A stretch of DNA of 64,000 nucleotides, taken from the NCBI GenBank assembly GCA_052327205.1, contig CM126205.1, positions 302,374,001 through 302,438,000 on the forward strand. The letters are read 5' to 3'. This stretch comes from Somniosus microcephalus (lineage: Eukaryota). The notes beneath the pieces were generated by a model, which saw nothing but the letters and a program-made list of their open reading frames with translations, had not been told where the DNA came from and ran no database searches. Both the position numbers and the translations under genes were made by a program. Position 1 is the stretch's first letter; the number at the start of each line of letters is the position of its first letter. Below are positions 1 to 64,000 of the stretch, in pieces.

Positions 1-344
1 TAGCGCCAGAGAAGGGCCTGCGCCGATTCTAAGGCCTACAAGGCGCAGAGTGTGGATGCTGAAGCTGACTGACCCACCCCTTTAAGAGCTGGCCGGTGCC
101 TGGAAGTCTCGTGGTCATCGGTAATTGAGAGCACCTGCGCTGCACCCGTCCGCTCCGATATTGGGGTGCGCCGGAAGTTTAGCGCCTTAGGAGTCCCGTG
201 TAACGCCTGAATTCGCGCCTCAATCACCTTTAGGGGCGATGCAACCCAATATCGTGCCAGGTGGCGATAAGTTGCATCTGGCTATAAACTTTGCGCTGCG
301 CCAATTCTAATGCCCCAAGCGGGGCTATACCCAATTTCTAGGCC
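1..344. mobile_element. Right (Myb-promoter) end of a Harbinger DNA transposon, truncated by the window edge
   Basis: Ends ...CCAATTTCTAGGCC, the reverse complement of GGCCTAGAAATT, the terminus of the 41882-46354 element. Contains CCCCTTTAAGAGCTGGCCGG and TTAGCGCC motifs also found at 37794-38062 and 46086-46354. Confidence 0.8.
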
Positions 345-539
345 TATGACTCTATATGACTTTCACCAACTGTGGCAGAGCCTTCAGCCATCATGACCCT
401 GTAGTCTGGATTTGCCTTCCTAAAATGAAATTGCTCGCAGTCTTCAAGAACTTCCTCATGATCTACCTCTTCAACCATTCCTTCAAGCACCTCTCTAACT
501 CATCTAACTTCTACTCAGTGGAGTGACAGTTTTTATGTA

Positions 540-850
540 GGCAAATGTGACATTTATTTTGCACCAGAATCCCACAAACAGCAATGAGCTGATTCACCAG
601 ATAGGTTGAGGGAGGAATGTTGGCCCAGGCACTGGAGAAACTGCCTGCTCTTCTTTCAATCGTATCATGTGATCTTTACTATCCACTTGAACTACCAGAA
701 CAGGCAGACATGAACCTTATTAATGTAATATTTGTCCAGTGATGTAGGACTCCCTCAATACTAAACTGGTGTGTCAGTCTGGATTATGAGCTCAAGCCCT
801 ATTTTTGGGTTCAAACCAGTGCCACTAATTGAACTAAAACTGACAACTAA
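540..850 (-). mobile_element. Decayed DeuSINE/SacSINE1-like SINE
   Basis: Reverse-complement similarity to the better-preserved SINE at 51688-52147 (ctccctcaatact...gtgtcagtctggattatgagctcaag). Confidence 0.55.
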
Positions 851-939
851 TTGCTAAATAAAAATGTTTTGGGTCTTCCATATAAAGTTTAAATATGATT
901 AAAAAGATCATGGATTTCATGCATTTGGATTAATGGGTC

Positions 940-1073
940 AGTGGAATTTCCTTGGACCTGCTCCACTCTGCCACCGTAGCTTTACCGGAAGTGCGGAAGA
1001 AACCCATTTACACTGCACTTCCGGTTAAGTTACGGCGAAGTGGAGCGGGAGCAGCTCCTGGGAAATCCCGGCC
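940..1073. mobile_element. Palindromic MITE-like foldback element
   Basis: Imperfect inverted arms: GGAATTTCC...GGGAAATCCC, CTCCACT...AGTGGAG and ACCGGAAGTGCGG...CTGCACTTCCGGT. Confidence 0.55.
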
Positions 1074-3264
1074 AATGTGTCTTCATGAGTTTGGGTTAAA
1101 AGGGCACCATCTTCATGAGAAAGTGTTCGGCAAACTCTTCCTTAGATTTAGAAACAAACACCAATATGATAGAAATTATGTTGTAGCATACCATCACATC
1201 CCTTGCTTGTGACCTTACCATCACAAAAATCATGTGTAGCTCTTCTCTCTGTCTTAACAAGAAAAGATTTGCCAACAAATTTTCTTTTCAAGGCAGTGGC
1301 TCTTCAAATAATCAATTTTGCAGCATGCACTTCAGTTTCAATAGTTATGCTTAAAACAAATGGAAGCTATCTAAGCCTTCAAACGCTCAAGCATCGCATG
1401 TTTCGCCCCATGCATGGGTCTTGGCTGCAGTAGCAGTTATCCTCTGTGGACAATTTTTTCTAGAAACACAGTGTCATCAGCAAGACAATTCTATGAGAAT
1501 GGAAGCTTTAGCTTCACTAACCCCTTCCATGTTTATTACCCTAATCTAGGTTCATTCAAAACTTGGCAAGTTGAAGAAAATCAAACTTGGAGCTTATCCA
1601 TAGTTCAACCCTCCCTCCCACCCACACACTTGGATCGTCCAGGAGCAGAGACTTTCAATCTTACGTTACCAATTTGTCCTCTCCCTCCAGCTGCTAAAAC
1701 ATGTGCCCCATTTCCCAGAGTTTCTGCCTTGTCCAGAAATCAACATTCCTGGTCTTGGCAACTGTGTTGGATATTCCACCAAAAAATGGTTGAAGCTGGT
1801 ATTTGCTGCCAGCTGTTGAACGATTGGCAGGTGACCACTTTGGGAATGGTGGATCGTAAAGTTCGGATAGTAATGGATTTCAAATGATTTTTTTTCATGC
1901 CGCTGCACACGATCTTGCCTGGCAGAACAAAGATTATATGGGACTGCTGTTCTGACAGAATGTTTTGTTGGGGGGTGGGGGGGTGGGGGCGGGGGGTGCT
2001 TTGCAGCCTCTCTGTAAGTCACAAAGGCATAAGAACACTTTGAGGCTCCAGGTTTATTTCGAAGAGCTGCAGGAAGTTGCAAAAGTTTTTCTTTTGTGTT
2101 GTTGAAAATTGCCCGTTCGATCTGTGTATGATTCCCAGCGTTCCGGAAAATAAATAACATTGGAAAGCAGCTCAGTTTATAGTAGGGTTTACAGCTGAAA
2201 TCCACCCACTAGCTCCCTTGCTGGGGATTATAAGGCTGCGTCTGCTGCCAAGTTCTGCTATTAGGTAAACTACGAGAAAATCTGCCATTTTAAAGCCACA
2301 AAAGGATTCTAAAGCTGGAACACTGCATGTATGTATGTCGATACAGAAGTTTCAGTTTTACAGTGCAGCTGTCCACCCTGCACATACAGTTTGGATTAAC
2401 CCTTCAGCAACAATACCAACCGTTGTTATTGCTAAATCTTAAATTGTCCAAAGGTTTCAACATGTTTATGTTCCTGCTCTCTCTCCTGGTTGAATGATAG
2501 GGAAAGCCAAGAGGTCTTGTGAAGAGAAAGTATACGTGTGATGTGTGCGTGGTGGGGGGGGGGGGCGGGGGGCAGGTGAGGTGGGAAAAGGGACGGAGGG
2601 ATTCACTGCAGTATGTTTCAGGGCAGCAAAAACCTTCCTGAAAGATTTTGTTATTTTCAGTTTGGTGACTTATGAAGAGATGTAGAATCGCCTTGGAATG
2701 TAATAATGTGAGTTTGAGAAACCACTTCCGAGATCTCAGCTTCTGAGATCGCAGCGCAGTTGCTTTAATGTGCTGAAGTTCTAAGATTTCCACAGTGGCT
2801 GTCTATTTTTAAACTTTATCTGAACTTGTTTGTATAAATTGCAATACATGGATTTTAGTTTGATCTAAGCGGTTACCAGCATCATGCTGTCACCCTACCT
2901 TCCCTGCAGAGACAACCTTGTGCCCCGAACTCCGGCAGGTTAAATTGCAGCATCTGACTGCTTGTGCTCTACACTTTGGGCTACATCAGCAGAAAAGGCA
3001 GAGCCTAAGTAAATATTCAGAATTGCTATCCTTGCAGTACTTAAGTGTCTTGTTATGTTTTTACAATGTGCTTAAATAATATGTACACAGGGACGCAGCT
3101 TGCGGGCGTATGGGAGCGATTTGGCCCTTGCAGCAAGGGCCAGGTGAGCCTGTTGCTAGGTTATTAATCCCTTAATTTTTCTCTCCATGTAAACGCCCCA
3201 ACCCATATTCACGGCCACCCCCTTGATCTTGCCATCTCTTATGGCCTCGCTACTCCCATCGTGT

Positions 3265-3564
3265 CAATCGCAGATAAGGCCATCTCTGACCACTTCCTCG
3301 TATCGCTCTCCACCCACATCCCCCTTCCAACCCCACCCCACCCCCATACCCCCTCAACCCTACTTTCTTCTGTGTCCGCCCCTGGGAAAAACTCTCTCCC
3401 AGCTCTCTTAAAATGCACTTATGAAATCCCAAATGTCCAGCCTTTGGCCTTCCATTCACCATGACATTTCTGCAGCTACGGATCTGCTCAACCATACCCT
3501 CACCAAATTCTTTGATGCACTAGTCCCTATTAAAACAATTATTCTCTCTCAACCTGGCCGCTTC
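3265..3564 (+). mobile_element. L2-clade LINE, 5' part (end of endonuclease domain), split by the Gypsy insertion
   Basis: Translates to ISDHFLVSLS, the APE endonuclease SDH motif. The sequence continues directly after the Gypsy at 8897. Confidence 0.75.
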
Positions 3565-3755
3565 TGTAATGTATATACCTTTAAGGGGGGAACTATCTTT
3601 TACAGCTCATGTATACTGCAGTACCAGCAGTGACCACACCTGTATATAGCACTGAGTAATAATCTGTACAGATCAGTTCCTGTGTCAGCCACGTTGAGTA
3701 AACACCTGTGTACCGTTCTCCTGCAGTCTGTGTCTTATTATACACAGACACAACA
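3565..3755 (+). repeat. 5' LTR
   Basis: TGTAATG...ACAACA. Matches 8706-8896 with about 7 substitutions counted by eye. Confidence 0.95.
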
Positions 3756-3756
3756 T

Positions 3757-3767
3757 TGGCGACGAGG
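3757..3767 (+). promoter_or_regulatory. Primer-binding site, tRNA-Ser(GCU) type
   Basis: TGGCGACGAGG immediately after the LTR is complementary to the 3' end ...CCUCGUCGCCA of vertebrate tRNA-Ser(GCU). Confidence 0.8.
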
Positions 3768-4338
3768 CAAGTTCGAACCTACCTGCAACCTCCTGAGGAT
3801 TCGTTCCTGGAGTTCAGTGGATTGGAGGTCAAGGCCAGAGACTCAGGCGTCGACCACGGGCAACCGCCCAGTCATCCAGCAGAGACTCGAGAATTGCGGG
3901 GGAGGCTGTCGAGAGCCAGGCTTGGCTTTCCAATCGAGGTGGTCCAGCGAAACGGGCTGGCAACAGGTAGCGCGCAGACCCTTCCCGGACAGCGGCGGGT
4001 TAGAGCCCGACCGAGCGGCACAGCAAAGAGCTGAGCAGCGTCGACAGGGGAGAGAGAGAGAGGGCAGAGCGCACAGGGCGCAGCCGGTGTTCAGGGGCCG
4101 AGCAGCGTCGAAGAGAGGGAGAGAGAGATGCACAGAAACCCACGAGGCACTGCCATTGCCACGAGGACCGCCGAGAGCGGCGTTGGCAGCAGCGCAGGAG
4201 AAGCGCGCAAAACCTACAGGGCGCCGCCATTGCCACGAGAACCGCCGGGAGCGGCATTGGCAGCAGCGGGGGAGGAAGGAAAGCACGGGAGACGCCATAT
4301 TAAGCCATTGGGAGACGCCATTTGAAACCACACCCAAA

Positions 4339-5520
4339 ATGCCGAAGAGTGGCAGTATCACCGCGTTTGACAATGAAGTCGAAGATTGGACTACATATGT
4401 CGAACGAATAGAGGTATACTGCAAGGCAAATAAGGTGTCAGATGACAAGAAAGTGTTGGTATTGTTAAATTTAATGGGTGCAAAGACGTATGGTTTATTA
4501 CGAAATCTAGTAACCCCAACAAAGCCAATGGAAAAGAGTTTTGAAGACATAGTAACGATACTACAGGAACATTTAAACCCCACACCGCTGCTGATAGCAG
4601 AAAGATTCCAGTTTCACAAACGGAACCAGCATAAGGATGAAAGCAATGCTGATTATTTAACAGAACTGCGCAAACTATCGAAACACTGCCAGTTTGGAGC
4701 GGGACTGGTAGATACCTTAAGGGACAAGTTTGTGTGTGGGCTTCAAAGTGAAGGAACCCAGAAACGGCTTTTATCTGAAAAGGACCTTACGCTGGAAAAG
4801 GATTTCAGCATTGCGGTATCATATGAAGCAGCAGCACGGGGTGCTGCAGAGATACAACAGAGACCGCAAGAATATGGCACAAACAAAATGTCATATGGAA
4901 CAGAGAAGTGCTATCGCTGCGGCAGAACAACACACGACCAGAATGATTGCTGGTTCAAAGACAAAGTGTGCAGACAGTGTGGAAAAGTAGGACACATAGC
5001 ACGAGTCTGCAGGTCGGGAAAGAAAACCAGCAATAAGAAACCTACCAAAGAAAAGTACAAGAAGGTACATAAGATGATGGAGAATAGTTCAGACAAACAA
5101 AAGAGTGATAATGACTCCGAAAGCAGGGAACTGAGTTGTCTGAAACTACATAATGTGATCACAACGGAGGATCACCGAACCATTTGGGTCACTCTCAAGA
5201 TAGCAGGAGTCCAGGTAAAGATGGAATTGGACACAGGATCAGCCCTAACAGTCATAAACTGATGGGACTATGAGCGGCTATTCTCACACATACCCTTGAG
5301 AGACACAAAAAATATTTTGAAGATGTACACGGGGCAAAAAGTCTACCCCAAAGGAAAAATAAGGGTGACCGTTATATATAACGGTAAGGAAACACCAAAA
5401 CTAGACCTGTATGTATTGCAAGATGGAGGACCACCATTACTGGGACGTGAATGTATCCGGAAAATACAACTGGATTGGCATTCCATACAGGCACTGACTG
5501 TGGCTGACGACGTCACACCT
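4339..5520 (+). pseudogene. gag: Gypsy gag and protease, with one in-frame TGA at 5260-5262 and then interrupted by a SINE
   Basis: Starts MPKSGSITAFD. Has two CCHC knuckles (CYRCGRTTHDQNDC, CRQCGKVGHIARVC) and the protease motif LDTGS. The same frame resumes after the stop (WDYERLFSHIPLRDTK...). Confidence 0.9.
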
Positions 5521-5833
5521 CACAGAATCACAGAATCTACAGTGCAGATAGAGGCCATTTCGGCCCATCGAGCCTGCACCGACACATATCCCACCCTATC
5601 CCCGTAACCCCACGTATTTAATCCCCTAACACTAAAGGTCAATTTATCATAGCCAAATCAACCTAACCTGCACATCTTTGGACTGTGGGAGGAAGCCGGA
5701 GCACCCGGAGGAAACCCACGCAGACACAGGGAGAATGTGCAAACTCCACACAGACAGTCGCCCGAGGCCAGATTTGAACCCGGGTCCCTGGCGCTGTGAG
5801 GCAACAGTGCTAACCACTATGCCACCGTGCCCC
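5521..5833 (-). mobile_element. tRNA-derived V-SINE (elasmobranch HE1-like) inserted in Gypsy pol
   Basis: The minus strand shows a tRNA head with A/B-box-like motifs, the V-domain (GTGTGGAGTTTGCACATTCTCCCTGTGTCTGCGTGGGTTTCCTCCGGGTGCTCCGG) and a CR1-type tail (ATTCTGTG)n. Confidence 0.9.
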
Positions 5834-5872
5834 CCTGGGTGACTGTCAAAGATCCTAACTGACGCGAAAGAA

Positions 5873-8596
5873 GTGTTCCAGCAAGGACTCGGAACACTAA
5901 AAGGCATGACAGCGACGATTAAAATTGAACAAAACGCAAGCCCAAAATTTTTTAAGGCCAGACTGGTACCTTATGCGATCCGCCCAGCCATCGAAGCAGA
6001 GTTGGAGAGTCTGGAACGTTCAGGTGCACTGTCCAAGGTAGACTGGAGCGAGTGGGCTACACCCATTGTTCCTGTGATGAAAAAGTCGTTGAGCAGCACG
6101 CCTGGGGAACCAAGGAAGGTTCGCATCTGTGGGGACTTTAAGGTAACAGTGAACCCGGTCCTTCAGACCGTACAATATCCACTTCCGCGGATTGAAGATA
6201 TTTTCACCTCGCTATCTGGAGGGAAACGCTTCACTAAGATTGATCTGGCCCAGGCGTATCTGCAAATGGAGGTTGAAGAAGCATCAAAAAAATACCTCAC
6301 AATCAACACCCATAAAGGTCTCTACCAATACAACTGGCTGGTATTCGGGGTAGCATCAGCTCCGGCTATTTGGCAGAGGGCAATGGAACAAGTCCTGCAA
6401 GGGATCCCAGGGACCCAGTGTTATTTGGACGACATCCTGGTCACGGGCGAAAATGACAGTGATCACCTTGCCAACCTGGAGCAGGTGCTCACTAGATTGC
6501 AGGAATATGGGCTCCGAGCTAACCGCCCCAAATGCGAGTTTTTTAGAAAACAGATCTCGTATTGTGGCCACGTTATCGATAAAGAGGGGTTACATAAGTC
6601 CCCAGAGAAGATTGAGGCAGTAGTCAAGGCTCCAGCACCGGAAAATTTGTCACAACTGAGGTCGTTCCTCGGGCTGGTAAACTACTACCATAAGTTCTTG
6701 CCAAATTTGTCTACAATACTACACCCACTGAACACCCTACTGCAAACTGGGGTGCCATGGAAGTGGAGTGACGAATGTAGACGAGCTTTCCAGAAGAGCA
6801 AAACACTAATCACATCGAAAGAGGTATTGGCCCATTACAACCCAGCATTACCAATTCGGTTGGCATGTGATGCGTCACCCTACGGCATTGGAGTGGTGCT
6901 GTCGCACAAATTCTCGGACGGCTCAGAGAGGCCAATAGCCTTTGCGTCACGATCACTAACCTCAGCCGAGCGTAACTACGCCCAGATTGACAGGGAGGCC
7001 CTCAGCCTAGTGTGGGGAGTGAAAAAGTTCAATCACTATCTGCACGGGCAGAAATTCACCTTGCTGACTGATCACCAGCCTCTTGTCTCCATTTTTAATC
7101 CAAAGAAGGGCGTTCCAGTGATGACTGCGCAACGACTACAAAGATGGTCACTTTTTCTAGGGGCGCACCACTATGAGATTGAATATAAAGGCACGAAACA
7201 GCATGGAAATGCTGATGGGCTATCACGCCTGCCACTGCCTACTGTGGAGGAAGCACCAGCAGTGGATCCTGTCGAAATATTCCATTCGACTATAGTTGAA
7301 TACCTACCGGTAACTAACGCTTGTATCGAAAAGGAAACCCGAAATGACCCGACAGTGTCTCGGGTATATGATTTGACGGTGAAGGGATGGCTAGCACATG
7401 GCGACTCACTGTTGCCAGCATTCTCGACAAGGAGAGAACAGCTGTCAGTGTGCCGGGGGACCTTGATGTGTGGATCCCGAGTGGTAATTCCACCCAAGTT
7501 AAGGGATAGAGTGCTCAATGAGCTTCATGAGGGTCATCTGGGAGGGGTAAAAATGAAATGCCTAGCCAGGGCTTATGTGTGGTGGTCGGGAATCGATCTA
7601 CAAATCGAGGACCTGACCAAGAGCTGCTCAGGATGCCAGAAAGTCCAAAATGCACCACCACAGGCCCCTCTACACCCATGGGAGTGGCCCTCATCTCCAT
7701 GGCAACGGGTGCATATTGATTTTGCTGGTCCATTCATGGACTCAATGTTTTTAATAGCCGTGGATGCGCATTCGAAATGGCCTGAGGTCATCAAAATATC
7801 CTCCACCACCACGGAGAAAACTATTGCAGTCCTACGGACCATTTTTGCCAGGAATGGCTTGCCAGAGCAGATTTGCTCCGACAACGGACCACAGTTTGTG
7901 TCCGAAGAGTTCCGGAGGTTCTTGAAAAAGAATGTGGTACGGCATTACACATCCGCCCCGTATCATCCAGCCACAAATGGATTGGCTGAGAGTTTCGTAC
8001 AAACCTTTAAAAAGGCAATAAAGGCTATGTACAATGACAACATTCCGCTGCAGCACAAGGTGGACAATTTCCTGTTCGCCTACCGGAATGCGACACATGC
8101 AGTCACCAACCAGGCCCCAGCCATGATGTTCTTTAACCGAAGGTTAAGATCTCGCCTGGATTTGCTCAGACCAAACGTACGAAGAGATGTTGAGAGTAAG
8201 CAATTCCAGCACATCCATGAGAAGCCAACAAGGAGCTTCAATGTAGGGCAACCAGTCTTGGTCCGCGACTACCGAACAGAAAAATGGCAGCCAGGAACGA
8301 TATGCACACGGCAGGGCCCACTAATGTACACAGTGGACGTTGGGGAGAGCATCGTGAGACGCCATGCTGACCAGATCCTAGAGTCACAGGAACAAGTCAA
8401 CCCCATGCCTCGCCCATACGTACCTGGTGATGAACCCGACGTACAGGTCGCATCTACCCCAGAAACAGTAGCATCGGAAGCTGATGAACCAACTGACGAC
8501 AGGGGGCCAGAATCGCCTCCGCACCAAGAGCAAGACACTCGGGAAAGGCGCTATCCAGAAAGGATCAGGAAGCCTCCCCAAAGACTGAATATATAA
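5873..8596 (+). CDS. pol: Gypsy pol: reverse transcriptase, RNase H and integrase (open, but cut off from gag by the SINE)
   Basis: 907-aa ORF with WATPIVPV, YLDD, CDASPYG, an HHCC zinc finger (HEGH...CSGC) and the integrase triad motifs DFAGP / SDNGPQF / NGLAE. Confidence 0.95.
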   Translation: MFQQGLGTLKGMTATIKIEQNASPKFFKARLVPYAIRPAIEAELESLERSGALSKVDWSEWATPIVPVMKKSLSSTPGEPRKVRICGDFKVTVNPVLQTVQYPLPRIEDIFTSLSGGKRFTKIDLAQAYLQMEVEEASKKYLTINTHKGLYQYNWLVFGVASAPAIWQRAMEQVLQGIPGTQCYLDDILVTGENDSDHLANLEQVLTRLQEYGLRANRPKCEFFRKQISYCGHVIDKEGLHKSPEKIEAVVKAPAPENLSQLRSFLGLVNYYHKFLPNLSTILHPLNTLLQTGVPWKWSDECRRAFQKSKTLITSKEVLAHYNPALPIRLACDASPYGIGVVLSHKFSDGSERPIAFASRSLTSAERNYAQIDREALSLVWGVKKFNHYLHGQKFTLLTDHQPLVSIFNPKKGVPVMTAQRLQRWSLFLGAHHYEIEYKGTKQHGNADGLSRLPLPTVEEAPAVDPVEIFHSTIVEYLPVTNACIEKETRNDPTVSRVYDLTVKGWLAHGDSLLPAFSTRREQLSVCRGTLMCGSRVVIPPKLRDRVLNELHEGHLGGVKMKCLARAYVWWSGIDLQIEDLTKSCSGCQKVQNAPPQAPLHPWEWPSSPWQRVHIDFAGPFMDSMFLIAVDAHSKWPEVIKISSTTTEKTIAVLRTIFARNGLPEQICSDNGPQFVSEEFRRFLKKNVVRHYTSAPYHPATNGLAESFVQTFKKAIKAMYNDNIPLQHKVDNFLFAYRNATHAVTNQAPAMMFFNRRLRSRLDLLRPNVRRDVESKQFQHIHEKPTRSFNVGQPVLVRDYRTEKWQPGTICTRQGPLMYTVDVGESIVRRHADQILESQEQVNPMPRPYVPGDEPDVQVASTPETVASEADEPTDDRGPESPPHQEQDTRERRYPERIRKPPQRLNI

Positions 8597-8691
8597 ATAG
8601 ACTATTTTCAGCTAATGTTGCATGTTAAAAGTGTTAATTGTAATTAGTTTGATATTTACTTGTTAAATGAGTGTTATGGTACTGTTAATCT

Positions 8692-8704
8692 AAAAGGGGA
8701 GGAA
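8692..8704 (+). promoter_or_regulatory. Polypurine tract
   Basis: AAAAGGGGAGGAA directly upstream of the 3' LTR. Confidence 0.85.
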
Positions 8705-8705
8705 T

Positions 8706-8896
8706 TGTAATGTATATACCTTTAAGGGGGGAACTATCTTTTACAGCTCATATATACTGCAGTACCGGCAGTGACCACACCTGTATATAGCACTGAGTAG
8801 TAATCTGTACAGATGAGTTCCCGTGTGAGCCACGTTGAGTAAACACCTGTGTACCGTTCTCCTGCAGTCTGTGTCTTATTATACACAGGCACAACA
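8706..8896 (+). repeat. 3' LTR
   Basis: Direct repeat of 3565-3755, followed by the TSD GCTTC. Confidence 0.95.
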
Positions 8897-10563
8897 GCTT
8901 CCCCTGGTACGGCCCTTATCTTCACTCCCTTAAGTCCAAGGGACGTAGACTTGAACGGATATGGCGGACAACTGGTTTAGCCATTCACTGCCAGACCTGG
9001 CTGGACCACAGAAAGCATTATCAAGTCCTGCTCTTGTCTGCCAAAATTGCTCACTATTCCAGAATCATTCTGGAATGCAAAGATAAACCCCAGCTTCTAT
9101 TCACCACTTCTAACCGTCTTCTTAAACCGCTCTCCCTTGTCTCCTCCACTCACACCTCCGACAAGTGCGAGGAGCTCATGGACTTCTTTGTCTCTAAGAT
9201 TGTTCCATCCATTCAGCTGACTCTACCACTTCCCTTCCTTCCCCGAGCCCACCGGGCCAAACTTCCTCTATGGTTCCCCTCTGCCCTAGCCCTGAACTCA
9301 CATCTTTCTCCAGTTTCTCTCCGATCTCCCCTCATGACCTCTCCGTGCTCATCTTGTCTATGAGACCCACTTTCTTGTCCCTCAGCCTTATTCCCACCAA
9401 ACTGCTGATCACGGGTCATCGACCTGAAACATTAACTCTGTTTCTCTCTCTACAGATGCTGCCTGACCTGCTGAGTATTTCCAGCATTTTCTGTTCTTAA
9501 CCCAACTTCCTTTTCTGGGCCCCATGTTAGCTGACATTGCTAATGGTGCTCTCTCCTCAGGTACTGTTCCACTCTCCCTCAAATCTGCCAACACCACCCC
9601 TCTCCTTAAAAATTTACCTTTGACCCCTCCGTCCTTGCAAACTACCGCTCCATCTCCAACCCCCCTTTCCTCTCCAAAATCCTTGAACGTGTTGTCGCCT
9701 CCCAAATCTGTGCCCATCTTTCCCGCAACTCCATGTTTGAATCCTTCCAATCAGGTTTTCGCCCTTGCCACAGCACCGAAATGGCTCTCATCAAAGTCAA
9801 AAATGACATCCTTTGTGACTGTGACAATGGTGAACTGTCCCTCCTCGTCCTTCTTGACTTGTCTGCAGCCTTTGACATGGTTGAGCACTCCATCCTCCTC
9901 CAACACCTCTCCACCATCGTCCAGCTGGGTGGGACTGCACTCGCCTGGTTCCATTCTTATCTATCTAATTGAAGCCAGAGAATCACCTGCAATGACTTCT
10001 GTTCCCGCTCCCGCATCATTACCTCTGGTGTCGCCAAGGATCTATTCTTGGCCCCCTCCTATTTTTCATCTCCTTGTTGACTGGCCTCCCACATTCTACC
10101 CTACGCAAACTTGAGGTGATCCAAAACTCGGCTGACGTGTCCTAACTTGCACCTAGTCCCGTTCACCCATCACCCCTGTGCTCGCTGACCTACATTGGCT
10201 CCCAGTTAAGCAACGCCTCGATTTCAAAATTCTCATCCTTGTTTTCAAATCCCTCCATAGCCTCGCCCCTCCCTATCTCTGTAATCTCCTCCAGCCCCAC
10301 ATCCCCTGAGATTCTGTCCTCTTGAGCAACCCTAAGCTCTGGAATTCCCTCCCTAAACCTCTCCACCTCTCTACCTCTCTTTCCTCCTTTAAGACACTCC
10401 TTAAAACCTACCTCTTTGACCAAGCTTTTGGTCACCTGCCCTAATTTCTCCTTATGTGGCTTGGTGTCAAATTTTTTGTCTTATAATACTTCTGTGCAGC
10501 GCCTTGGGACGTTTTACTACATTAAAAAGACGCTATATAAATACAAGTTGTTGTTGTTATTGT
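8897..10563 (+). mobile_element. L2-clade LINE, 3' part (degenerate RT and tail)
   Basis: Translates to PWYGP..LKSKGRRLERIWRTTG, FQSGFRPCHSTEMALIKV..LLDLSAAFD and LHWLPVKQR. Ends TATATAAATACAAG(TTG)n. Frameshifted and internally deleted. Confidence 0.9.
9413..9499 (+). mobile_element. Short insertion resembling a Penelope-like element terminal fragment
   Basis: GGGTCATCGACCTGAAAC-ATTAACTCTG...GATGCTGCCTGACCTGCTGAGTATTTCCAGC interrupts the L2 frame PTKLLIT|QLP. The GGTC-ATC-GACC hairpin plus TGAAAC resembles hammerhead stem II and the GAAA core. Confidence 0.6.
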
Positions 10564-12206
10564 TATAAATGCAAGGGTTAAGGGCTGTCACTGAGTGTCT
10601 TGCCACAGGGACTGCTATCTGGGAATGTGCACCAGTAAGAAATGACTGATGTAATGAAGGTGTGGGTTTCTATTGTTGAGAAGTTTTACTTGTAAATTCC
10701 AAGATGAGTTGAGTTGTATTCAATGCAAATGTTACTTTGCTGTTGATTTAATTAAGGGAGATTATATTCCGAATGTTTTTTTGCTCAGTGTCCCCATATC
10801 CCTGTTGATTAAAATTGGAGTGAGGTGAGGAGTACTTTAATGGAACTGGACCACACGGCCACAAGTTCCATGAAGGAAGCCCAAGTGCTGTTTCTCTAAA
10901 GGGCATGGAGAAATATCAAACTTCTAAATACATCATAAATAATATTATTATTTAAAAAAAACTAAACAATGAATACTGTTTAAAATGCTTAGCAATAATA
11001 AGTCTAAATTATAAAAGTGAATTATTATACAATCAAGGGCAAAGATTTCTTCTGTGCAAAGTGTGTAACAACATTTTAAAGACATTCTTTATAAATGGGT
11101 TTACAATTTTGTTATGCATAGGGCATAAGGGAAATCTTCTTCCTGTATTTGCATATTCAGCCTACCCCACCCATTTATTAAGGGCATAATTCATCAAACA
11201 TTTTAAACTGCATTTACCACCAGACATTGTGAAGTGGATTTTGAGTACCTGGTTTACAATTGTGCAAAGAAATTGTCAATGTTTAACAACTGCTCGTAAA
11301 AGCATAACAAAACTAGGTTGTTCTGTTTAGCAAATGCTGCCTTGCGATCTAGAATGGAGAAATCAGATTACTCGATTATTCCATGAACTAATGATTGTTC
11401 AGAAATTTCCTCTCCATTAACCCTAGTTCAATTTGACAGTTTTGCCAAGATTCTCGCTTGTACTCGAGATCTGTTAGATTACTTTCTCCTTAGAGTGACA
11501 TCACACAAATAGCACACAAACAGGTCATAACAGATATATATGTGCCTCTAAATTTGCTTGGGGCCTTTATATGACCCTAAACTTCCTTGTAATTCACCTG
11601 TTATTATGCATAATATTTACCAATTTCTTTTTCCCTGAGAATTATGCAAATGATGCATATGTCGCTCACTCCATCCTATCCAAGCATCAGCACGGAAATC
11701 GGCACTCCAGGTTGGAATACATAGTGAGTTAGAGGGGTTTGCACAAGGCGAATCACTCAGCACTAGTGAACAAAAGCTGGTGATGGTGGAAAGTACAGAG
11801 CAGGAAATGACTGGCAAGCTCAGGTTCTAGCTCTGCGGAAGAAGACAGAGATGCAAGCTTTAGTGGTCCAGAATTCAAAAGAAAGATCTTTCATGTGGAA
11901 GGCACTGGGGAGGCACCTTGTACAAGTAGTAGAATTGGCAAAAAGTCGCCTAAGAAAGGCCTTTAGGCCTGCACCTGGGAGATTATTATTTCTTCTGGCA
12001 TTAGTGAACACCATTAAAATATAACACCATTTGTTTTTATGATGTTGCTTGTAGAGTGTTTATATAGTGGATATGGATTTAGTAAAGCAAGGTTGCATAT
12101 ATGTCAATGGTAACCAGTGGAATGGAAGTTCTTTATTGGAGGGTAGATGGATTGGTTCAGATGGTGATCTGGATGGGAAATGTGTTGGGAGTAGAGGGAG
12201 GAATGT

Positions 12207-13290
12207 TTAGGAGCAGCGATGTTCACTGAGTTGTTGACATACAACTTTGGCTGCAGGGTGATGTCGGATGCCTCCCACTGTAGCTGCATCCTCTGGGTGA
12301 TCAGCTTCTTCCTCTTCATGTGGTGGATAGTCCTCTTCATCAGTCGGCAACAGTAGCTCTCTCCATTGCGTGGCAAAGTTATGCAGGAGGAAGCACATCA
12401 CCACAATCCTCGCCACTCTCTCAGGGTTGCACTAAAGGCAACTCCAGACTGGTCTAGCCAGCGGAATTGTTGTTGAAGGACTCTTATTGACTGTTTGATG
12501 ACTGCTCTGGTTGAGCCATGGCATTGTTGTATCTGACCTCCGAAGGCATCTGTGGGTTTTGGAGTGGGATTCTCAGCCACGTCTGGAGGGGATATCTCTC
12601 GTCAGCTTGCAGCCAGCCTTGTCAAATAGAGGGGGAATGTAGGCATTATGAGAGATACCTGGAAAGTGGACATACACCTGCATGAACCATTGCCAGTGGT
12701 CATATATCAGCTGGTCATTAAGAGAGTGAAACTCTATTTCAGTTCATGAAGGTCCCAGGCTCATTGGCAGGAGCCCTGACATCCACATATGTGCTGTCTC
12801 TGGCACCCTGCACTTGTAGGAATCCTGCAATGGTTGCAAAACCCAGAGCCCTTTCTTGCTGGCTCTTGGGGTCCAAGATGAAGTCATTAACCCTGGCAAA
12901 CAGCACGTCTGTGACCTGCTTTATGCTGGAATGAACTGCAGCCTGACATACAGCATATGTCTCCAGCTGAAGCCTGGAATTATCCTGGTACATAGACATT
13001 CAGCACTGTGGTAACCTTAACTGCCACAGGAAATGCATTGCCAGCTCTGGTAGTGGACAGCAGCTCCTACCTGAAATGCCATCTCATGAGAAGCACAATC
13101 TCCTCCTACCCTGCTCCTCACTGAGGTTCAGGTAGCTCATTCTGGACCTGTAGAGCATATGACATTGGTAAGGCTGCCTGAAGCAGCTCTCCTCCTTCCT
13201 AGACTCCTTGCAGGGCCAAGTGTGGCTCTCTGAAGCTCCTCCACCTGTTGTTGCTGCTGGGCCTGTTTCTCCTTGCAGCCTGTAAGGGAT
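12207..13290 (-). pseudogene. Decayed Harbinger (HARBI1-like) transposase
   Basis: Fragments LYRSRMSYLNLSEEQGRRRLCF, VHSSIKQVTDVLFAR..GFATIAGFLQVQGARDSTYV, TRAVIKQSIRVLQQQFRWLDQSG and RIVVMCFLLHNFA align to 34085-35242. Many frameshifts. Probable terminus ...ATCGACCCC at about 13747. Confidence 0.9.
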
Positions 13291-15109
13291 GACCAATATC
13301 ACTCCTATCCTTCAGTAAAGGAAACGCCTCTCTCTGCTGATAGAACATTTGACATGCTAGGAAATGCAAAAAGTAACACAATTTCAGCAAAAATGTTCTC
13401 AGAAAAGCTCTTCCAACTATGCAATACCAATCATCTGCAGGTGAGTACCCCTTTAAAATAGCCCTGGAACTGCTTGTTTCCAGCCTGTACCATCGAGTAC
13501 ACCTGAGCGTTCACCATGCTAATGTTAATGAAAATGGCATTGGGGTTCTCCTGACCTCATAGGATTGGCATGCATTAATGAGGCTCTCGACTGATTCAGG
13601 CGGAAGCTCTGACAACCTATGCCTAGGTCCCAATCAAAATGGCGGCAAGTGGAACGGCAGAGGAAACAGGGCAGTTAGTTCTGCACCTTTATTTCCCTCA
13701 AGCTACCATCCTCTTCCTGCCTGAAAATGGGGTTGAACATCGACCCCAGTCTGTACACTTTAATGCAATAACACACAGGTCACTGGTATAACTTTTATGC
13801 AAAATAAGGTGGTTTGAGATAGGAATTTATATGAATTTTATGATGTTAAAAACTGCTGCAAAAATTATTCTGGATGAATGTTAAAATGCTGTTAAATAAA
13901 ACAATATGCCTCCTTACAATAAGTGGATTCATCCTGTCAATTAAAAAAAATACAATGCTCTTCTAAAAGTGTCGGTCCTGACAGCTATAAAGAGTTTGAT
14001 AATGTCTGCTCATGTCATAAAGGTCACCCTTGATTATGCAAAATGACATAATAGCATTTACTTTAATACACTGTAAAACCTCCTGCCATTTTATTTTGCT
14101 TCATGTAACCAATATTAAAGGCTTTGTGTTAAAGTGTTTTGCATACTTTTTTTGTGATTCAATCTTTTGTCTCATTGAAAAGGACTGGTGTGTCACGGGA
14201 CGGGGGGTGGGGGGGGGAATGGCGGACGGGTGAGTTTTATGCCTGTTCCCTATGCCCAGCAATAGTTTGGGGGCATATCTGGGCCATTCATGGACTACCT
14301 TGGGAATTCCATCCATTTTTGGTCTTTCCAAAGACCTCAGGAATGTTACAGAGTAAAGTTAGTTGTTCCCGGACGAGATTGATTACTTCAGAATGTAGAC
14401 CTTGGTTTCCCTATGGTGAAAGATCTTTTTCATTCTAATCTTCAGCCATTAAAGGTCTCTGGATCCCACCATCAGCAGGACGTCGCTCTGATTTTCCAGT
14501 ACTTCACTGGGGCGGGTGCCTTTGTTGCCCTGCTACAGGAATGGGCCGACAATGTTGAATATTATAATGACCCCGTCTCTGTGATTTGGGAAGGGGTTAA
14601 TGATCTTTCTAAGCAACAGATGGAAATCCTGTCCTAGTGACAGAGAGGGGTATCAGCAATTTTGGTCGTGACAAAAATGATCCACTGTTATTCTCTTCCC
14701 CCCATTGCCCCGCTCCACCATTCTCCGCATAATTAAAAGTTTGCTGAACACTTTTTTTTCATAAATACAGTCTTCTCTTAAAGGAGCGACATTAAACCAA
14801 AGGTCTCAGAGTATCTCCACTTCACCTGTTATTACAGACAATAAAACTGCAACACCATTGAACCTCCACTGTAACAATGGCCTCCCTGATTAACTTCCAT
14901 CATAATACAATACTTCTGGACACACATTACAAAAAGAACGATTATCTGTCATTTTCCAAACAGAACAAAGGATGCAGCAACAGTTGTCCTGAAATTTCTG
15001 TGAAACCTCTTGAAGCAGTACAGTTGCAAATGCTAGAAATCAACAGAAGGCTGAGTGTATGTTAATGGCCTGTTATACAATAGATGATTTCATAGACTGC
15101 CTAGGAGTG

Positions 15110-15320
15110 ATGAAGTGGGTTAGAATACGATGGTTTGGTCTCTGCCACCTGTGTTTGAATTCAGCCTAGACAGATGAGGTAAAAGTCTCCTTTGTGTGTC
15201 ATTTATAAATTAATGGTGCTTAATTTCAATCTAGGCCCTACTGGCCATGTGTCTGTGGCACAAAACTGCTCATAATTTGGCTCTAATTGTAGCTAAAATG
15301 TCACCCTTGTTTGGGAAGGC
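15110..15320 (+). mobile_element. LF-SINE-like element (decayed)
   Basis: B-box-like GTTTGAATTCAGCC, then CCTACTGGCCATGTGTC..CACAAAACTGCTCATAATTTGGCTCTAATTG..CACCCTTGTT, which resembles the LF-SINE core as I recall it. Confidence 0.5.
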
Positions 15321-15455
15321 CACAGGTATGGCTGCTGGGAAATGTCATACTGGTGCAGTTTATCCAATATTGATTAGGGGAACTTGAGACTTGCTACTGT
15401 TGGTGGCAGTGTTGACAAAGTTTTATTCTGTAGATGATTTGTGTCTGGAGTCATT

Positions 15456-15988
15456 GGGAGATAAATTCAGGCATGAAATAGACGAAACATGGTCCAAAGT
15501 TGGTCACGATTTCCTGCACCTCACACAAAATAGGATCAGGTCACCTTTAGCTGCCCAGATCACCCGCCTTAAACAGGCAGCAGGCTGATTTGGTTTTGCA
15601 AATCAGGGTCCTATACCAGTTACCAGCCACCAGGCATAGCTTGGACTGCGCAAGCTCTGAATCGTTCTTACGGATCTAGAGTGGCTTAACCAGTGGTCCT
15701 TAAAGAGACCACTGGAGGTTGCTAAAGAAAAAGGCCCAAAAACGTTGTGTATTTTTGCGCTTCCTGGCCCCGCCACAGGACCTACTTGAGGGCTGCTGTC
15801 GGTGTCGCAGCCAGGCCAAGTTGCTACCATTGGTTCTGCTTCCAGTCGCCCGATTGGAGCCTGTGGCTCACCAGTTAAATGCAGATGAGACCTAGTACCG
15901 AATGTGGCATGGGCCTCACCCCGGCAAGGACTGGCCTATGTTGTGATTGCTGCGTTGACTCGCCGCACGTTTCGGCAATTTCTCCCCG
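15456..15988. mobile_element. Decayed non-autonomous Harbinger-type element
   Basis: Imperfect TIRs GGGAGATAAATT / AATTTCTCCCCG with ATT on both flanks. Confidence 0.45.
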
Positions 15989-18900
15989 ATTGAATCTAAC
16001 ACTAGATAGAATAATTGGTCAATTATCCATTCCTAGCACTGACTTCTTTTACTTGGATCAAAAAAAAATAACACTGTTCCCTCCCCTCCAACTACCCAAC
16101 ATTCTTTTTTTTTTGAAACTCTTATAATTTGACATAATCTGAATCCCCTCAAATGTGTTACAGCTTTGTAACACACTTTCAGATGCCTGTTATCCTACAT
16201 ATAACAGAGATCCTTATAATGAGGGTAGAGTGTGTAATCAAACACTGGTAATTTGTAACATTGATTTTACTAGTACCTCATGTAGTGGCAGAATTGTGGT
16301 TATAATGGCACAACTTTTGCTATGTGTTGGATTATATAGAGGACAGTAGTTAGAGACTTGAGCTACTGTGTTATTAATAAAATGGAAAGAACACAAGAGA
16401 GTGCTATTTGATAGACGTAGCAGTTTTATAGTATGCTTAAGCTTTTAAAACTTTCAAACTTTCAGCTACAGGTAATAAAAACTGCAACTAAATACCAATA
16501 TATAACTTATTTGACACAGTGGAAGTTGTGTTCTGCTTTTTGTTAAATGAACTCACTGCAAGTATTTTTGACCTACATATAATTTACATATTTTCTTATA
16601 GAAAAGTCAAGATTCTGGAGTTAATTTAAACCAAATATCATCTTTTAAAAATAAGCTCTCATATAAATAAGGGTTTCTTATGAGTAATGTAAAAATGTAA
16701 CAATACATAGATATTCATTTTACCCTGCTATACTGTGGGGGAGGGAGGAAAGGAGAGGCGGGGGGCAGAGTCAAATGTTATTTTCCCATGGAATGGAATC
16801 ACATGCCTCTATGTGCTAATCTTTTGCCAATCAACTAATATGTACGGGGTCAATTTTAACTCCCTCTGCCTAGTAAGCGGGGGGTGGGCAGTTAAAATGG
16901 AGCGGGGGATTTACCCACTCTTTTCTCGCTCTGCACTGGCTGACTGCAATTTTAAATTGTGGGTGGCGAGGACACCCAGCCCAAGTCAGCGGGATCCTCT
17001 TTAAATATGCAGATCAGAGTCCAATGACATCATTGCTCCAACTGCCCATTGGGTTCTGTCTGATTTCTATCTGTTTCCTTAGATCTGTACCTCACATTTT
17101 CCATTGCTTCACATTATGCTTCCTACTTTGAATATAGGAAGGACAGTATTCCTCTTCTACCATTGCCCGGGAACAAGGTGGAAACAGCACACTGGAAGTG
17201 CACTTCCCTAGGAACCGGGGTCGGGGAGGCAAAATAATGCCAATCTTCCTCTGAGTCCTCATTAGCACACATAGGAGCGGTCTGTTGGGTGCAGGGCCAG
17301 AGGGGAAGAGGTCCAACTGTTGACTGAGCCTTAAAAGCAGCAGCGATTTTAAAGGAACAGGTAAAATGGGAGACCCAGATCTTTCAATTTTAAAGGATTT
17401 TTATTGTGATGAATTGTGGTCAATTTTAAAATTAAACTATGCCTGCCAGAATGCTGTGATTTGCCTGTCAGTGGTCTTTAAGTTATTTAAAGGTTCCGTC
17501 GCCTGTGAATGAGCAGGGGTGGCAGCAACACCTCAAGCTGGACTCCGGGGATCGCTGCAGTTTGCCTCAGAGGACGCTGGTAAAAGGGCAGCACTGTGCT
17601 GCCAAGCAGGAGATGAAGGAATAAGGAAAACAAGCATGGGTGAGAAGAATGATGGTACAAGAATAGAAGGAGGGTGCTGGTTTGACGGTGAGGTGTTTTG
17701 TTTTCGTCAAGGGCAGCATGGGTATTGTTTTATGGTCAGGGGGAAAGTGGGAATTCTTACTTTGTGGCACGAAAACAGTTGCTAGTGGCTCAGAAGTTGG
17801 CCCAGGCGACTGTCAAGGTCAAAGTGGTTGTTTCCTCTCGGCAGCCTCCAAATGGGAAAAGAAGGGGTGGCACAGTACTGAACACGGCCTCTATCAGTAT
17901 CTATGAAAAACGAACCACAATCTGCCACAAGCGCTGAATCAGCGAAACCAGTTTTATTCAAAAATTCAAAAATCAAGGTCTTCCTTGGCAATACCAGCCT
18001 ATCACTTAAGACAGCTCATAAACAACAGTTCAGGAAACAGCAGTGCCAGGTTTCTGTGGGGACACCCAGCGTTGTTAGAGGACGTCTGTGTTGCTCACAC
18101 TAAAGTATATTGGATTTGTTCTGTCAATCAATTCACACATTTTGTTTTTAAAAGGTACATTTTTACTAAATACCTCTTTAGTAAAGATGGCTAGGCTGTC
18201 ATTTTTAATTTTTATTGCAAGCACCAGAGCTCTAGTTGGAGCCTAATTTTTTTTTTTGAAACAAAGATTGCAATCAATTGCTGATGGCAGTGATACCATG
18301 GTTACACATTTGTACGATGGAATAACTGTAAGTCAAAATTGATTGCAGGGCAAATGAAATTTTCTGCTAAACCTGAGGTATCAATTCTGTCAAATTATAT
18401 AGGCTAATTTCATAGGTATCAAAAATTAAGCTTATAAAACTAATCCAAGAACCGATTCACTAAATCAACATTGTTCCATATGGTATTTGACATTCTGAAG
18501 TTCATCAGCTCACTGTGCCTACACTAATGTCCTCATTATGGCACTAACCTATGATTCCTGTGGAGTTGTGTTTAAAGCATTTATCATCCGGCAAACAAAA
18601 CATTATCAAATGTATCTGCTTTGTATAATAACAGCAGAAGGGAAAATACAATGCAAGTGTTGATGGAAGTAAGTCCTCAGGATTTACCTTCAGTTGAGCA
18701 AGCTGGCCAAAGTTAGGATGCTTAGATCACCCCAGTGTCACCCCTCTTCCCCCTCATTTCAACCTACTAGTATTAAAATGGCCACATTATCCATTTGCTT
18801 TTCTTCTGAAATCCCCCTAAATGTTACTTTTATGATTTTATGAAGTTGGTTGATGATGAGACATGAACCCTCATGTTTGGGACTGATTTGAGAATTGTAG

Positions 18901-19014
18901 TTGAAGGAAAGAAAGTTGCATTAATATAGCACCTTGTCCCATCCTCAGGATGAGCCGAAACACTTTGCAATCAGTCGTGGCAGCCAATATGTGCACAGCA
19001 AGGTCTCACACACT

Positions 19015-19205
19015 CTCTCTTCTCTTAGGCAGTCCCTCGGAACCGAGGGTGACTTGCTTCCACATTAAAAATGAGTTTGCAGGTGACTGATGAGTCCAAT
19101 GCGGGACCTACAGTCTCTGTCACAGGTGGGGCAGATGATGGTTGAAGGGGCGGGTGGGTGGGGTGCTTGGGTTGACGTGCGCTCCTTGCGCTGCCTGCGC
19201 TTGCA
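19015..19205 (-). mobile_element. RTE-clade LINE 3' end
   Basis: C-terminal zinc finger ICPTCDRDCRSRIGLISHLQTH followed by a short UTR and GA-rich tail. Confidence 0.8.
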
Positions 19206-21585
19206 CATCAAATGAATGACCAGGTAATCTATTCTTGGTGGTGGTGTTGGTTGAGGTTGAATGTTGGCAAGCACAACAACAACTTCTATTTATATAGCAG
19301 CTGGGTGTATGGAAAACAGATGCCAGGGTAGGAAAAGAGAGATTTGGAGAGGTTGCCAAAATCTTGATCATAGAGGTGAGTTTTCAAGAGGTTTCTAAAG
19401 AAGGGGAGAGGGTGATGGGCAGAGAAACTGAAGTAGCTGTCGAGGAGGGGTGATTTGCAAAGGGAGAATTACGTTTTATGATGGAGAGGACTATGGGGAC
19501 TCAAACTCAGCTCGGGGTTGTAGCAGATGGTAAGGTTGTGAAAACAGAGTGGCCTTGAAGGCATAGAATCAGTGGTAAGGGAATGGTTTGTGGCTGGGGT
19601 TGAAGACAATGGCTTCAGTTTTCTCAGTGTTGAGCTGGAAGAGGTTAAAACTCACCCAAAGACACCTGGAGATCTCACTATTCTACAAATAATAACATGG
19701 GAACTTTTACATCCACTTGATCAATGAGAAGTGTCTCAGTTTAACATCTCATTCAAAAGATGGCACCTCTGACAATGCAGTACTCCCTCAGCAAGGCACT
19801 GAAGTGTCAGCCTAAACTATGTGCTCAACCGTGGCTAGAAACCGTTACGTTCTGGCTTAGAAGTGAGCACAATAACAACTGAGCCAAGTAAACACACCGT
19901 AAAGGCTCTTCTTACCTTAGTTTAGTTCCCCCATTATGCCTGGAAATTTGGTGAGCTTGGATTGTGGCTAATGCTCATCCATAGATACAGTGTTGTATGG
20001 GTGATGAGCTTCAAGGCATTTTCCAAATCCTGATCATTCCAATTTGGAGTTAGTTGTGAACATTTAAGGCAATTTAGGCTTGCATGTGTCGATTCCTTTC
20101 GGAATGGAAAATGGTGCTGCACATGGAGGGATCACTTTGCCGGTTTTTGTCCCTTTTCTCCAATTGCCCCTCTTACCAACAAGGCAAAATAAATGTTGAT
20201 GCCTCCATATTGTGAAGTAGCAGCTGCAAGGGAGCAACCAGTAGTTTTAGTTTCTTCAAGGTTTTTCTTAAATTGTATTTTGTTGTTTGGTATCTGTCTA
20301 TTCCATCTGATTTCTATGATGGTCTAGTGATGATGCATTTGAGAAACTTGTTTTCATAACGCTGGAGGCAGGGGATATGTCCGAGACTTCCATTTATGCG
20401 GTGGTCTGACTGGGCTATCTATCCATGGAATCTAATTCCCTAGTGTTCTGAGAGATATCTATGAGTGTTTTCCACTTCTCTGGTGGTCCAAGAAGCCTCC
20501 CCCTACCAGCCTGGTGCACCACAGTCGTGCTTTTGTTTTCCAGATTTACGGATTCGGAACATAAGTATTTCAGCAGCTCCAAATCCAAATAAATCAAAGG
20601 GTCCTCCCCAGTGAAAGATAGGGGCATCAACCATTGACAATATTAAATTACTTTGATGATCAGTTTTGAAAAAATCAATTTCTTTTTCCATATTTTTAAA
20701 ATCAGAAATACAAAACTGTAATAATTAGCATCAAAATATAATGGGTATCAATATACTGAGAAGTTGGAAATGATGATCTATGAAAATGACATAATAACCT
20801 AGATGATGGTAAAACATTGTGGGAAAGAGAAAATGTTGGCCTTCACATTCCATCTATTTCTTTGGTCAATAAAGTGCTGCACTTATCATTCCGTTTTATA
20901 AGAATTTTAAATCTGAAACTGAAAAGAATCATGCTAAGCTTCAGAAAATGTAATGATAGTTTGAAAAAGATCTTATTTGTGATCATTTATAACATAATGC
21001 CGACGTCAACTCTGAATGCCTTCCTTTACTGTTGCTTCCTGTCAGTTGTGCTATTGTGCATGTTCATTAGTCCATTGTGCTTACACTAACACTCTTATTC
21101 TGGATGGTGAGGAGTGTACACAAATTACACTGAACTCTATGTGCTTAGTATGCATACTATGCCATGCTGAAGGGATACTTTATTAATAGCACAAAAGGAA
21201 AAGATAACATGCAAACAAAGGAAAATGATAGGAAATATAATTTGGGGGTTTTGGTGGTGAAATGGTTAAGAGATTTCTGCTTCTTGAATGATTTATGCAG
21301 TTTGTGATCTCATGAGCTTGTAGCTCTCCATGTCAACAGGGACTAATAGTGCCTTCAGACCGAAGTCAAGGGTCTGATCTTGGTTGAGAGCAAGTCAGAG
21401 TCAACTTCCTCCACTAGGAATGGCCCAAAGGGCAGCCGGAACTCCGGAACACTGAAGCTGCTACAGCCTTGCACCTTCAGTGGAGAGGAGCCTTCAACTG
21501 TCAGATGTTGTAACATCACAAACTCTGTGTTAATACAATATGATATCATATTGCCGGCCGACAAATTTCCCTTGGAGATCATGGA

Positions 21586-21900
21586 CTGGTTTCACTGATC
21601 ATGAGCTCAAATCCCAACCTGGCAAATTGTGAAACTGAATTCAATAATCCTGGTGATTTGTGGGCTAGCACCAGGTAAAATGATCGTGAAAGCTGGATTG
21701 TGATTAAAAACCCAACTGGTTTACTAACGTCCTTCGGGAAAGGGAACCTGGTCTGGCCTACACATGATTCCAGTCTCACACTATGTGGTTAACTCTTAAT
21801 GTCCTTTGAAGTGGCATAGCAAACTATTCAGTTGTCAAGGCAATTAGGGATGAGCTAATGCAGCCTTGCTGGCATCACCCGCATTCTGACAATTAACAAA
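21586..21900 (+). mobile_element. tRNA-derived SINE with RTE/Vingi-like tail
   Basis: Related reverse copy at 51258-51490. The tail GGCAATTAGGGATG..GCCTTGC is shared with the fragment at 58040-58125. Confidence 0.65.
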
Positions 21901-24344
21901 AACATGTTATAAGTGAACCCAGATCACTTCAGTTGTGTTCTGTGACAGTCTGAATACTGCCAAATTGTCTCTCGTGCATTTGCGGGCCAGTCAGACCATT
22001 TGCAGGGGCTTGTTTGAAGGTAGCATAACGTAACAAAGCATTTCTGACAGTAAAGGTTAATATTTTGGCTCAAATATATAAATATCTCTATTTTGCTGAT
22101 AATGCTCCTGCCAGGGTGCCACTCCAACGATCTGCAGGGCACTCAGGGTGGGCACCTCTGTATCTCGTCTACAGGCATGGGCCTGATGTCTCGATTTTCA
22201 AAATGACCCTGGTCCTAGGATTTTAGATAGGGTCAACTTTCTTAGCACGCGGTGGTCTAAAGTCTGCTGCACTTTCGGTGGCAGGGGTATGCTCAGGAAG
22301 TGCAAGCCCATGTGAGTTCTGGAGGATTAGTCTAATCAACCACAGAATAAACACAATGAGGTTAAAGCACTAGTACTATTTTGGAAAAATAATGATATTT
22401 GCATACCTTACATTAGAACCAGCCGCAAACATGTCTAATACGGCTTTCACACAGATATGACACAGAGAAGATAACACTACCGTGTGTGGTGTGTTATAAG
22501 GCAATAAAACAGAAAGGTTGGAATAGCATTTTAATATTACAGGTGTCCATAATCAAAGCAAATAATTTGATAAATTGTGATATTGAGATTTATCCTATTG
22601 TGAAAGGAATCTCATAGCTCCTATATATTAAACAGGATTTTTTTATTAAACAGGATCAATTACTGTTATATGTGCTGGACAGGCTTTGAAAGCAATGCCC
22701 ATGTTAAAAGCCGCAATTCCTGTTGAGTGGTGAAAGGGTTAATGGTCTCTGCAGTACCTCACAGATGATTACAACTAAGACTAAATTGTAAACAAGGAAT
22801 ACCTGGGAAAAACTGCCAAAATTGCTCGTCCTAATTTGCAAACAGATTAGTTGCTCTGTTTTCTAGGCTGGCTTGTATTAGCAAGGCTTTGCATTCCACA
22901 TCAGGGTTAGTTTAGCCAAGGAGCAGGACATGATTGGTCATGGGAGAATATAGGCAGAAAGTTACACATTTCCTATGATGTAAAAGTAAATTATACTGCA
23001 GCATGAGTGATTACACTGGAGAATGTGGGGCTACGGAGAATAATAAAAATCAGCCTGGACTAATTTCCTTTGAACAACTGAGCACATATAGGTCATTATT
23101 TCCTGTAATCCACAGGCTTTGGTGCACAGGTCTCTGTACTGAGCCAAAAAAACACTGAAAAAAAAATAATGAAACAGCAGACTTCTGAGAGGCCAAAGGT
23201 CAACTTTCTATTTAAAGAATGGAACTTTGTGGATTTTTTTTTGTAATCAGGAGTACGGCAAAATAGCTCGGAATCAGAATTTAGATATGTCATGACAGAA
23301 AACGCCAGGCACTAAGAGGTTGAAATGCCATGTGAAGTGTATAATGGGGTGGCGTTCTACTCTTGCAGAGTGTAATTTGATAATTAGTCTTTGCATCTAC
23401 TGTATGTTTTACTACATGCAAATGGCTCCAGGGAAGGAGCTAATGAAAGAGTGCGGACAGGAGGGATCTTTATTCCAAAGCTACGCCTCCGCATAGGTCA
23501 CTGGAATTCATTTGTCTACATCCTGGACGGCACGTAGGAAAAAAAAACTGCTTGGGATCTTTGAATGGAATGCAAAGGGGCATGGGAATCACAGTGTCAC
23601 GGTGGTCACCAGAGCAATCTTGGCTGAGCTTAAAACGAGACAGCACCGTCAGACCTCTTAAAGTACAGTAAATTGGTGCCCATATCAGGCTACCTATCTG
23701 CTGCAGTCTGTGCAATAGGCTGAGAAAAAGTGTGGGTTTGAGACAATGCCTGAGGCAGTGCAGGGGCACTGAAAGCAGCCGCATGCCTCTCTACTTCCAC
23801 CGCTATTAAGTGACCTCAGCAACAATCAAGTGTACTGTTACAGTTCATTTCAATAATTAAACAGTTCAGGGATGTCAGTGCTTTACACTGACTGTCAATA
23901 AGGCAACCCTAGGCCACAAATTATTCTCATACAAGATTTAGTAAGGTAGGTTAAATTCCTGAAAGCTAAATTACAGGAACATAAATGCACAGATTTGCTT
24001 GTTAAAGTGTTATTAAAGAATTTTTTATGTGCTTTATTCCCCTCCATTCAGCTGAGGCACTGTAAACTAAGAGGATAATGGCTACTTTATTTAAGAAATA
24101 ATAATTGACTGTACAGCTTTTGTATTTTCTTACCCAATAAATTAAAACACTGCCGTCATCTGTGACGTAACCAGTCCTTCCTACTAGTAGATAATCAAAA
24201 TATGGATTCAAAACTCACGTGGCAAACTTGAAAATAAAAAGAAATGATCATTTTCTTCTGCACTCGGTCGGAATTTTTAGCAATTCCACATTTGGGAACA
24301 GTGAGACTGTGCCTCACGTGATGGTGCTTAATTAGGGAAATATA

Positions 24345-24481
24345 AGTCTCGATATTAACCTAACATTGCCGGCGAGAACGGGACCGGTTCGGTTCGGACT
24401 TCAATGGAGTGTAAAATCGAGCAGGGCGTCCGAGCTGAACCTGGCCTGTTTTTGCTGGGTAGGTTAGGTTTAAATTGGGAC
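24345..24481. mobile_element. Palindromic MITE-like element
   Basis: Inverted ends GTCTCGATATTAACCTAAC / GTTAGGTTTAAATTGGGAC and inner arms GTTCGGTTCGGAC / GTCCGAGCTGAAC. Confidence 0.6.
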
Positions 24482-25226
24482 AATAAACTCATGTTTCATT
24501 ATCCATGCTGGGGAGAATTTTTGCGGGTTTCTTCCCCTCTTCCGCGCGCTCTGTTCAGCAGAAGCCCTGGTGAAATGGTGTGAATGTCCATTCTTAGAAT
24601 TTTACACTGCATCTTCGGGATTTGGTCTTTCTTTCAGCTGAAGCTACACTGGGAGTTCAGAGAACCCCTGTATAAATTCCAGTCTTCATTGATGCCACAG
24701 TAACTCCCTCGTGAAATCATTAAAAAAAAGTTTAGCTGCCATTTTTCACCTCCAATTTTCTCTCGCCCTTTCAGATCTTAAAGACTGTGGGGTGGATTTT
24801 GGCCTTTGGGCGACCAATGATACAATTATTCCAACGGCAAAGAGGTTCTCCCACAATTTTGAAGCCCCCAACCTTATTGAAATTTAACAGATGAGCTGCG
24901 GAGTCCCAAACTTGCAGTGCGCCAGATTGAGGCCTCAAGATCGGGTCAAGTGGGGGTGGGGGTTGGGGGACAGTGGAGGGAAGTCGCTATCGTGGAGGGA
25001 GAGGGTCCCAGGACAGCAGCGGCCCAGATTATTTTTGTGGGCCCCCGATAATTTGAGACTTACCTTTGAAGAGTCTCTTCAGTTCCATCGCCCATGGAAC
25101 TGGTCGGAGTCTCCACTATGACTCTGAAGTTAAATTCTTTATTAGTATGGTGTAGGCTGTTCAATTTAATACATACTCCCTCTCTTTTGGTTCCTCGGTC
25201 CCATAATAATTATTTATAGTTGTCTA

Positions 25227-25481
25227 TGTAAAGTCTGTGGGTTGTGCAGTTAATAAATACACAGACTTCAGAAGTAACAAACAAACAGGTCTTTACTATT
25301 CGAAGGTCCGGGCGAATCTGCCCCAGAAATCCTGCTACAACACTTATATACTGGTGTGGTCACTATCGGTATTACAGTATACAGAAGCCAAACAAATAGT
25401 GCCACACCTAAAGTAGTTCTCTTAAAGGTGAACGGTTACATTCAATAGTTCCCTTAAAGGTAGACGGGTACATACACTACA
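25227..25481 (-). mobile_element. Solo LTR (Gypsy-like)
   Basis: TG...CA ends flanked by an exact 5-bp TSD GTCTA. The minus-strand start TGTAGTGTATGTACC..CCTTTAAGGGAACTAT resembles the LTR at 3565. Confidence 0.85.
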
Positions 25482-25920
25482 GTCTACATTTAATTGCATC
25501 TTCCATCTATTGACCTAGTTGCCTAAAATAACTAAACCTTTCTGAATCAGGATTCATTGGGTAAGAATTCTTCTGGTCACGGAGTGTAGTGACATCATAC
25601 ATTTATTCCTGAATATTTCCCCTGTTTAGTATTTCTAGTGAACTGTAAATGTATTCTTACCCCATTTCTCTTCATTATTTGTCATGCCTCCTATTTTTGT
25701 ATTGTTTACAAAATTGATAATTTTGCTGGCTATAACCTTATCCAAGTCAATATATATTATAGATCAAAAATAGCAAGAGGCCTAAGAACAACCCGGGAGT
25801 AACCTGCCTGTGACCGCTTTGGAAGCCAAATGCTCCAATTTATGGCTTATTGGGGTAGATCTGGACTTTGTGCGATAGTGCAAAATGGGTGATAGCGATT
25901 TGGCAGCCTGTTTTACATCT

Positions 25921-26866
25921 AAGAACTGAAGAAATAGGAGCAGGAGTAGGCCATATGGCTGTTTGAGCCTGCTCCCCCATTCAATAAGCTCATGGCTGAC
26001 CTTCTACATCAACGACACTTTCCCGCCCTTTTCAGGAACAAGGATGTCTTGCTGCAGTTGTACAGGGCCTTGGTGAGACCACATCTTGAGTATTGTGTGC
26101 AGTTTTGGTCACCTTATCTGAGGAAGGATGTTCTTGCCATTCGAAGTAGTTCAGCGAAGATTCACCAGGCTGATACCTGGGATGGTAGGAATGACGTATG
26201 AGGAGAGATTGGGTCGATTGGGCTTATACTCGCTGGAGTTTAGAAGAATGAGAGGGGATCTCATTGAAACTTATAAAATTCTGACAGGACTGGACAGACT
26301 AGATGCAGGAAGGATGTTCCCGATGGTCGGGGAGTCCAGAACCAGGGGTCACAATCTAAGGATAAGGGGTAAGCCATTTAGGACAGAAATGAGGAGGAAT
26401 TTCTTCACCCAGAGAGTGGTGAACCTGTGGAATTCTCTACCACAGAAGGCAGTAGAGGCCAATTCATTAAATATATTCAAGAAGGAGTTGGATATATTTC
26501 TTAAGGCTAAAGGGATCAAGGGATATGGGGAGAAGGCAGGGACCGGGTACTGAATTTGGATGATCAGCCATGATCGCATTGAATGGCGGAGCAGGCTCAA
26601 GGGGCCGAATGGCCTACTCCTGCTCCTATCTTCTATGTTTCTATGTTTCTGCATATCCCATGATTCCGTTAGTGCCCGATCTCAGTCTTGAATATACTCA
26701 TCGACTGAGCATCCACGGCATTCTGGGGCAGAGAATTTCAAAGATTCACAACCCTCTGAGTGAAGAAACTTCTCATCTCAGTCCTAAGTAACTGACCCCT
26801 TATCCTGAGACTTTGACCCCTAGTTCTAGACTCTTCAGCCAGGGGAAACAGCCTCTCAGCATCTAT
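25921..26866 (-). mobile_element. CR1 LINE 3' fragment (minus strand), interrupted by a plus-strand CR1
   Basis: CR1 3' stem-loop at 25921-26000. ESRTRGQSLRIRG..RTEMRSFFTQRVVNL at 26738-26860. Confidence 0.85.
26033..26649 (+). mobile_element. CR1 LINE 3' fragment
   Basis: [22 protein letters not shown]...RVVNLWNSLP, 3' stem-loop and (TTCTATGT)n tail. Confidence 0.92.
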
Positions 26867-28273
26867 TTCCAATCGTGAGAGATGTAAAATGGGCTGCCGA
26901 CTCACTATCACCCGTTTTACACTATCGCACAAAGTCAAGATCTACCCCCTTGTTTCCTGTTTTTTAAGCCAATTTTTCAGACTGCACCATCTTTACCTTT
27001 TTCTGTGTTGTAATTCCTCCTGTACCGTAATTTCCATGATTCTATACAAACTATACTATAGTTTAAAATGACTTGGATAAGTATTTGACAAGGATGAATG
27101 TAAAAGAATATGGGGAAATGGCAGCGAAATGGGATTAGAGCAGATAGTTCCAGTTGAAAAGCTAGCACTGGTACAGATCTGATAGGTTGAATGATCTCCT
27201 TCTGTCCTGTAATTTCAATGATTCTTTTATCCTACTCCATGGTTCCATACCTCAAGCATCAATCACTTGTGTCCAAGCCTTCTGAATTACATTCTCAATT
27301 ATATTTTGCCTGTACTCCATATCAGTAGTCTTCAAAAAGCTTCACCAGATTAGTTGAACGTGACATTCCTTTTCTGAACCCATGTCGACTGTCCAGTAAT
27401 AATTTAATGCTTTTCAAAGAACTTGCTCAAAAGACCGAAGATCAATTGAAAGACTTTTGCTATAACAAATATTCAATTTATTGGTCTATAATTTCTAGAT
27501 GTGTCCCTTTCTTTGGTGCCCTGTAATGTTAATGATTTGTATTTTTGTGGACTTGTGAAATTCAAACCATCTGATTTTAGGAGGGAATCCAAACTCCAAA
27601 TTAATCCAAATGCCCTGTCACCTCTACATTTACTCCTTTATTTAACATGGTGGACTAAATCGCTACATTTCTTTTTGCTGTTTCTGCCCCAAAGCCCCTT
27701 TTCTTGCTCAAGCAACATTAAACACTTCAACATTAAACACTTGCAGTTGCTGTAACAGAAGATGTTGATAACATTTGTAAACCTGTCCCATGTATTGAGT
27801 ACAACTACATCCTGTTGTGCTACTTAACAAACATCTCCTTGAAATGCACTTGACTTTAATAATAAGCATGTTTCACTGTGCATGTTCAGTTCATCCGTGT
27901 TCTAAATATACCTTGGAAGAAGCTTTGAGTGGTTAAGAACTCCATGCACATGGCCTGACTGTATTGATGTGTACCACAGGCAGGAATTTGTGAATGAACA
28001 TTGCAGACACTTTCTGCACTGTGCAGGTCTACTGAGAAATTTATAAAACTGGGCCTGCAGCCCCACAATTCTGTGCGCCACAGAATTCATAACTGTAATC
28101 ATAGGCACTGCTCTTCTCTCTGCTGGCATGTACAGCTGCACTGTTGGGAATATGGATTTCTCAATGTGAATCCCTCTATTCTTATACTGTGAAGAGGAGG
28201 ATGAAAAATGGAAGCGGCTAGATTAGAGGCTGCTAGAGTGAGGGATCATAGAAGGCTTCTTTTCCCTACACAC

Positions 28274-28522
28274 ATACCCAGTCATCAGGGTCTACAGGCC
28301 AAGAAGGTTTTACTTAGACTTTACTGGCAGTGCCTCAGGAGGCTGCACTTCCTCCCAAAGAATATTGAAGAAGCATGTTAAGTGCTGGTTGAAAACCTGT
28401 AGCCCACTCCCATCAGGCAAACAGCATTGTCCCTACCAGTCAAGGTCACCATTGCCTTGAAATTCTTTGCAACTGGATCCTTCCATAGAGCATGAGGTGA
28501 CCTTTGTCACATTAGTCAGGCA
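28274..28522 (+). pseudogene. Harbinger transposase N-terminal remnant
   Basis: YPSHRVYRPRR..QCLRRLHF..PVKVTIALKFFATGSF..GDLCHISQ, assembled across frameshifts, matches VKVTVALNFYATGSF..GDIANISQ of 34085-35242. Confidence 0.8.
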
Positions 28523-29053
28523 GATGAGCACGGATCTGGGAGCCATTCCTGCTGATGATCCACAATGAACCATACAAACTGGGACATCATTTTTGAGCCA
28601 AATACCATGCAAGGGTTGGTGGTGAGGAAAAGGGTCTTCAAGATGATCAGGATGATTCGGGATACTGGTAAGTCGATTGACAACCTGTTCAAGATCATTC
28701 AGAATAGCAAAGGACTATTTCCTATTTGCATGCTGGCTGTTCAACTCACACAAGGTGGCAAAACTGTGGGCACTTGGGTACCATTGTCTATGAATCATAG
28801 AATCTATGCTGTTTCAAATTTCAATGTATATGTATTTGTATCTGCTTACAGACAGGAACAAATTTGGATGGGGGTGGTCCTACCAATTATTGCTCACTTG
28901 CTCAGTACAAGGAGTCAGCCGGCTAATTTCTGGGCTAGCGAGGCCATAGTGAGGGAACGTGAGTTCAAAGGCCTTCCCTAAGGTCAAGATTAGTACCATT
29001 CTTTGCATTTTATTGTTTCTCTCCCTACTTACTTTCACTGACACACAGAAATA

Positions 29054-29964
29054 TAGGTTAACTGGGTGAGGCAAATGTGTTGGCACCCTGTTACACATCT
29101 GTGTTGATTCCTGCCATTTTCCTGCTGCAAGCCCTGTGGTCTGAGAGCAGGCCACTGGGCAGCAGTGGGATTGTTGAAGCCTTGCATTACACCACAGTAT
29201 GATTCACAATACCTTGATATGTAAGCTCTGTTGGAAGGGGTGTCTTACTACCAGCATTCTTCTGAGGATAACAGAAGATAAGATGCCATTTGCCAATGAC
29301 CCCAGCACCTTTCGTCATTCACTCCTACTTTGGCAGGCACCAGCCTAGGTTCATCAACTCTAGGAGATTCCAGTAGTGATTTTCAGGAGGGCATACTGGG
29401 TGAATCACAGGGCACAGAGAGGAGATGACTGTAGAAGAGCAGATAACGTCTGCCTGGCATGTCAGTTCAAGTTCTTCTTCAGCTGCTGAGCCGAAGGATT
29501 GGGTCTTCAATGAAATCTGATCCTTGAACATCAGTCTTCCATATAGTCTTTTGAGAGTTTGTCAAGCACCCTGCAAAATTGGTGATTACTGTAAAGGAGT
29601 CCACTATCCGCTTCTCTCCAGTGATACACAACTAATCGAACTGCGGACCCTGATGGGAAGCATGGCCACCCCAGGGAAAGTGGAGCCGCCTGTGATTAAG
29701 GTCTTAAGCCCAGGCAGAGTTTTGCTAATGGATACTATGATTGGGCCTTTTAGACACCTTGGATTACAACATACAGCAGTCTTCTTTGTCTGGTTTCAGT
29801 ATGTTGGGACTTCAGATTGAAATATCCATAATGCAAGGCTTCAACAATCCCACTGCTGCCCAGCGACCTGTTCTCAGACCACAGGACATGCAGCAGGAAA
29901 ATGGCAGGAATCAACACAGATGTATAACAGGGTGCCAAAACATTTGTCTCACCCAGTCAACCTA
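29054..29964. repeat. 136-bp inverted repeat (29054-29189 / 29829-29964) around a spacer of about 640 bp
   Basis: CTGTGTTGATTCCTGCCATTTTCCTGCTGCA..GGGCAGCAGTGGGATTGTTGAAGCCTTGCATTA versus its reverse complement, with scattered mismatches. Confidence 0.92.
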
Positions 29965-30142
29965 CTCAAATGACTTGAGATGTGCCAGATAGCATGCTGG
30001 ACCAGGCAGCCACTGCAGCATTAAATATGGCACTAATAGTTGCAGAGCCATCTAGTGACCCACTAAAAGGAAATATTGGACCACATCCATCCTAAGAGGC
30101 AAGACTATCACCCAGCAACCAGCCAGCACACTTCTTCTTACA

Positions 30143-31508
30143 AACATATGAACATATGACTTAGGAGCAGGAGTAGGCCACTCGGCCCCTCGAGCCTGCT
30201 CCGCCATTCATAGAAACATAGAAGATAGGAGCAGGAGTAGGCCATTCGGCCCTTCGAGCCTGCTCTGCCATTCAATGAGATCATGGCTGATCATCCAAAT
30301 TCAGTACTCTGTCCCTGCCTTCTCCCCATATCCCTTGATCCCTTTAGCCTTAAGAAATATATCCAACTCTTTCTTGAATATACTTAATGAACTGGCCTCC
30401 ACCGCCCTCTGTGGCAGAGAATTCCACAGGTTCACCACTCTCTGGGTGAAGAAATTCCTCCTCATTTCAGTCCTAAATGGCTTACCCCTTATCCTTAGAC
30501 TATGACCCCTGGTTCTGGACTCCCCGGCCATCAGAAACATCCTTCCTGCATCTAGTCTGTCTAGGCCTGACAGAATTTTATAGGTTTCGATGAGATCCCC
30601 TCTCAATCTTCTAAACTCCAGTGAGTATAAGCCCAATCGACACAATCTCTCCTCATACGTCATTCCTGCCATCCCAGGTATCAGCCTGGTGAATCTTTGC
30701 TGCACTCCTTCCATGGCAAGAACGTCCTTCCTCAGGTAAGGCGACCAAAACTGCACACAATACTCAAGGTGTGGTCTCACCAAGGCCCTGTACAACTGCA
30801 GCAAGACATCCTTGTTCTTGTACTCGAACCCTCTTGCTACGAAGGCCAACATACCATTTGCCTTCTTAACCGCCTGTTGCACCTGCATGCTTACCTTCAG
30901 CGACTGGTGTACAATAACACCCAGGTCTCTTTGCACTTCCCCTTCTCCCAATCTATTGCCATTCAAATAATAATCTGCCTTACTGTTTTTGCCACCAAAG
31001 TGGATAACCTCACATTTATCCACATTATAGTGCATTTGCCATGTTTCTGCCCAATCACCCAACCTGTCCAAATCATGCTGGAGTTTCACGACATCCTCCT
31101 CACAGCATACCCTCCCACCCAATACGATCATGGCTGATCTGATTACTCCACATCCCTGCCTACCCCCGATAACCTTTCACCCCCTTGCTCACCAAGAATC
31201 TAACTACCTCTGCCTTAAAAATATTCAAAGACTCTGCTTCCACCGCCCTCTGAGGAAGAGAGTTCCAAAGACTCACGACCCTCTGTGAGAAAATATTTCT
31301 CCTCATCTCTGTCTTAAATGGGCGACCCCTTATTTTTAAACAGTGACCCCTAGTTCTAGATTCTCCCACAAGAGGAAACATCCTCTCCACATTCACCCTG
31401 TCAAGACCCCTCAGGATCTTAATATGTTTCAATCAAGTCACCTCTTACTCTTCTAAACTCCAGCGGATACAAGCTTGGCCTGTCCAACCTTTCCTCATAA
31501 GACAACCC
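30143..31508 (-). mobile_element. Two nested CR1 3' fragments (30210-31120 inside an older one)
   Basis: 276-aa and 90-aa ORFs with CR1 RT C-terminal motifs ([21 protein letters not shown]) and two 3' stem-loops with tails. Confidence 0.92.
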
Positions 31509-34084
31509 CTGCTCTGCATCCATTGTTTTTTATCCTTAATATAAAGAACTTTGAAATGTCTTCTTGGACATAAGAAGCATGGTAAAAGTACATGTTTTTG
31601 TTGTTCTCTTTCTTACACATCGTTGGCTAGCAGTACCATGTAATGCTTCAAAATATCTGGCATATGTGTTTGGTAGGCATTATGAAGAAATGTAACAAAA
31701 ATTAAATAGTCAGTTAAACTAATATTAATCAATAATTGTTCATAATGAATCAGCTAGCACTCAATCACTAATCATCAAATGTCCTGATATGATCATAGTA
31801 CTCCTTACATACTTCAATAGCTCTCACCTATTAAGAGTTTCTCCTCTCTAAGTCAATTTTTTTATGATAATGAGCAATCATCTCAACAGAACCTAAGCTT
31901 TGATCCATATTAATTGTCTTGATCTTCAAAGACAAAGTCCCCACTTATTTTAGATGAATTTTACATTTTTTTTAAAGAATAATATGGAAATTAGTGCTAG
32001 TAATTAATTTTTTATTATGCGTCTCAAGTTTTGATAAGTGCAAGTTGATAACTGCATCTAGAATTCATTTCCAAATTTAATTAGGGAAAGCAGCACAAGA
32101 CAAAAATGTTCAGAGGCTATAGATTAAAGGCTATGACTTAAACCAAAACCTAATTTATACAGATAAACAGTAAAGTTTTAACACACTGTTTCATAGAGTT
32201 GTCAGCCTCAAAGAGTTGAGTGCCAGAATAACAGAGCATTTTTATTTAACCACATAAATGCTGGTGGAGAGCATGTTACTGCATTACAGAAAGCTCCAGA
32301 GTGTATATTCTTCATGATCTCTATTTGGCTTGTTTGTGAGGGCCAGATTTTTTTTTTTAAAAGCTTATTAACTAATAACACATGGTTCTTTCAATTTCAA
32401 ATAAAAATATAATTAGAAAAAATCATGTAGACAAACAGCAGTTAATGGAACAGTATAGTAAAATACGATATCTTAGTCCTTGCAGTTGGCTTGTACACAA
32501 TTAATCACACAGCTTATGTTTGGTCTGGAGTGCACAAGTCTTTGAAAAAATAATTGTATTTATCATGGGCTAGCAGTTTGAGAAGATGGTAGAATGTCTG
32601 CTTCGATACCAGCTGTTTATGGGTTTGAATCACGGCATTCGTCACCTCCAGTTTCAACTATTGATAGTTTATTCAGTTCAAAACCCTAAATATGTACCTC
32701 AAATCTTATTTCCAAAATAAATGTGCTATCCCGCTGTCAAGTAAACTTTACCAGTGGATGGTATCATAAGTGGAACATATAGCACAAGGAACATGTTGTG
32801 GATGTTATTAATGGATAAATCCACTGGGAGCTGGAGCAACATCAATTTGACAATTTTGCCTAGGAATTTAGAAATTCGAGCATAAAAGGAGGCCATTCAG
32901 CCTATCGCACCCATGCTGGTGTTAGCTCTTCCACTAGAGCTGTCTACTCTACTCCCATTTCCCTGCCCTATCTTCATATCCTTTTATTATATACTTGCTT
33001 TTCTAAAACTTATCCAATTCGCTTTTAAATCCTGTCATAAGCTCTGCCTGAATAGCCATTTTGATTTTAGATATTCCATGTTGCAATAACTCTTTGTATG
33101 AAAAAATGTTCTTCGAACTTCAGCTTCATTCATGTAACGATAATTGAGTCTATATCCCCTTTGTTATTAACCTGCCAACCAATGGAAACAATCATTTATT
33201 ATTTACTCTCCAAAAGCTTTCGTAATCTTAAAACCCTTCACCACAGGGCTATAGAGAGAGAGCAGGGGAATGGGACTAATTGGATAGCTCTTTCAAAGAG
33301 CCAACACAGACACGATAGGCCGGCGGTCCCTTTCTGTGCTGTATGATTCCATGATTCTTTCCTTAAACTTATTGGTTCCAGTAAAATACCCAATTTTTCA
33401 ACCTGTTCCATGGGATTCTTCCTATAACATTCAACAGACCAACTGTGACTAACCAATGTCTTGCATAAATTCAACATCACTTCCTTGCTTTTATATTCGA
33501 TGCCCCTATGTATAAAACCCAGAATCTCATTTTACTTTTCTATGACCTTTTCTACCCGCATACTCCTAATTTTTAAAGTTCTATGGGCTAGATTTTCAGT
33601 TGCTTGCGCCAGCAGTTAGCGCCTTAAGAGAAGTGATTTCCGGGCGCTATGCGTGTAGCGCCCGGGCGCAGCGCAGTTTGCGCCCCGCCCCAAATTAAGT
33701 TGCCCGTTAGCGCCGGCGCAAAGTTTAGCGCCCGCCCGGATGCGCGCGCAGAAAATGACGTCACATCCTCGTGCAACGCCCTTTGGCCGCCCCGATTGCA
33801 AACTTCAGTCGGACCGCCCCATTGTGCGGCGGGCGGCCGGAGCGTTTGGAAAAAGGAACGCAACACAACCAGCGCGGGCCCCGGGGGGCGCTAATTAAAG
33901 GGAACGTCCTCTCCAGTATAAAGGCCATCCATTATTTCAGAAAACAGTCTTGTGCAACGCATTTCTGGAGACACAACAAGGAGGATAGCTAACTGGTTTC
34001 AAGCAGCAAGAGCCAGGTATTTTTGGACTCAGGCAACAGCGCTGCAAGTGGCCATTTGGAAATTAGAGTGTTTGCCAGGATTTG

Positions 34085-35242
34085 ATGGGGGTTGCATGGG
34101 GTGCCAACGCGGAGCTGCAGCTCCATGTCCGTAGGGCTCGCAGACGTATTGTGAGAGGGGCAGCCCTGGCTAGAGGCAGAGGGGGCTACAGGCGTCGGCC
34201 ACGTAGGCCTTACCCAGTCAGGCTATACCGCCAGCAGCGCTCCTACCTAAACATGAGTGCCGCGCGATGTGTTAAAAGGCTCCGATTCCGGAAGGGGGTG
34301 ATTGCAGAGATCTGCCACCTGCTTCGCCGAGATCTGCGGCCAAAGCTCAGGTGCAGGACGTCTCTGTCGGTGGAAGTGAAGGTGACAGTGGCATTGAACT
34401 TCTATGCCACCGGCTCCTTCCAATACGCTGCTGGGGACATAGCAAACATCTCCCAGTACGGCGCGCATCGCTGCATCCGCCAGGTGACCGAAGCACTGTT
34501 CAGAAGGAGAAGCCAATTCATCTCCTTCCCCATGGCCCTGGAGAGCCAGCATCAGCGCGCATTGGGATTTTCCAGACTCGGGGAATTCCCCTTGGTGCAG
34601 GGCGCCATTGACTGTACGCATGTGGCTTTGCGGGCCCCTCTGGAGCATGGCGAGCAGTATCGCAACAGGAAGGGCTACCATTCTCTGAATGTGCAGCTGG
34701 TCTGTGACCACAAGCAGCGCATCATGGCAGTCAATGCCAGCTTCCCAGGCAGCAGCCACGATGCCTTTATCCTGCGGCAGAGTACTGTGCATGACATGTT
34801 CCAGGCACAGCCTCCCCCAAGAGGATGGCTACTCGGGGACAAAGGCTATCCTTTGTGCACCTGGCTCATGACCCCGCTCCGCGCGCCCAGGACCGCTGCT
34901 GAAGAGGCCTACAACGAGAGCCATCAAACCACCCGCAACATCATCGAGCTAACTATTGGGGTCCTCAAGCAGCGGTTCCGCTGCCTTGATCGCTCCGGAG
35001 GAGCTCTCCAGTATTCGCCGGACCGGGTCTCCCAATTTGTGGTGGTTTGCTGCATGCTACACAACCTGGCTATCCGCAGGACTCAGGCACTGCCACCTGA
35101 CGTTGGACCAGCACCTCAGGAGGAGGAGCAGGAGGAGCATGAGGAGGAGGAGGAGGAGGAGGAGGAGCAGGAGTACGTTCCCAGGAGGGAGCGACCAGGG
35201 CCAAGGGCCGCACGACGCCACCTTATTACACGGTACTTCTAA
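34085..35242 (+). CDS. Harbinger DDE transposase (HARBI1-like), 385 aa, intronless
   Basis: Motifs GAIDCTH, YRNRKGYHSLNVQLVCD, PGSSHD, GDKGYP, RNIIE..GVLKQRFRCL and CCMLHN, with an acidic C-terminal tail. No stops. Confidence 0.95.
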   Translation: MGVAWGANAELQLHVRRARRRIVRGAALARGRGGYRRRPRRPYPVRLYRQQRSYLNMSAARCVKRLRFRKGVIAEICHLLRRDLRPKLRCRTSLSVEVKVTVALNFYATGSFQYAAGDIANISQYGAHRCIRQVTEALFRRRSQFISFPMALESQHQRALGFSRLGEFPLVQGAIDCTHVALRAPLEHGEQYRNRKGYHSLNVQLVCDHKQRIMAVNASFPGSSHDAFILRQSTVHDMFQAQPPPRGWLLGDKGYPLCTWLMTPLRAPRTAAEEAYNESHQTTRNIIELTIGVLKQRFRCLDRSGGALQYSPDRVSQFVVVCCMLHNLAIRRTQALPPDVGPAPQEEEQEEHEEEEEEEEEQEYVPRRERPGPRAARRHLITRYF

Positions 35243-35605
35243 GCCCCCTGTCAGGGAATGGCCAGGGGCCATGAGGGAAGATGAATGCAGCCGCTCCGCA
35301 AGCCCTCAGCCGGCGAAGCCAACAAACACTAAGAAGAACAACCATGGAGACTGCATGAATAAAGATAATTTTTTATTAAACAAAAATGAAAAGCCCTTCC
35401 CACATGAATCCCCAAAAACAATAAACGGGCCCCACAAAAAGCCCAACAAACGACTCACTCCCACAAACTGGGGAGGAGCCACTCCACCTTTATTGAAACC
35501 GGGCCTCAACGTCGGCCTAACGCAAAAAAAAAGCCCTCCAAAAGCACAACCATGGGCAAAATAAAGATGGCCACCGCCATATTAAAGGAAAGCTGGCCAC
35601 ACCCT

Positions 35606-37708
35606 CTACTGAGTGGCCCGCGAGGGCGAGACCTTGGCCAGCATTTTGCCTCCCCTGCCCTGCCTGCTGCTCCTTCGCAAGCTCTGCCCAGTGGCTGCTG
35701 CGAGGCTGGGGGAAGGCGCCTGAGGCTCAGATGCCCTTCCGCCAGATGCCGCTGGGGGGTGGCCTACACGGCGTTTGGGCCTCGAGGGGCCGTCTCCTGA
35801 GTGGCGCGCCTGAGCCTGGCCACCATCAGCTGCAGCCGCTTGCCCTTGACGCCCCAGAGGGGGAATGGCGGCGACGGATGGTGCAATGTGGGCCAGCTGG
35901 CGTCTGGGATGCGCTGGCTGGTGCTGTGGCGCGGTGGCACTCGGCCGGGCCCGCACTGCAGGATCCGCAGCAATCAGCCGACGGCCGGCTTGCTGGGATG
36001 GTCCAGCGCGGCGCCTGCCCTGGCGATGCCTGCCTGAGACAGCGCGTGTGGCAGCAGTGAGTGGCCCTCTGGTCCTGGTGTGCGCGCGCATCACATCCGC
36101 CAGGGTCTTGACGGCATCAGTTAGCATGCGGCCAGTCGCGGCAGTTGCTGCCCCGAACTCGCGCACACTGGTCGCCAGCGACTCGATGGCCTCAGGCATG
36201 CGCCCCACCACGCTCATGAGCTCCGTGTGGCGCCGGTCCGAGTCGTCGGCCATCTGATCGAGCTTCCGCACCTCCTCCGAAGTGAAGGTGTCCGGACTGG
36301 AGTCGCGACTCTCCCGCTGGGGAGGAGGGGGCCGAACTAGGGGACCCTTGCCGCGTTGGTGACGGCGAGTGTGCCGAGCAGCAGCACTCCCCTCTGATCC
36401 TTCCCCCCTTTGGGGGGAAGGCCGCGGGCCACGCGCACGGCTGCTGGGTGGCTGGACGCCACTGGTCCCAGAAGCTGCATTGCCCTGCGACAGTTCCTCC
36501 AGGCACTCGTCCAGTGAGGAGGTGTCGAGCATTTCCTCCTCTCCTGCGGGACGTGACTGTTCCCCCGAAGGTCCGGCTTGCTCCTCCTCCTCCTCCTGGT
36601 TGGAGGTGCTGTCACTGGCAGCCTCAGGGTCCTGGTCGTCACCAGCTGAAAGCAGGAATGCACAAGAGTAGCTTCAGAGTGAGGAGACGGCGTCAGCGAG
36701 GGAGTTAGGACTGGTGGGATTCAGCGCATTGGTGGGACAGTGGCAAAGGAGGTAGCTCGGATGGGCCAGTGCGACGCGAGAGGGCCAAAAGGCGAGGTCC
36801 TTACCATTGCCGGGCAGTGGAGGGTCGGATACACCGCACGCTGTGGGGACAATCACACGTGCTCCCATGAGCACACACACGCGCTCCTCCAGCCGAGTGA
36901 GCTTCTGCAGCTTGGCGCGGCCACCCCTGGCACGGGCCTGGCGATTAAACGCTACTTTAGCCTGCAAGAGAAAGGACGGGCTGTAAGGGCGCAGTGAAGC
37001 CCTGATGTAGTGTGCACTGCCTCCCATGGTGGAATAGCTTGGACAGAGTGAAGCCCTGATGTAGTGTGCACTGCCTCCCATGGTGGAATAGCTTGGACAG
37101 AGTGAAGCCCTGATGTAGTGTGCACTGCCTCCCATGGTGGAATAGCTTGGACAGAGTGAAGCCCTGATGTAGTGTGCACTGCCTCCCATGGTGGAATAGC
37201 TTGGACAGAGTGAAGCCCTGATGTAGTGTGCACTGCCTCCCATGGTGGAATAGCTTGGACAGAGTGAAGCCCTGATGTAGTGTGCACTGCCTCCCATGGT
37301 GGAATAGCTTGGCCAAAGTGTAGAGTGCCGAATGGCCATTTGATGCTCATGACTGTCCCAATGCTGCTGGCTGAGGGCTGGCCAAAAGGACTTTCAGGTC
37401 CCTTTGCCCATCATGTCAGGTGTACATGCAAGAATGAGGAGGAGACTGGAAAGGCTACTCACCCTCACAATCCTGGTCAGATCGTTGTACTTCTTACGGC
37501 ATTGTGTGTGGGTCCTGGGGGCCTCGCCGGTGAATGTCACCCTCTGGGCGATCTGCTTCCAGGCTTTGGTGTAGTCGTGGTGGGTTGGATTCCTCCCACT
37601 GTCTGGAAACAAGATCTTGCGCCTCACCTCCAGAGCTGTGAGCATGATGTCCAGATCACCCTCTGAGAAGCGCAGGGCACGCTGACGGGCCTTCTCTGGC
37701 GTTGCCAT
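35606..37708 (-). CDS. Harbinger Myb/SANT-like DNA-binding protein (NAIF1-like); exons 37708-37463, 36961-36805, 36645-35606; 480 aa
   Basis: Exon 1 encodes RFSEGDL..AWKQIA..RTHTQCRKKYNDL. Introns are canonical (GTGAGT..TTGCAG, GTAAG..TTTCAG). The exon lengths 246+157+1040 nt join in frame without stops. Confidence 0.88.
36993..37312. repeat. Tandem array of about 6 identical 54-bp units in intron 1 of the Myb gene
   Basis: AGTGAAGCCCTGATGTAGTGTGCACTGCCTCCCATGGTGGAATAGCTTGGACAG starting at 36993, 37047, 37101, 37155, 37209 and 37263. Confidence 0.97.
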
Positions 37709-38234
37709 GACTCCCTGGGGCTGAGCAGTAGTGTTGAGGCCTCTTTGCAAGGCTGCAGTGTGCAGGGCGTGGCAGCAGACTAATTCGTCCCTTCCCCCTT
37801 TAAGAGCTGGTCGGCACCACGGGGTCTGCTGTCAGTGCAAAAATGACCGCACCCGTGCTGCGCCCCGCCTGGGCGCTATCCCTCTGGACCGCCGGCTTAG
37901 CGCCTAAAGAGAGTAGTGGAACGCCTCTTTTAGCGCTCCACCAACCTCTTAGGGCGAAGCCACTGAATTCCCGGCAACGGGGCGCTACTTTGGGGCGGGC
38001 GCTAACTTCGGGCGGGCGCTAAAGCTAGCGCCCCAAAACTGCCTAAACTGAAAATCTAGCCCTATATATCTGCACGCAAGATCTCTTTGTTCATCCACTC
38101 TTTCTTTCTTTTGATGTTCTTTTTCCAAAAATTTAATAATTGGCATTTCTCTGCACAGAACTGCATCTGCCATCTATTTGTCCACTTGGCCACCCTGCCC
38201 TTGTGCTCCTACAATCTCCGATAGTCTTCCTCAC

Positions 38235-38800
38235 AGTTTGCTATGCATCTTATATAGAAACATAGAAGATAGGAGCAGGAGTAGGCCATTCGGCCCCGCG
38301 AGCCTGCTCCGCCATTCAATGAGATCATGGCTGATCATCCAAACTCATTACCCTGTCCCTGCCTTCTCCCCATATCCCTTGATCCCTTTAGCCTTAAGAA
38401 ATATATCTAACTCCTTCTTGAATATATTTAATGAATTGGCCTCAACTGCCTTCTGTGGTGGAGAATTCCACAGGTTCACCACTCTCTGGGTGAAGAAATT
38501 CCTCCTCATCTCTGTCCGAAATGGCTTAGCACTTATCTTTAGACTGTGACCCCTGGTTTTGGACTCCCTCGCCATCGGGAACATCCTTCCTGCATCTAGT
38601 CTGTCTAGTCCTGTTAGAATTTTATAAGTTTCAATGAGATCCCCTCTCATTCTTCTAAACTCCAGCGAGTATAAGCCCAATCGACCCAATTTCTCCTTAT
38701 ACGTCATTCCTGCCATCCCAGGTATCAGTCTGGTGAATCTTCGCTGCACTCCCTCCATGGCAAGAACATCCTTCCTCAGATAAGGTGACCAAAACTGCAC
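38235..38800 (-). mobile_element. CR1 3' fragment
   Basis: 150-aa ORF of the CR1 RT C-terminus plus 3' stem-loop. Close to the copies at 26033 and 30210. Confidence 0.92.
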
Positions 38801-38961
38801 ACAATACCAAACTGCTTAGTTTGGTATTGTCAACAGATTTCAATATCGTTCCCTTTTCATCTATGTCCAAGTTATTTATATCAATGAAAAACAAAATACC
38901 ATGCACAGCCCGACTCATTTCCCATAATTTATTTAAAAGTTATATATATATGAACTTAAAA

Positions 38962-39575
38962 ACCATTAGGAAGGCAAATGGTATGCTGACCTTCATTACA
39001 AGAGGATTTGAGTACAGGGGTAAAGAAGTCTTACTCCAATTATATAGGGCCTTGGTGAGACCATACCTGGAGTACTGTGTACAATTTTGGTCTCCTTACC
39101 TAAGGAAGGATATATTTGCCATAGAGGGAGTGCAACGAAGGTTCACGAGATTGATTCCTGGGATGGCGGGACTGTCGTATGAGAAGAGATTGAGTAAACT
39201 AGGCCCGTATTCTCTTGAATTCAGAAGAATGAGAGGGGATCTCATTGAAGCATACAAAATTATTACAGGGCTTGATAGGATGGATGCTGGGAGAATGTTT
39301 TCCTTAGCTGGGGAGTCTAGAACCAAGGGTCACAGCCTCAAGATAAAGAGTAGGCCATTCAGGACTGAGATGAGAAGAAATTTCTTCACACAGAGGGTGG
39401 TGAATCTTTGGAATTCTCTACCCCAGAGGGCTGTGGAGGCTCAATCATTGGGTATATTCAAAATGGAAGTCGATAGATTTCTGACTAGTAAGGGCATCAG
39501 GGGACATGGCGATAGGGCCGGTGAATAGAGTTGAGGCAGAAGATCAGCCATGATCTCATTGAATGGTGGAGCATG
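38962..39575 (+). mobile_element. CR1 3' fragment
   Basis: [36 protein letters not shown]. Confidence 0.92.
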
Positions 39576-39959
39576 TTCTTAAGTATGATTTTAAAGGTTC
39601 TTGACATTAGGGATTCATTACTTAATTGAACCTAGTTTGCTATCAGTCATTGAGCTCAGGACACTGCTTAAAAGAAAGAAAACTATTTGCGTGAACAATC
39701 TAAATTTGAAATTGTTAGATTTAAATGCATGTTCCATACTTCTGTCATAACAGCTGCAAGTGGCATTGAGGTAAACACTCAAGGTCTCAAATGTCCACCT
39801 CAGCTTTGCGATTTCTTAACTAGGCGTAAAGGTCTATTGGTGTGGGGGAGGGGTGGTGAGGAACTGGGGAAAAAAATATGCTTAAGAAACCATGATGACC
39901 AGGGATAGTAGTCCAGATTTGCAGTATTGACACTGTAAATTTCTCAATGGGATTACCTT

Positions 39960-40272
39960 ATTGATGGTGCAAGGACTAGGGGACACAGATTTAAGGTTTT
40001 GGGCAAGAGATACAGGGGGGATGTGAGGAAAAACTTTTTTACGCAGCGAGTGGCGAGGACCTGGAACTCGCTGCTGACGGAAGTGGTGGAAGCGGAGACA
40101 CTCAATGTTTTCAATGGGAGATTGGATAGGCACTTGAGGGAAATAAACTTACAGGGCTACGGGGATAGAGCGGGGGAATGGGACTGACTGGATTGCTCCA
40201 TAGAGAGCCGGCATGGACTCGATGGGCCGAATGGCCTCCTTCTGTGCCGTTATGACTCTATGACTCTATGAC
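39960..40272 (+). mobile_element. CR1 3' fragment (different subfamily)
   Basis: RKNFFTQRVARTWNSL, with an (ATGACTCT)n tail. Confidence 0.85.
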
Positions 40273-41361
40273 CTAGCCTCTGCTTGAAAAATCACTTTCT
40301 GATGTGAACCAGTGGTAATGGTAAACCACTTGAGTGGCTTTAATTTTCCATAGTTCCCTTTAAATAGCAGGACTATGTCCTTAGTGAGGCATAACTGCAA
40401 CTATAAGAGCTCACTGTAGTGAGGAGTTCAGGGACCTGTATTTATTGTCATAACTGCATCTGGCTGAGCTCTCTCCATTTGCACAATTGGTAAATACAAT
40501 GTTCAATATCATTAAGGTGATACATTTTGCACGAAGCACACTTTTAGTTCTACCAAGTCCCTTAAGCTCCATTAAGTCAAGGGGACCTGATGTATTTATG
40601 GGGTGTTTTATACAGATTGCGAAATACAAAATGTCCCCATGCCATTACAGAGCTTCAAGAATCGCACTAAAAAAAAATACTCCATGTAAAATGTAAACCC
40701 TTATGAATGGGCAACTGAATAAGACGGGCCAACAAAGTCTTAGGTTAAAGCCACGGTCAGTGTTAAATTATGTCACCTCGGCTGGAGTCGAAACAGGAAC
40801 GCTACACTTGGCTTCACCTGGGGAAGAAGGAAATGACTTAGAATTTCTGCTGCCAATGCTCATCCAGTAACACCTACTGGAAAATATTTTTTTGTGAGTT
40901 GTTGGGTAAAAACAGGGTCTGCCTCGGCAGTCACAGCAACTACAAATGAATGGCCTACTGGCACTCACTGTTCAAGCTTATACATGATAAATGGCCAGTT
41001 GCTTGAAGTGCTGGAGGCCAGTGCCTTTGGAAGCAGACCCCAGCATCAGTCAGCCCTTAAGAAAAGAGGGGAAACATAGAGAAAGGGAAAGGGAAAAGAA
41101 AAAAGAAAATTGTATCTAGCCTACATTTCAGTGTTTGGCTGAATGTTCCTCTTGCCTTGTACACCAGTTGTATTACTGAACAAGAGTACTGGGCATTAAA
41201 GAACAGACAATGGCTGTCTGGCTAACTCCATTGTTTCCATCCAGCACATACAATTTGTCCTGCTGTGTATTTTATACAATCTATTTAATCTCCTCAGAGA
41301 TAAGTAAAACTTGGGAAATGATAAAACTCTGTGAAATTTGCCCCTGACTCCTTAAGGTAAG

Positions 41362-41700
41362 TAGCAGCTTGGCTCAGTTGGTAGCATTCTCACCTCTGAG
41401 CCAGAAGATTGTGGGTTTAATTAAGCCCAACTCCAGGATTGGAGTCCGCATCTAGATTGATACTTTAGTGCAGTACCGGGGGTGTGTTGAATTGTTGGAG
41501 GTGCCTATTTAGACAGATGTAAAAAAAATTCCATGGCACTATTTGAAAAAGAACAAGGAGTTATTCCAGTGTCCTGCCAACATTCCTCCCAAACCAAAAA
41601 TAATTAACTGGGTTTTCATCTCATTTGTTGTTTGCACAATATTGGTGTGTGCAATTGGCTGTAAGGTTTGTCTACTTAACAAAAGTGACTGCACTTTACA
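41362..41700 (+). mobile_element. Decayed DeuSINE/SacSINE1-like SINE
   Basis: tRNA head TGGCTCAGTTGG..TCTGAGCCAGAAG and the Deu-domain remnants GGAGGTGCC and CCATGGCACTATTTG. Confidence 0.7.
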
Positions 41701-42381
41701 ACTGCATTCCACAACGTAGCACAGGAACCAATGTGCTCCACAGGAGTATTTAATTATCAATATTTGCACTTAACCTTAGAACCTACAGTCCCAATCTTAC
41801 CCAGGTAGGTATCCACCTCTGTATAAAAGGTGTTGGCAAAGATGGCGCCAACTGCTTTTGATGGGGAACATTCAAGATATGGGCCTAGAAATTCAGTTGC
41901 GTCCGCCAGCCGTTAGCGCCATAAGAGGGGTAGATTTCCAGCGCTAGGCACTTAGCGCCCGGGCGCAGGCCGATCTGCGCCTACGCCCAACTTCAGTTGA
42001 CATTTAGCGCCGGCGCAAAGTGTTTGCGCCCGCTCAGCTGCGCGCGCAGCTTATGACGTCATTTCGTCGTGCAACGCTGTTTGTGCGCCCCAAACCGGAA
42101 ATTCAGTGGCGCCCGTCCAATGTGGGCGTGGCGCTGTTAAGAACTGTGAAGTGGAACGCAGCACAGGCCCTGCGGGCCTCAGGGAGCGCTAATTAAAGGG
42201 CACTTACACTGAACTATAAAGGCCAGCCATTTTGCTGCAATGACTTTAGTGCTTTGGATTTCTGGACAGAGACCAAGGAACAGACCTTCCTGATTTGGGA
42301 CAACATAGGAGAGGTATTTTTGGCTTCTGGCCAGAGCTTGGAACTTTCACTCATTGTGATTTCACTGTTTGCAAGTTTATT

Positions 42382-43523
42382 ATGGGGGCTGCATGGGGTT
42401 CCAACCCTCAGTTCCAGCATTATGTGCGAAGGGCTCGCAGACGCTGTGTGAGAGGGCCAGCCATGCCTAGACGCAGAGGGGCCATCAGGCGTCGGCAACG
42501 TAGGCCTTACCCACTCAGGGAATACCGGCAGCAGGTGTCCTATCTCACCATGACGCCGCGCATTGTGTTAAGAGGCTGCGCTTCAGAAGGGAGGTGGTTG
42601 CAGAGATCTGCCAGCTGCTTCACAGAGATCTGCGTCCACAGCTGATGTGCAGGACGTCTCTGTCGGTGGAAGTGAAGGTCACGGTGGCTCTGAACTTTTA
42701 TGCAAGCGGATCATTCCAAGCCGCTGCTGGGGACATAGCGAACATTTCCCAGTTTGCCGTGCATCGCTGCATCCGGCAGGTCACCGATGCCCTTTTCGCA
42801 AGGAGACACCAATTCATCTCCTTCCCCATGACCCTAGAGAGGCAGGAGCAGCGTGCAGTCGGATTTGCCAGGATCGCCGACTTCCCCATGGTGCAGGGCG
42901 CCATTGACTGCACGCATGTGGCTATGCGGGCACCTATCGACAATGCCGAGGATTACCGCAACCGGAAGGGCTACCATTCCCTCAATGTACAGCTGGTGTG
43001 TGACCACAGGCAGCGCATCCTAGCTGTCAATGCCCGCTTTCCAGGAAGCAGCCACGATGCATTTATCCTGCGCCAGACTACTGTGGCTGACATGTTCGAG
43101 GCACAGCCTCCACCAAGGGGATGGCTTATTGGGGACAAGGGCTACCCTTTGTGTACATGGCTCATGACCCCGCTCCGCGTGCCCAGGACCCCTGCGGAGG
43201 AGGCATACAACGAAGGCCATCAAGCCACAAGGAACATCATAGAGCAAACGATTGGCGTCCTCAAGCAACGGTTCCGCTGCCTGGATCGTTCCGGCGGATC
43301 TCTACAGTATTCGCCGGATAGAGTCTCCCAGTTCGTCGTCGTTTGCTGCATGCTGCACAACCTGGCTATCCGCAGGACTCAGGCACTGCCACCTCACGTT
43401 CAACCACCACCTCAGGAGGACGAGCAGGAGGACCATGAGGAGGAGGAGGAGGAGTACCAGCCCAGGAGGGAGCCACATGGTCCAAGGGCCGTCCGCCGGC
43501 AGCTTATTGAACGGCACTTCTAG
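42382..43523 (+). pseudogene. Harbinger transposase with a single 1-nt frameshift near 42554
   Basis: MGAAWG..RPYPLREYRQQVSYLTM in one frame and the rest (GAIDCTH, GDKGYP, RNIIE) in another. ATGAC-GCCGCG here versus ATGAGTGCCGCG in copy A. Confidence 0.9.
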
Positions 43524-43773
43524 GCCCCCTGTCAGGGAATGGCTTGTGGCAATGAACGCACCTGAATGCAGCCGCTCCGCAAGCCCTCAGCCGGTTAACG
43601 CAACAACCACTTGAAACATGACACCTGGACAAGCTGAATAAATAAAAAGCTTTATTTAACAAACTCAGGGCCCTTCCCACATGAAACAGAGAAACAGACA
43701 AGACCCCCAAAAAACAGTCAAAAACATATCTCACTCCCACAACCTGGGGAGGAATAACAAAACTTGTCAATAA

Positions 43774-43930
43774 CATTTGCCTTCATCCTCGGCCTTCCCA
43801 AAATAAGCCCCCCCCCCTCCAGAACACAACCACCCCCATATAAAAAAACATTTGCCTTCATCTTCGGCCTTCCCAAAATAAGCCCCCCCCCCCCCCCCAG
43901 AACACAAACACCCCCATATAAAAAAAACAG
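43774..43930. repeat. Tandem duplication (two units of about 75 bp) in the intergenic/3' UTR region of copy B
   Basis: CATTTGCCTTCATC.TCGGCCTTCCCAAAATAAG(C)nAGAACACAA.CACCCCCATATAAAAAAA occurs twice. Confidence 0.9.
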
Positions 43931-43943
43931 TTGGCAACACACT

Positions 43944-45992
43944 CTACTTGGTGTGCCGAGAGGGCGAGTCCTTGTGCAGGCTTCTCCGGCCCCTGCCCGA
44001 CCTGTTGCTCCGCCTCAACCTGGGCCCTGTGGGTGTGGCAAGGCTGGGGGAAGGCTCCTGAGGGGCACACTGCGTGATGGCAGATGCCCTTGGGGGTCGG
44101 CCTAGACGAGGTCCGGCCCTGGAGGGGCCGGCTGCTGACTGCTGCAGTTGTGGCTGGGCAGCATCAGTCTCTGCATCAGCTCGTCGCATCTTGGCTGGGG
44201 GAGTGGCAGTGGCGGCTGCAGCAATGGGGGCAAGCTGGCTGATGCCAGGCGCTCGCTGGTCGCCAGAGACACTGGCACTCGGCCGGGCTGGCACTGCAGC
44301 AAGCGCAGCAATCTGGTGGAGGCCAGACCGCTGTGCTGCAGCAGGGCGGCGGGTGCCCTGGCGATGCTTCCGTGACACCGCGAGTGTGGCAGAAGTGAGT
44401 GCCCGAACTGCCCTGGTCTGTGCCTGCATCAGATCAGCCAGTGTCTGCACGGCACCACTCATGAACTCACGACTCGCGTCCTGTGCTGCCGCGAGTTGGT
44501 CGACACCCCTGGCTTGTGCTGCCGTGAGTTGGTCGACACCCCTGGCCTGTGAGTCCCCGAAAGCGGCCACACTATGAGCCAGGGACTCAATGGCCTGAGG
44601 CATCTGTCCCACAACCCCCATGAACTCGTTGTGGCGCCGCTCCGAGGCCGCGGACATTTCATCAAGGTGGCGCACCTCCTGGGCGAGGACCGTCTCCGGA
44701 CTGGAGGGCGGACTCTCCCTCTGGGGAGAAGGCCGCCGAGCTGCCCGACCCTTCCCGCATGCCTGGACGCCACTGGGCCCAGCAACTGCCCTCCCCTGCA
44801 ACACTTCCCCCCTCTGGGGAGAAGGCAGCCGTGCTGCCCGACCCTTCCCGCGTGCCTGGACGCCACTGGGCCCAGCAACTGCCCTCCCCTGCAACACTTC
44901 CCCCCTCTGGGGAGAAGGCAGCCGTGCTGCCCGACCCTTCCCGCGTGCCTGGACGCCACTGGGCCCAGGAGCTACACCCCCCTGCAACACTTCCCCCTGG
45001 CTCTCCTCCAGGCAAGACGTCTCCCCTCCATTGCCATCCCCTGACGCGGATGAGGGTTCCCCCGAAGTGCCGCCTTCCTCTTGGTCCTCGTCGTCCTCCT
45101 CTTCCGAGGGACTGGCACTCTCAGCTTCATGGACCTCCTCCTCACCAGCTGAAAGCAGGAAGGCACAAGAGTAGCTTTAGAGTGAGGACAGGGCGTCAGC
45201 GAGGGAGGCATGAGTGGTGGCATTATGCGCATTGGTCGGACAGTGGCAAAGGATGTAGATCTGAAGCGCAAGGGGAACGAGAGAGGTCCAAACGGTCATG
45301 TCCTTACCATTGGGGCCCAGCACAGGGTCCGCATCACCAATAGCAACGGGGCCAACCACCCGGCCACGCATGAGTCGAGCCACGCGCTCCTCCAGCTCAC
45401 TGAGCTCCTGGAACTGGGCACGGCCTCCCCCGGTGACATTCCTGCTCTTCATATTCTGGGCCAGCTTGGCCTGCAAGAGAAAGGACGGCCTCTAAGTACA
45501 GTGTGGTGCCCTGTTGTTGTGTGCACTGCCTCCCATGGTGGAATAGCTTGGCCAGTGTGGTGCCCTGTTGTTGTGTGCACTGCCTCCCATGGTCGAATAG
45601 CTTGGCCAGTGTGTAAAGTGCAGAAAGTGCTATTGATGATCATGCCAGTGCCATAGCTGCGGGAGGAGGGATGGCCATTAGGCCTTTGAGGTCCCTTTGT
45701 CCATAATGTGAGGTGCACATGCAAGGATGAGGAGGACACTGGAAAGTCTACTCACCTTGACCAACCGAGTGAGGTCGTTGTACTTCTTGCGGCATTGGTC
45801 ACCAGTCCTGGGGACATCGCTGGTGGCTGACACCCTGTGGGCGATTTCCCTCCAGGCTCTCCTGAACTGCCTCCTGGGAGCCTTCTTGCCACTGTCCGGG
45901 CACAAGATCTCTCTTCTCTTTTCCAAACCCTTAAGCAGCACCCACAAAGCAGGCTCTGAGAAGCGCTGCGCTCGTTCACGGGCCTTCTGCAT
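43944..45992 (-). CDS. Harbinger Myb/SANT-like protein; exons 45992-45756, 45470-45308, 45148-43944; 534 aa
   Basis: RFSEPAL..AWREIA..RTGDQCRKKYNDL. Same splice sites and phases as copy A. 237+163+1205 nt join in frame. Confidence 0.88.
44713..44996 (-). repeat. Three in-frame 90-bp coding repeats in Myb exon 3
   Basis: A 30-aa unit resembling LQGRAVAGPSGVQARGKGRAARLPSPQRGEV occurs three times. Confidence 0.92.
45499..45612. repeat. Two 54-bp tandem units in intron 1, homologous to the array in copy A
   Basis: CAGTGTGGTGCCCTGTTGTTGTGTGCACTGCCTCCCATGGTGGAATAGCTTGGC at 45499 and 45553. Confidence 0.95.
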
Positions 45993-47281
45993 GGCTTCAG
46001 GCGCTATTTGGGTCCACCAGCAGTGTTGAGGCCTAGCTGCAGGGCTCCACTATCCAGGGCGTGGCAGCAGACAAAGTCGACCCTTCCCCCTTTAAGAGCT
46101 GGCCGGCGTCAGGGTGTCTGCTGTCAATCAAAACATGACCGCATCTGCGCTGCGCCCGGCCTCGGCGTTATCAGTCCGCACCGCCGGCTTAGCGCCTAAA
46201 GATAGGAGTGCAACGCCAGTTTCAGTGCTCGCCCAAACTCCTTGGCCAAATCTACTGAATTTCGGCGAAGTGGCCTACACGTTCCGGCGGGCGCTAACTT
46301 TAGCGACCGCCCGACTTTAGCGCCCCAAAAGTGGCGCGACGGAATTTCTAGGCCATGTACTATAGGGAAAACAAAATCTAACTTCTAGTCCCACCTTAGG
46401 CTTGTTAATTTTGTACTCGTCTTCTAATGCTTTGATCATAGTTTAAGTTAAATAACTGAAAGTAAAATATTCAAATTCACAGTTTACAGCTGATACCAGA
46501 AAGTATTCAGCTGCTACTTAGCTTGTGGCTACTTTCTGCCAGCAATGGGGCCTGCTATGCACAAATCTGAATATTCTTCCCATGATATTCAAGTTATTAT
46601 TTTCACTCAACCACTAGTGCTGTTAAAACCAACACAGATATATGAGAACCTTAACTTTTCAGTTCCCATCCAGGAATATATGGAAGGAATGAGAAAAACC
46701 AGAATCAAACCAAATGTGAACTGCAGTGTAAATCCCCAAAGAGGACACATTGTCCAATTTCCAGCTCTCAAAGCATTAAAAAAACATTTTGAATTCTTCT
46801 CACCTCTAGAGACTCATATGACACAAACATCAGCCTAGTTTGGTTTCGATTTTGCATATCCATATTAAATGTTTGACTCTGCCACACTCAGCATGGGGTT
46901 TCTCATAAGAGATTCCATATGGTTACTTAAAGCTAAATGAACCATTATGTCAGGTTGCCCATATACAAACTGTACTGATGTTCACAGCCATTGTTATTTA
47001 CAACTCTATGCTAAGCTAATAACTGGGGTCTTAGAAATTTAATTCTGTTCTCCCACTGATTAGAGAATACAATCTAGGCCATTCTTTAGCATACGGCTTT
47101 TCATACTATCTCAATTCTACACAGTAGCTCTGACAAGGCTAAATTGTCCTACTCTTCACAGTTTTTTTGTGTATTTTATTTATGTTTTCTCCTCTTCACC
47201 TCGTTAGACTTACCTATACCACATAACATTCCTTGGTCTAGAAGGCATTTTGAGAAAGCACTGGCCTTATCTTGGTCTATT

Positions 47282-47495
47282 AATAACAACAATAATTTGC
47301 ATTCATATAGCACCTTTAATGTATAAAAATGCTCCAAGGTGCTGAACAGAGGTGTGCAGAAAATGGATGCCAAGCCAAAGCAGAAATTAAGGGAGTTGAT
47401 CAAAAGCTTGGTCAAAGTGGTGTGATTTAATGAGTGTCTTAAAGGAACAGAGGGAGGTTGAGAGATGGAGTGGTTTAGGGAGGGAATTCCAGATA
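47282..47495 (-). mobile_element. L2 LINE 3' end
   Basis: Reverse-complement similarity to the 10330-10563 tail. Confidence 0.75.
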
Positions 47496-47524
47496 GTACA
47501 ACCTATAGCTGTGCAACCCACAAT

Positions 47525-48001
47525 TGTTGTTCCCGATGATGGGTGAAACTAGAACTAGGGGGCATAGTCTTAGAATAAGGGGCTGCTCTTTCAAAACTGA
47601 GATGAGGAGGAACTACTTCACTCAGAGGGTGGTAGGTCCATGGAATATGCTGCCCCAAAAAGCTGCAGAAGCTACATCATTACGTAAATTTAAAACAGAA
47701 ATAGACAGTTTCCTAGAAGTAAAGGGAATTAAGGGTTACGGGGAGCGGGCAGGAATTTGGACATGAGTCTAGGTTCGGATCGGTCATGGCCCTGTGGGTA
47801 GCGGAGCGGGCCCAGGGGCCGTGTAGCCTGATCCTGCTCCTATTTTGTGTGTCTAATTCTGTTAGATTCAGGAGATGGTTCTGTGATAGTAGATTGGCGG
47901 TTAGGATCAGATCAGCCATGATCTTATTGAATGGCGGAGCAGGCTCGAGGGGCCGATTGGCCTACTCCTGCTCCTATTTCTTATGTTCTTATGTTCTTAT
48001 G
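47525..48001 (+). mobile_element. 5'-truncated CR1, near-identical to the 3' end of the CR1 at 59368-63013
   Basis: Shares the ORF2 end ...KGYGERAGIWT*, the doubled 3' UTR and the (TTCTTATG)n tail. Confidence 0.95.
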
Positions 48002-48131
48002 TAAGTGGTGAGATGTAGGGAGGGGCTTTTACAAGAGGCCGGAGTCCGACAGTATTCCCCGAGACATGGCTGAAACCTAAAATTTACCATGGACAATCAC
48101 AGGTGCAGCCCTGAGCGTGCCCACATTCTAC

Positions 48132-48565
48132 TACTCCTTGGCACAGCATATTGAAACTCCATAAACACTCTGCTGCTGTGAAAATTCTTTTTCAGAAAGA
48201 GCAATGGAATTCATCTCTTTCTCCTCCATGTATCACTACTTTGCTCCATTTTTTTATTTGCTGCATCTAGAAAAAAAACATATCATGTCCTCAAGACATC
48301 TCAAACATGGCAGCCAATCTACACATAACAAGCCCCTGCTAAAAGCAAACAAGCTGAGTGACCAGTTAATCTTTTAGTGGTGTATTACACCAATTCTATT
48401 GCTGTGATCCTGTGACAAATGTATACACATTACAAAGTAAGGAACAGCATAACCATCAAAGTTACTCTTTGACACAGCATATTGAAACTCCATAAACATT
48501 CTGCTGCTGTGAAAATTATTTTTCTAAAAGAGCAATAGAATTCATCTCTTTCTCCTCCATGTATC
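48132..48565. repeat. 103-bp direct repeat (48132-48234 / 48463-48565)
   Basis: CACAGCATATTGAAACTCCATAAACA.TCTGCTGCTGTGAAAATT...GAATTCATCTCTTTCTCCTCCATGTATC occurs twice. Confidence 0.9.
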
Positions 48566-49194
48566 CCCTCTCCTAGACAGAATTTCATAACACTGGAGGT
48601 GAGGAATAAAAAAAACAAGGCAAAGCTGAGACAATTAGCCTGACTTCTTCAGAGAAGCAGCAATGAAAAATAACTATGGGAACTCAGCAAAAACATTTAA
48701 TAGGAACTATGCCATCTGTATGAACAGGAACATTACTAATGCCAATTCTTTATGATGCCACTACCCAACTCAAACCTCACAAGCGACTACTTTGGGACTC
48801 AGGGTGCAAATCCTTAAAACCATAGTGTGCAGTACTTCTTCACCTTTTTACAATGTAAAAAAATGTTACAAAGACATTTTTGGTCATTTCAAATATTCTT
48901 GACAGCTAGTACATTTATAAAAGACAGGAACCTTTGCTCACATAGTATAGATGTAAAAATCCATTGCTGGAGAAAATAAAATGTTCAGTCTTCCATTCAA
49001 CAGTGTTATTACAAACTCTCCACAGGTTTCAGTATTGATTTTTCTCCAACCTTAAAAAAAAGGTGACAATAGTGCTAAAAGAAAAGCTAGTTGTCCTTGT
49101 TGTAAAATAATGTTTTGTAACAAAATATAAATACAATTACATGAGCTTCATGTAAAAGCATTATAGGGATTTCAGTACATTAAAAAAATATAAT

Positions 49195-49837
49195 GGAGGT
49201 GAAATTCCCCTCGTTTGCGTTTCCGGTGGGAGGTTAGCGGCGGTGCTACCGGGTATCGCCCTACTCTACTGCGCCCGAATATCATGACATCATCTCCGGG
49301 CGCAGCGCCCCGGTAGCGCCTCGGCAGAAAAATTCGCACTCGCGACCCCCGCAGCAGCGCCAGGCGATGTTACCAACTGCTACAGGGGTCGCGAACAGTG
49401 AGGCCGGCCGCTCACGGGGCGCAACTTAAAGGCGCGGCGGGTGGCCGGCTGGCCCCCCAAAAAGCCGATCTTTTTAAAAAAAATTATTTTCGGCCACCGG
49501 TTGCGGCGTCTGTGCTGCGATCGCTCAGCCCAGCGCTCTGCTGATTGCGCGGCACTCCCGCTTTCCCAATGGTCCAGAAATCTACAATGAAACCGACAGA
49601 GCTTGCAGCATGGGGCCCTTCCCTTTAATGCAGGGAAGAGCCCCTGCAACCGGATCGGGACATTCCCCGCCTCTTGCTCTCCAAGAGGCAAGCAGAGTGC
49701 TTGATTTAGCTCCACTTCCCTCTTGGAGCAGAAAGAGGAAATTTAACAAATGTTTGAAAAGGTTAGTGCCTGGCGCTGACTTTCCAAACATTTTTCACTT
49801 GGCACCCCGAACGGCCCTCATGGGGAATTTCTCCCCC
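49195..49837. mobile_element. Non-autonomous Harbinger-type element (MITE)
   Basis: 16-bp TIR GGAGGTGAAATTCCCC / GGGGAATTTCTCCCCC (2 mismatches), TSD AAT on both sides, CpG-rich with TAGCGCC-like motifs. Confidence 0.85.
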
Positions 49838-51257
49838 AATCTGTCTAAAAAGAATTCAACTCTTGGAAAATATGAGTTAATTTTGCTTTTCTGACTGATC
49901 ATTCAGTGATCCATATTTGACAACTAATAAGCCATCAGTAAAAGAGAAGGCACAATCTTTAACAATATGAACGCGATCAATAGAGTTTGAAGAAATCAGT
50001 AAGGTAAAATGTATCCATGAACAGATAAAAAAATAATTGCTAAACCCGATTAGGATGAGGCCCAACACATAGGTGTGGTACCTAGCAAGTATATTGCATA
50101 TCACAACTGTCTTCTTTCAGGCTACTTCACTGCTATCATCAATCTGTGTCTAAATGATATAACCAAGGTATTAATGACCCATTTGAGAGCTAGTAATTAA
50201 TTTAACCATGGCCAACCAACCAATTAAACACCTCGCCAGATATCAGGTGGCTCAACGTTGTGGAACCAATTGAACCAATCACTAAAGCTGAAGCCCTAGT
50301 GCAGAAAAGATGCAATGATATAACATCAAAATGTTCAAGAGCGTGTTGTTACAATGCAGAGGCTTAAAAGAGATGGCCTTTTAGCATAATAAAGCATTGA
50401 CAGAGCACAAAAAACTGAAAATACAGTACTGAGAATAATAATATCATTTTATTAGGGCATTACCAGCCCAGAGGGTCTTATTAATAGTCTTCACTTCTCT
50501 TGGGCAAGTAATAAGTACCTTAAATCTGGTGATGGCTATGTTGTGCAAACATGATATTATTACTGCATCGGATCAACCTCTTTTACACTTTTTCTCTACA
50601 TTTTCACACCATAGAAACTACCCAGCTACCTTATTATTATACTATCATATTTCTCAACCAGTTCTAGTTGCAGAACTGCTCATTATAAATTCATGCTAAA
50701 TGAAATGTAGTACTTAAATTAAAAAATTACAGAGAAGATACATTGAATTGAACAGTGGGATACACAGTTTATTGCTCAAGTAAGGAAGGTCACATGGGTA
50801 CAATAGCTCCTTAATAAAGTCACTCATGGATTATGAAGGTCTGACTATCACAAGTGGACACCACTATTTGCCATATGTATTCTATTTCTTCCATTGATAA
50901 GAATGCAAACACAACAACTGGTGAAGAAAGTTATTTTTAGCTAAATGGAAGCAGACACTGAAAATAGCTAAATGTCAGTGAGATTTCTGGAGGAATCTCT
51001 TAGAACCTCAGAGAAGATGTTACAACATCAGTAAGGAATATGTTCTTCCAAAGGAGTGAGATAATAGGTTCTGAGACCAGCACCTTTGGCATACTTAAAG
51101 GATATACAAAGGAAGGAATTGAATGCCACAAATATTCAATGAGTAAGCTGAAAATATAACTGATGAGTGAAGGTTGTGATTTGGTTACGTAGAGATAGTC
51201 AGTGCTTTACATGGATTTAATAATTGTCGTTTTCTTTTCTTATGATAGTTAAAACTG

Positions 51258-51490
51258 TGTATTGAGGGCATTAAATGTGAACCTTGTAGTCATGTGTAGG
51301 CCAGACCAGGTAGTCGTAGCAGACTCCCTGAAGGACATCAGTGAACCAGCTGGGTTTTTACAACAATCTGGTAGGTTTCATGGTCAATTTTTCTTGGTGG
51401 CAGCTGAGACATCAGATTTATTGAATTCAATTTTGCAGTTTGCCATGGGATTTGAACTCATGGCCTCTAGGTTCCTAGTCCAGTAACAAA
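51258..51490 (-). mobile_element. SINE fragment, same family as 21586-21900
   Basis: Reverse-complement similarity (TAGGCCAGACCAGG..GAAGGACAT.AGT.AACCAG.TGGGTTTTTA). Confidence 0.7.
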
Positions 51491-51687
51491 ATCATTATAT
51501 TAACAATATCTCAGAAGAAAAAGATCAGATATTAGTGATATAACACCATTGTCACTGAAGTCATTGGTAGTTTTTTATAAAATTTAAATGAATGTACCTA
51601 TGAGATAGTGAAACAGAATTATGCACCAATCAATTAGCATGTCAACGAATCCATAACATGAATGTGAAAGTTTGTGCTTATTCATGT

Positions 51688-52147
51688 GTCAGTCGTGGCT
51701 CGGTTAGTAACACCCTTGCCTCTGAGTCAGAATGTTGTGGGTTCAAGTCCCACTCCAGAGACTTGAGCACAAAATCTAGGCTGACACTCCAGTGCGGTAC
51801 TTTGGGAGTGCTGCACTGTTGGAGGTGCCGCCTTTCAGATGAGATGTTAAACCGAGGTCCCTTTTGCTCTCTCAGGTGGACATAAAAGATCCTATGGCAC
51901 TATTTCGAAGAAGAGCTGGGGAGTTTTTCCGGTTTCCAAGCCAATACATATCCCTCAATCACATTGCTAAAAACATTATCTGGTCATCATTACATTGCTG
52001 TTTGTGGGAGCTTGCTGTGCGCAAATTGGCTGCAGTGTTTCCTACATTACAACAGTGACTACACTTCAAAAAGTACTTAATTGGCTGTAAAACACTTTGG
52101 GACATCCGGTGGTCATGAAAGGTGCTATATAAAAGCAAGTCTTTCTT
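51688..52147 (+). mobile_element. DeuSINE (SacSINE1-like), near full length
   Basis: tRNA head with B-box GGTTCAAGTCCC, Deu domain GGAGGTGCCGCCTTTCAGATGAGATGTTAAACCGAGG..CTCAGGTGGACATAAAAGATCCTATGGCACTATTT, and L2-like tail GCTATATAAAAGCAAGTCTTTCTT. Confidence 0.88.
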
Positions 52148-54315
52148 ATTGATTTGAATAGAAAATGAGTCATGGAAATAGTATAAATTGCTATTCGAGA
52201 TAATCAGTGTTTTACAGGAACATTGTTATCACCATTATCTGCAAGTCCAGTGATGAAACCATAAACATTTCCCACCCAGACAAGTTGTGAACATCATAAC
52301 ATATATTTTCTGGTGGTGCAGCAATGGAACAAGTACTGGGGAACTAGAACATCCAGCTCAGATCCATATAGCCAAATCTGCACCATCTTTAGTGCTGAGC
52401 ACGATTTTCCAGGAGATCTTTTAGACTGGTCTAAAGTTGTCTTGCGGAAGGAGCTATAGGATCATTTAAATATTATAATATATTGAAATGAAACATAATA
52501 CAGTTTTCAATTTACTTAATTTGGGCTGGATGATCCCTTCATCCATCTGGAGTGACCCTAAAGAAAGTCCACGAGTGATGGAGCTAGTTTTTAGCCTTTA
52601 TTTTAAATTGGGGTTTTACAGTGCATTTTTATTACTGGCTTTGGTATTAATTTTTGTTGGCGTTTTTATGAAAAAATACTTTTTATTTTGAACATTGCGT
52701 TTTTCTTTCTCCTTCACAGTACATAATGTTTATGTGGAATCACTTAATTTGCCAGATATTTCCTGCTAATTCACTGGAAAGCACACTGTAATTGAAACAT
52801 TTTCAAGACTTCAGCAGAACAGCAAGAACTGGAATAAAAAAAAGGGGACATGAAAAGGGCCTCTTACGATGCAAATACTCATGGCATCTCGGAGAATGAT
52901 TCGGCATTGAAGTGAAGAATCGTGTATCAATCCGTGAGTCAAGTTAAAATTGATGATGGGTGAGGTTTTGAAGCACGACAAATACAGTATTCCATGGATT
53001 TAAGTGGTACAAAATAAAATAAGGCACATCAAGGAGATCTGCAGGCCAGATGGTCAGCATCTATATCTGCAACTTGTTCTATAGATACCTAGAAATATTA
53101 TGGCAAACTAGCTTTTCAGGCTCTGTGTCAGCACTGATCCAGTTGCTGGCCCATGCTATCTGCTGCAAGGACACCTGAAGCCAACCGTCATCATATGGGC
53201 AGTAGCTCCAACATTAGTCAAGATTACTTCCTCGCACAACTTTTTGAGCAGAAGGATTATGTGCACTATTAGCCAATGTGCTGTCCGTTCATTATCAGAC
53301 AACTGACTAATACGCCTTGGGATGTTTTACTACTTTATAGGTGCTATATAAAGGCACATTGTTGTTGTAATGTACAAGTAAGTATATTCTGCATCTCTTT
53401 ACCCACTGAATAGAAGGGAAGCATGACTTGGCTTTGCAATATCATTGGACTACTGCATTCACTAAAGTTCAGGAGTCATTGATGGCAATCGCACAGCCAT
53501 CCTGCAGCCCATCCTGTGTGTCAGCAAGTGATCATGGTTGCCATATATGTGTGAAGCTCTTTGAAGATGTATGTGCCAAATTTGTATCCATTGTATGTTG
53601 TGGGGATTGGAAAATAAACCCTTATGTAAGTTGAAAACCTGACGGCCTCAAAGTGGCTTTTCCATTTCCTAATACAACCATCTGGTATTTTCTTTTACTG
53701 ATACAGGTTACTAAAGGGGTATCGTTCAGCATGATAACACAGCTCACTGTCACGCCAAATTGCTTGATCACTCAGCGGCAGAGTCAGGATTCATGCTTAT
53801 GACTGCACATACATCCGGTTACTTGTAATAAATTGAGGCACAGAACAGAAGCCAATTGCTTCTTCAGAGAGAGTCACTCCATGTCATTCTTGTGTTCCTT
53901 ATTGAAGCGGGTTGAAGAGTGTTGTTGGCAGAGCATGTTGCCTTCTCACCATCTTGGCTGGGAAATGGATCACAGGAGAAAATTATCTGTAATTTGGGCC
54001 AATTTTGTTTTTAACTATACATAAAAAAGGACTCCAAATGGATGAGACTTAATCAGGTCATATAACAATAAAGTTTTTGTTTCTCCATCAATGTCAATCA
54101 CTAACCTCCTTGGTTCCTAACAATGGAAAAATCACTGCACATTCTTACTCAATTACTCTCTTGCATGCTGAACTTTTGCCCTATTTGTTTATTGATGGTT
54201 GGCTCTCCCCAACAGGAACCTTGACAACAAGGTCTCTTTAAGAGGAATTTACCACTATCAGACTTGTTTTTACAGGGCATTGACATTAAAGTTAGATTCT
54301 AGCTAGAAAATCTTA

Positions 54316-54383
54316 TTTGGCCTTTAGGGGAACTGTCTATGTGTACGCAAATGCTCCCATAGACAGTTCCCCTTAAGGCTAAA
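54316..54383. other. Near-perfect hairpin (stem of about 26 bp, 16-nt loop)
   Basis: TTTGGCCTTTAGGGGAACTGTCTATG / CATAGACAGTTCCCCTTAAGGCTAAA. Confidence 0.85.
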
Positions 54384-56415
54384 GCAGAGCCAAATTTAGT
54401 CAAAAACACAGTGAAACTAAACTAAAAATCCTGTCTCCCTCCTAGAACTCAAGGGCCAAATGAACACATAAATCAGATCAAAATTTCCATTTCACCTTTG
54501 GAAGAATAAATAATCTAGCACAAGTATGGAATTGCTCAATTCTGCTAAACCACCCTGGTTCAGATACATTTATTCATTAGGCTCAAACCTGCACTCATCC
54601 CTAAAGCAGGTATAAAAGACAGTTCTGACACACTAATCCAGTAATGCCTAAAAGCTCTGTGCTTTTTTCTAGACGCTAAACGTAACGTAAACTAGGAAAG
54701 GCCTGGTCTACTGCAGCTAAAGGAAGAAAACAATAGCAACCTAAAACCCAGACAATATCCTCAAAACAGTTCAGAAAAAATAAAGTTAAAGCTAAACTAC
54801 ACAATGGCTTAAATGTCACAATGTTTCAGGTTTTTTTTTTACTCCATTTAAGTACAATTTCCTACATTTATATTTTGATAAAACGAGAGACATTACTGAC
54901 TATCTAAGATATCTATCTGGACAAAGTTTCACATGTACACAAGGCTCCCAGGATTAACAAAATCAAAGCTCTCTATAATAGATTTTATCAGTGTAGCCTA
55001 CTACAATCTGTGGTTGGCCTCTCACAATTACCGGTAATTCACTACTTTAGAGCTAGCTCCTAGGGTCACTGTGATTAGGTTAGAAATTTGCAGCATTTGA
55101 TGTGTGCTAAAGGGGAAAACTTGATCTTTTGTAAAATGCACATAATAAGCTGCATGATATCCCTGAATGGCAAAATATGCTGTTGGCTGGATTAATATTA
55201 AACTCAAAAAATGTACTCTTCAAAATAATGAAAAAAAATGAAAATGCAAAATCCATCTTGCGTGGGATTGTAATTCAATCGTGGTTACTGCTCTTTTAAA
55301 CTGTACTGAGTTTCCTTTGTAACTTGTGAGATATGCATGCAACTTCTATTATATGTTTCCAAGAATAATACTGAGCAGTGTTGTAGTGTTAAAAATTATT
55401 AGAGAGGTTTGTGTTAACCCTTGGGGTACAAAACACCCCACAGCATTTTCAAAATACAGAGGGGTCAATGTTTCTGTCAGTATGCCATGGGAATGCTCTC
55501 CTGTGTTACAACACTTCAAAAGTACTTCATTGGCTGTAAAACACTTCAGGACTGCTAAGGCCATATAAAGTGCTATATAAATGCAAGTCTTTCTTTTATT
55601 ATCTTTCCTGGGCACTAACTGGAAATAGAGGCAGAGACCCTTGATGTTGGATCTCTGACCCGCTTTATGCTGTCTTGGGATTTCCCATGTGCTCCTGTGG
55701 AAACGAGGCAAGAGGGCTCGTTCTGAGCTTCCCCCCCCCGCCCTCCCCCACCCCGCACCACCACTTTCCTGGTGTTGCTTCAGATGGGAGCCTGTACCCA
55801 CGGGTGCTTGAAGAAGCTGGCAGTGGGTCTTTAACCACGGACCCCTTCAGATCAGAGGGTCTGAGGAATCCAGGTAGCACGCAAGCCACAAAGATAAATG
55901 CTCTCTTTAAAACTTAATATATATTTTTTAAATCCTTACTTTTCCTTTCTTTTTTTTAAATCTCTCTCTTAATCCAATCTTTATTGCTCTTTCCGTACCT
56001 GATTTGACTCTATTTGACCCTACTTCCTTCTCCATAATTCCTCTGTTTCTTTATCAATCCTTTAATCACATTTGTTAAGGGGATACAGTCACCGCTCACC
56101 ATTGCCCTCGACCAGTTGTATCAGCTCATACTTCCAGCAGGTTACGGCGCAAATATTTTTCGAGCTGAAGGTTGCAGGAAAAAGTCTAACTAACGGTGTA
56201 CACCGCGAGAAGCCCCACTCCAGCAAGATATAATCAATTATATCACACTTATCCACATTAACTTGCATATTCAACCTGTCTGGGCCATCCCACCAACCTG
56301 TCTATGTCTTCCCAAAGTCCTTTTCAGTTTTCCCTGCTGTTTGCCTTACCCCCTAGTCTTGTGTCACTAGCAAATTTTGAGAGAGTGCTTCCCCTACCCA
56401 AGTTCAAATCATCTA

Positions 56416-56770
56416 CAGGAAACTCTTTTTTATCCGGCACCGACGGGACCGGCGTGGTGCCGGTTGATCAAAAAGTCCGGATTACAGAGAGGTATACTTA
56501 CCAAGGTACGAGAGCCCCGTACACGGCCACAGGTGCAGGAGCCCCGGTTACACAGCACTTGTGCAGGAGTCCCGGTTACACGGCCACAGATCCAGGAGTC
56601 CCTGTTGCATGGCCACAGGTGCAGGAACCCAGGTTACATGGCCACAGATCCAGGAACCCCGGTTACACGGCCACTAATATATAGTAAAATTTAACTGAAC
56701 CTACTCCTGAATTTTGCTGGTTAAGAGAGATTTCTGGATATTTAGGTGCCGGTTAAAAGAGAGTTTCCTG
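56416..56770. mobile_element. Tc1/mariner (Tigger/pogo-like) MITE with an internal minisatellite, inside an old minus-strand CR1
   Basis: TA|CAGGAAACTCTTTTTTATCCGGCACC ... GGTGCCGGTTAAAAGAGAGTTTCCTG|TA. About six copies of a roughly 29-bp unit (AGGAGCCCCGGTTACACGGCCACAGGTGC) at 56510-56673. Confidence 0.85.
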
Positions 56771-59367
56771 TATATACAGCAAGAACAAATGTGGACCCAG
56801 CATTGACCTCTGGGATACACCACTTGCAACCCTTCTCCAATATGAGCAGCACCCATTTACTTCTTTGTTTTCTGACCATAAACCAAACCAACTATCTATC
56901 CATATTGGTACATTTTCTCTTTCAGCATATACTTGAATTTTTCTAACAAGCCTCCTGTAAGACATGTGATCGAACACCTTCTGGAAATTTATCTACACTA
57001 CATCTACTGTATTCCCTTTATCGACTAAATCAGTCACCTCTTCAAATAACCAAATTAAATTTGCTAAACAGAACTTACCTTTAACAAATGCATGTTGGCT
57101 GTCCTTGATTAGCCTAGGCAGCTCTAAATGATTACTAATTTTATTTCAAATTATGGATTTGAAAAGGATGTTTTTAACCTGTCTACCTGGTGGGAATGAG
57201 ACGGGTGAGTGGTTAAATGGTAGACTGGTGCTTCCCGCTGCATTCCCGGTTGCTATTTTAACTTCTGGGTTTTCAGCAGCATGGGGGCCGCTTGCTATAG
57301 GCAGGCCTCGTTAATATCTAAAAGTAAGGGTCCGATGATGATCCTGAAGCAATATTAACTATCTGCCGCACCGGTGACACTCAACGCTGGGCATCCCAGT
57401 GAAACCTGGCAGGCAGGGTCAGTCAAAAGAAACCCAAGTAAGTTTTAAATTTCAATTTTTTTTAAGGGTTCCCGCTGGACCAGGAGGATCAGACACCAAG
57501 GCCGGAATTTTCCCTACTGAGTCGGGTCGGGTGCGTGCGGCCCACGTAACAGGTCGATGTATTGATCAGAGCGCCTTTAGGGTAATGGCCCTTATTAAAA
57601 CAGGCATGCGCATTTCCCGGCCCTATTAAATGGTGCGGGTCTGATGACATCATCGATTACTAATTTCCAGCGGTGATATTTAAAGTAGCCTTGGGCACAT
57701 TGCATTTGAAGGTAGATGCAGAGGTGTGGAGGGAGTATTGGAGAGGAGTGTGTTGTTGCTGAGAAATAGAAAAATGAGTTCACAAAGACAGAGGGCTGCA
57801 CCCCACTTTTTGGATGAATCCCTATATATTCTTCTGGAGGGAGTCAGAGCACGCAGGGAGGTCCTCTTACCTGCTGATGGGTGGAAGAGACATCCCCAAG
57901 AAACCAAAAGGACATAGCTCCAAATTGCTGAGGAGGTCAGCAGCAGAGATGTCATCAGGAGGACATGGGTGCAGTGCCAGAAGCTCTTCAATGATCTGAT
58001 GAGATCAGGAAAGGTGAGTGCAAAGCCACACTCACCTTCATTCTTTTTTTAATTCATTTATGGGGTGTGGGCATCGCAGGCAAGGCCAGCATTTATTGCC
58101 CATCCCTAATTGCCCTTGAGAAGTTCTTGATGTGCCTGTCACCACATCCCCATCACTCTGCCTTCCCAAGCCTACTTCTGCACATTATTACTCATACCAA
58201 CATACCTTGCACGTCCACCCATCCCTCTCTCTATGCACATACTTACATCCCCATCTGACTAACCACCCCTCACACTCACCCTCATCCTAATGTAATCATA
58301 CCAAGTAACATCAAAGAAAGAGGCCATTTGACATTGGCATCACACTACCTTATAGTCACCCTCTACAGATGTAACCCACACATTCCTTACACTTATGCCA
58401 TCACTCTCACTCAAACGTCTCGTCTTTCCCTCCTTGCAGGAGAAGAGAGCCAACAACAACAGGGAGAGAGAGAGAACCGGAGGTGGCCCTCCAGTCTTCA
58501 GTACTTTGACTGTAGCAGAGGAAGTGGCCCTGGCGGTGTCAAGAGTTGCAGAGCTGCTGGCGGTGGGAGACAGAGCGGGGGGGACCTCTCAGCAACCTAG
58601 TGACAGAATTACATCTCATACAGCCACATGGCATACAGCAGTCACTCATATGTTGACTGATGTCAGCAGCCAGTGAATGTTCATCATGTGCATAATGGCA
58701 TCGTTACCCATTCTTAATATAACATTTCTAAATCTTCTTTTTACTCTCCCACAGGTCCATCAAGAGCCCCCCACCCCACCATCCAAGCGGAGGAGGAAGA
58801 CGACTCCTCATAGGAACCTCCAGCCTCTGAGGGCGCACCATCAGCAGACCCAAGTGCACCCAGCACCAGCGCAGATACGCACACCTCGGTGGGTTCTATG
58901 CGAGATAGAGTAGTGTTGTCACCTGGTGTCTCACACTTCACAAGTGAGCAACAGTAGATGGTGGAGACATGGACAGCAGTGGAGACTCCTTGCCGGAGGG
59001 TGCAGGACGCTCCAAGCTCTGCTTAGTTGCATGCAGGCGCTGAACCTCGGGAGCCATCAAGAAAGAGGGTGATCCTGGAGGGGCATAAGAAATGCAGGAG
59101 GCTATGGCAGGTTTTGCAGCCACGATGTCTGCAAATGTGCAGAGAATGGAGGAGTCCATCTCCAACATGAGCCCCACCATGTCACAGGCGATGGCGATGA
59201 TATGCTCTTCCATGGAAAGGATGGCCACCTGCATGGAGCAGCTAATGCGCCACTCACATGAGCACATGCTAGCTATGGAGAACAGAAGGCAGAGGCTCAT
59301 AGATCTCCTATCAAGGAGGGATCTAAATATAGACTTGGGTCCTCATGGCCCCACTGCTGTGCAGCAA

Positions 59368-59784
59368 GGTGCCAGGGTTAAGGACATCTCCTCTGGGCTG
59401 GAAAGAAACTTGCAGTGGGAGGGGGTGGATCCAGTTGTCGTGGTCCATGTTGGTACAAACGACGTAGATAGGACTAGGAAGCCGGTTCTGTTAAAGGAGT
59501 ATGAGCAGCTAGGGGTCAAATTAAAAAACAGAACCTCAAGGGTAATAATCTCTGGATTATTACCTGAGCCACGAGCGAATTTGGCTAGGGCAAATAAAAT
59601 TAGACAGTTAAATGCGTGGCTCAAAGACTGGTGTGGGAGAAATGGGTTTTGCTTCCTGGGACACTGGCACCAGTACTGGGGCAGGAGGGAGCTGTTCCAT
59701 TGGGATGGGCTTCACTTGGCCAGTGCTGGGACTAGAGTCCTGGCAGATCATATAACTAGGGCTGTAGAGAGGGCTTTAAACTAA
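59368..59784 (+). CDS. CR1 ORF1 C-terminal SGNH esterase domain (partial, fused in frame to upstream Harbinger sequence)
   Basis: GARVKD, VHVGTND and DGLHL correspond to SGNH hydrolase blocks II, III and V. Confidence 0.9.
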   Translation, partial: GARVKDISSGLERNLQWEGVDPVVVVHVGTNDVDRTRKPVLLKEYEQLGVKLKNRTSRVIISGLLPEPRANLARANKIRQLNAWLKDWCGRNGFCFLGHWHQYWGRRELFHWDGLHLASAGTRVLADHITRAVERALN

Positions 59785-59822
59785 CTAGTGGGGGGGAGGT
59801 TCCTAGAGAGCAAATAATAAAA

Positions 59823-62774
59823 ATGACAACAGAGAAGGCCATAGACTTAGGTAGCAGTGGGGAAATTAAAAACCAGAGCATGTCAGGAAGGGGCAGAAGG
59901 TATGGAGTAAAAGGTAAAGTAATAAAAAGGGCAAAAGCAGGAACTAAGTGTCACAAAACATATTTGAAAGTTCTCTATCTGAATGCACGTAGCATTCGTA
60001 ACAAAATAGATGAGTTAATGGCACAAATAACTACATATGGGTATGATCTTGTGGCCATTACAGAAACATGGCTGCAGGGTGACAATGCCTGGGAATTAAA
60101 CATACCAGGTTATTTAACGATCAGGAAGGACAGGCAGGAAGGAAGGGGAGGTGGGGTGGCTATGTTAATAAAGGAAGCAATCACTGTAATACAGAGAAAT
60201 GATATTGGGTCAAAAGATCTGGATAATGAAACAGTTTGGGTGGAGGTAAGGAATAATAAGGGGAAAAAAACACTAGTGGGTGTAGTCTATAGGCCTCCGA
60301 ACAGTTGCAACTCTGTTGGACGGAGTATCAATCAGGAAATAGTTGAGGCTTGTAATAAGGGAACATCTATAATTATGGGGGATTTTAACTATCATATTAA
60401 TTGGACAAATCAAATTGGGCAGGGCTGCCTTGAGGATGAGTTCATTGAGTGTATTAGGGATGGGTTCCTTGAGCAGTATGTAACTGAACCGACCAGGGGG
60501 CAAGCAACCTTAGATCTGGTCCTGTGTAACGAGACAGGATTAATTAAAAATGTCCTAGTAAAGGATCCCCTTGGAATGAGTGACCATAACATGGTTGAAT
60601 TCCATATTCAATTAGAGGGTGAGAAGGTTGGATCTCAAACAAGCATGCTAAGCTTGAATAAAGGAGACTATGAAGGTATGAGAGCGGAATTGAGTAGAGT
60701 GGATTGGGAAAATAGATTAAAGGGTAAGACGATACATGATCAGTGGTGTACATTTAAGGAGTTATTTTACAACTTTGAAAAAAAATATATTCCACTGAGA
60801 AGAAAAGGGTGTAAAAGAAAAGACAGCCATCCGTGGCTAAGTAAAGAAATTAAGGATAGTATTCGACTAAAAACAAGGGCCTATAAGGTAGCCAAATCTA
60901 GTGGGAGGATAGAGGATTGGGAAAATTTTAAAAGACAGCAAAAAATAACAAAAAGATTGATTAAGAAAGGAAAGATAGATTATGAAAGTAAATTAGCAAA
61001 AAATATAAAAACAGATAGTAAGAGTTTTTATAGTTATAGAAAAAGAAAAAGGGTGGCTAAAGTAAATGTTGGTCCCTTAGAGGATGAGACCGGGAAATTA
61101 ATGGTGGGAAATATGGAGATGGCAAAAACACTGAATGAATATTTTGTATCAGTCTTTACAGTAGAGGACACTAAGAATATCCCAACACTGGACAAACAGG
61201 GGGCTATAGGGGGGGAGGAGCTAAACACGATCAAAATCACTAAGGAAGTGGTACTCGGTAAAATAATGGGACTCAAGGCGGATAAATCACCTGGACCTGA
61301 TGGCTTACATCCTAGGGTCTTGAGGGAAGTGGCAGTAGGGATTGTGGATGCATTGGTAATAATTTTCCAAAACTCCCTGGACTCAGCAAAGGTCCCGGCA
61401 GACTGGAAAACTGCTAATGTAACACCATTATTTAAAAAGGGCAGTAGACAGAAGGCTGGAAACTATAGACTGGTTAGCCTAACATCTGTGGTAGGTAAAA
61501 TTTTGGAGTCCATTATTAAGGAGACAGTAACAGGACATTTGGATAATCATAATTTAATACGACAAAGTCAGCATGGTTTTATGAAGGGGAAGTCATGTTT
61601 GACAAATTTGCTGGAGTTCTTTGAGGAAGTAACATATAGGGTGGATAAAGGGGAACCAGTGGACGTAGTGTATTTAGACTTCCAAAAGGCATTTGACAAG
61701 GTGCCACACAAAAGATTATTGCTTAAGATAAAAAATCACGGGATTGGGGGTAATATTCTTGCATGGATAGAGGATTGGCTATCTAACAGAAGGCAGAGAG
61801 TTGGGATAAATTGTTCATTCTCAGACTGGCAATCAGTAACTAGTGGTGTTCCGCAGGGGTCAGTGCTGGGTCCCCAACTCTTTACAATCTATATTAACGA
61901 TTTGGAGGAGGGGACCGAGTGTAACATATCAAAGTTTGCAGATGATACTAAGATGGGAGGGAAAGTAGTGAGTGAGGAGGACATAAAAAACCTGCAAGGG
62001 GACATAGACAGGCTAAGTAAGTGGGCAGAGATTTGGCAGATGGAATACAATACTGGAAAGTGTGAGGTTATGCACTTTGGCAGGAAAAATCGTAGAGCAA
62101 GTTATTACCTTAATGGCAAGAAACTGGAAAGTACTGAAGTACAAAGGGATCTGGGGGTCCTGGTGCACAAAACTCAAAAGGTTAGTATGCAGGTGCAGCA
62201 AGTGATTAAGAAGGCCAATGGAATGTTGGCTTTCATTGCTAGGGGGATAGAATATAAAAATAGGGAGGTATTGCTTCAGTTGTACAAGGTATTGGTGAGA
62301 CCGCACCTGGAATACTGCATACAGTTTTGGTGTCCATACTTAAGAAAAGACATGCTTGCTCTCGAGTCAGTACAAAAAAGGTTCACTCGGTTAATCCCGG
62401 GGATGAGGGGATGGACATATGAGGAGAGGTTGAGTAGATTGGGACTCTACTCATTGGAGTTCAGAAAAATGAGTGGCGATCTTATTGAAACATATAAGAT
62501 TGTGAAGGGGTTGGATCGGGTGGATGCGGGGAGGATGGTCCCGATGATGGGTGAAACTAGAACTAGGGGGCATAGTCTTAGAATAAGGGGCTGCTCTTTC
62601 AAAACTGAGATGAGGAGGAACTACTTCACTCAGAGGGTGGTAGGTCCATGGAATATGCTGCCCCAAAAAGCTGTAGAAGCTACATCATTACATAACTTTA
62701 AAACAGAAATAGACAGTTTCCTAGAAGCAAAGGGAATTAAGGGTTACGGGGAGCGGGCAGGAATTTGGACATGA
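59823..62774 (+). CDS. CR1 ORF2: APE endonuclease and reverse transcriptase, 983 aa, uninterrupted
   Basis: YLNARS, TETWL, YRPPN, GDFN, LDL and SDH (endonuclease); SPGPDG, YLDFQKAFDKVPH, GVPQGSVLGP and FADD (RT). Confidence 0.97.
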   Translation: MTTEKAIDLGSSGEIKNQSMSGRGRRYGVKGKVIKRAKAGTKCHKTYLKVLYLNARSIRNKIDELMAQITTYGYDLVAITETWLQGDNAWELNIPGYLTIRKDRQEGRGGGVAMLIKEAITVIQRNDIGSKDLDNETVWVEVRNNKGKKTLVGVVYRPPNSCNSVGRSINQEIVEACNKGTSIIMGDFNYHINWTNQIGQGCLEDEFIECIRDGFLEQYVTEPTRGQATLDLVLCNETGLIKNVLVKDPLGMSDHNMVEFHIQLEGEKVGSQTSMLSLNKGDYEGMRAELSRVDWENRLKGKTIHDQWCTFKELFYNFEKKYIPLRRKGCKRKDSHPWLSKEIKDSIRLKTRAYKVAKSSGRIEDWENFKRQQKITKRLIKKGKIDYESKLAKNIKTDSKSFYSYRKRKRVAKVNVGPLEDETGKLMVGNMEMAKTLNEYFVSVFTVEDTKNIPTLDKQGAIGGEELNTIKITKEVVLGKIMGLKADKSPGPDGLHPRVLREVAVGIVDALVIIFQNSLDSAKVPADWKTANVTPLFKKGSRQKAGNYRLVSLTSVVGKILESIIKETVTGHLDNHNLIRQSQHGFMKGKSCLTNLLEFFEEVTYRVDKGEPVDVVYLDFQKAFDKVPHKRLLLKIKNHGIGGNILAWIEDWLSNRRQRVGINCSFSDWQSVTSGVPQGSVLGPQLFTIYINDLEEGTECNISKFADDTKMGGKVVSEEDIKNLQGDIDRLSKWAEIWQMEYNTGKCEVMHFGRKNRRASYYLNGKKLESTEVQRDLGVLVHKTQKVSMQVQQVIKKANGMLAFIARGIEYKNREVLLQLYKVLVRPHLEYCIQFWCPYLRKDMLALESVQKRFTRLIPGMRGWTYEERLSRLGLYSLEFRKMSGDLIETYKIVKGLDRVDAGRMVPMMGETRTRGHSLRIRGCSFKTEMRRNYFTQRVVGPWNMLPQKAVEATSLHNFKTEIDSFLEAKGIKGYGERAGIWT

Positions 62775-63663
62775 GTCTAGGTTCGGATCGGACATGGCCC
62801 TGTGGGTAGCGGAGCGGGCCCAGGGGCCGTGTAGCCTGATCCTGCTCCTATTTCGTGTGTTTAATTCTGTTAGATTCAGGAGATGGTTCTGTGATAGTGG
62901 ATTGGCGGTTAGGATCAGATCAGCCATGATCTTATTGAATGGCGGAGCAGGCTCGAGGGGCCAATTGGCCTACTCCTGCTCCTATTTCTTATGTTCTTAT
63001 GTTCTTATGTTCTCCAGTTCCTTGCTAGCAGGGAAGTGCGAGTGACCCATGAGAGGGATGATGGTGAGAGGGAACATGGAAGTTGGGGCTTCTCTCAAAG
63101 CACTTCCACTTCTCCCCATTGCCTCCCCCTCACCCCATTCAGAGCCCCAGATGCTTCCTCGAATCGCGATGGCTGAATCTGCCTCTGCACAGTCGCAGGA
63201 GGAGCAGACTTTGGCGGGGCCATCACAGGCTCCAAAACACAGAGGACATCCACTAAAAGCGTCAAAGCATTTGCAGCAGGGAAGTGAGCAGCCTGCCTCT
63301 ACCTCTTCTGAAGCCATAGGGGGTGCACCTCGTAGAAGCACACATAAAAGAAAAATGACGCAAAAGTAGATGCACAAGGGTAAGCACATGAGTGTATAAA
63401 GGAGTGTTATTGTTAAGGTTCTGTTACTGTTATCACACATATAAAAGTATTTATTTTCACCACTTTCGAGTCCTGCCCATTTTTGGCTGCTACTTTGAAA
63501 GTGGCTTTGTGAGTTGCAGTGAATGGTGAGACATAATGTAACCTCCAGCAATGGGGGTCAGTGTGAAAGGAATGGCTTGTTCATTGTAGGGATGCTTTAT
63601 GGTGTTGTTGGGGGTGGGAACTGGGCACAGCATGTGGCAGCCATATGGGTGCAATGCAGGAAG

Positions 63664-64000
63664 TTAAGTAAATCTGGCCATGATGAGGCCATCCCTGACC
63701 TCCCGGGCAACAATGTGCTCCGCTGCTGGTGCCATCTAGACCTCAGGTTCCTCCTGCTCCTCCTCCTTGTCTTCCAGCTGATGCTCCTCCTTCTCTTCCT
63801 CTGAAGAGGCTGTGCGCTCTGCACTTTGCTCCTCATGCTGCTCTAATCCTCATTGTTGCACCCTATTGTGCAGGGTGTAGCAGACGACGATGATTCTGGA
63901 TACCCTGGCTGGTGCATACTGATGGGCTCCTCCAGATCTGTCACAGCATCTGAAGCGCATCTTCAGCATGCCTATTGCTTGCTCTATGACACATCTGGTG
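63664..64000 (-). pseudogene. Harbinger transposase C-terminus (copy D), degenerate
   Basis: The minus strand reads TRCVIEQAIGMLKMRFRCCDRSGGAHQYAPARVSRIIVVCYTLHN, then an acidic tract, then REVRDGLIMARFT*. Confidence 0.88.

Follow-up and report, generated by a model that had tools for sequence, protein, structure and literature searches.

The Harbinger element that occupies positions 33585-38062 (4,478 bp, TIR to TIR) of the window, by which we mean the whole stretch of 64,000 nucleotides analysed here, appears to be intact and to belong to the youngest branch of a Harbinger family with two genes and very many copies, which would have spread in successive waves and would excise with three bases of the old site attached. 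We assign this reading a probability of about 0.7. Judging from the sequences of its copies, the family was very probably mobile in recent times with competent proteins, the machinery encoded by the present copy likely still works, and the odds that the family may still be jumping in the germ line today are about even. Natural intact vertebrate Harbingers are already known, and what stands out here is the scale of the family, the position of this copy on the youngest branch together with an empty site, and a one-sided swap of the flanking triplet.

The element fits a canonical PIF/Harbinger on the features tested, with a target core that is looser, as described below. By end comparison it is bounded by perfect 17-bp TIRs (33585-33601 on the forward and 38046-38062 on the reverse strand), and on either side lies the same triplet, TAT (33582-33584 and 38063-38065), as an earlier note on this DNA had described. 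The CpG-rich left arm (33602-33916) contains subterminal TTAGCGCC repeats at 33616, 33707 and 33725 and an inverted one at 33887, and is likely the binding region of the Myb protein. The retention of CpGs to which the same note had pointed holds, since the observed/expected CpG ratio is 0.65 in the element and 1.04 in the left arm versus 0.30-0.40 in the flanks. Promoter and poly(A) signals are likewise present as motifs, with a predicted role: a TATA-like box lies 5' of the transposase gene (33917-33924, forward strand; exact in 206/208 copies) and a TATA-like element 5' of the Myb gene (37797-37806, reverse strand; exact in 201/208), both being putative promoters, and convergent poly(A)-like signals occupy 35358-35377, with AATAAA at 35358 on the forward and at 35372 on the reverse strand. 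A candidate 62-nt GT-AG intron may lie in the transposase 5' UTR (34017-34078, forward strand), and like signals occur in copy B.

The transposase ORF (34085-35242, forward strand) is uninterrupted over 385 aa and matches DDE_Tnp_4 in a domain search (E=1.4e-39). D176, D252 and E288, which we take to be the catalytic triad, are retained in all 86 intact copies compared (86/86), in agreement with what had been proposed for this gene. Its poly-E tail has one codon less than in most sister copies. The closest database proteins come from elasmobranchs (Pristiophorus, Heptranchias, Mobula, Narcine) and are annotated as 'putative nuclease HARBI1'; none of the matches listed in the protein database search was more than 66% identical to the transposase. 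These elasmobranch entries are many-copy transposase-like proteins that bear the name of a domesticated gene, and their similarity makes a shark or ray the probable host. A structure search with the transposase returned no related solved structure and two weak matches to the acidic tail.

The partner gene lies on the reverse strand and consists of exon 1 (37463-37708), with a Myb/SANT-like domain (Myb_DNA-bind_5, E=3.4e-11 in a domain search), exon 2 (36805-36961) and exon 3 (35606-36645), the last with acidic, coiled and low-complexity parts and a private R430H change at 35760. Spliced by GT-AG at 37463/36961 and 36805/36645, these exons give a protein of 480 aa with one stop, and this was the sole in-frame pair among the GT-AG combinations within ~5 nt, so the cleanly spliceable partner that had been predicted is borne out. 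Intron 1 includes a 54-bp tandem repeat (36990-37316) with 6 units here and 1-11 units across 208 copies. When exon 1 was searched for longer homologues, 42 candidates were obtained, 0 of them at E<=0.001.

Exon 2 has a short form that reads ARARGG, two residues less than the TGGG form of copy B and of three diverged Harbinger copies from the fetched flanks (exon 2 of copy D was undetected by tblastn). The shortening that the earlier note had flagged as a possible 6-nt deletion is therefore real. It is, however, common to the family: the short form was found in every family copy examined, at 0-3% divergence, including 80 copies picked with an unrelated marker, and this family-wide presence suggests that the loss of two residues is probably tolerated. 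Because the short form is family-wide, and because the shared variants in Myb codons 1-134, the region that includes it, are 8 nonsynonymous to 13 synonymous, the worry about a damaging deletion is largely lifted.

In order to know how many such copies exist, we searched the 6.45-Gb assembly to which the window belongs, where the best 33 of 1,870 candidates were all full-length, ~100% identical and spread over many chromosomes. As a family marker we used exon-2 sequence permitting both the short and the longer form, a marker that misses diverged copies; it gave 3,170 exact matches, versus 0 for the reversed control, and the first 100 matches listed all had the short form. From these 100 we took 98 copies in chromosome order on a single chromosome, C1 (the position sample). 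Both ends were present in 95 of them, 2 were cut at the region edge and 1 was split by a nested copy; 68/98 retained the two ORFs as well as the four splice sites, and the copies were 0.05-3% diverged from the window copy. Extrapolating from this proportion on one chromosome (95% interval 59-78%), we estimate ~2,200 intact copies. At 4.4 kb per copy, the 3,170 matches amount to ~14 Mb of family DNA, mostly intact autonomous elements, in a 6.4-Gb genome.

The earlier note had proposed counting near-identical copies, and here the youngest-subfamily marker gave 428 matches in the assembly. We fetched 81 copies from 100 listed matches (the youngest sample); 80 had both ends, 76 had both ORFs and all of them differed from the window copy by at most 0.30%. 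Across the two marker samples both TIR ends were present in 175/179 matches, and near-identical intact copies lie at unlinked sites. Groups of 21 and of 8 copies are identical apart from the VNTR and the poly-E tract, and the window copy deviates from the latter group in having R430H in its Myb tail and one E less. The window copy is thus not special, since about 400 intact copies are nearly identical to one another, and a framing as an exceptional natural case is unsupported also because 269 intact copies of Harbinger-Snek, with possible ongoing activity, had already been published for the sea krait L. colubrina (PMC8437027).

Selection was examined in 177 intact copies, where 'shared' means a variant in at least 4 copies, as opposed to a private one. 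For the transposase, dN/dS was 0.47 in shared variants versus 0.93 in private ones, and for the Myb gene 0.44 versus 0.71; the samples are small, and the contrast reaches a combined Fisher p=0.034, whereas each gene separately is non-significant (p=0.19 and 0.12). Shared variants in the transposase core were 9 nonsynonymous and 8 synonymous, those in Myb codons 1-134 correspond to a dN/dS of 0.20, and those in the Myb tail were 16 nonsynonymous and 3 synonymous, i.e. unconstrained. There is therefore apparent purifying selection, which these variants would place in the transposase core and Myb codons 1-134. The tree of copies is ladder-like with the window copy at its tip, and such a ladder of subfamilies points to repeated renewal. 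Haplotypes are mosaic among copies.

Regarding the age of the insertion, a 327-nt contig in two read data sets, X1 (organism A) and X2 (organism B), skips 4,481 bases and carries one TAT, with 0 mismatches over 313 flank bases, which confirms TAT as the duplicated target. Among the best 40 matches scored per flank in the assembly there was no second near-identical one and no paralogous empty site. This empty site may represent the pre-insertion state or a precise excision. At position 37781, letters other than the older one were found in 11,125/304,385 reads of X2 versus 143/303,445 of X1, read depth not being equivalent to copy number, and at several marker positions the youngest-subfamily letters were present in X2 and barely in X1. 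Judged only by these subfamily letters, the assembly and organism B would be conspecific and organism A would be a sister species.

Over 4,051 bases, a copy of the youngest subfamily has on average 1.2 private changes. With a shark mutation rate of 7e-10 per generation, given for another species, the epaulette shark (PMC10587355), the youngest subfamily is about 4e5 generations old (2e5-2e6), or younger if CpG changes are faster; 54/144 private changes are CpG transitions. No private change was found in 31/80 of the youngest copies, and the variance of 2.3 exceeds the mean of 1.2. A single mutation-free copy is compatible with an age of 3.5e5 generations, and a polymorphic site can last equally long.

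Two RNA runs (X23 and X24) contained 3,952 and 4,938 reads on the element, which come from both strands, cover the introns and exit both TIRs into varied flanks. At the youngest marker, 37781, 0/44 and 8/82 reads were without the older letter, so this RNA derives mostly from older copies, and the whole pattern fits passive read-through. The junctions 37463/36961 and 36805/36645, which the earlier note had suggested looking for, were not among the splice joints listed, none being listed at all at a threshold of at least 3 reads and a 5% share in the 24-31% of each run that was covered, from unspecified tissue. Of the proposal that this is a candidate for a live element we can therefore keep that the copy is intact, very young and good for a two-component assay, whereas present-day activity and spliced expression are unsupported.

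The target of the family was deduced from 141 distinct sites with matched flanking triplets, which show a preference for the palindrome T-W-A-R-A-S-W-C [W-W-W] G-W-S-T-Y-T-W-A, spanning 15-19 bp, with AAACAC-nnn-GTGTTT as the plurality target. The core is loose: 32 different triplets occur in 148 matched copies, with W as the middle base in 136/148, TWA in 26/148 and CWG in 4/148, and two random matched triplets are identical just 6% of the time. The duplication core is thus looser than in the PIF/Harbinger members described so far.

The two flanking triplets match in 148/208 copies and differ in 60/208, the mismatched ones being 33/95 in the position sample and 21/80 in the youngest sample. 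Point mutation as their cause can be rejected, as 39/128 mismatches were observed versus 1.8 expected, and their rate does not increase with copy age. We deduced the original target from an uninterrupted paralogue in the fetched DNA, which was possible for 23 mismatched copies, one of them (L146) being dropped for its own tandem junction; the other 37/60 had no paralogue match in the screen. Among the remaining 22, the left triplet was foreign in 10, the right one in 6 and neither side fitted in 6, several of the left/right assignments resting on a single paralogue. The one-sided swap concerns exactly three bases, with no accompanying indel. In L018 the target was CAG in 82/83 paralogue matches, and same-site pairs add L011, L108, L117, L178 and L206. 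As a control, 43/60 matched copies agreed with their paralogue. A class in which both sides had been replaced by donor triplets was also considered and is unsupported, since the 17/60 matched copies that differ from their paralogue correspond to about what paralogue divergence would give.

The mismatched triplets are probably donor overhangs that were carried over. By analogy with Harbinger3_DR and Pong/mPing, the Myb protein would bind the element ends and recruit the transposase, which would make a staggered cut across the 3-bp duplications; the excised element would thereby have 3-nt donor overhangs, and the old donor site would close without a footprint. At the new site the family would read the flanking palindrome (AAACAC-nnn-GTGTTT-like) and tolerate many 3-bp cores, and therefore the donor overhang would rarely match the new target. 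Repair would mostly swap the overhang for target bases, giving a perfect duplication, and the overhang would be retained on one side in roughly one in four to one in three events. Mismatches of a single base are in excess (32/60 versus 29% expected, p=7.5e-5), as expected if near-complementary overhangs were kept more often. When we tested whether close relatives have foreign triplets in common, the outcome was weak, with p=0.02-0.28 in six variants of the test, and no donor-daughter pair was identified.

Three other explanations have to be weighed. The family may have undergone a burst that is recent on the shark time scale and be silenced or extinct by now, its intact look being due to very slow mutation in sharks, and this we regard as possible, if somewhat doubtful. 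The age of ~4e5 generations at the published rate (PMC10587355) would agree with it, as would the read-through RNA without listed splice joints and the CpG transitions among the private changes, a sign of methylation. Nevertheless, the youngest copies without private changes and the excess of variance over the mean indicate ages that reach very young, the ladder shows repeated renewal, and the RNA represents only unspecified tissues and a part of each run. It is quite improbable that the Myb protein with the short exon 2 is impaired and that TGGG-type Myb proteins of related families mobilise the family in trans; TGGG is indeed retained in copy B and in the three diverged Harbinger copies mentioned above, and a loose end at 36930 in X1 is compatible with the longer form, but all copies examined have the short form, and Myb codons 1-134 are constrained whereas the tail is not.

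The remaining explanation concerns the unmatched flanks, which could have arisen by recombination or gene conversion among copies, through repair filler or at assembly joins. Mosaic haplotypes and the mismatches without a paralogue match are in line with this, and L064 is actually a recombinant that joins two positions of one satellite, so some mismatches do have other causes. Besides, G beside the TIR is more frequent in foreign triplets (35/120) than in matched ones (52/296; p=0.011, post hoc), an excess that is unaccounted for by a simple overhang model. However, in the 16 resolved cases both flanks belong to one target repeat and exactly three bases are replaced, which crossovers or mis-joins would not produce, and left and right ends are hit about equally. 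We therefore consider this source unlikely for the bulk of the mismatches and prefer donor carry-over.

The zebrafish Harbinger3_DR / Harbinger3N_DR system is reportedly that of Sinzelle et al. (2008). It is treated as a two-component system in three papers (PMC3016246, PMC2836001, PMC9179366), and the shark family resembles it in having a DDE transposase and a Myb-like gene, TIRs, TSDs of 3 bp and a target whose palindrome extends beyond the TSD. Its published target, AAACAC-CWG-GTCTTT with the site AAACACCWGGTCTTT (PMC3016246), is nearly the same palindrome as here, where the core is relaxed to mostly W-W-W. Harbinger3_DR is, however, a reconstruction, whereas the shark family is natural, has thousands of two-ORF copies and is known from sequence alone. 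With the Ping/Pong/mPing group of rice the family would share the two-protein system, the staggered cut across the TSDs and the carry-over of donor triplets (PMC2836001, PMC4561436, PMC11254759): mPing is cut in this staggered way (PMC4561436) and has taken donor TTA/TAA to Cas9-cut sites, while its free insertions retain intact duplications (PMC11254759), because its core is fixed (TTA/TAA). Here, in contrast, the carry-over seems to become visible in 60/208 natural insertions because of the loose core. Harbinger-Snek, too, is natural to a vertebrate and has many intact copies with two ORFs; its description (PMC8437027) gives it as horizontally acquired, from a single burst and with many solo-ORF and short derivatives, unlike the shark family with its estimated ~2,200 intact copies, its ladder of subfamilies and its homologues across elasmobranchs. 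At this step the family would resemble piggyBac, whose excised element bears overhangs derived from its flanks and whose donor site is repaired seamlessly, but which belongs to another superfamily, uses one protein and a strict TTAA, and passes through a hairpin intermediate (PMC7351741).

Our searches of the accessible literature on natural active vertebrate Harbingers, on shark Harbingers and on mismatched Harbinger TSDs returned no account of this family or of a one-sided triplet swap, although natural Harbingers may have been among the 130 DNA transposons that a survey covered in human cells. In the literature found, the one vertebrate Harbinger shown to transpose is a reconstruction, and the shark family offers natural, unrepaired ORFs. 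More tentatively, the family could still be jumping as a natural Harbinger of a vertebrate, kept alive by an autonomous subfamily ladder of ~2,000 intact copies, its loose target core causing a 3-base donor stamp to be left by one in four to one in three jumps. If so, it would document overhang carry-over in free transposition, naturally and across a whole genome, with traceable donors, and would provide a ready-made gene-transfer system with a sequence preference.

With the one-sided swaps of three bases, the model of a staggered cut at Harbinger ends can be tested on free transposition, and these swaps imply that excision from such sites would not be seamless. The large Harbinger load is found in a group whose one examined species, the elephant shark, reportedly had none, other cartilaginous fish being suggested for study in the same source (PMC9179366). 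Finally, an annotation process that filters on TSDs would lose around 30% of the real copies of this family.

Four copies of the studied Harbinger family (L075, L125, L007 and L146) were inserted within or directly adjoining other Harbinger copies; the terminal and subterminal Harbinger sequence itself matches the target palindrome (AAACAC-nnn-GTGTTT-like). Furthermore, the same base of dispersed repeats was hit independently in the groups L189/L204/L206/L100, L115/L091/L174, L117/L140/L175, L203/L219/L108 and L171/L234, and a repeat tail of the (TATGACTC)n type was the site of many family insertions. Copies L063-L067 (C1 of the assembly G000, 16.61-16.65 Mb) represent an insertion into a short satellite followed by joint amplification, with a spacing of 4,774 bp; L064 bridges two positions of this satellite.

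Regarding the mismatched copies, which have unequal flanking trinucleotides, we made a post hoc observation of recurring triplets in L167, L170, L185, L088, L018 and L174. CAG was repeated as the right-side triplet and AGG was the foreign left triplet in two mismatched copies, yet, in this post hoc comparison, both are rare in matched duplications. Excision may be better from donors with a G adjoining the TIR (CWG-like), although this suggestion is equally post hoc.

Inside the studied element, the 54-bp repeat of Myb intron 1 (36990-37316) varied from 1 to 11 units, even between otherwise identical copies, the unit number changing far faster than point positions. A short intron is possible in the 5' UTR of the transposase gene (34017-34078), where copy B shows similar signals.

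Copy B (41882-46352) is a full-length Harbinger of a sister family, with around 78% DNA identity and 80% transposase identity to the studied element. Its transposase has a frameshift around codon 58, its right TIR is damaged at one base, its Myb exon 2 is of the two residues longer TGGG-type and its exon 3 contains 93-bp repeats. Degenerate remnants of old Harbinger transposases lie at 12288-13179 and 28328-28519, and a decayed Harbinger (57786-64000) keeps Myb exon 1 on the + strand and the transposase end on the - strand, at the window edge. This last element is interrupted by a CR1-like LINE with an ORF2 of 983 aa (59823-62774) and an ORF1-like GDSL domain. An LTR retrotransposon (3565-8896) has LTR-like repeats that are 96% identical and long gag-like and pol-like ORFs (4339-5262 and 5906-8596).

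What the first reader, a model, noticed from the sequence alone, without database searches (positions are those of the whole stretch)
36993..37312. 54-bp intronic repeat with a 33-nt core conserved between two diverged Harbingers
Seen: intron 1 of the Myb gene holds about 6 identical 54-bp units in A and 2 units in B (45499-45612), just upstream of the 3' splice site. The units differ between elements except for GTGTGCACTGCCTCCCATGGTGGAATAGCTTGG, which is identical (one mismatch in B unit 2), while flanking intron, TIRs and even coding sequence have diverged. Each array is homogenised within its own element. On the transcribed strand GCAGUG can pair with a downstream CACUG in both. Inference: a selected, copy-number-variable cis-element or small intronic RNA (protein-binding site, splicing regulator or processed RNA) that is not part of the standard Harbinger model. 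The transcribed strand reads AGGCAGUG, like the miR-34/449 5' end, which may be coincidence.
Basis: partly seen in the sequence, partly recalled or inferred. Interest (0 to 1): 0.7.

Follow-up and report, generated by a model that had tools for sequence, protein, structure and literature searches.

The report
Variable repeat in constrained transposon intron
Thousands of copies of a jumping gene carry a 51–54-letter repeat, present 1 to 11 or more times, inside an intron that changes unusually slowly, and the repeat likely holds a short signal needed at least once to process the jumping gene's helper message, with the number of copies probably mattering little.

Summary
The arrays are real: 6 units in element A, 2 in B. 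They are one case of a family-wide minisatellite in intron 1 of the Myb gene of a very large, recently amplified Harbinger clade (17,043 donor anchors; 75,655 core 15-mers). Intron length is 177+54n with n=1–11; near-identical copies carry 1–10 units. The 33-nt core is largely a pairwise artefact: exact in 4 of 37 last units and no more conserved than the rest of the intron (0.095 vs 0.124, p≈0.7–0.8). The whole intron, however, evolves at about half the synonymous rate and keeps its length. In families with 60–75% transposase identity the array persists (51 or 54 bp), and a ~20-nt part is the best-kept internal window (0.79 vs 0.53, p=0.034). A zero-unit junction occurs 0 times against 16,212, yet Myb-less derivatives spread without the unit. 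There is no hairpin, Rfam match or reading frame. Most likely a slippage-driven repeat on a motif serving Myb mRNA splicing or expression; not a microRNA. Function untested.

The parts
33585..38062 (.). Harbinger element A, 4478 bp, 15-bp terminal inverted repeats, TAT target-site duplication
   Evidence: ends printed; over 150 genome copies encode an identical Myb exon 1
34085..35242 (+). Transposase ORF of A, 385 aa, DDE_Tnp_4
   Evidence: E 1.4e-39
37463..37708 (-). Myb gene exon 1 (82 aa, Myb_DNA-bind_5)
   Evidence: E 3.6e-11
36962..37462 (-). Myb intron 1 of A (predicted; 501 nt = 177 + 6 x 54)
   Evidence: GT..AG ends, open spliced ORF, length rule; splicing not seen in reads
36993..37320 (.). 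54-bp tandem array of A, 6.1 units
37018..37038 (-). ~20-nt motif kept in distant families, here in the unit nearest the acceptor; includes the G-run at -64 to -59 from the 3' splice site (37020-37025) and recurs every 54 bp
36805..36961 (-). Myb exon 2 (157 nt)
36646..36804 (-). Myb intron 2 (predicted; 159 nt, no array, also slow-evolving and fixed in length)
35606..36645 (-). Myb exon 3 to the stop codon
41882..46354 (.). Harbinger element B, ATG target-site duplication
45471..45755 (-). Myb intron 1 of B (predicted; 285 nt = 177 + 2 x 54)
45499..45613 (.). 54-bp tandem array of B, 2.1 units

Best explanation
This is a hypervariable 51-54-bp minisatellite inside a slow-evolving, fixed-length intron of the Harbinger Myb gene, and each unit carries a ~20-nt motif that likely helps the Myb message get spliced, so that at least one unit would be needed while extra units would be mostly tolerated slippage products. 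Shown: the array, its fast length change and lineage-wise homogenisation; constraint on both introns; retention of array and motif in distant families; absence of a zero-unit junction; mobility of Myb-less derivatives without the unit. Inferred: slippage or unequal exchange as the engine; selection acting through Myb protein supply rather than on the DNA substrate; splicing (a G-run at -64 plus CA-rich flanks) as the job, which is only modestly favoured over a DNA-level intronic enhancer.
For: Length rule 177+54n, n=1-11, in 38 of 42 elements picked by an anchor outside the core; the other 4 had partial units or small deletions and none lacked a unit. Thirteen copies sharing one flanking haplotype carry 1,1,1,1,2,4,5,5,5,5,6,7,10 units. 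Between-subfamily difference per site: intron 1 outside the unit 0.124, intron 2 0.150, transposase 4-fold 0.227, Myb exon 2 0.281; intron 1 vs 4-fold MWU p=1e-4, non-CpG sites only p=0.007. In distant families one-unit intron 1 is 229-231 nt in 12 of 12 extracted, intron 2 157-159 nt; intron 2 has 0-1 gaps against A while element ends have 6-22. Best internal 21-nt window near-vs-far is the motif, 0.79 vs interior mean 0.53, permutation p=0.034. G-run at -62 to -64 in 19 of 20 short-intron elements, inside the -30 to -80 zone where G-rich motifs act as splicing enhancers in human minigenes (PMC2481429, passages). Zero-unit junction 0 vs 16,212. Nine distinct internally deleted elements with both ends lack the Myb gene and unit, so the unit is not required in cis.
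Against: Among close subfamilies the core is not significantly more conserved than the rest of the intron (33-mer Fisher p=0.83; 17-mer p=0.16), and two other intron blocks score 0.76 and 0.71; for 13- and 33-nt windows the top score is not significant (p=0.16). Intron 1 is CpG-poor (3% of sites vs 23%), and on non-CpG sites the Fisher test against 4-fold sites is not significant (p=0.13). No spliced joint reached the 5-in-100 listing threshold in two RNA runs, so splicing itself is not shown. The pyrimidine tract looks reasonably strong, unlike the introns in PMC2481429. A lone G-run does not explain the CTATTC/ACCAT half of the motif or the fixed intron length. The missing zero-unit junction may only reflect the rarity of deletion between 7-9-bp repeats. 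A simple neutral model does not keep arrays alive this long, which argues that copy number is not wholly irrelevant.
Confidence: 0.5

Rival explanations
1. The unit is a DNA-level first-intron enhancer or protein-binding site, multimerised about every five helical turns, and unit number tunes Myb dose, with two or more units favoured in progenitor lineages.
For: Arrays in 12 of 13 short-intron distant loci although unit length and boundaries changed (54 and 51 bp, both near 5 turns; my arithmetic). Only 8 of 58 elements have one unit, mode 2. A neutral birth-death model scaled on the young subfamily predicts 97-99% single-unit copies plus a few giant arrays after 50-100 such periods, which is not seen. 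The motif holds the palindrome CCATGG.
Against: No binding factor identified; single-unit copies occur among the youngest insertions (4 of 30) and 3 of 6 in one subfamily; unequal exchange between the many copies could re-seed arrays neutrally; no expression data by unit number.
Confidence: 0.22
2. Wholly neutral: an ordinary minisatellite that arose between short direct repeats in a CpG-poor, slowly mutating intron; apparent conservation is mutation-rate bias plus picking the best window.
For: Core not different from the rest of the intron; CpG-poor intron; the same family has other tandem repeats of 33 and 93 bp in Myb exon 3; the long-intron clade has no array in 12 of 12 introns extracted.
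Against: Intron lengths fixed within 1-2 nt and almost gap-free where 4-fold identity has fallen to 0.46-0.61 and element ends carry 6-22 gaps; difference from 4-fold sites persists on non-CpG sites by MWU; a 13-nt piece of the motif is shared with two long-intron elements, 0 of 40 shuffles each (only 2 of 20 pairs tested).
Confidence: 0.2
3. The unit is processed into a small intronic RNA (miR-34/449-like or structured).
For: The Myb strand of close subfamilies reads AGGCAGUG (sequence; the likeness to miR-34/449 is recalled).
Against: Folding z-scores -0.4 to +1.1 for 8 of 8 strands; no Rfam match over the array at E<=10; consensus folds no better than column shuffles, covariation near zero; the 8-mer is not kept in distant families.
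Confidence: 0.04
4. The ATG in a Kozak-like context inside the motif starts a Myb-less isoform or a repeat peptide.
For: The frame is open through the array into exon 2 in subfamily A, L180 and L182.
Against: In-frame stops or frame offsets in most others; no intron-1 frame is open in more than 3 of 20 sequences; no 3-base periodicity.
Confidence: 0.03
5. Local gene conversion between A and B, or an assembly artefact.
For: A and B lie 4 kb apart.
Against: Each unit matches its own subfamily elsewhere in the genome; 19,029 exact 33-mers; 54-back joints in raw reads and contigs.
Confidence: 0.01

Closest known systems
PIF/Harbinger DNA transposons (Harbinger3_DR of zebrafish; Ping/Pong/mPing) - PMC2836001 passages, PMC9179366 passages
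   Same: Two genes (DDE transposase plus Myb-like ORF1), terminal inverted repeats, 3-bp target duplication, short non-autonomous derivatives.
   Different: The passages seen describe no tandem array or conserved motif in a Myb intron ('tandem' occurs 0 times in PMC9179366 and PMC13668399). The primary Harbinger3_DR paper was not held.
Minisatellites carried inside transposable elements (e.g. the minisatellite MITE of PMC4596501, seen as search listing and start of abstract only)
   Same: Variable-number head-to-tail units inside a mobile element, homogenised within lineages.
   Different: Here the array sits in a predicted spliceosomal intron of an autonomous element, persists across families whose unit length and borders changed, and was never seen at zero.
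G-rich intronic splicing enhancers upstream of the pyrimidine tract (PMC2481429 passages)
   Same: G-run at -64, within the -30 to -80 zone; C-rich intron.
   Different: Those act on weak pyrimidine tracts in human introns; here the tract looks fairly strong, the host is not a mammal, and no function was tested.
miR-34/449 family (recalled)
   Same: 8-nt AGGCAGUG likeness only.
   Different: No hairpin, no Rfam match, 8-mer not conserved.

Membership tests
PIF/Harbinger transposon (host element) | DDE transposase of DDE_Tnp_4 type | tested here: met
   E 1.4e-39
PIF/Harbinger transposon (host element) | Second gene with Myb/SANT-like domain | tested here: met
PIF/Harbinger transposon (host element) | Terminal inverted repeats and 3-bp target-site duplication | tested here: met
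   A: TAT, B: ATG
PIF/Harbinger transposon (host element) | Both proteins needed for transposition | not testable with these tools
   known from PMC2836001 passages
Minisatellite / VNTR | Head-to-tail units of 10-100 bp | tested here: met
Minisatellite / VNTR | Copy number changes faster than point mutation | tested here: met
   1-10 units among copies with near-identical flanks
Minisatellite / VNTR | Concerted evolution of units | tested here: met
   subfamily-specific variants shared by all units of an array
G-run intronic splicing enhancer | G triplet within -30 to -80 of the 3' splice site | tested here: met
   -62 to -64 in 19 of 20
G-run intronic splicing enhancer | Intron is actually spliced at these sites | tested here: inconclusive
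   ORF and splice-site conservation support it; no spliced joint listed in two RNA runs
G-run intronic splicing enhancer | Mutation lowers splicing; bound by an hnRNP | not testable with these tools
   needs a minigene and pull-down
miR-34/449 microRNA | Precursor hairpin | tested here: not met
miR-34/449 microRNA | Match to the family model | tested here: not met
miR-34/449 microRNA | Discrete ~22-nt reads | not testable with these tools
   no small-RNA run was offered
Cis-element required for Harbinger mobilisation | Retained in amplified non-autonomous derivatives | tested here: not met
   9 distinct Myb-less elements with both ends; 412 hits of an internal marker of the short family, 3 of them checked

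The most novel reading that the evidence does not exclude
A vertebrate DNA-transposon clade has kept, since its transposases were only about 60% alike, a mutable repeat dial in its helper gene: unit number sets how much spliced Myb message is made, arrays of two or more are selected in progenitor lineages, and each new copy re-draws its own setting within a few generations.
Probability: 0.15. Interest if true: 0.65.

Novelty: new variant of a known kind. Interest (0 to 1): 0.36.

Why it matters
Transposon introns are usually treated as neutral. Here both introns of the Myb gene evolve more slowly than synonymous sites and far more slowly than the Myb exons, keep their length to within 1-2 nt, and yet tolerate whole 51-54-bp units. 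If the motif proves to control splicing or expression, it is a handle on how Harbinger helper-protein supply is regulated, with a natural allelic series of 1 to 11+ units in tens of thousands of copies. If it is neutral, it remains a large source of hypervariable minisatellite loci (over 75,000 units) in this genome.

Tried and rejected
Rfam scan of 33500-46500: 6 weak matches, none on the array. Single-strand folds and alignment folds of both introns on both strands: no structure beyond shuffles; the 3' UTR rows have a broken per-sequence energy and were ignored. Coding in any of six frames, and an isoform from the internal ATG: rejected. A recombination hotspot at the array: four-gamete incompatibility 0.26 across it vs 0.22-0.44 at 7 control cuts, uninformative because homoplasy is high. 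Profile search of short-intron alignment against 12 long introns: 1 hit, E 0.31, so deep homology with that clade rests on two 13-nt matches only; an ancient ~56-bp period in long introns was not clear. Sequencing-run search: no RNA holder listed. Two RNA runs of a related species label gave reads on both strands and no listed splice joint; they probably reflect host transcripts running through copies, and the higher depth over introns is confounded by repeat units and by cross-mapping of subfamilies. Likenesses to MRE, EBF, ZNF143, PRDM9 or fish ACAC enhancer motifs were considered from recall only and not used; a search for the last found no paper. Literature searches listed no paper describing such an array; the library lacks most subscription journals and Repbase, and no supplements were read. 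Earlier scan notes: none by sequence or words.

Full report
Observation. TRF reports 54-bp arrays at 36993-37320 (6.1 copies) and 45499-45613 (2.1 copies). The 33-mer occurs 8 times in the window, 0 in 100 shuffles. The arrays lie in two full-length Harbinger elements, A (33585-38062, TAT duplication) and B (41882-46354, ATG duplication), each with a DDE_Tnp_4 transposase and a convergent Myb_DNA-bind_5 gene. Removing two GT-AG introns gives open Myb ORFs in both. The host being a shark or ray is my recall of the flanking retrotransposon tails and the view of earlier AI notes; no call here names it.

Family. The genome (6.4 Gb) holds 19,029 exact 33-mers, 75,655 copies of a 15-nt core (control 1), 17,043 intron-donor anchors and 18,513 units of more distant type, partly overlapping the former. 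At least 150 copies encode a Myb exon 1 identical to A's (capped). So A and B are two subfamilies of a very large, recently amplified clade, and local conversion is not needed; distances in four blocks of the element are congruent (r=0.91-0.95).

The array is a hypervariable minisatellite. In A, B and 40 elements picked by an anchor outside the core, intron 1 is 177+54n with n=1-11 in 38 of 42; 4 have partial units or small deletions; none lacks a unit. From position lists, 58 of 67 pairs gave whole numbers: 8 with one unit, 20 with two, the rest 3-11. Among 30 copies nearly identical to A, n runs from 1 to 10, and 13 sharing one flanking haplotype span that whole range. Units carry subfamily-specific letters throughout an array. 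Raw RNA reads of a related species label and contigs of two other runs show joints going back 54 bases, so the arrays are not an assembly artefact, though the count of six at this locus was not checked with long reads.

The 33-nt core is mostly a pairwise artefact. I projected 37 full-length copies in 9 subfamilies on A (37 of 61 tried; dropped were inexact arrays, interrupted ends and copies without a long transposase match). The exact 33-mer is in 4 of 37 last units. Between-subfamily difference per site is 0.095 for the core and 0.124 for the rest of intron 1 (Fisher p=0.83, MWU p=0.69); 26% of other 33-nt windows in the intron are as conserved. A post hoc 17-mer scores 0.045 (p=0.09-0.16).

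The introns as a whole are constrained. Intron 1 (0.124) and intron 2 (0.150) differ less than transposase 4-fold sites (0.227), element ends (0.21-0.24) and Myb exons (0.24-0.28). Intron 1 vs 4-fold: MWU p=1e-4, Fisher p=0.01; on non-CpG sites p=0.007 and 0.13, so low CpG content explains part. Exon 2 between the two introns is the most diverged part, which argues against conversion tracts. No structure, Rfam family or reading frame explains it.

Deeper families. From 46,107 transposase motif hits I fetched 40 loci not in my earlier lists. Thirteen had a short-intron Myb gene; 12 of them have an array at the same place, of 54 or 51 bp with shifted borders, and 1 has a single unit. Their transposases are 60-75% identical to A's in the seven scored, with 4-fold identity 0.46-0.61. 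Collapsed to one unit, intron 1 is 229-231 nt in 12 of 12 extracted and intron 2 157-159 nt. Against A, intron 2 has 0-1 gaps, intron 1 has 0-2 in 4 of 6 and 6-7 in 2 of 6 (same net length), and the ends have 6-22. Comparing 9 near with 6 far elements, the best internal 21-nt window is the GCTATTC.ACCATGGG(A/G)GGC motif, 0.79 against an interior mean of 0.53 (permutation p=0.034), followed by blocks at 0.76 and 0.71; with 13- or 33-nt windows the top score is not significant. Its G-run sits at -62 to -64 from the acceptor in 19 of 20. A more distant clade with 310-343-nt introns has no array in 12 of 12; two of 20 pairs share a 13-nt piece of the motif beyond shuffles, while a profile search finds nothing significant.

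What selection acts on. The precise zero-unit junction occurs 0 times against 16,212 normal array starts; this fits a need for one unit but also rare deletion between 7-9-bp repeats. Of 30 right ends taken in genome order, 4 belong to internally deleted elements without the Myb gene; 20 further stretches, chosen partly to enrich for these and including 2 repeats, gave 5 more. They are 0.7-0.8 kb or 1.4 kb, several with intact target duplications, and an internal marker of the short family has 412 hits (3 checked). So the unit is not needed in cis to move; any selection runs through the Myb gene. ORF1/Myb is required for transposition and binds element ends in known systems (PMC2836001, passages).

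Mechanism. I commit to a slippage-driven repeat built on a motif that likely supports Myb pre-mRNA splicing (0.5). G-rich motifs 30-80 nt upstream of the acceptor enhance splicing in human minigenes (PMC2481429, passages), but that work concerns weak pyrimidine tracts, and spliced reads were not seen here (9,613 reads laid, both strands, listing threshold 5 in 100). One result pulls towards a role for copy number: a neutral birth-death model scaled on the 4 of 30 single-unit young copies predicts 97-99% single-unit copies after 50-100 such periods, whereas 8 of 58 are seen. That needs selection for two or more units or re-seeding by unequal exchange between copies; I could not separate them. 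Rivals: DNA-level enhancer or dial 0.22, neutral 0.2, small RNA 0.04, internal start 0.03, conversion or artefact 0.01.

Novelty. The element is a standard Harbinger and the array a standard minisatellite; the combination of a clade-wide array that was never seen at zero units and fixed-length, slow introns was not found in searches (listings and starts of abstracts; passages of PMC9179366, PMC13668399, PMC2481429 and PMC2836001; no supplements; the Harbinger3_DR primary paper was not held). New variant of a known kind, interest 0.36.

Noticed in passing
window 36646-36804 and 36962-37462; loci L091-L182: Both Myb introns are more conserved than the Myb exons, whose first and second codon positions (0.24) diverge as fast as transposase synonymous sites (0.23): possible diversifying selection on the Myb protein.
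   Followed up: partly
intron 1 alignment of 37 elements: Lineage-shared variants are transition-poor (9 of 48 in intron 1, 15 of 63 at transposase 4-fold sites) while private variants are about half transitions (21 of 43, 23 of 42); GC-biased conversion or a distinct mutation process may act on active lineages.
   Followed up: partly
window 44480-44551 and 44717-44997; L158, L160, L170, L174, L176, L179, L181: In-frame 33-bp and 93-bp tandem repeats in Myb exon 3; the 33-bp one recurs with variable copy number in distant families.
   Followed up: partly
window 35243-35313: The transposase 3' UTR holds a 32-nt run identical in A and B and is slow-evolving family-wide (0.115).
   Followed up: no
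window about 42550: B's transposase appears frameshifted near codon 57 (1-base gap; protein match starts at residue 58), while its Myb ORF is open.
   Followed up: no
window 57200-64000: A third, distant Harbinger (Myb exon 1 36% identical to A) with the same two-intron layout, no array, and a long retrotransposon-like insertion in exon 3.
   Followed up: partly
L208, L209, L211, L221, L223, L228, L237 (0.7-0.8 kb); L195, L222 (1.4 kb): Two families of non-autonomous derivatives of this clade; L211 has a right end resembling another subfamily, suggesting mosaic ends.
   Followed up: partly
G000:C1:16,547,000-16,654,000: Dense cluster of about ten family copies within ~110 kb, many of subfamily A.
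   Followed up: no
window 49195-49835: A ~640-bp GC-rich element with short inverted ends, possibly another non-autonomous Harbinger.
   Followed up: no
window 56520-56674: Degenerate 29-bp tandem repeat (5.4 copies) inside a short GC-rich insert.
   Followed up: no
L151-L189 long-intron clade: 310-343-nt intron 1 with a very G-poor transcribed strand (10-13% G) and a single G-run cluster near -122 in most members.
   Followed up: partly
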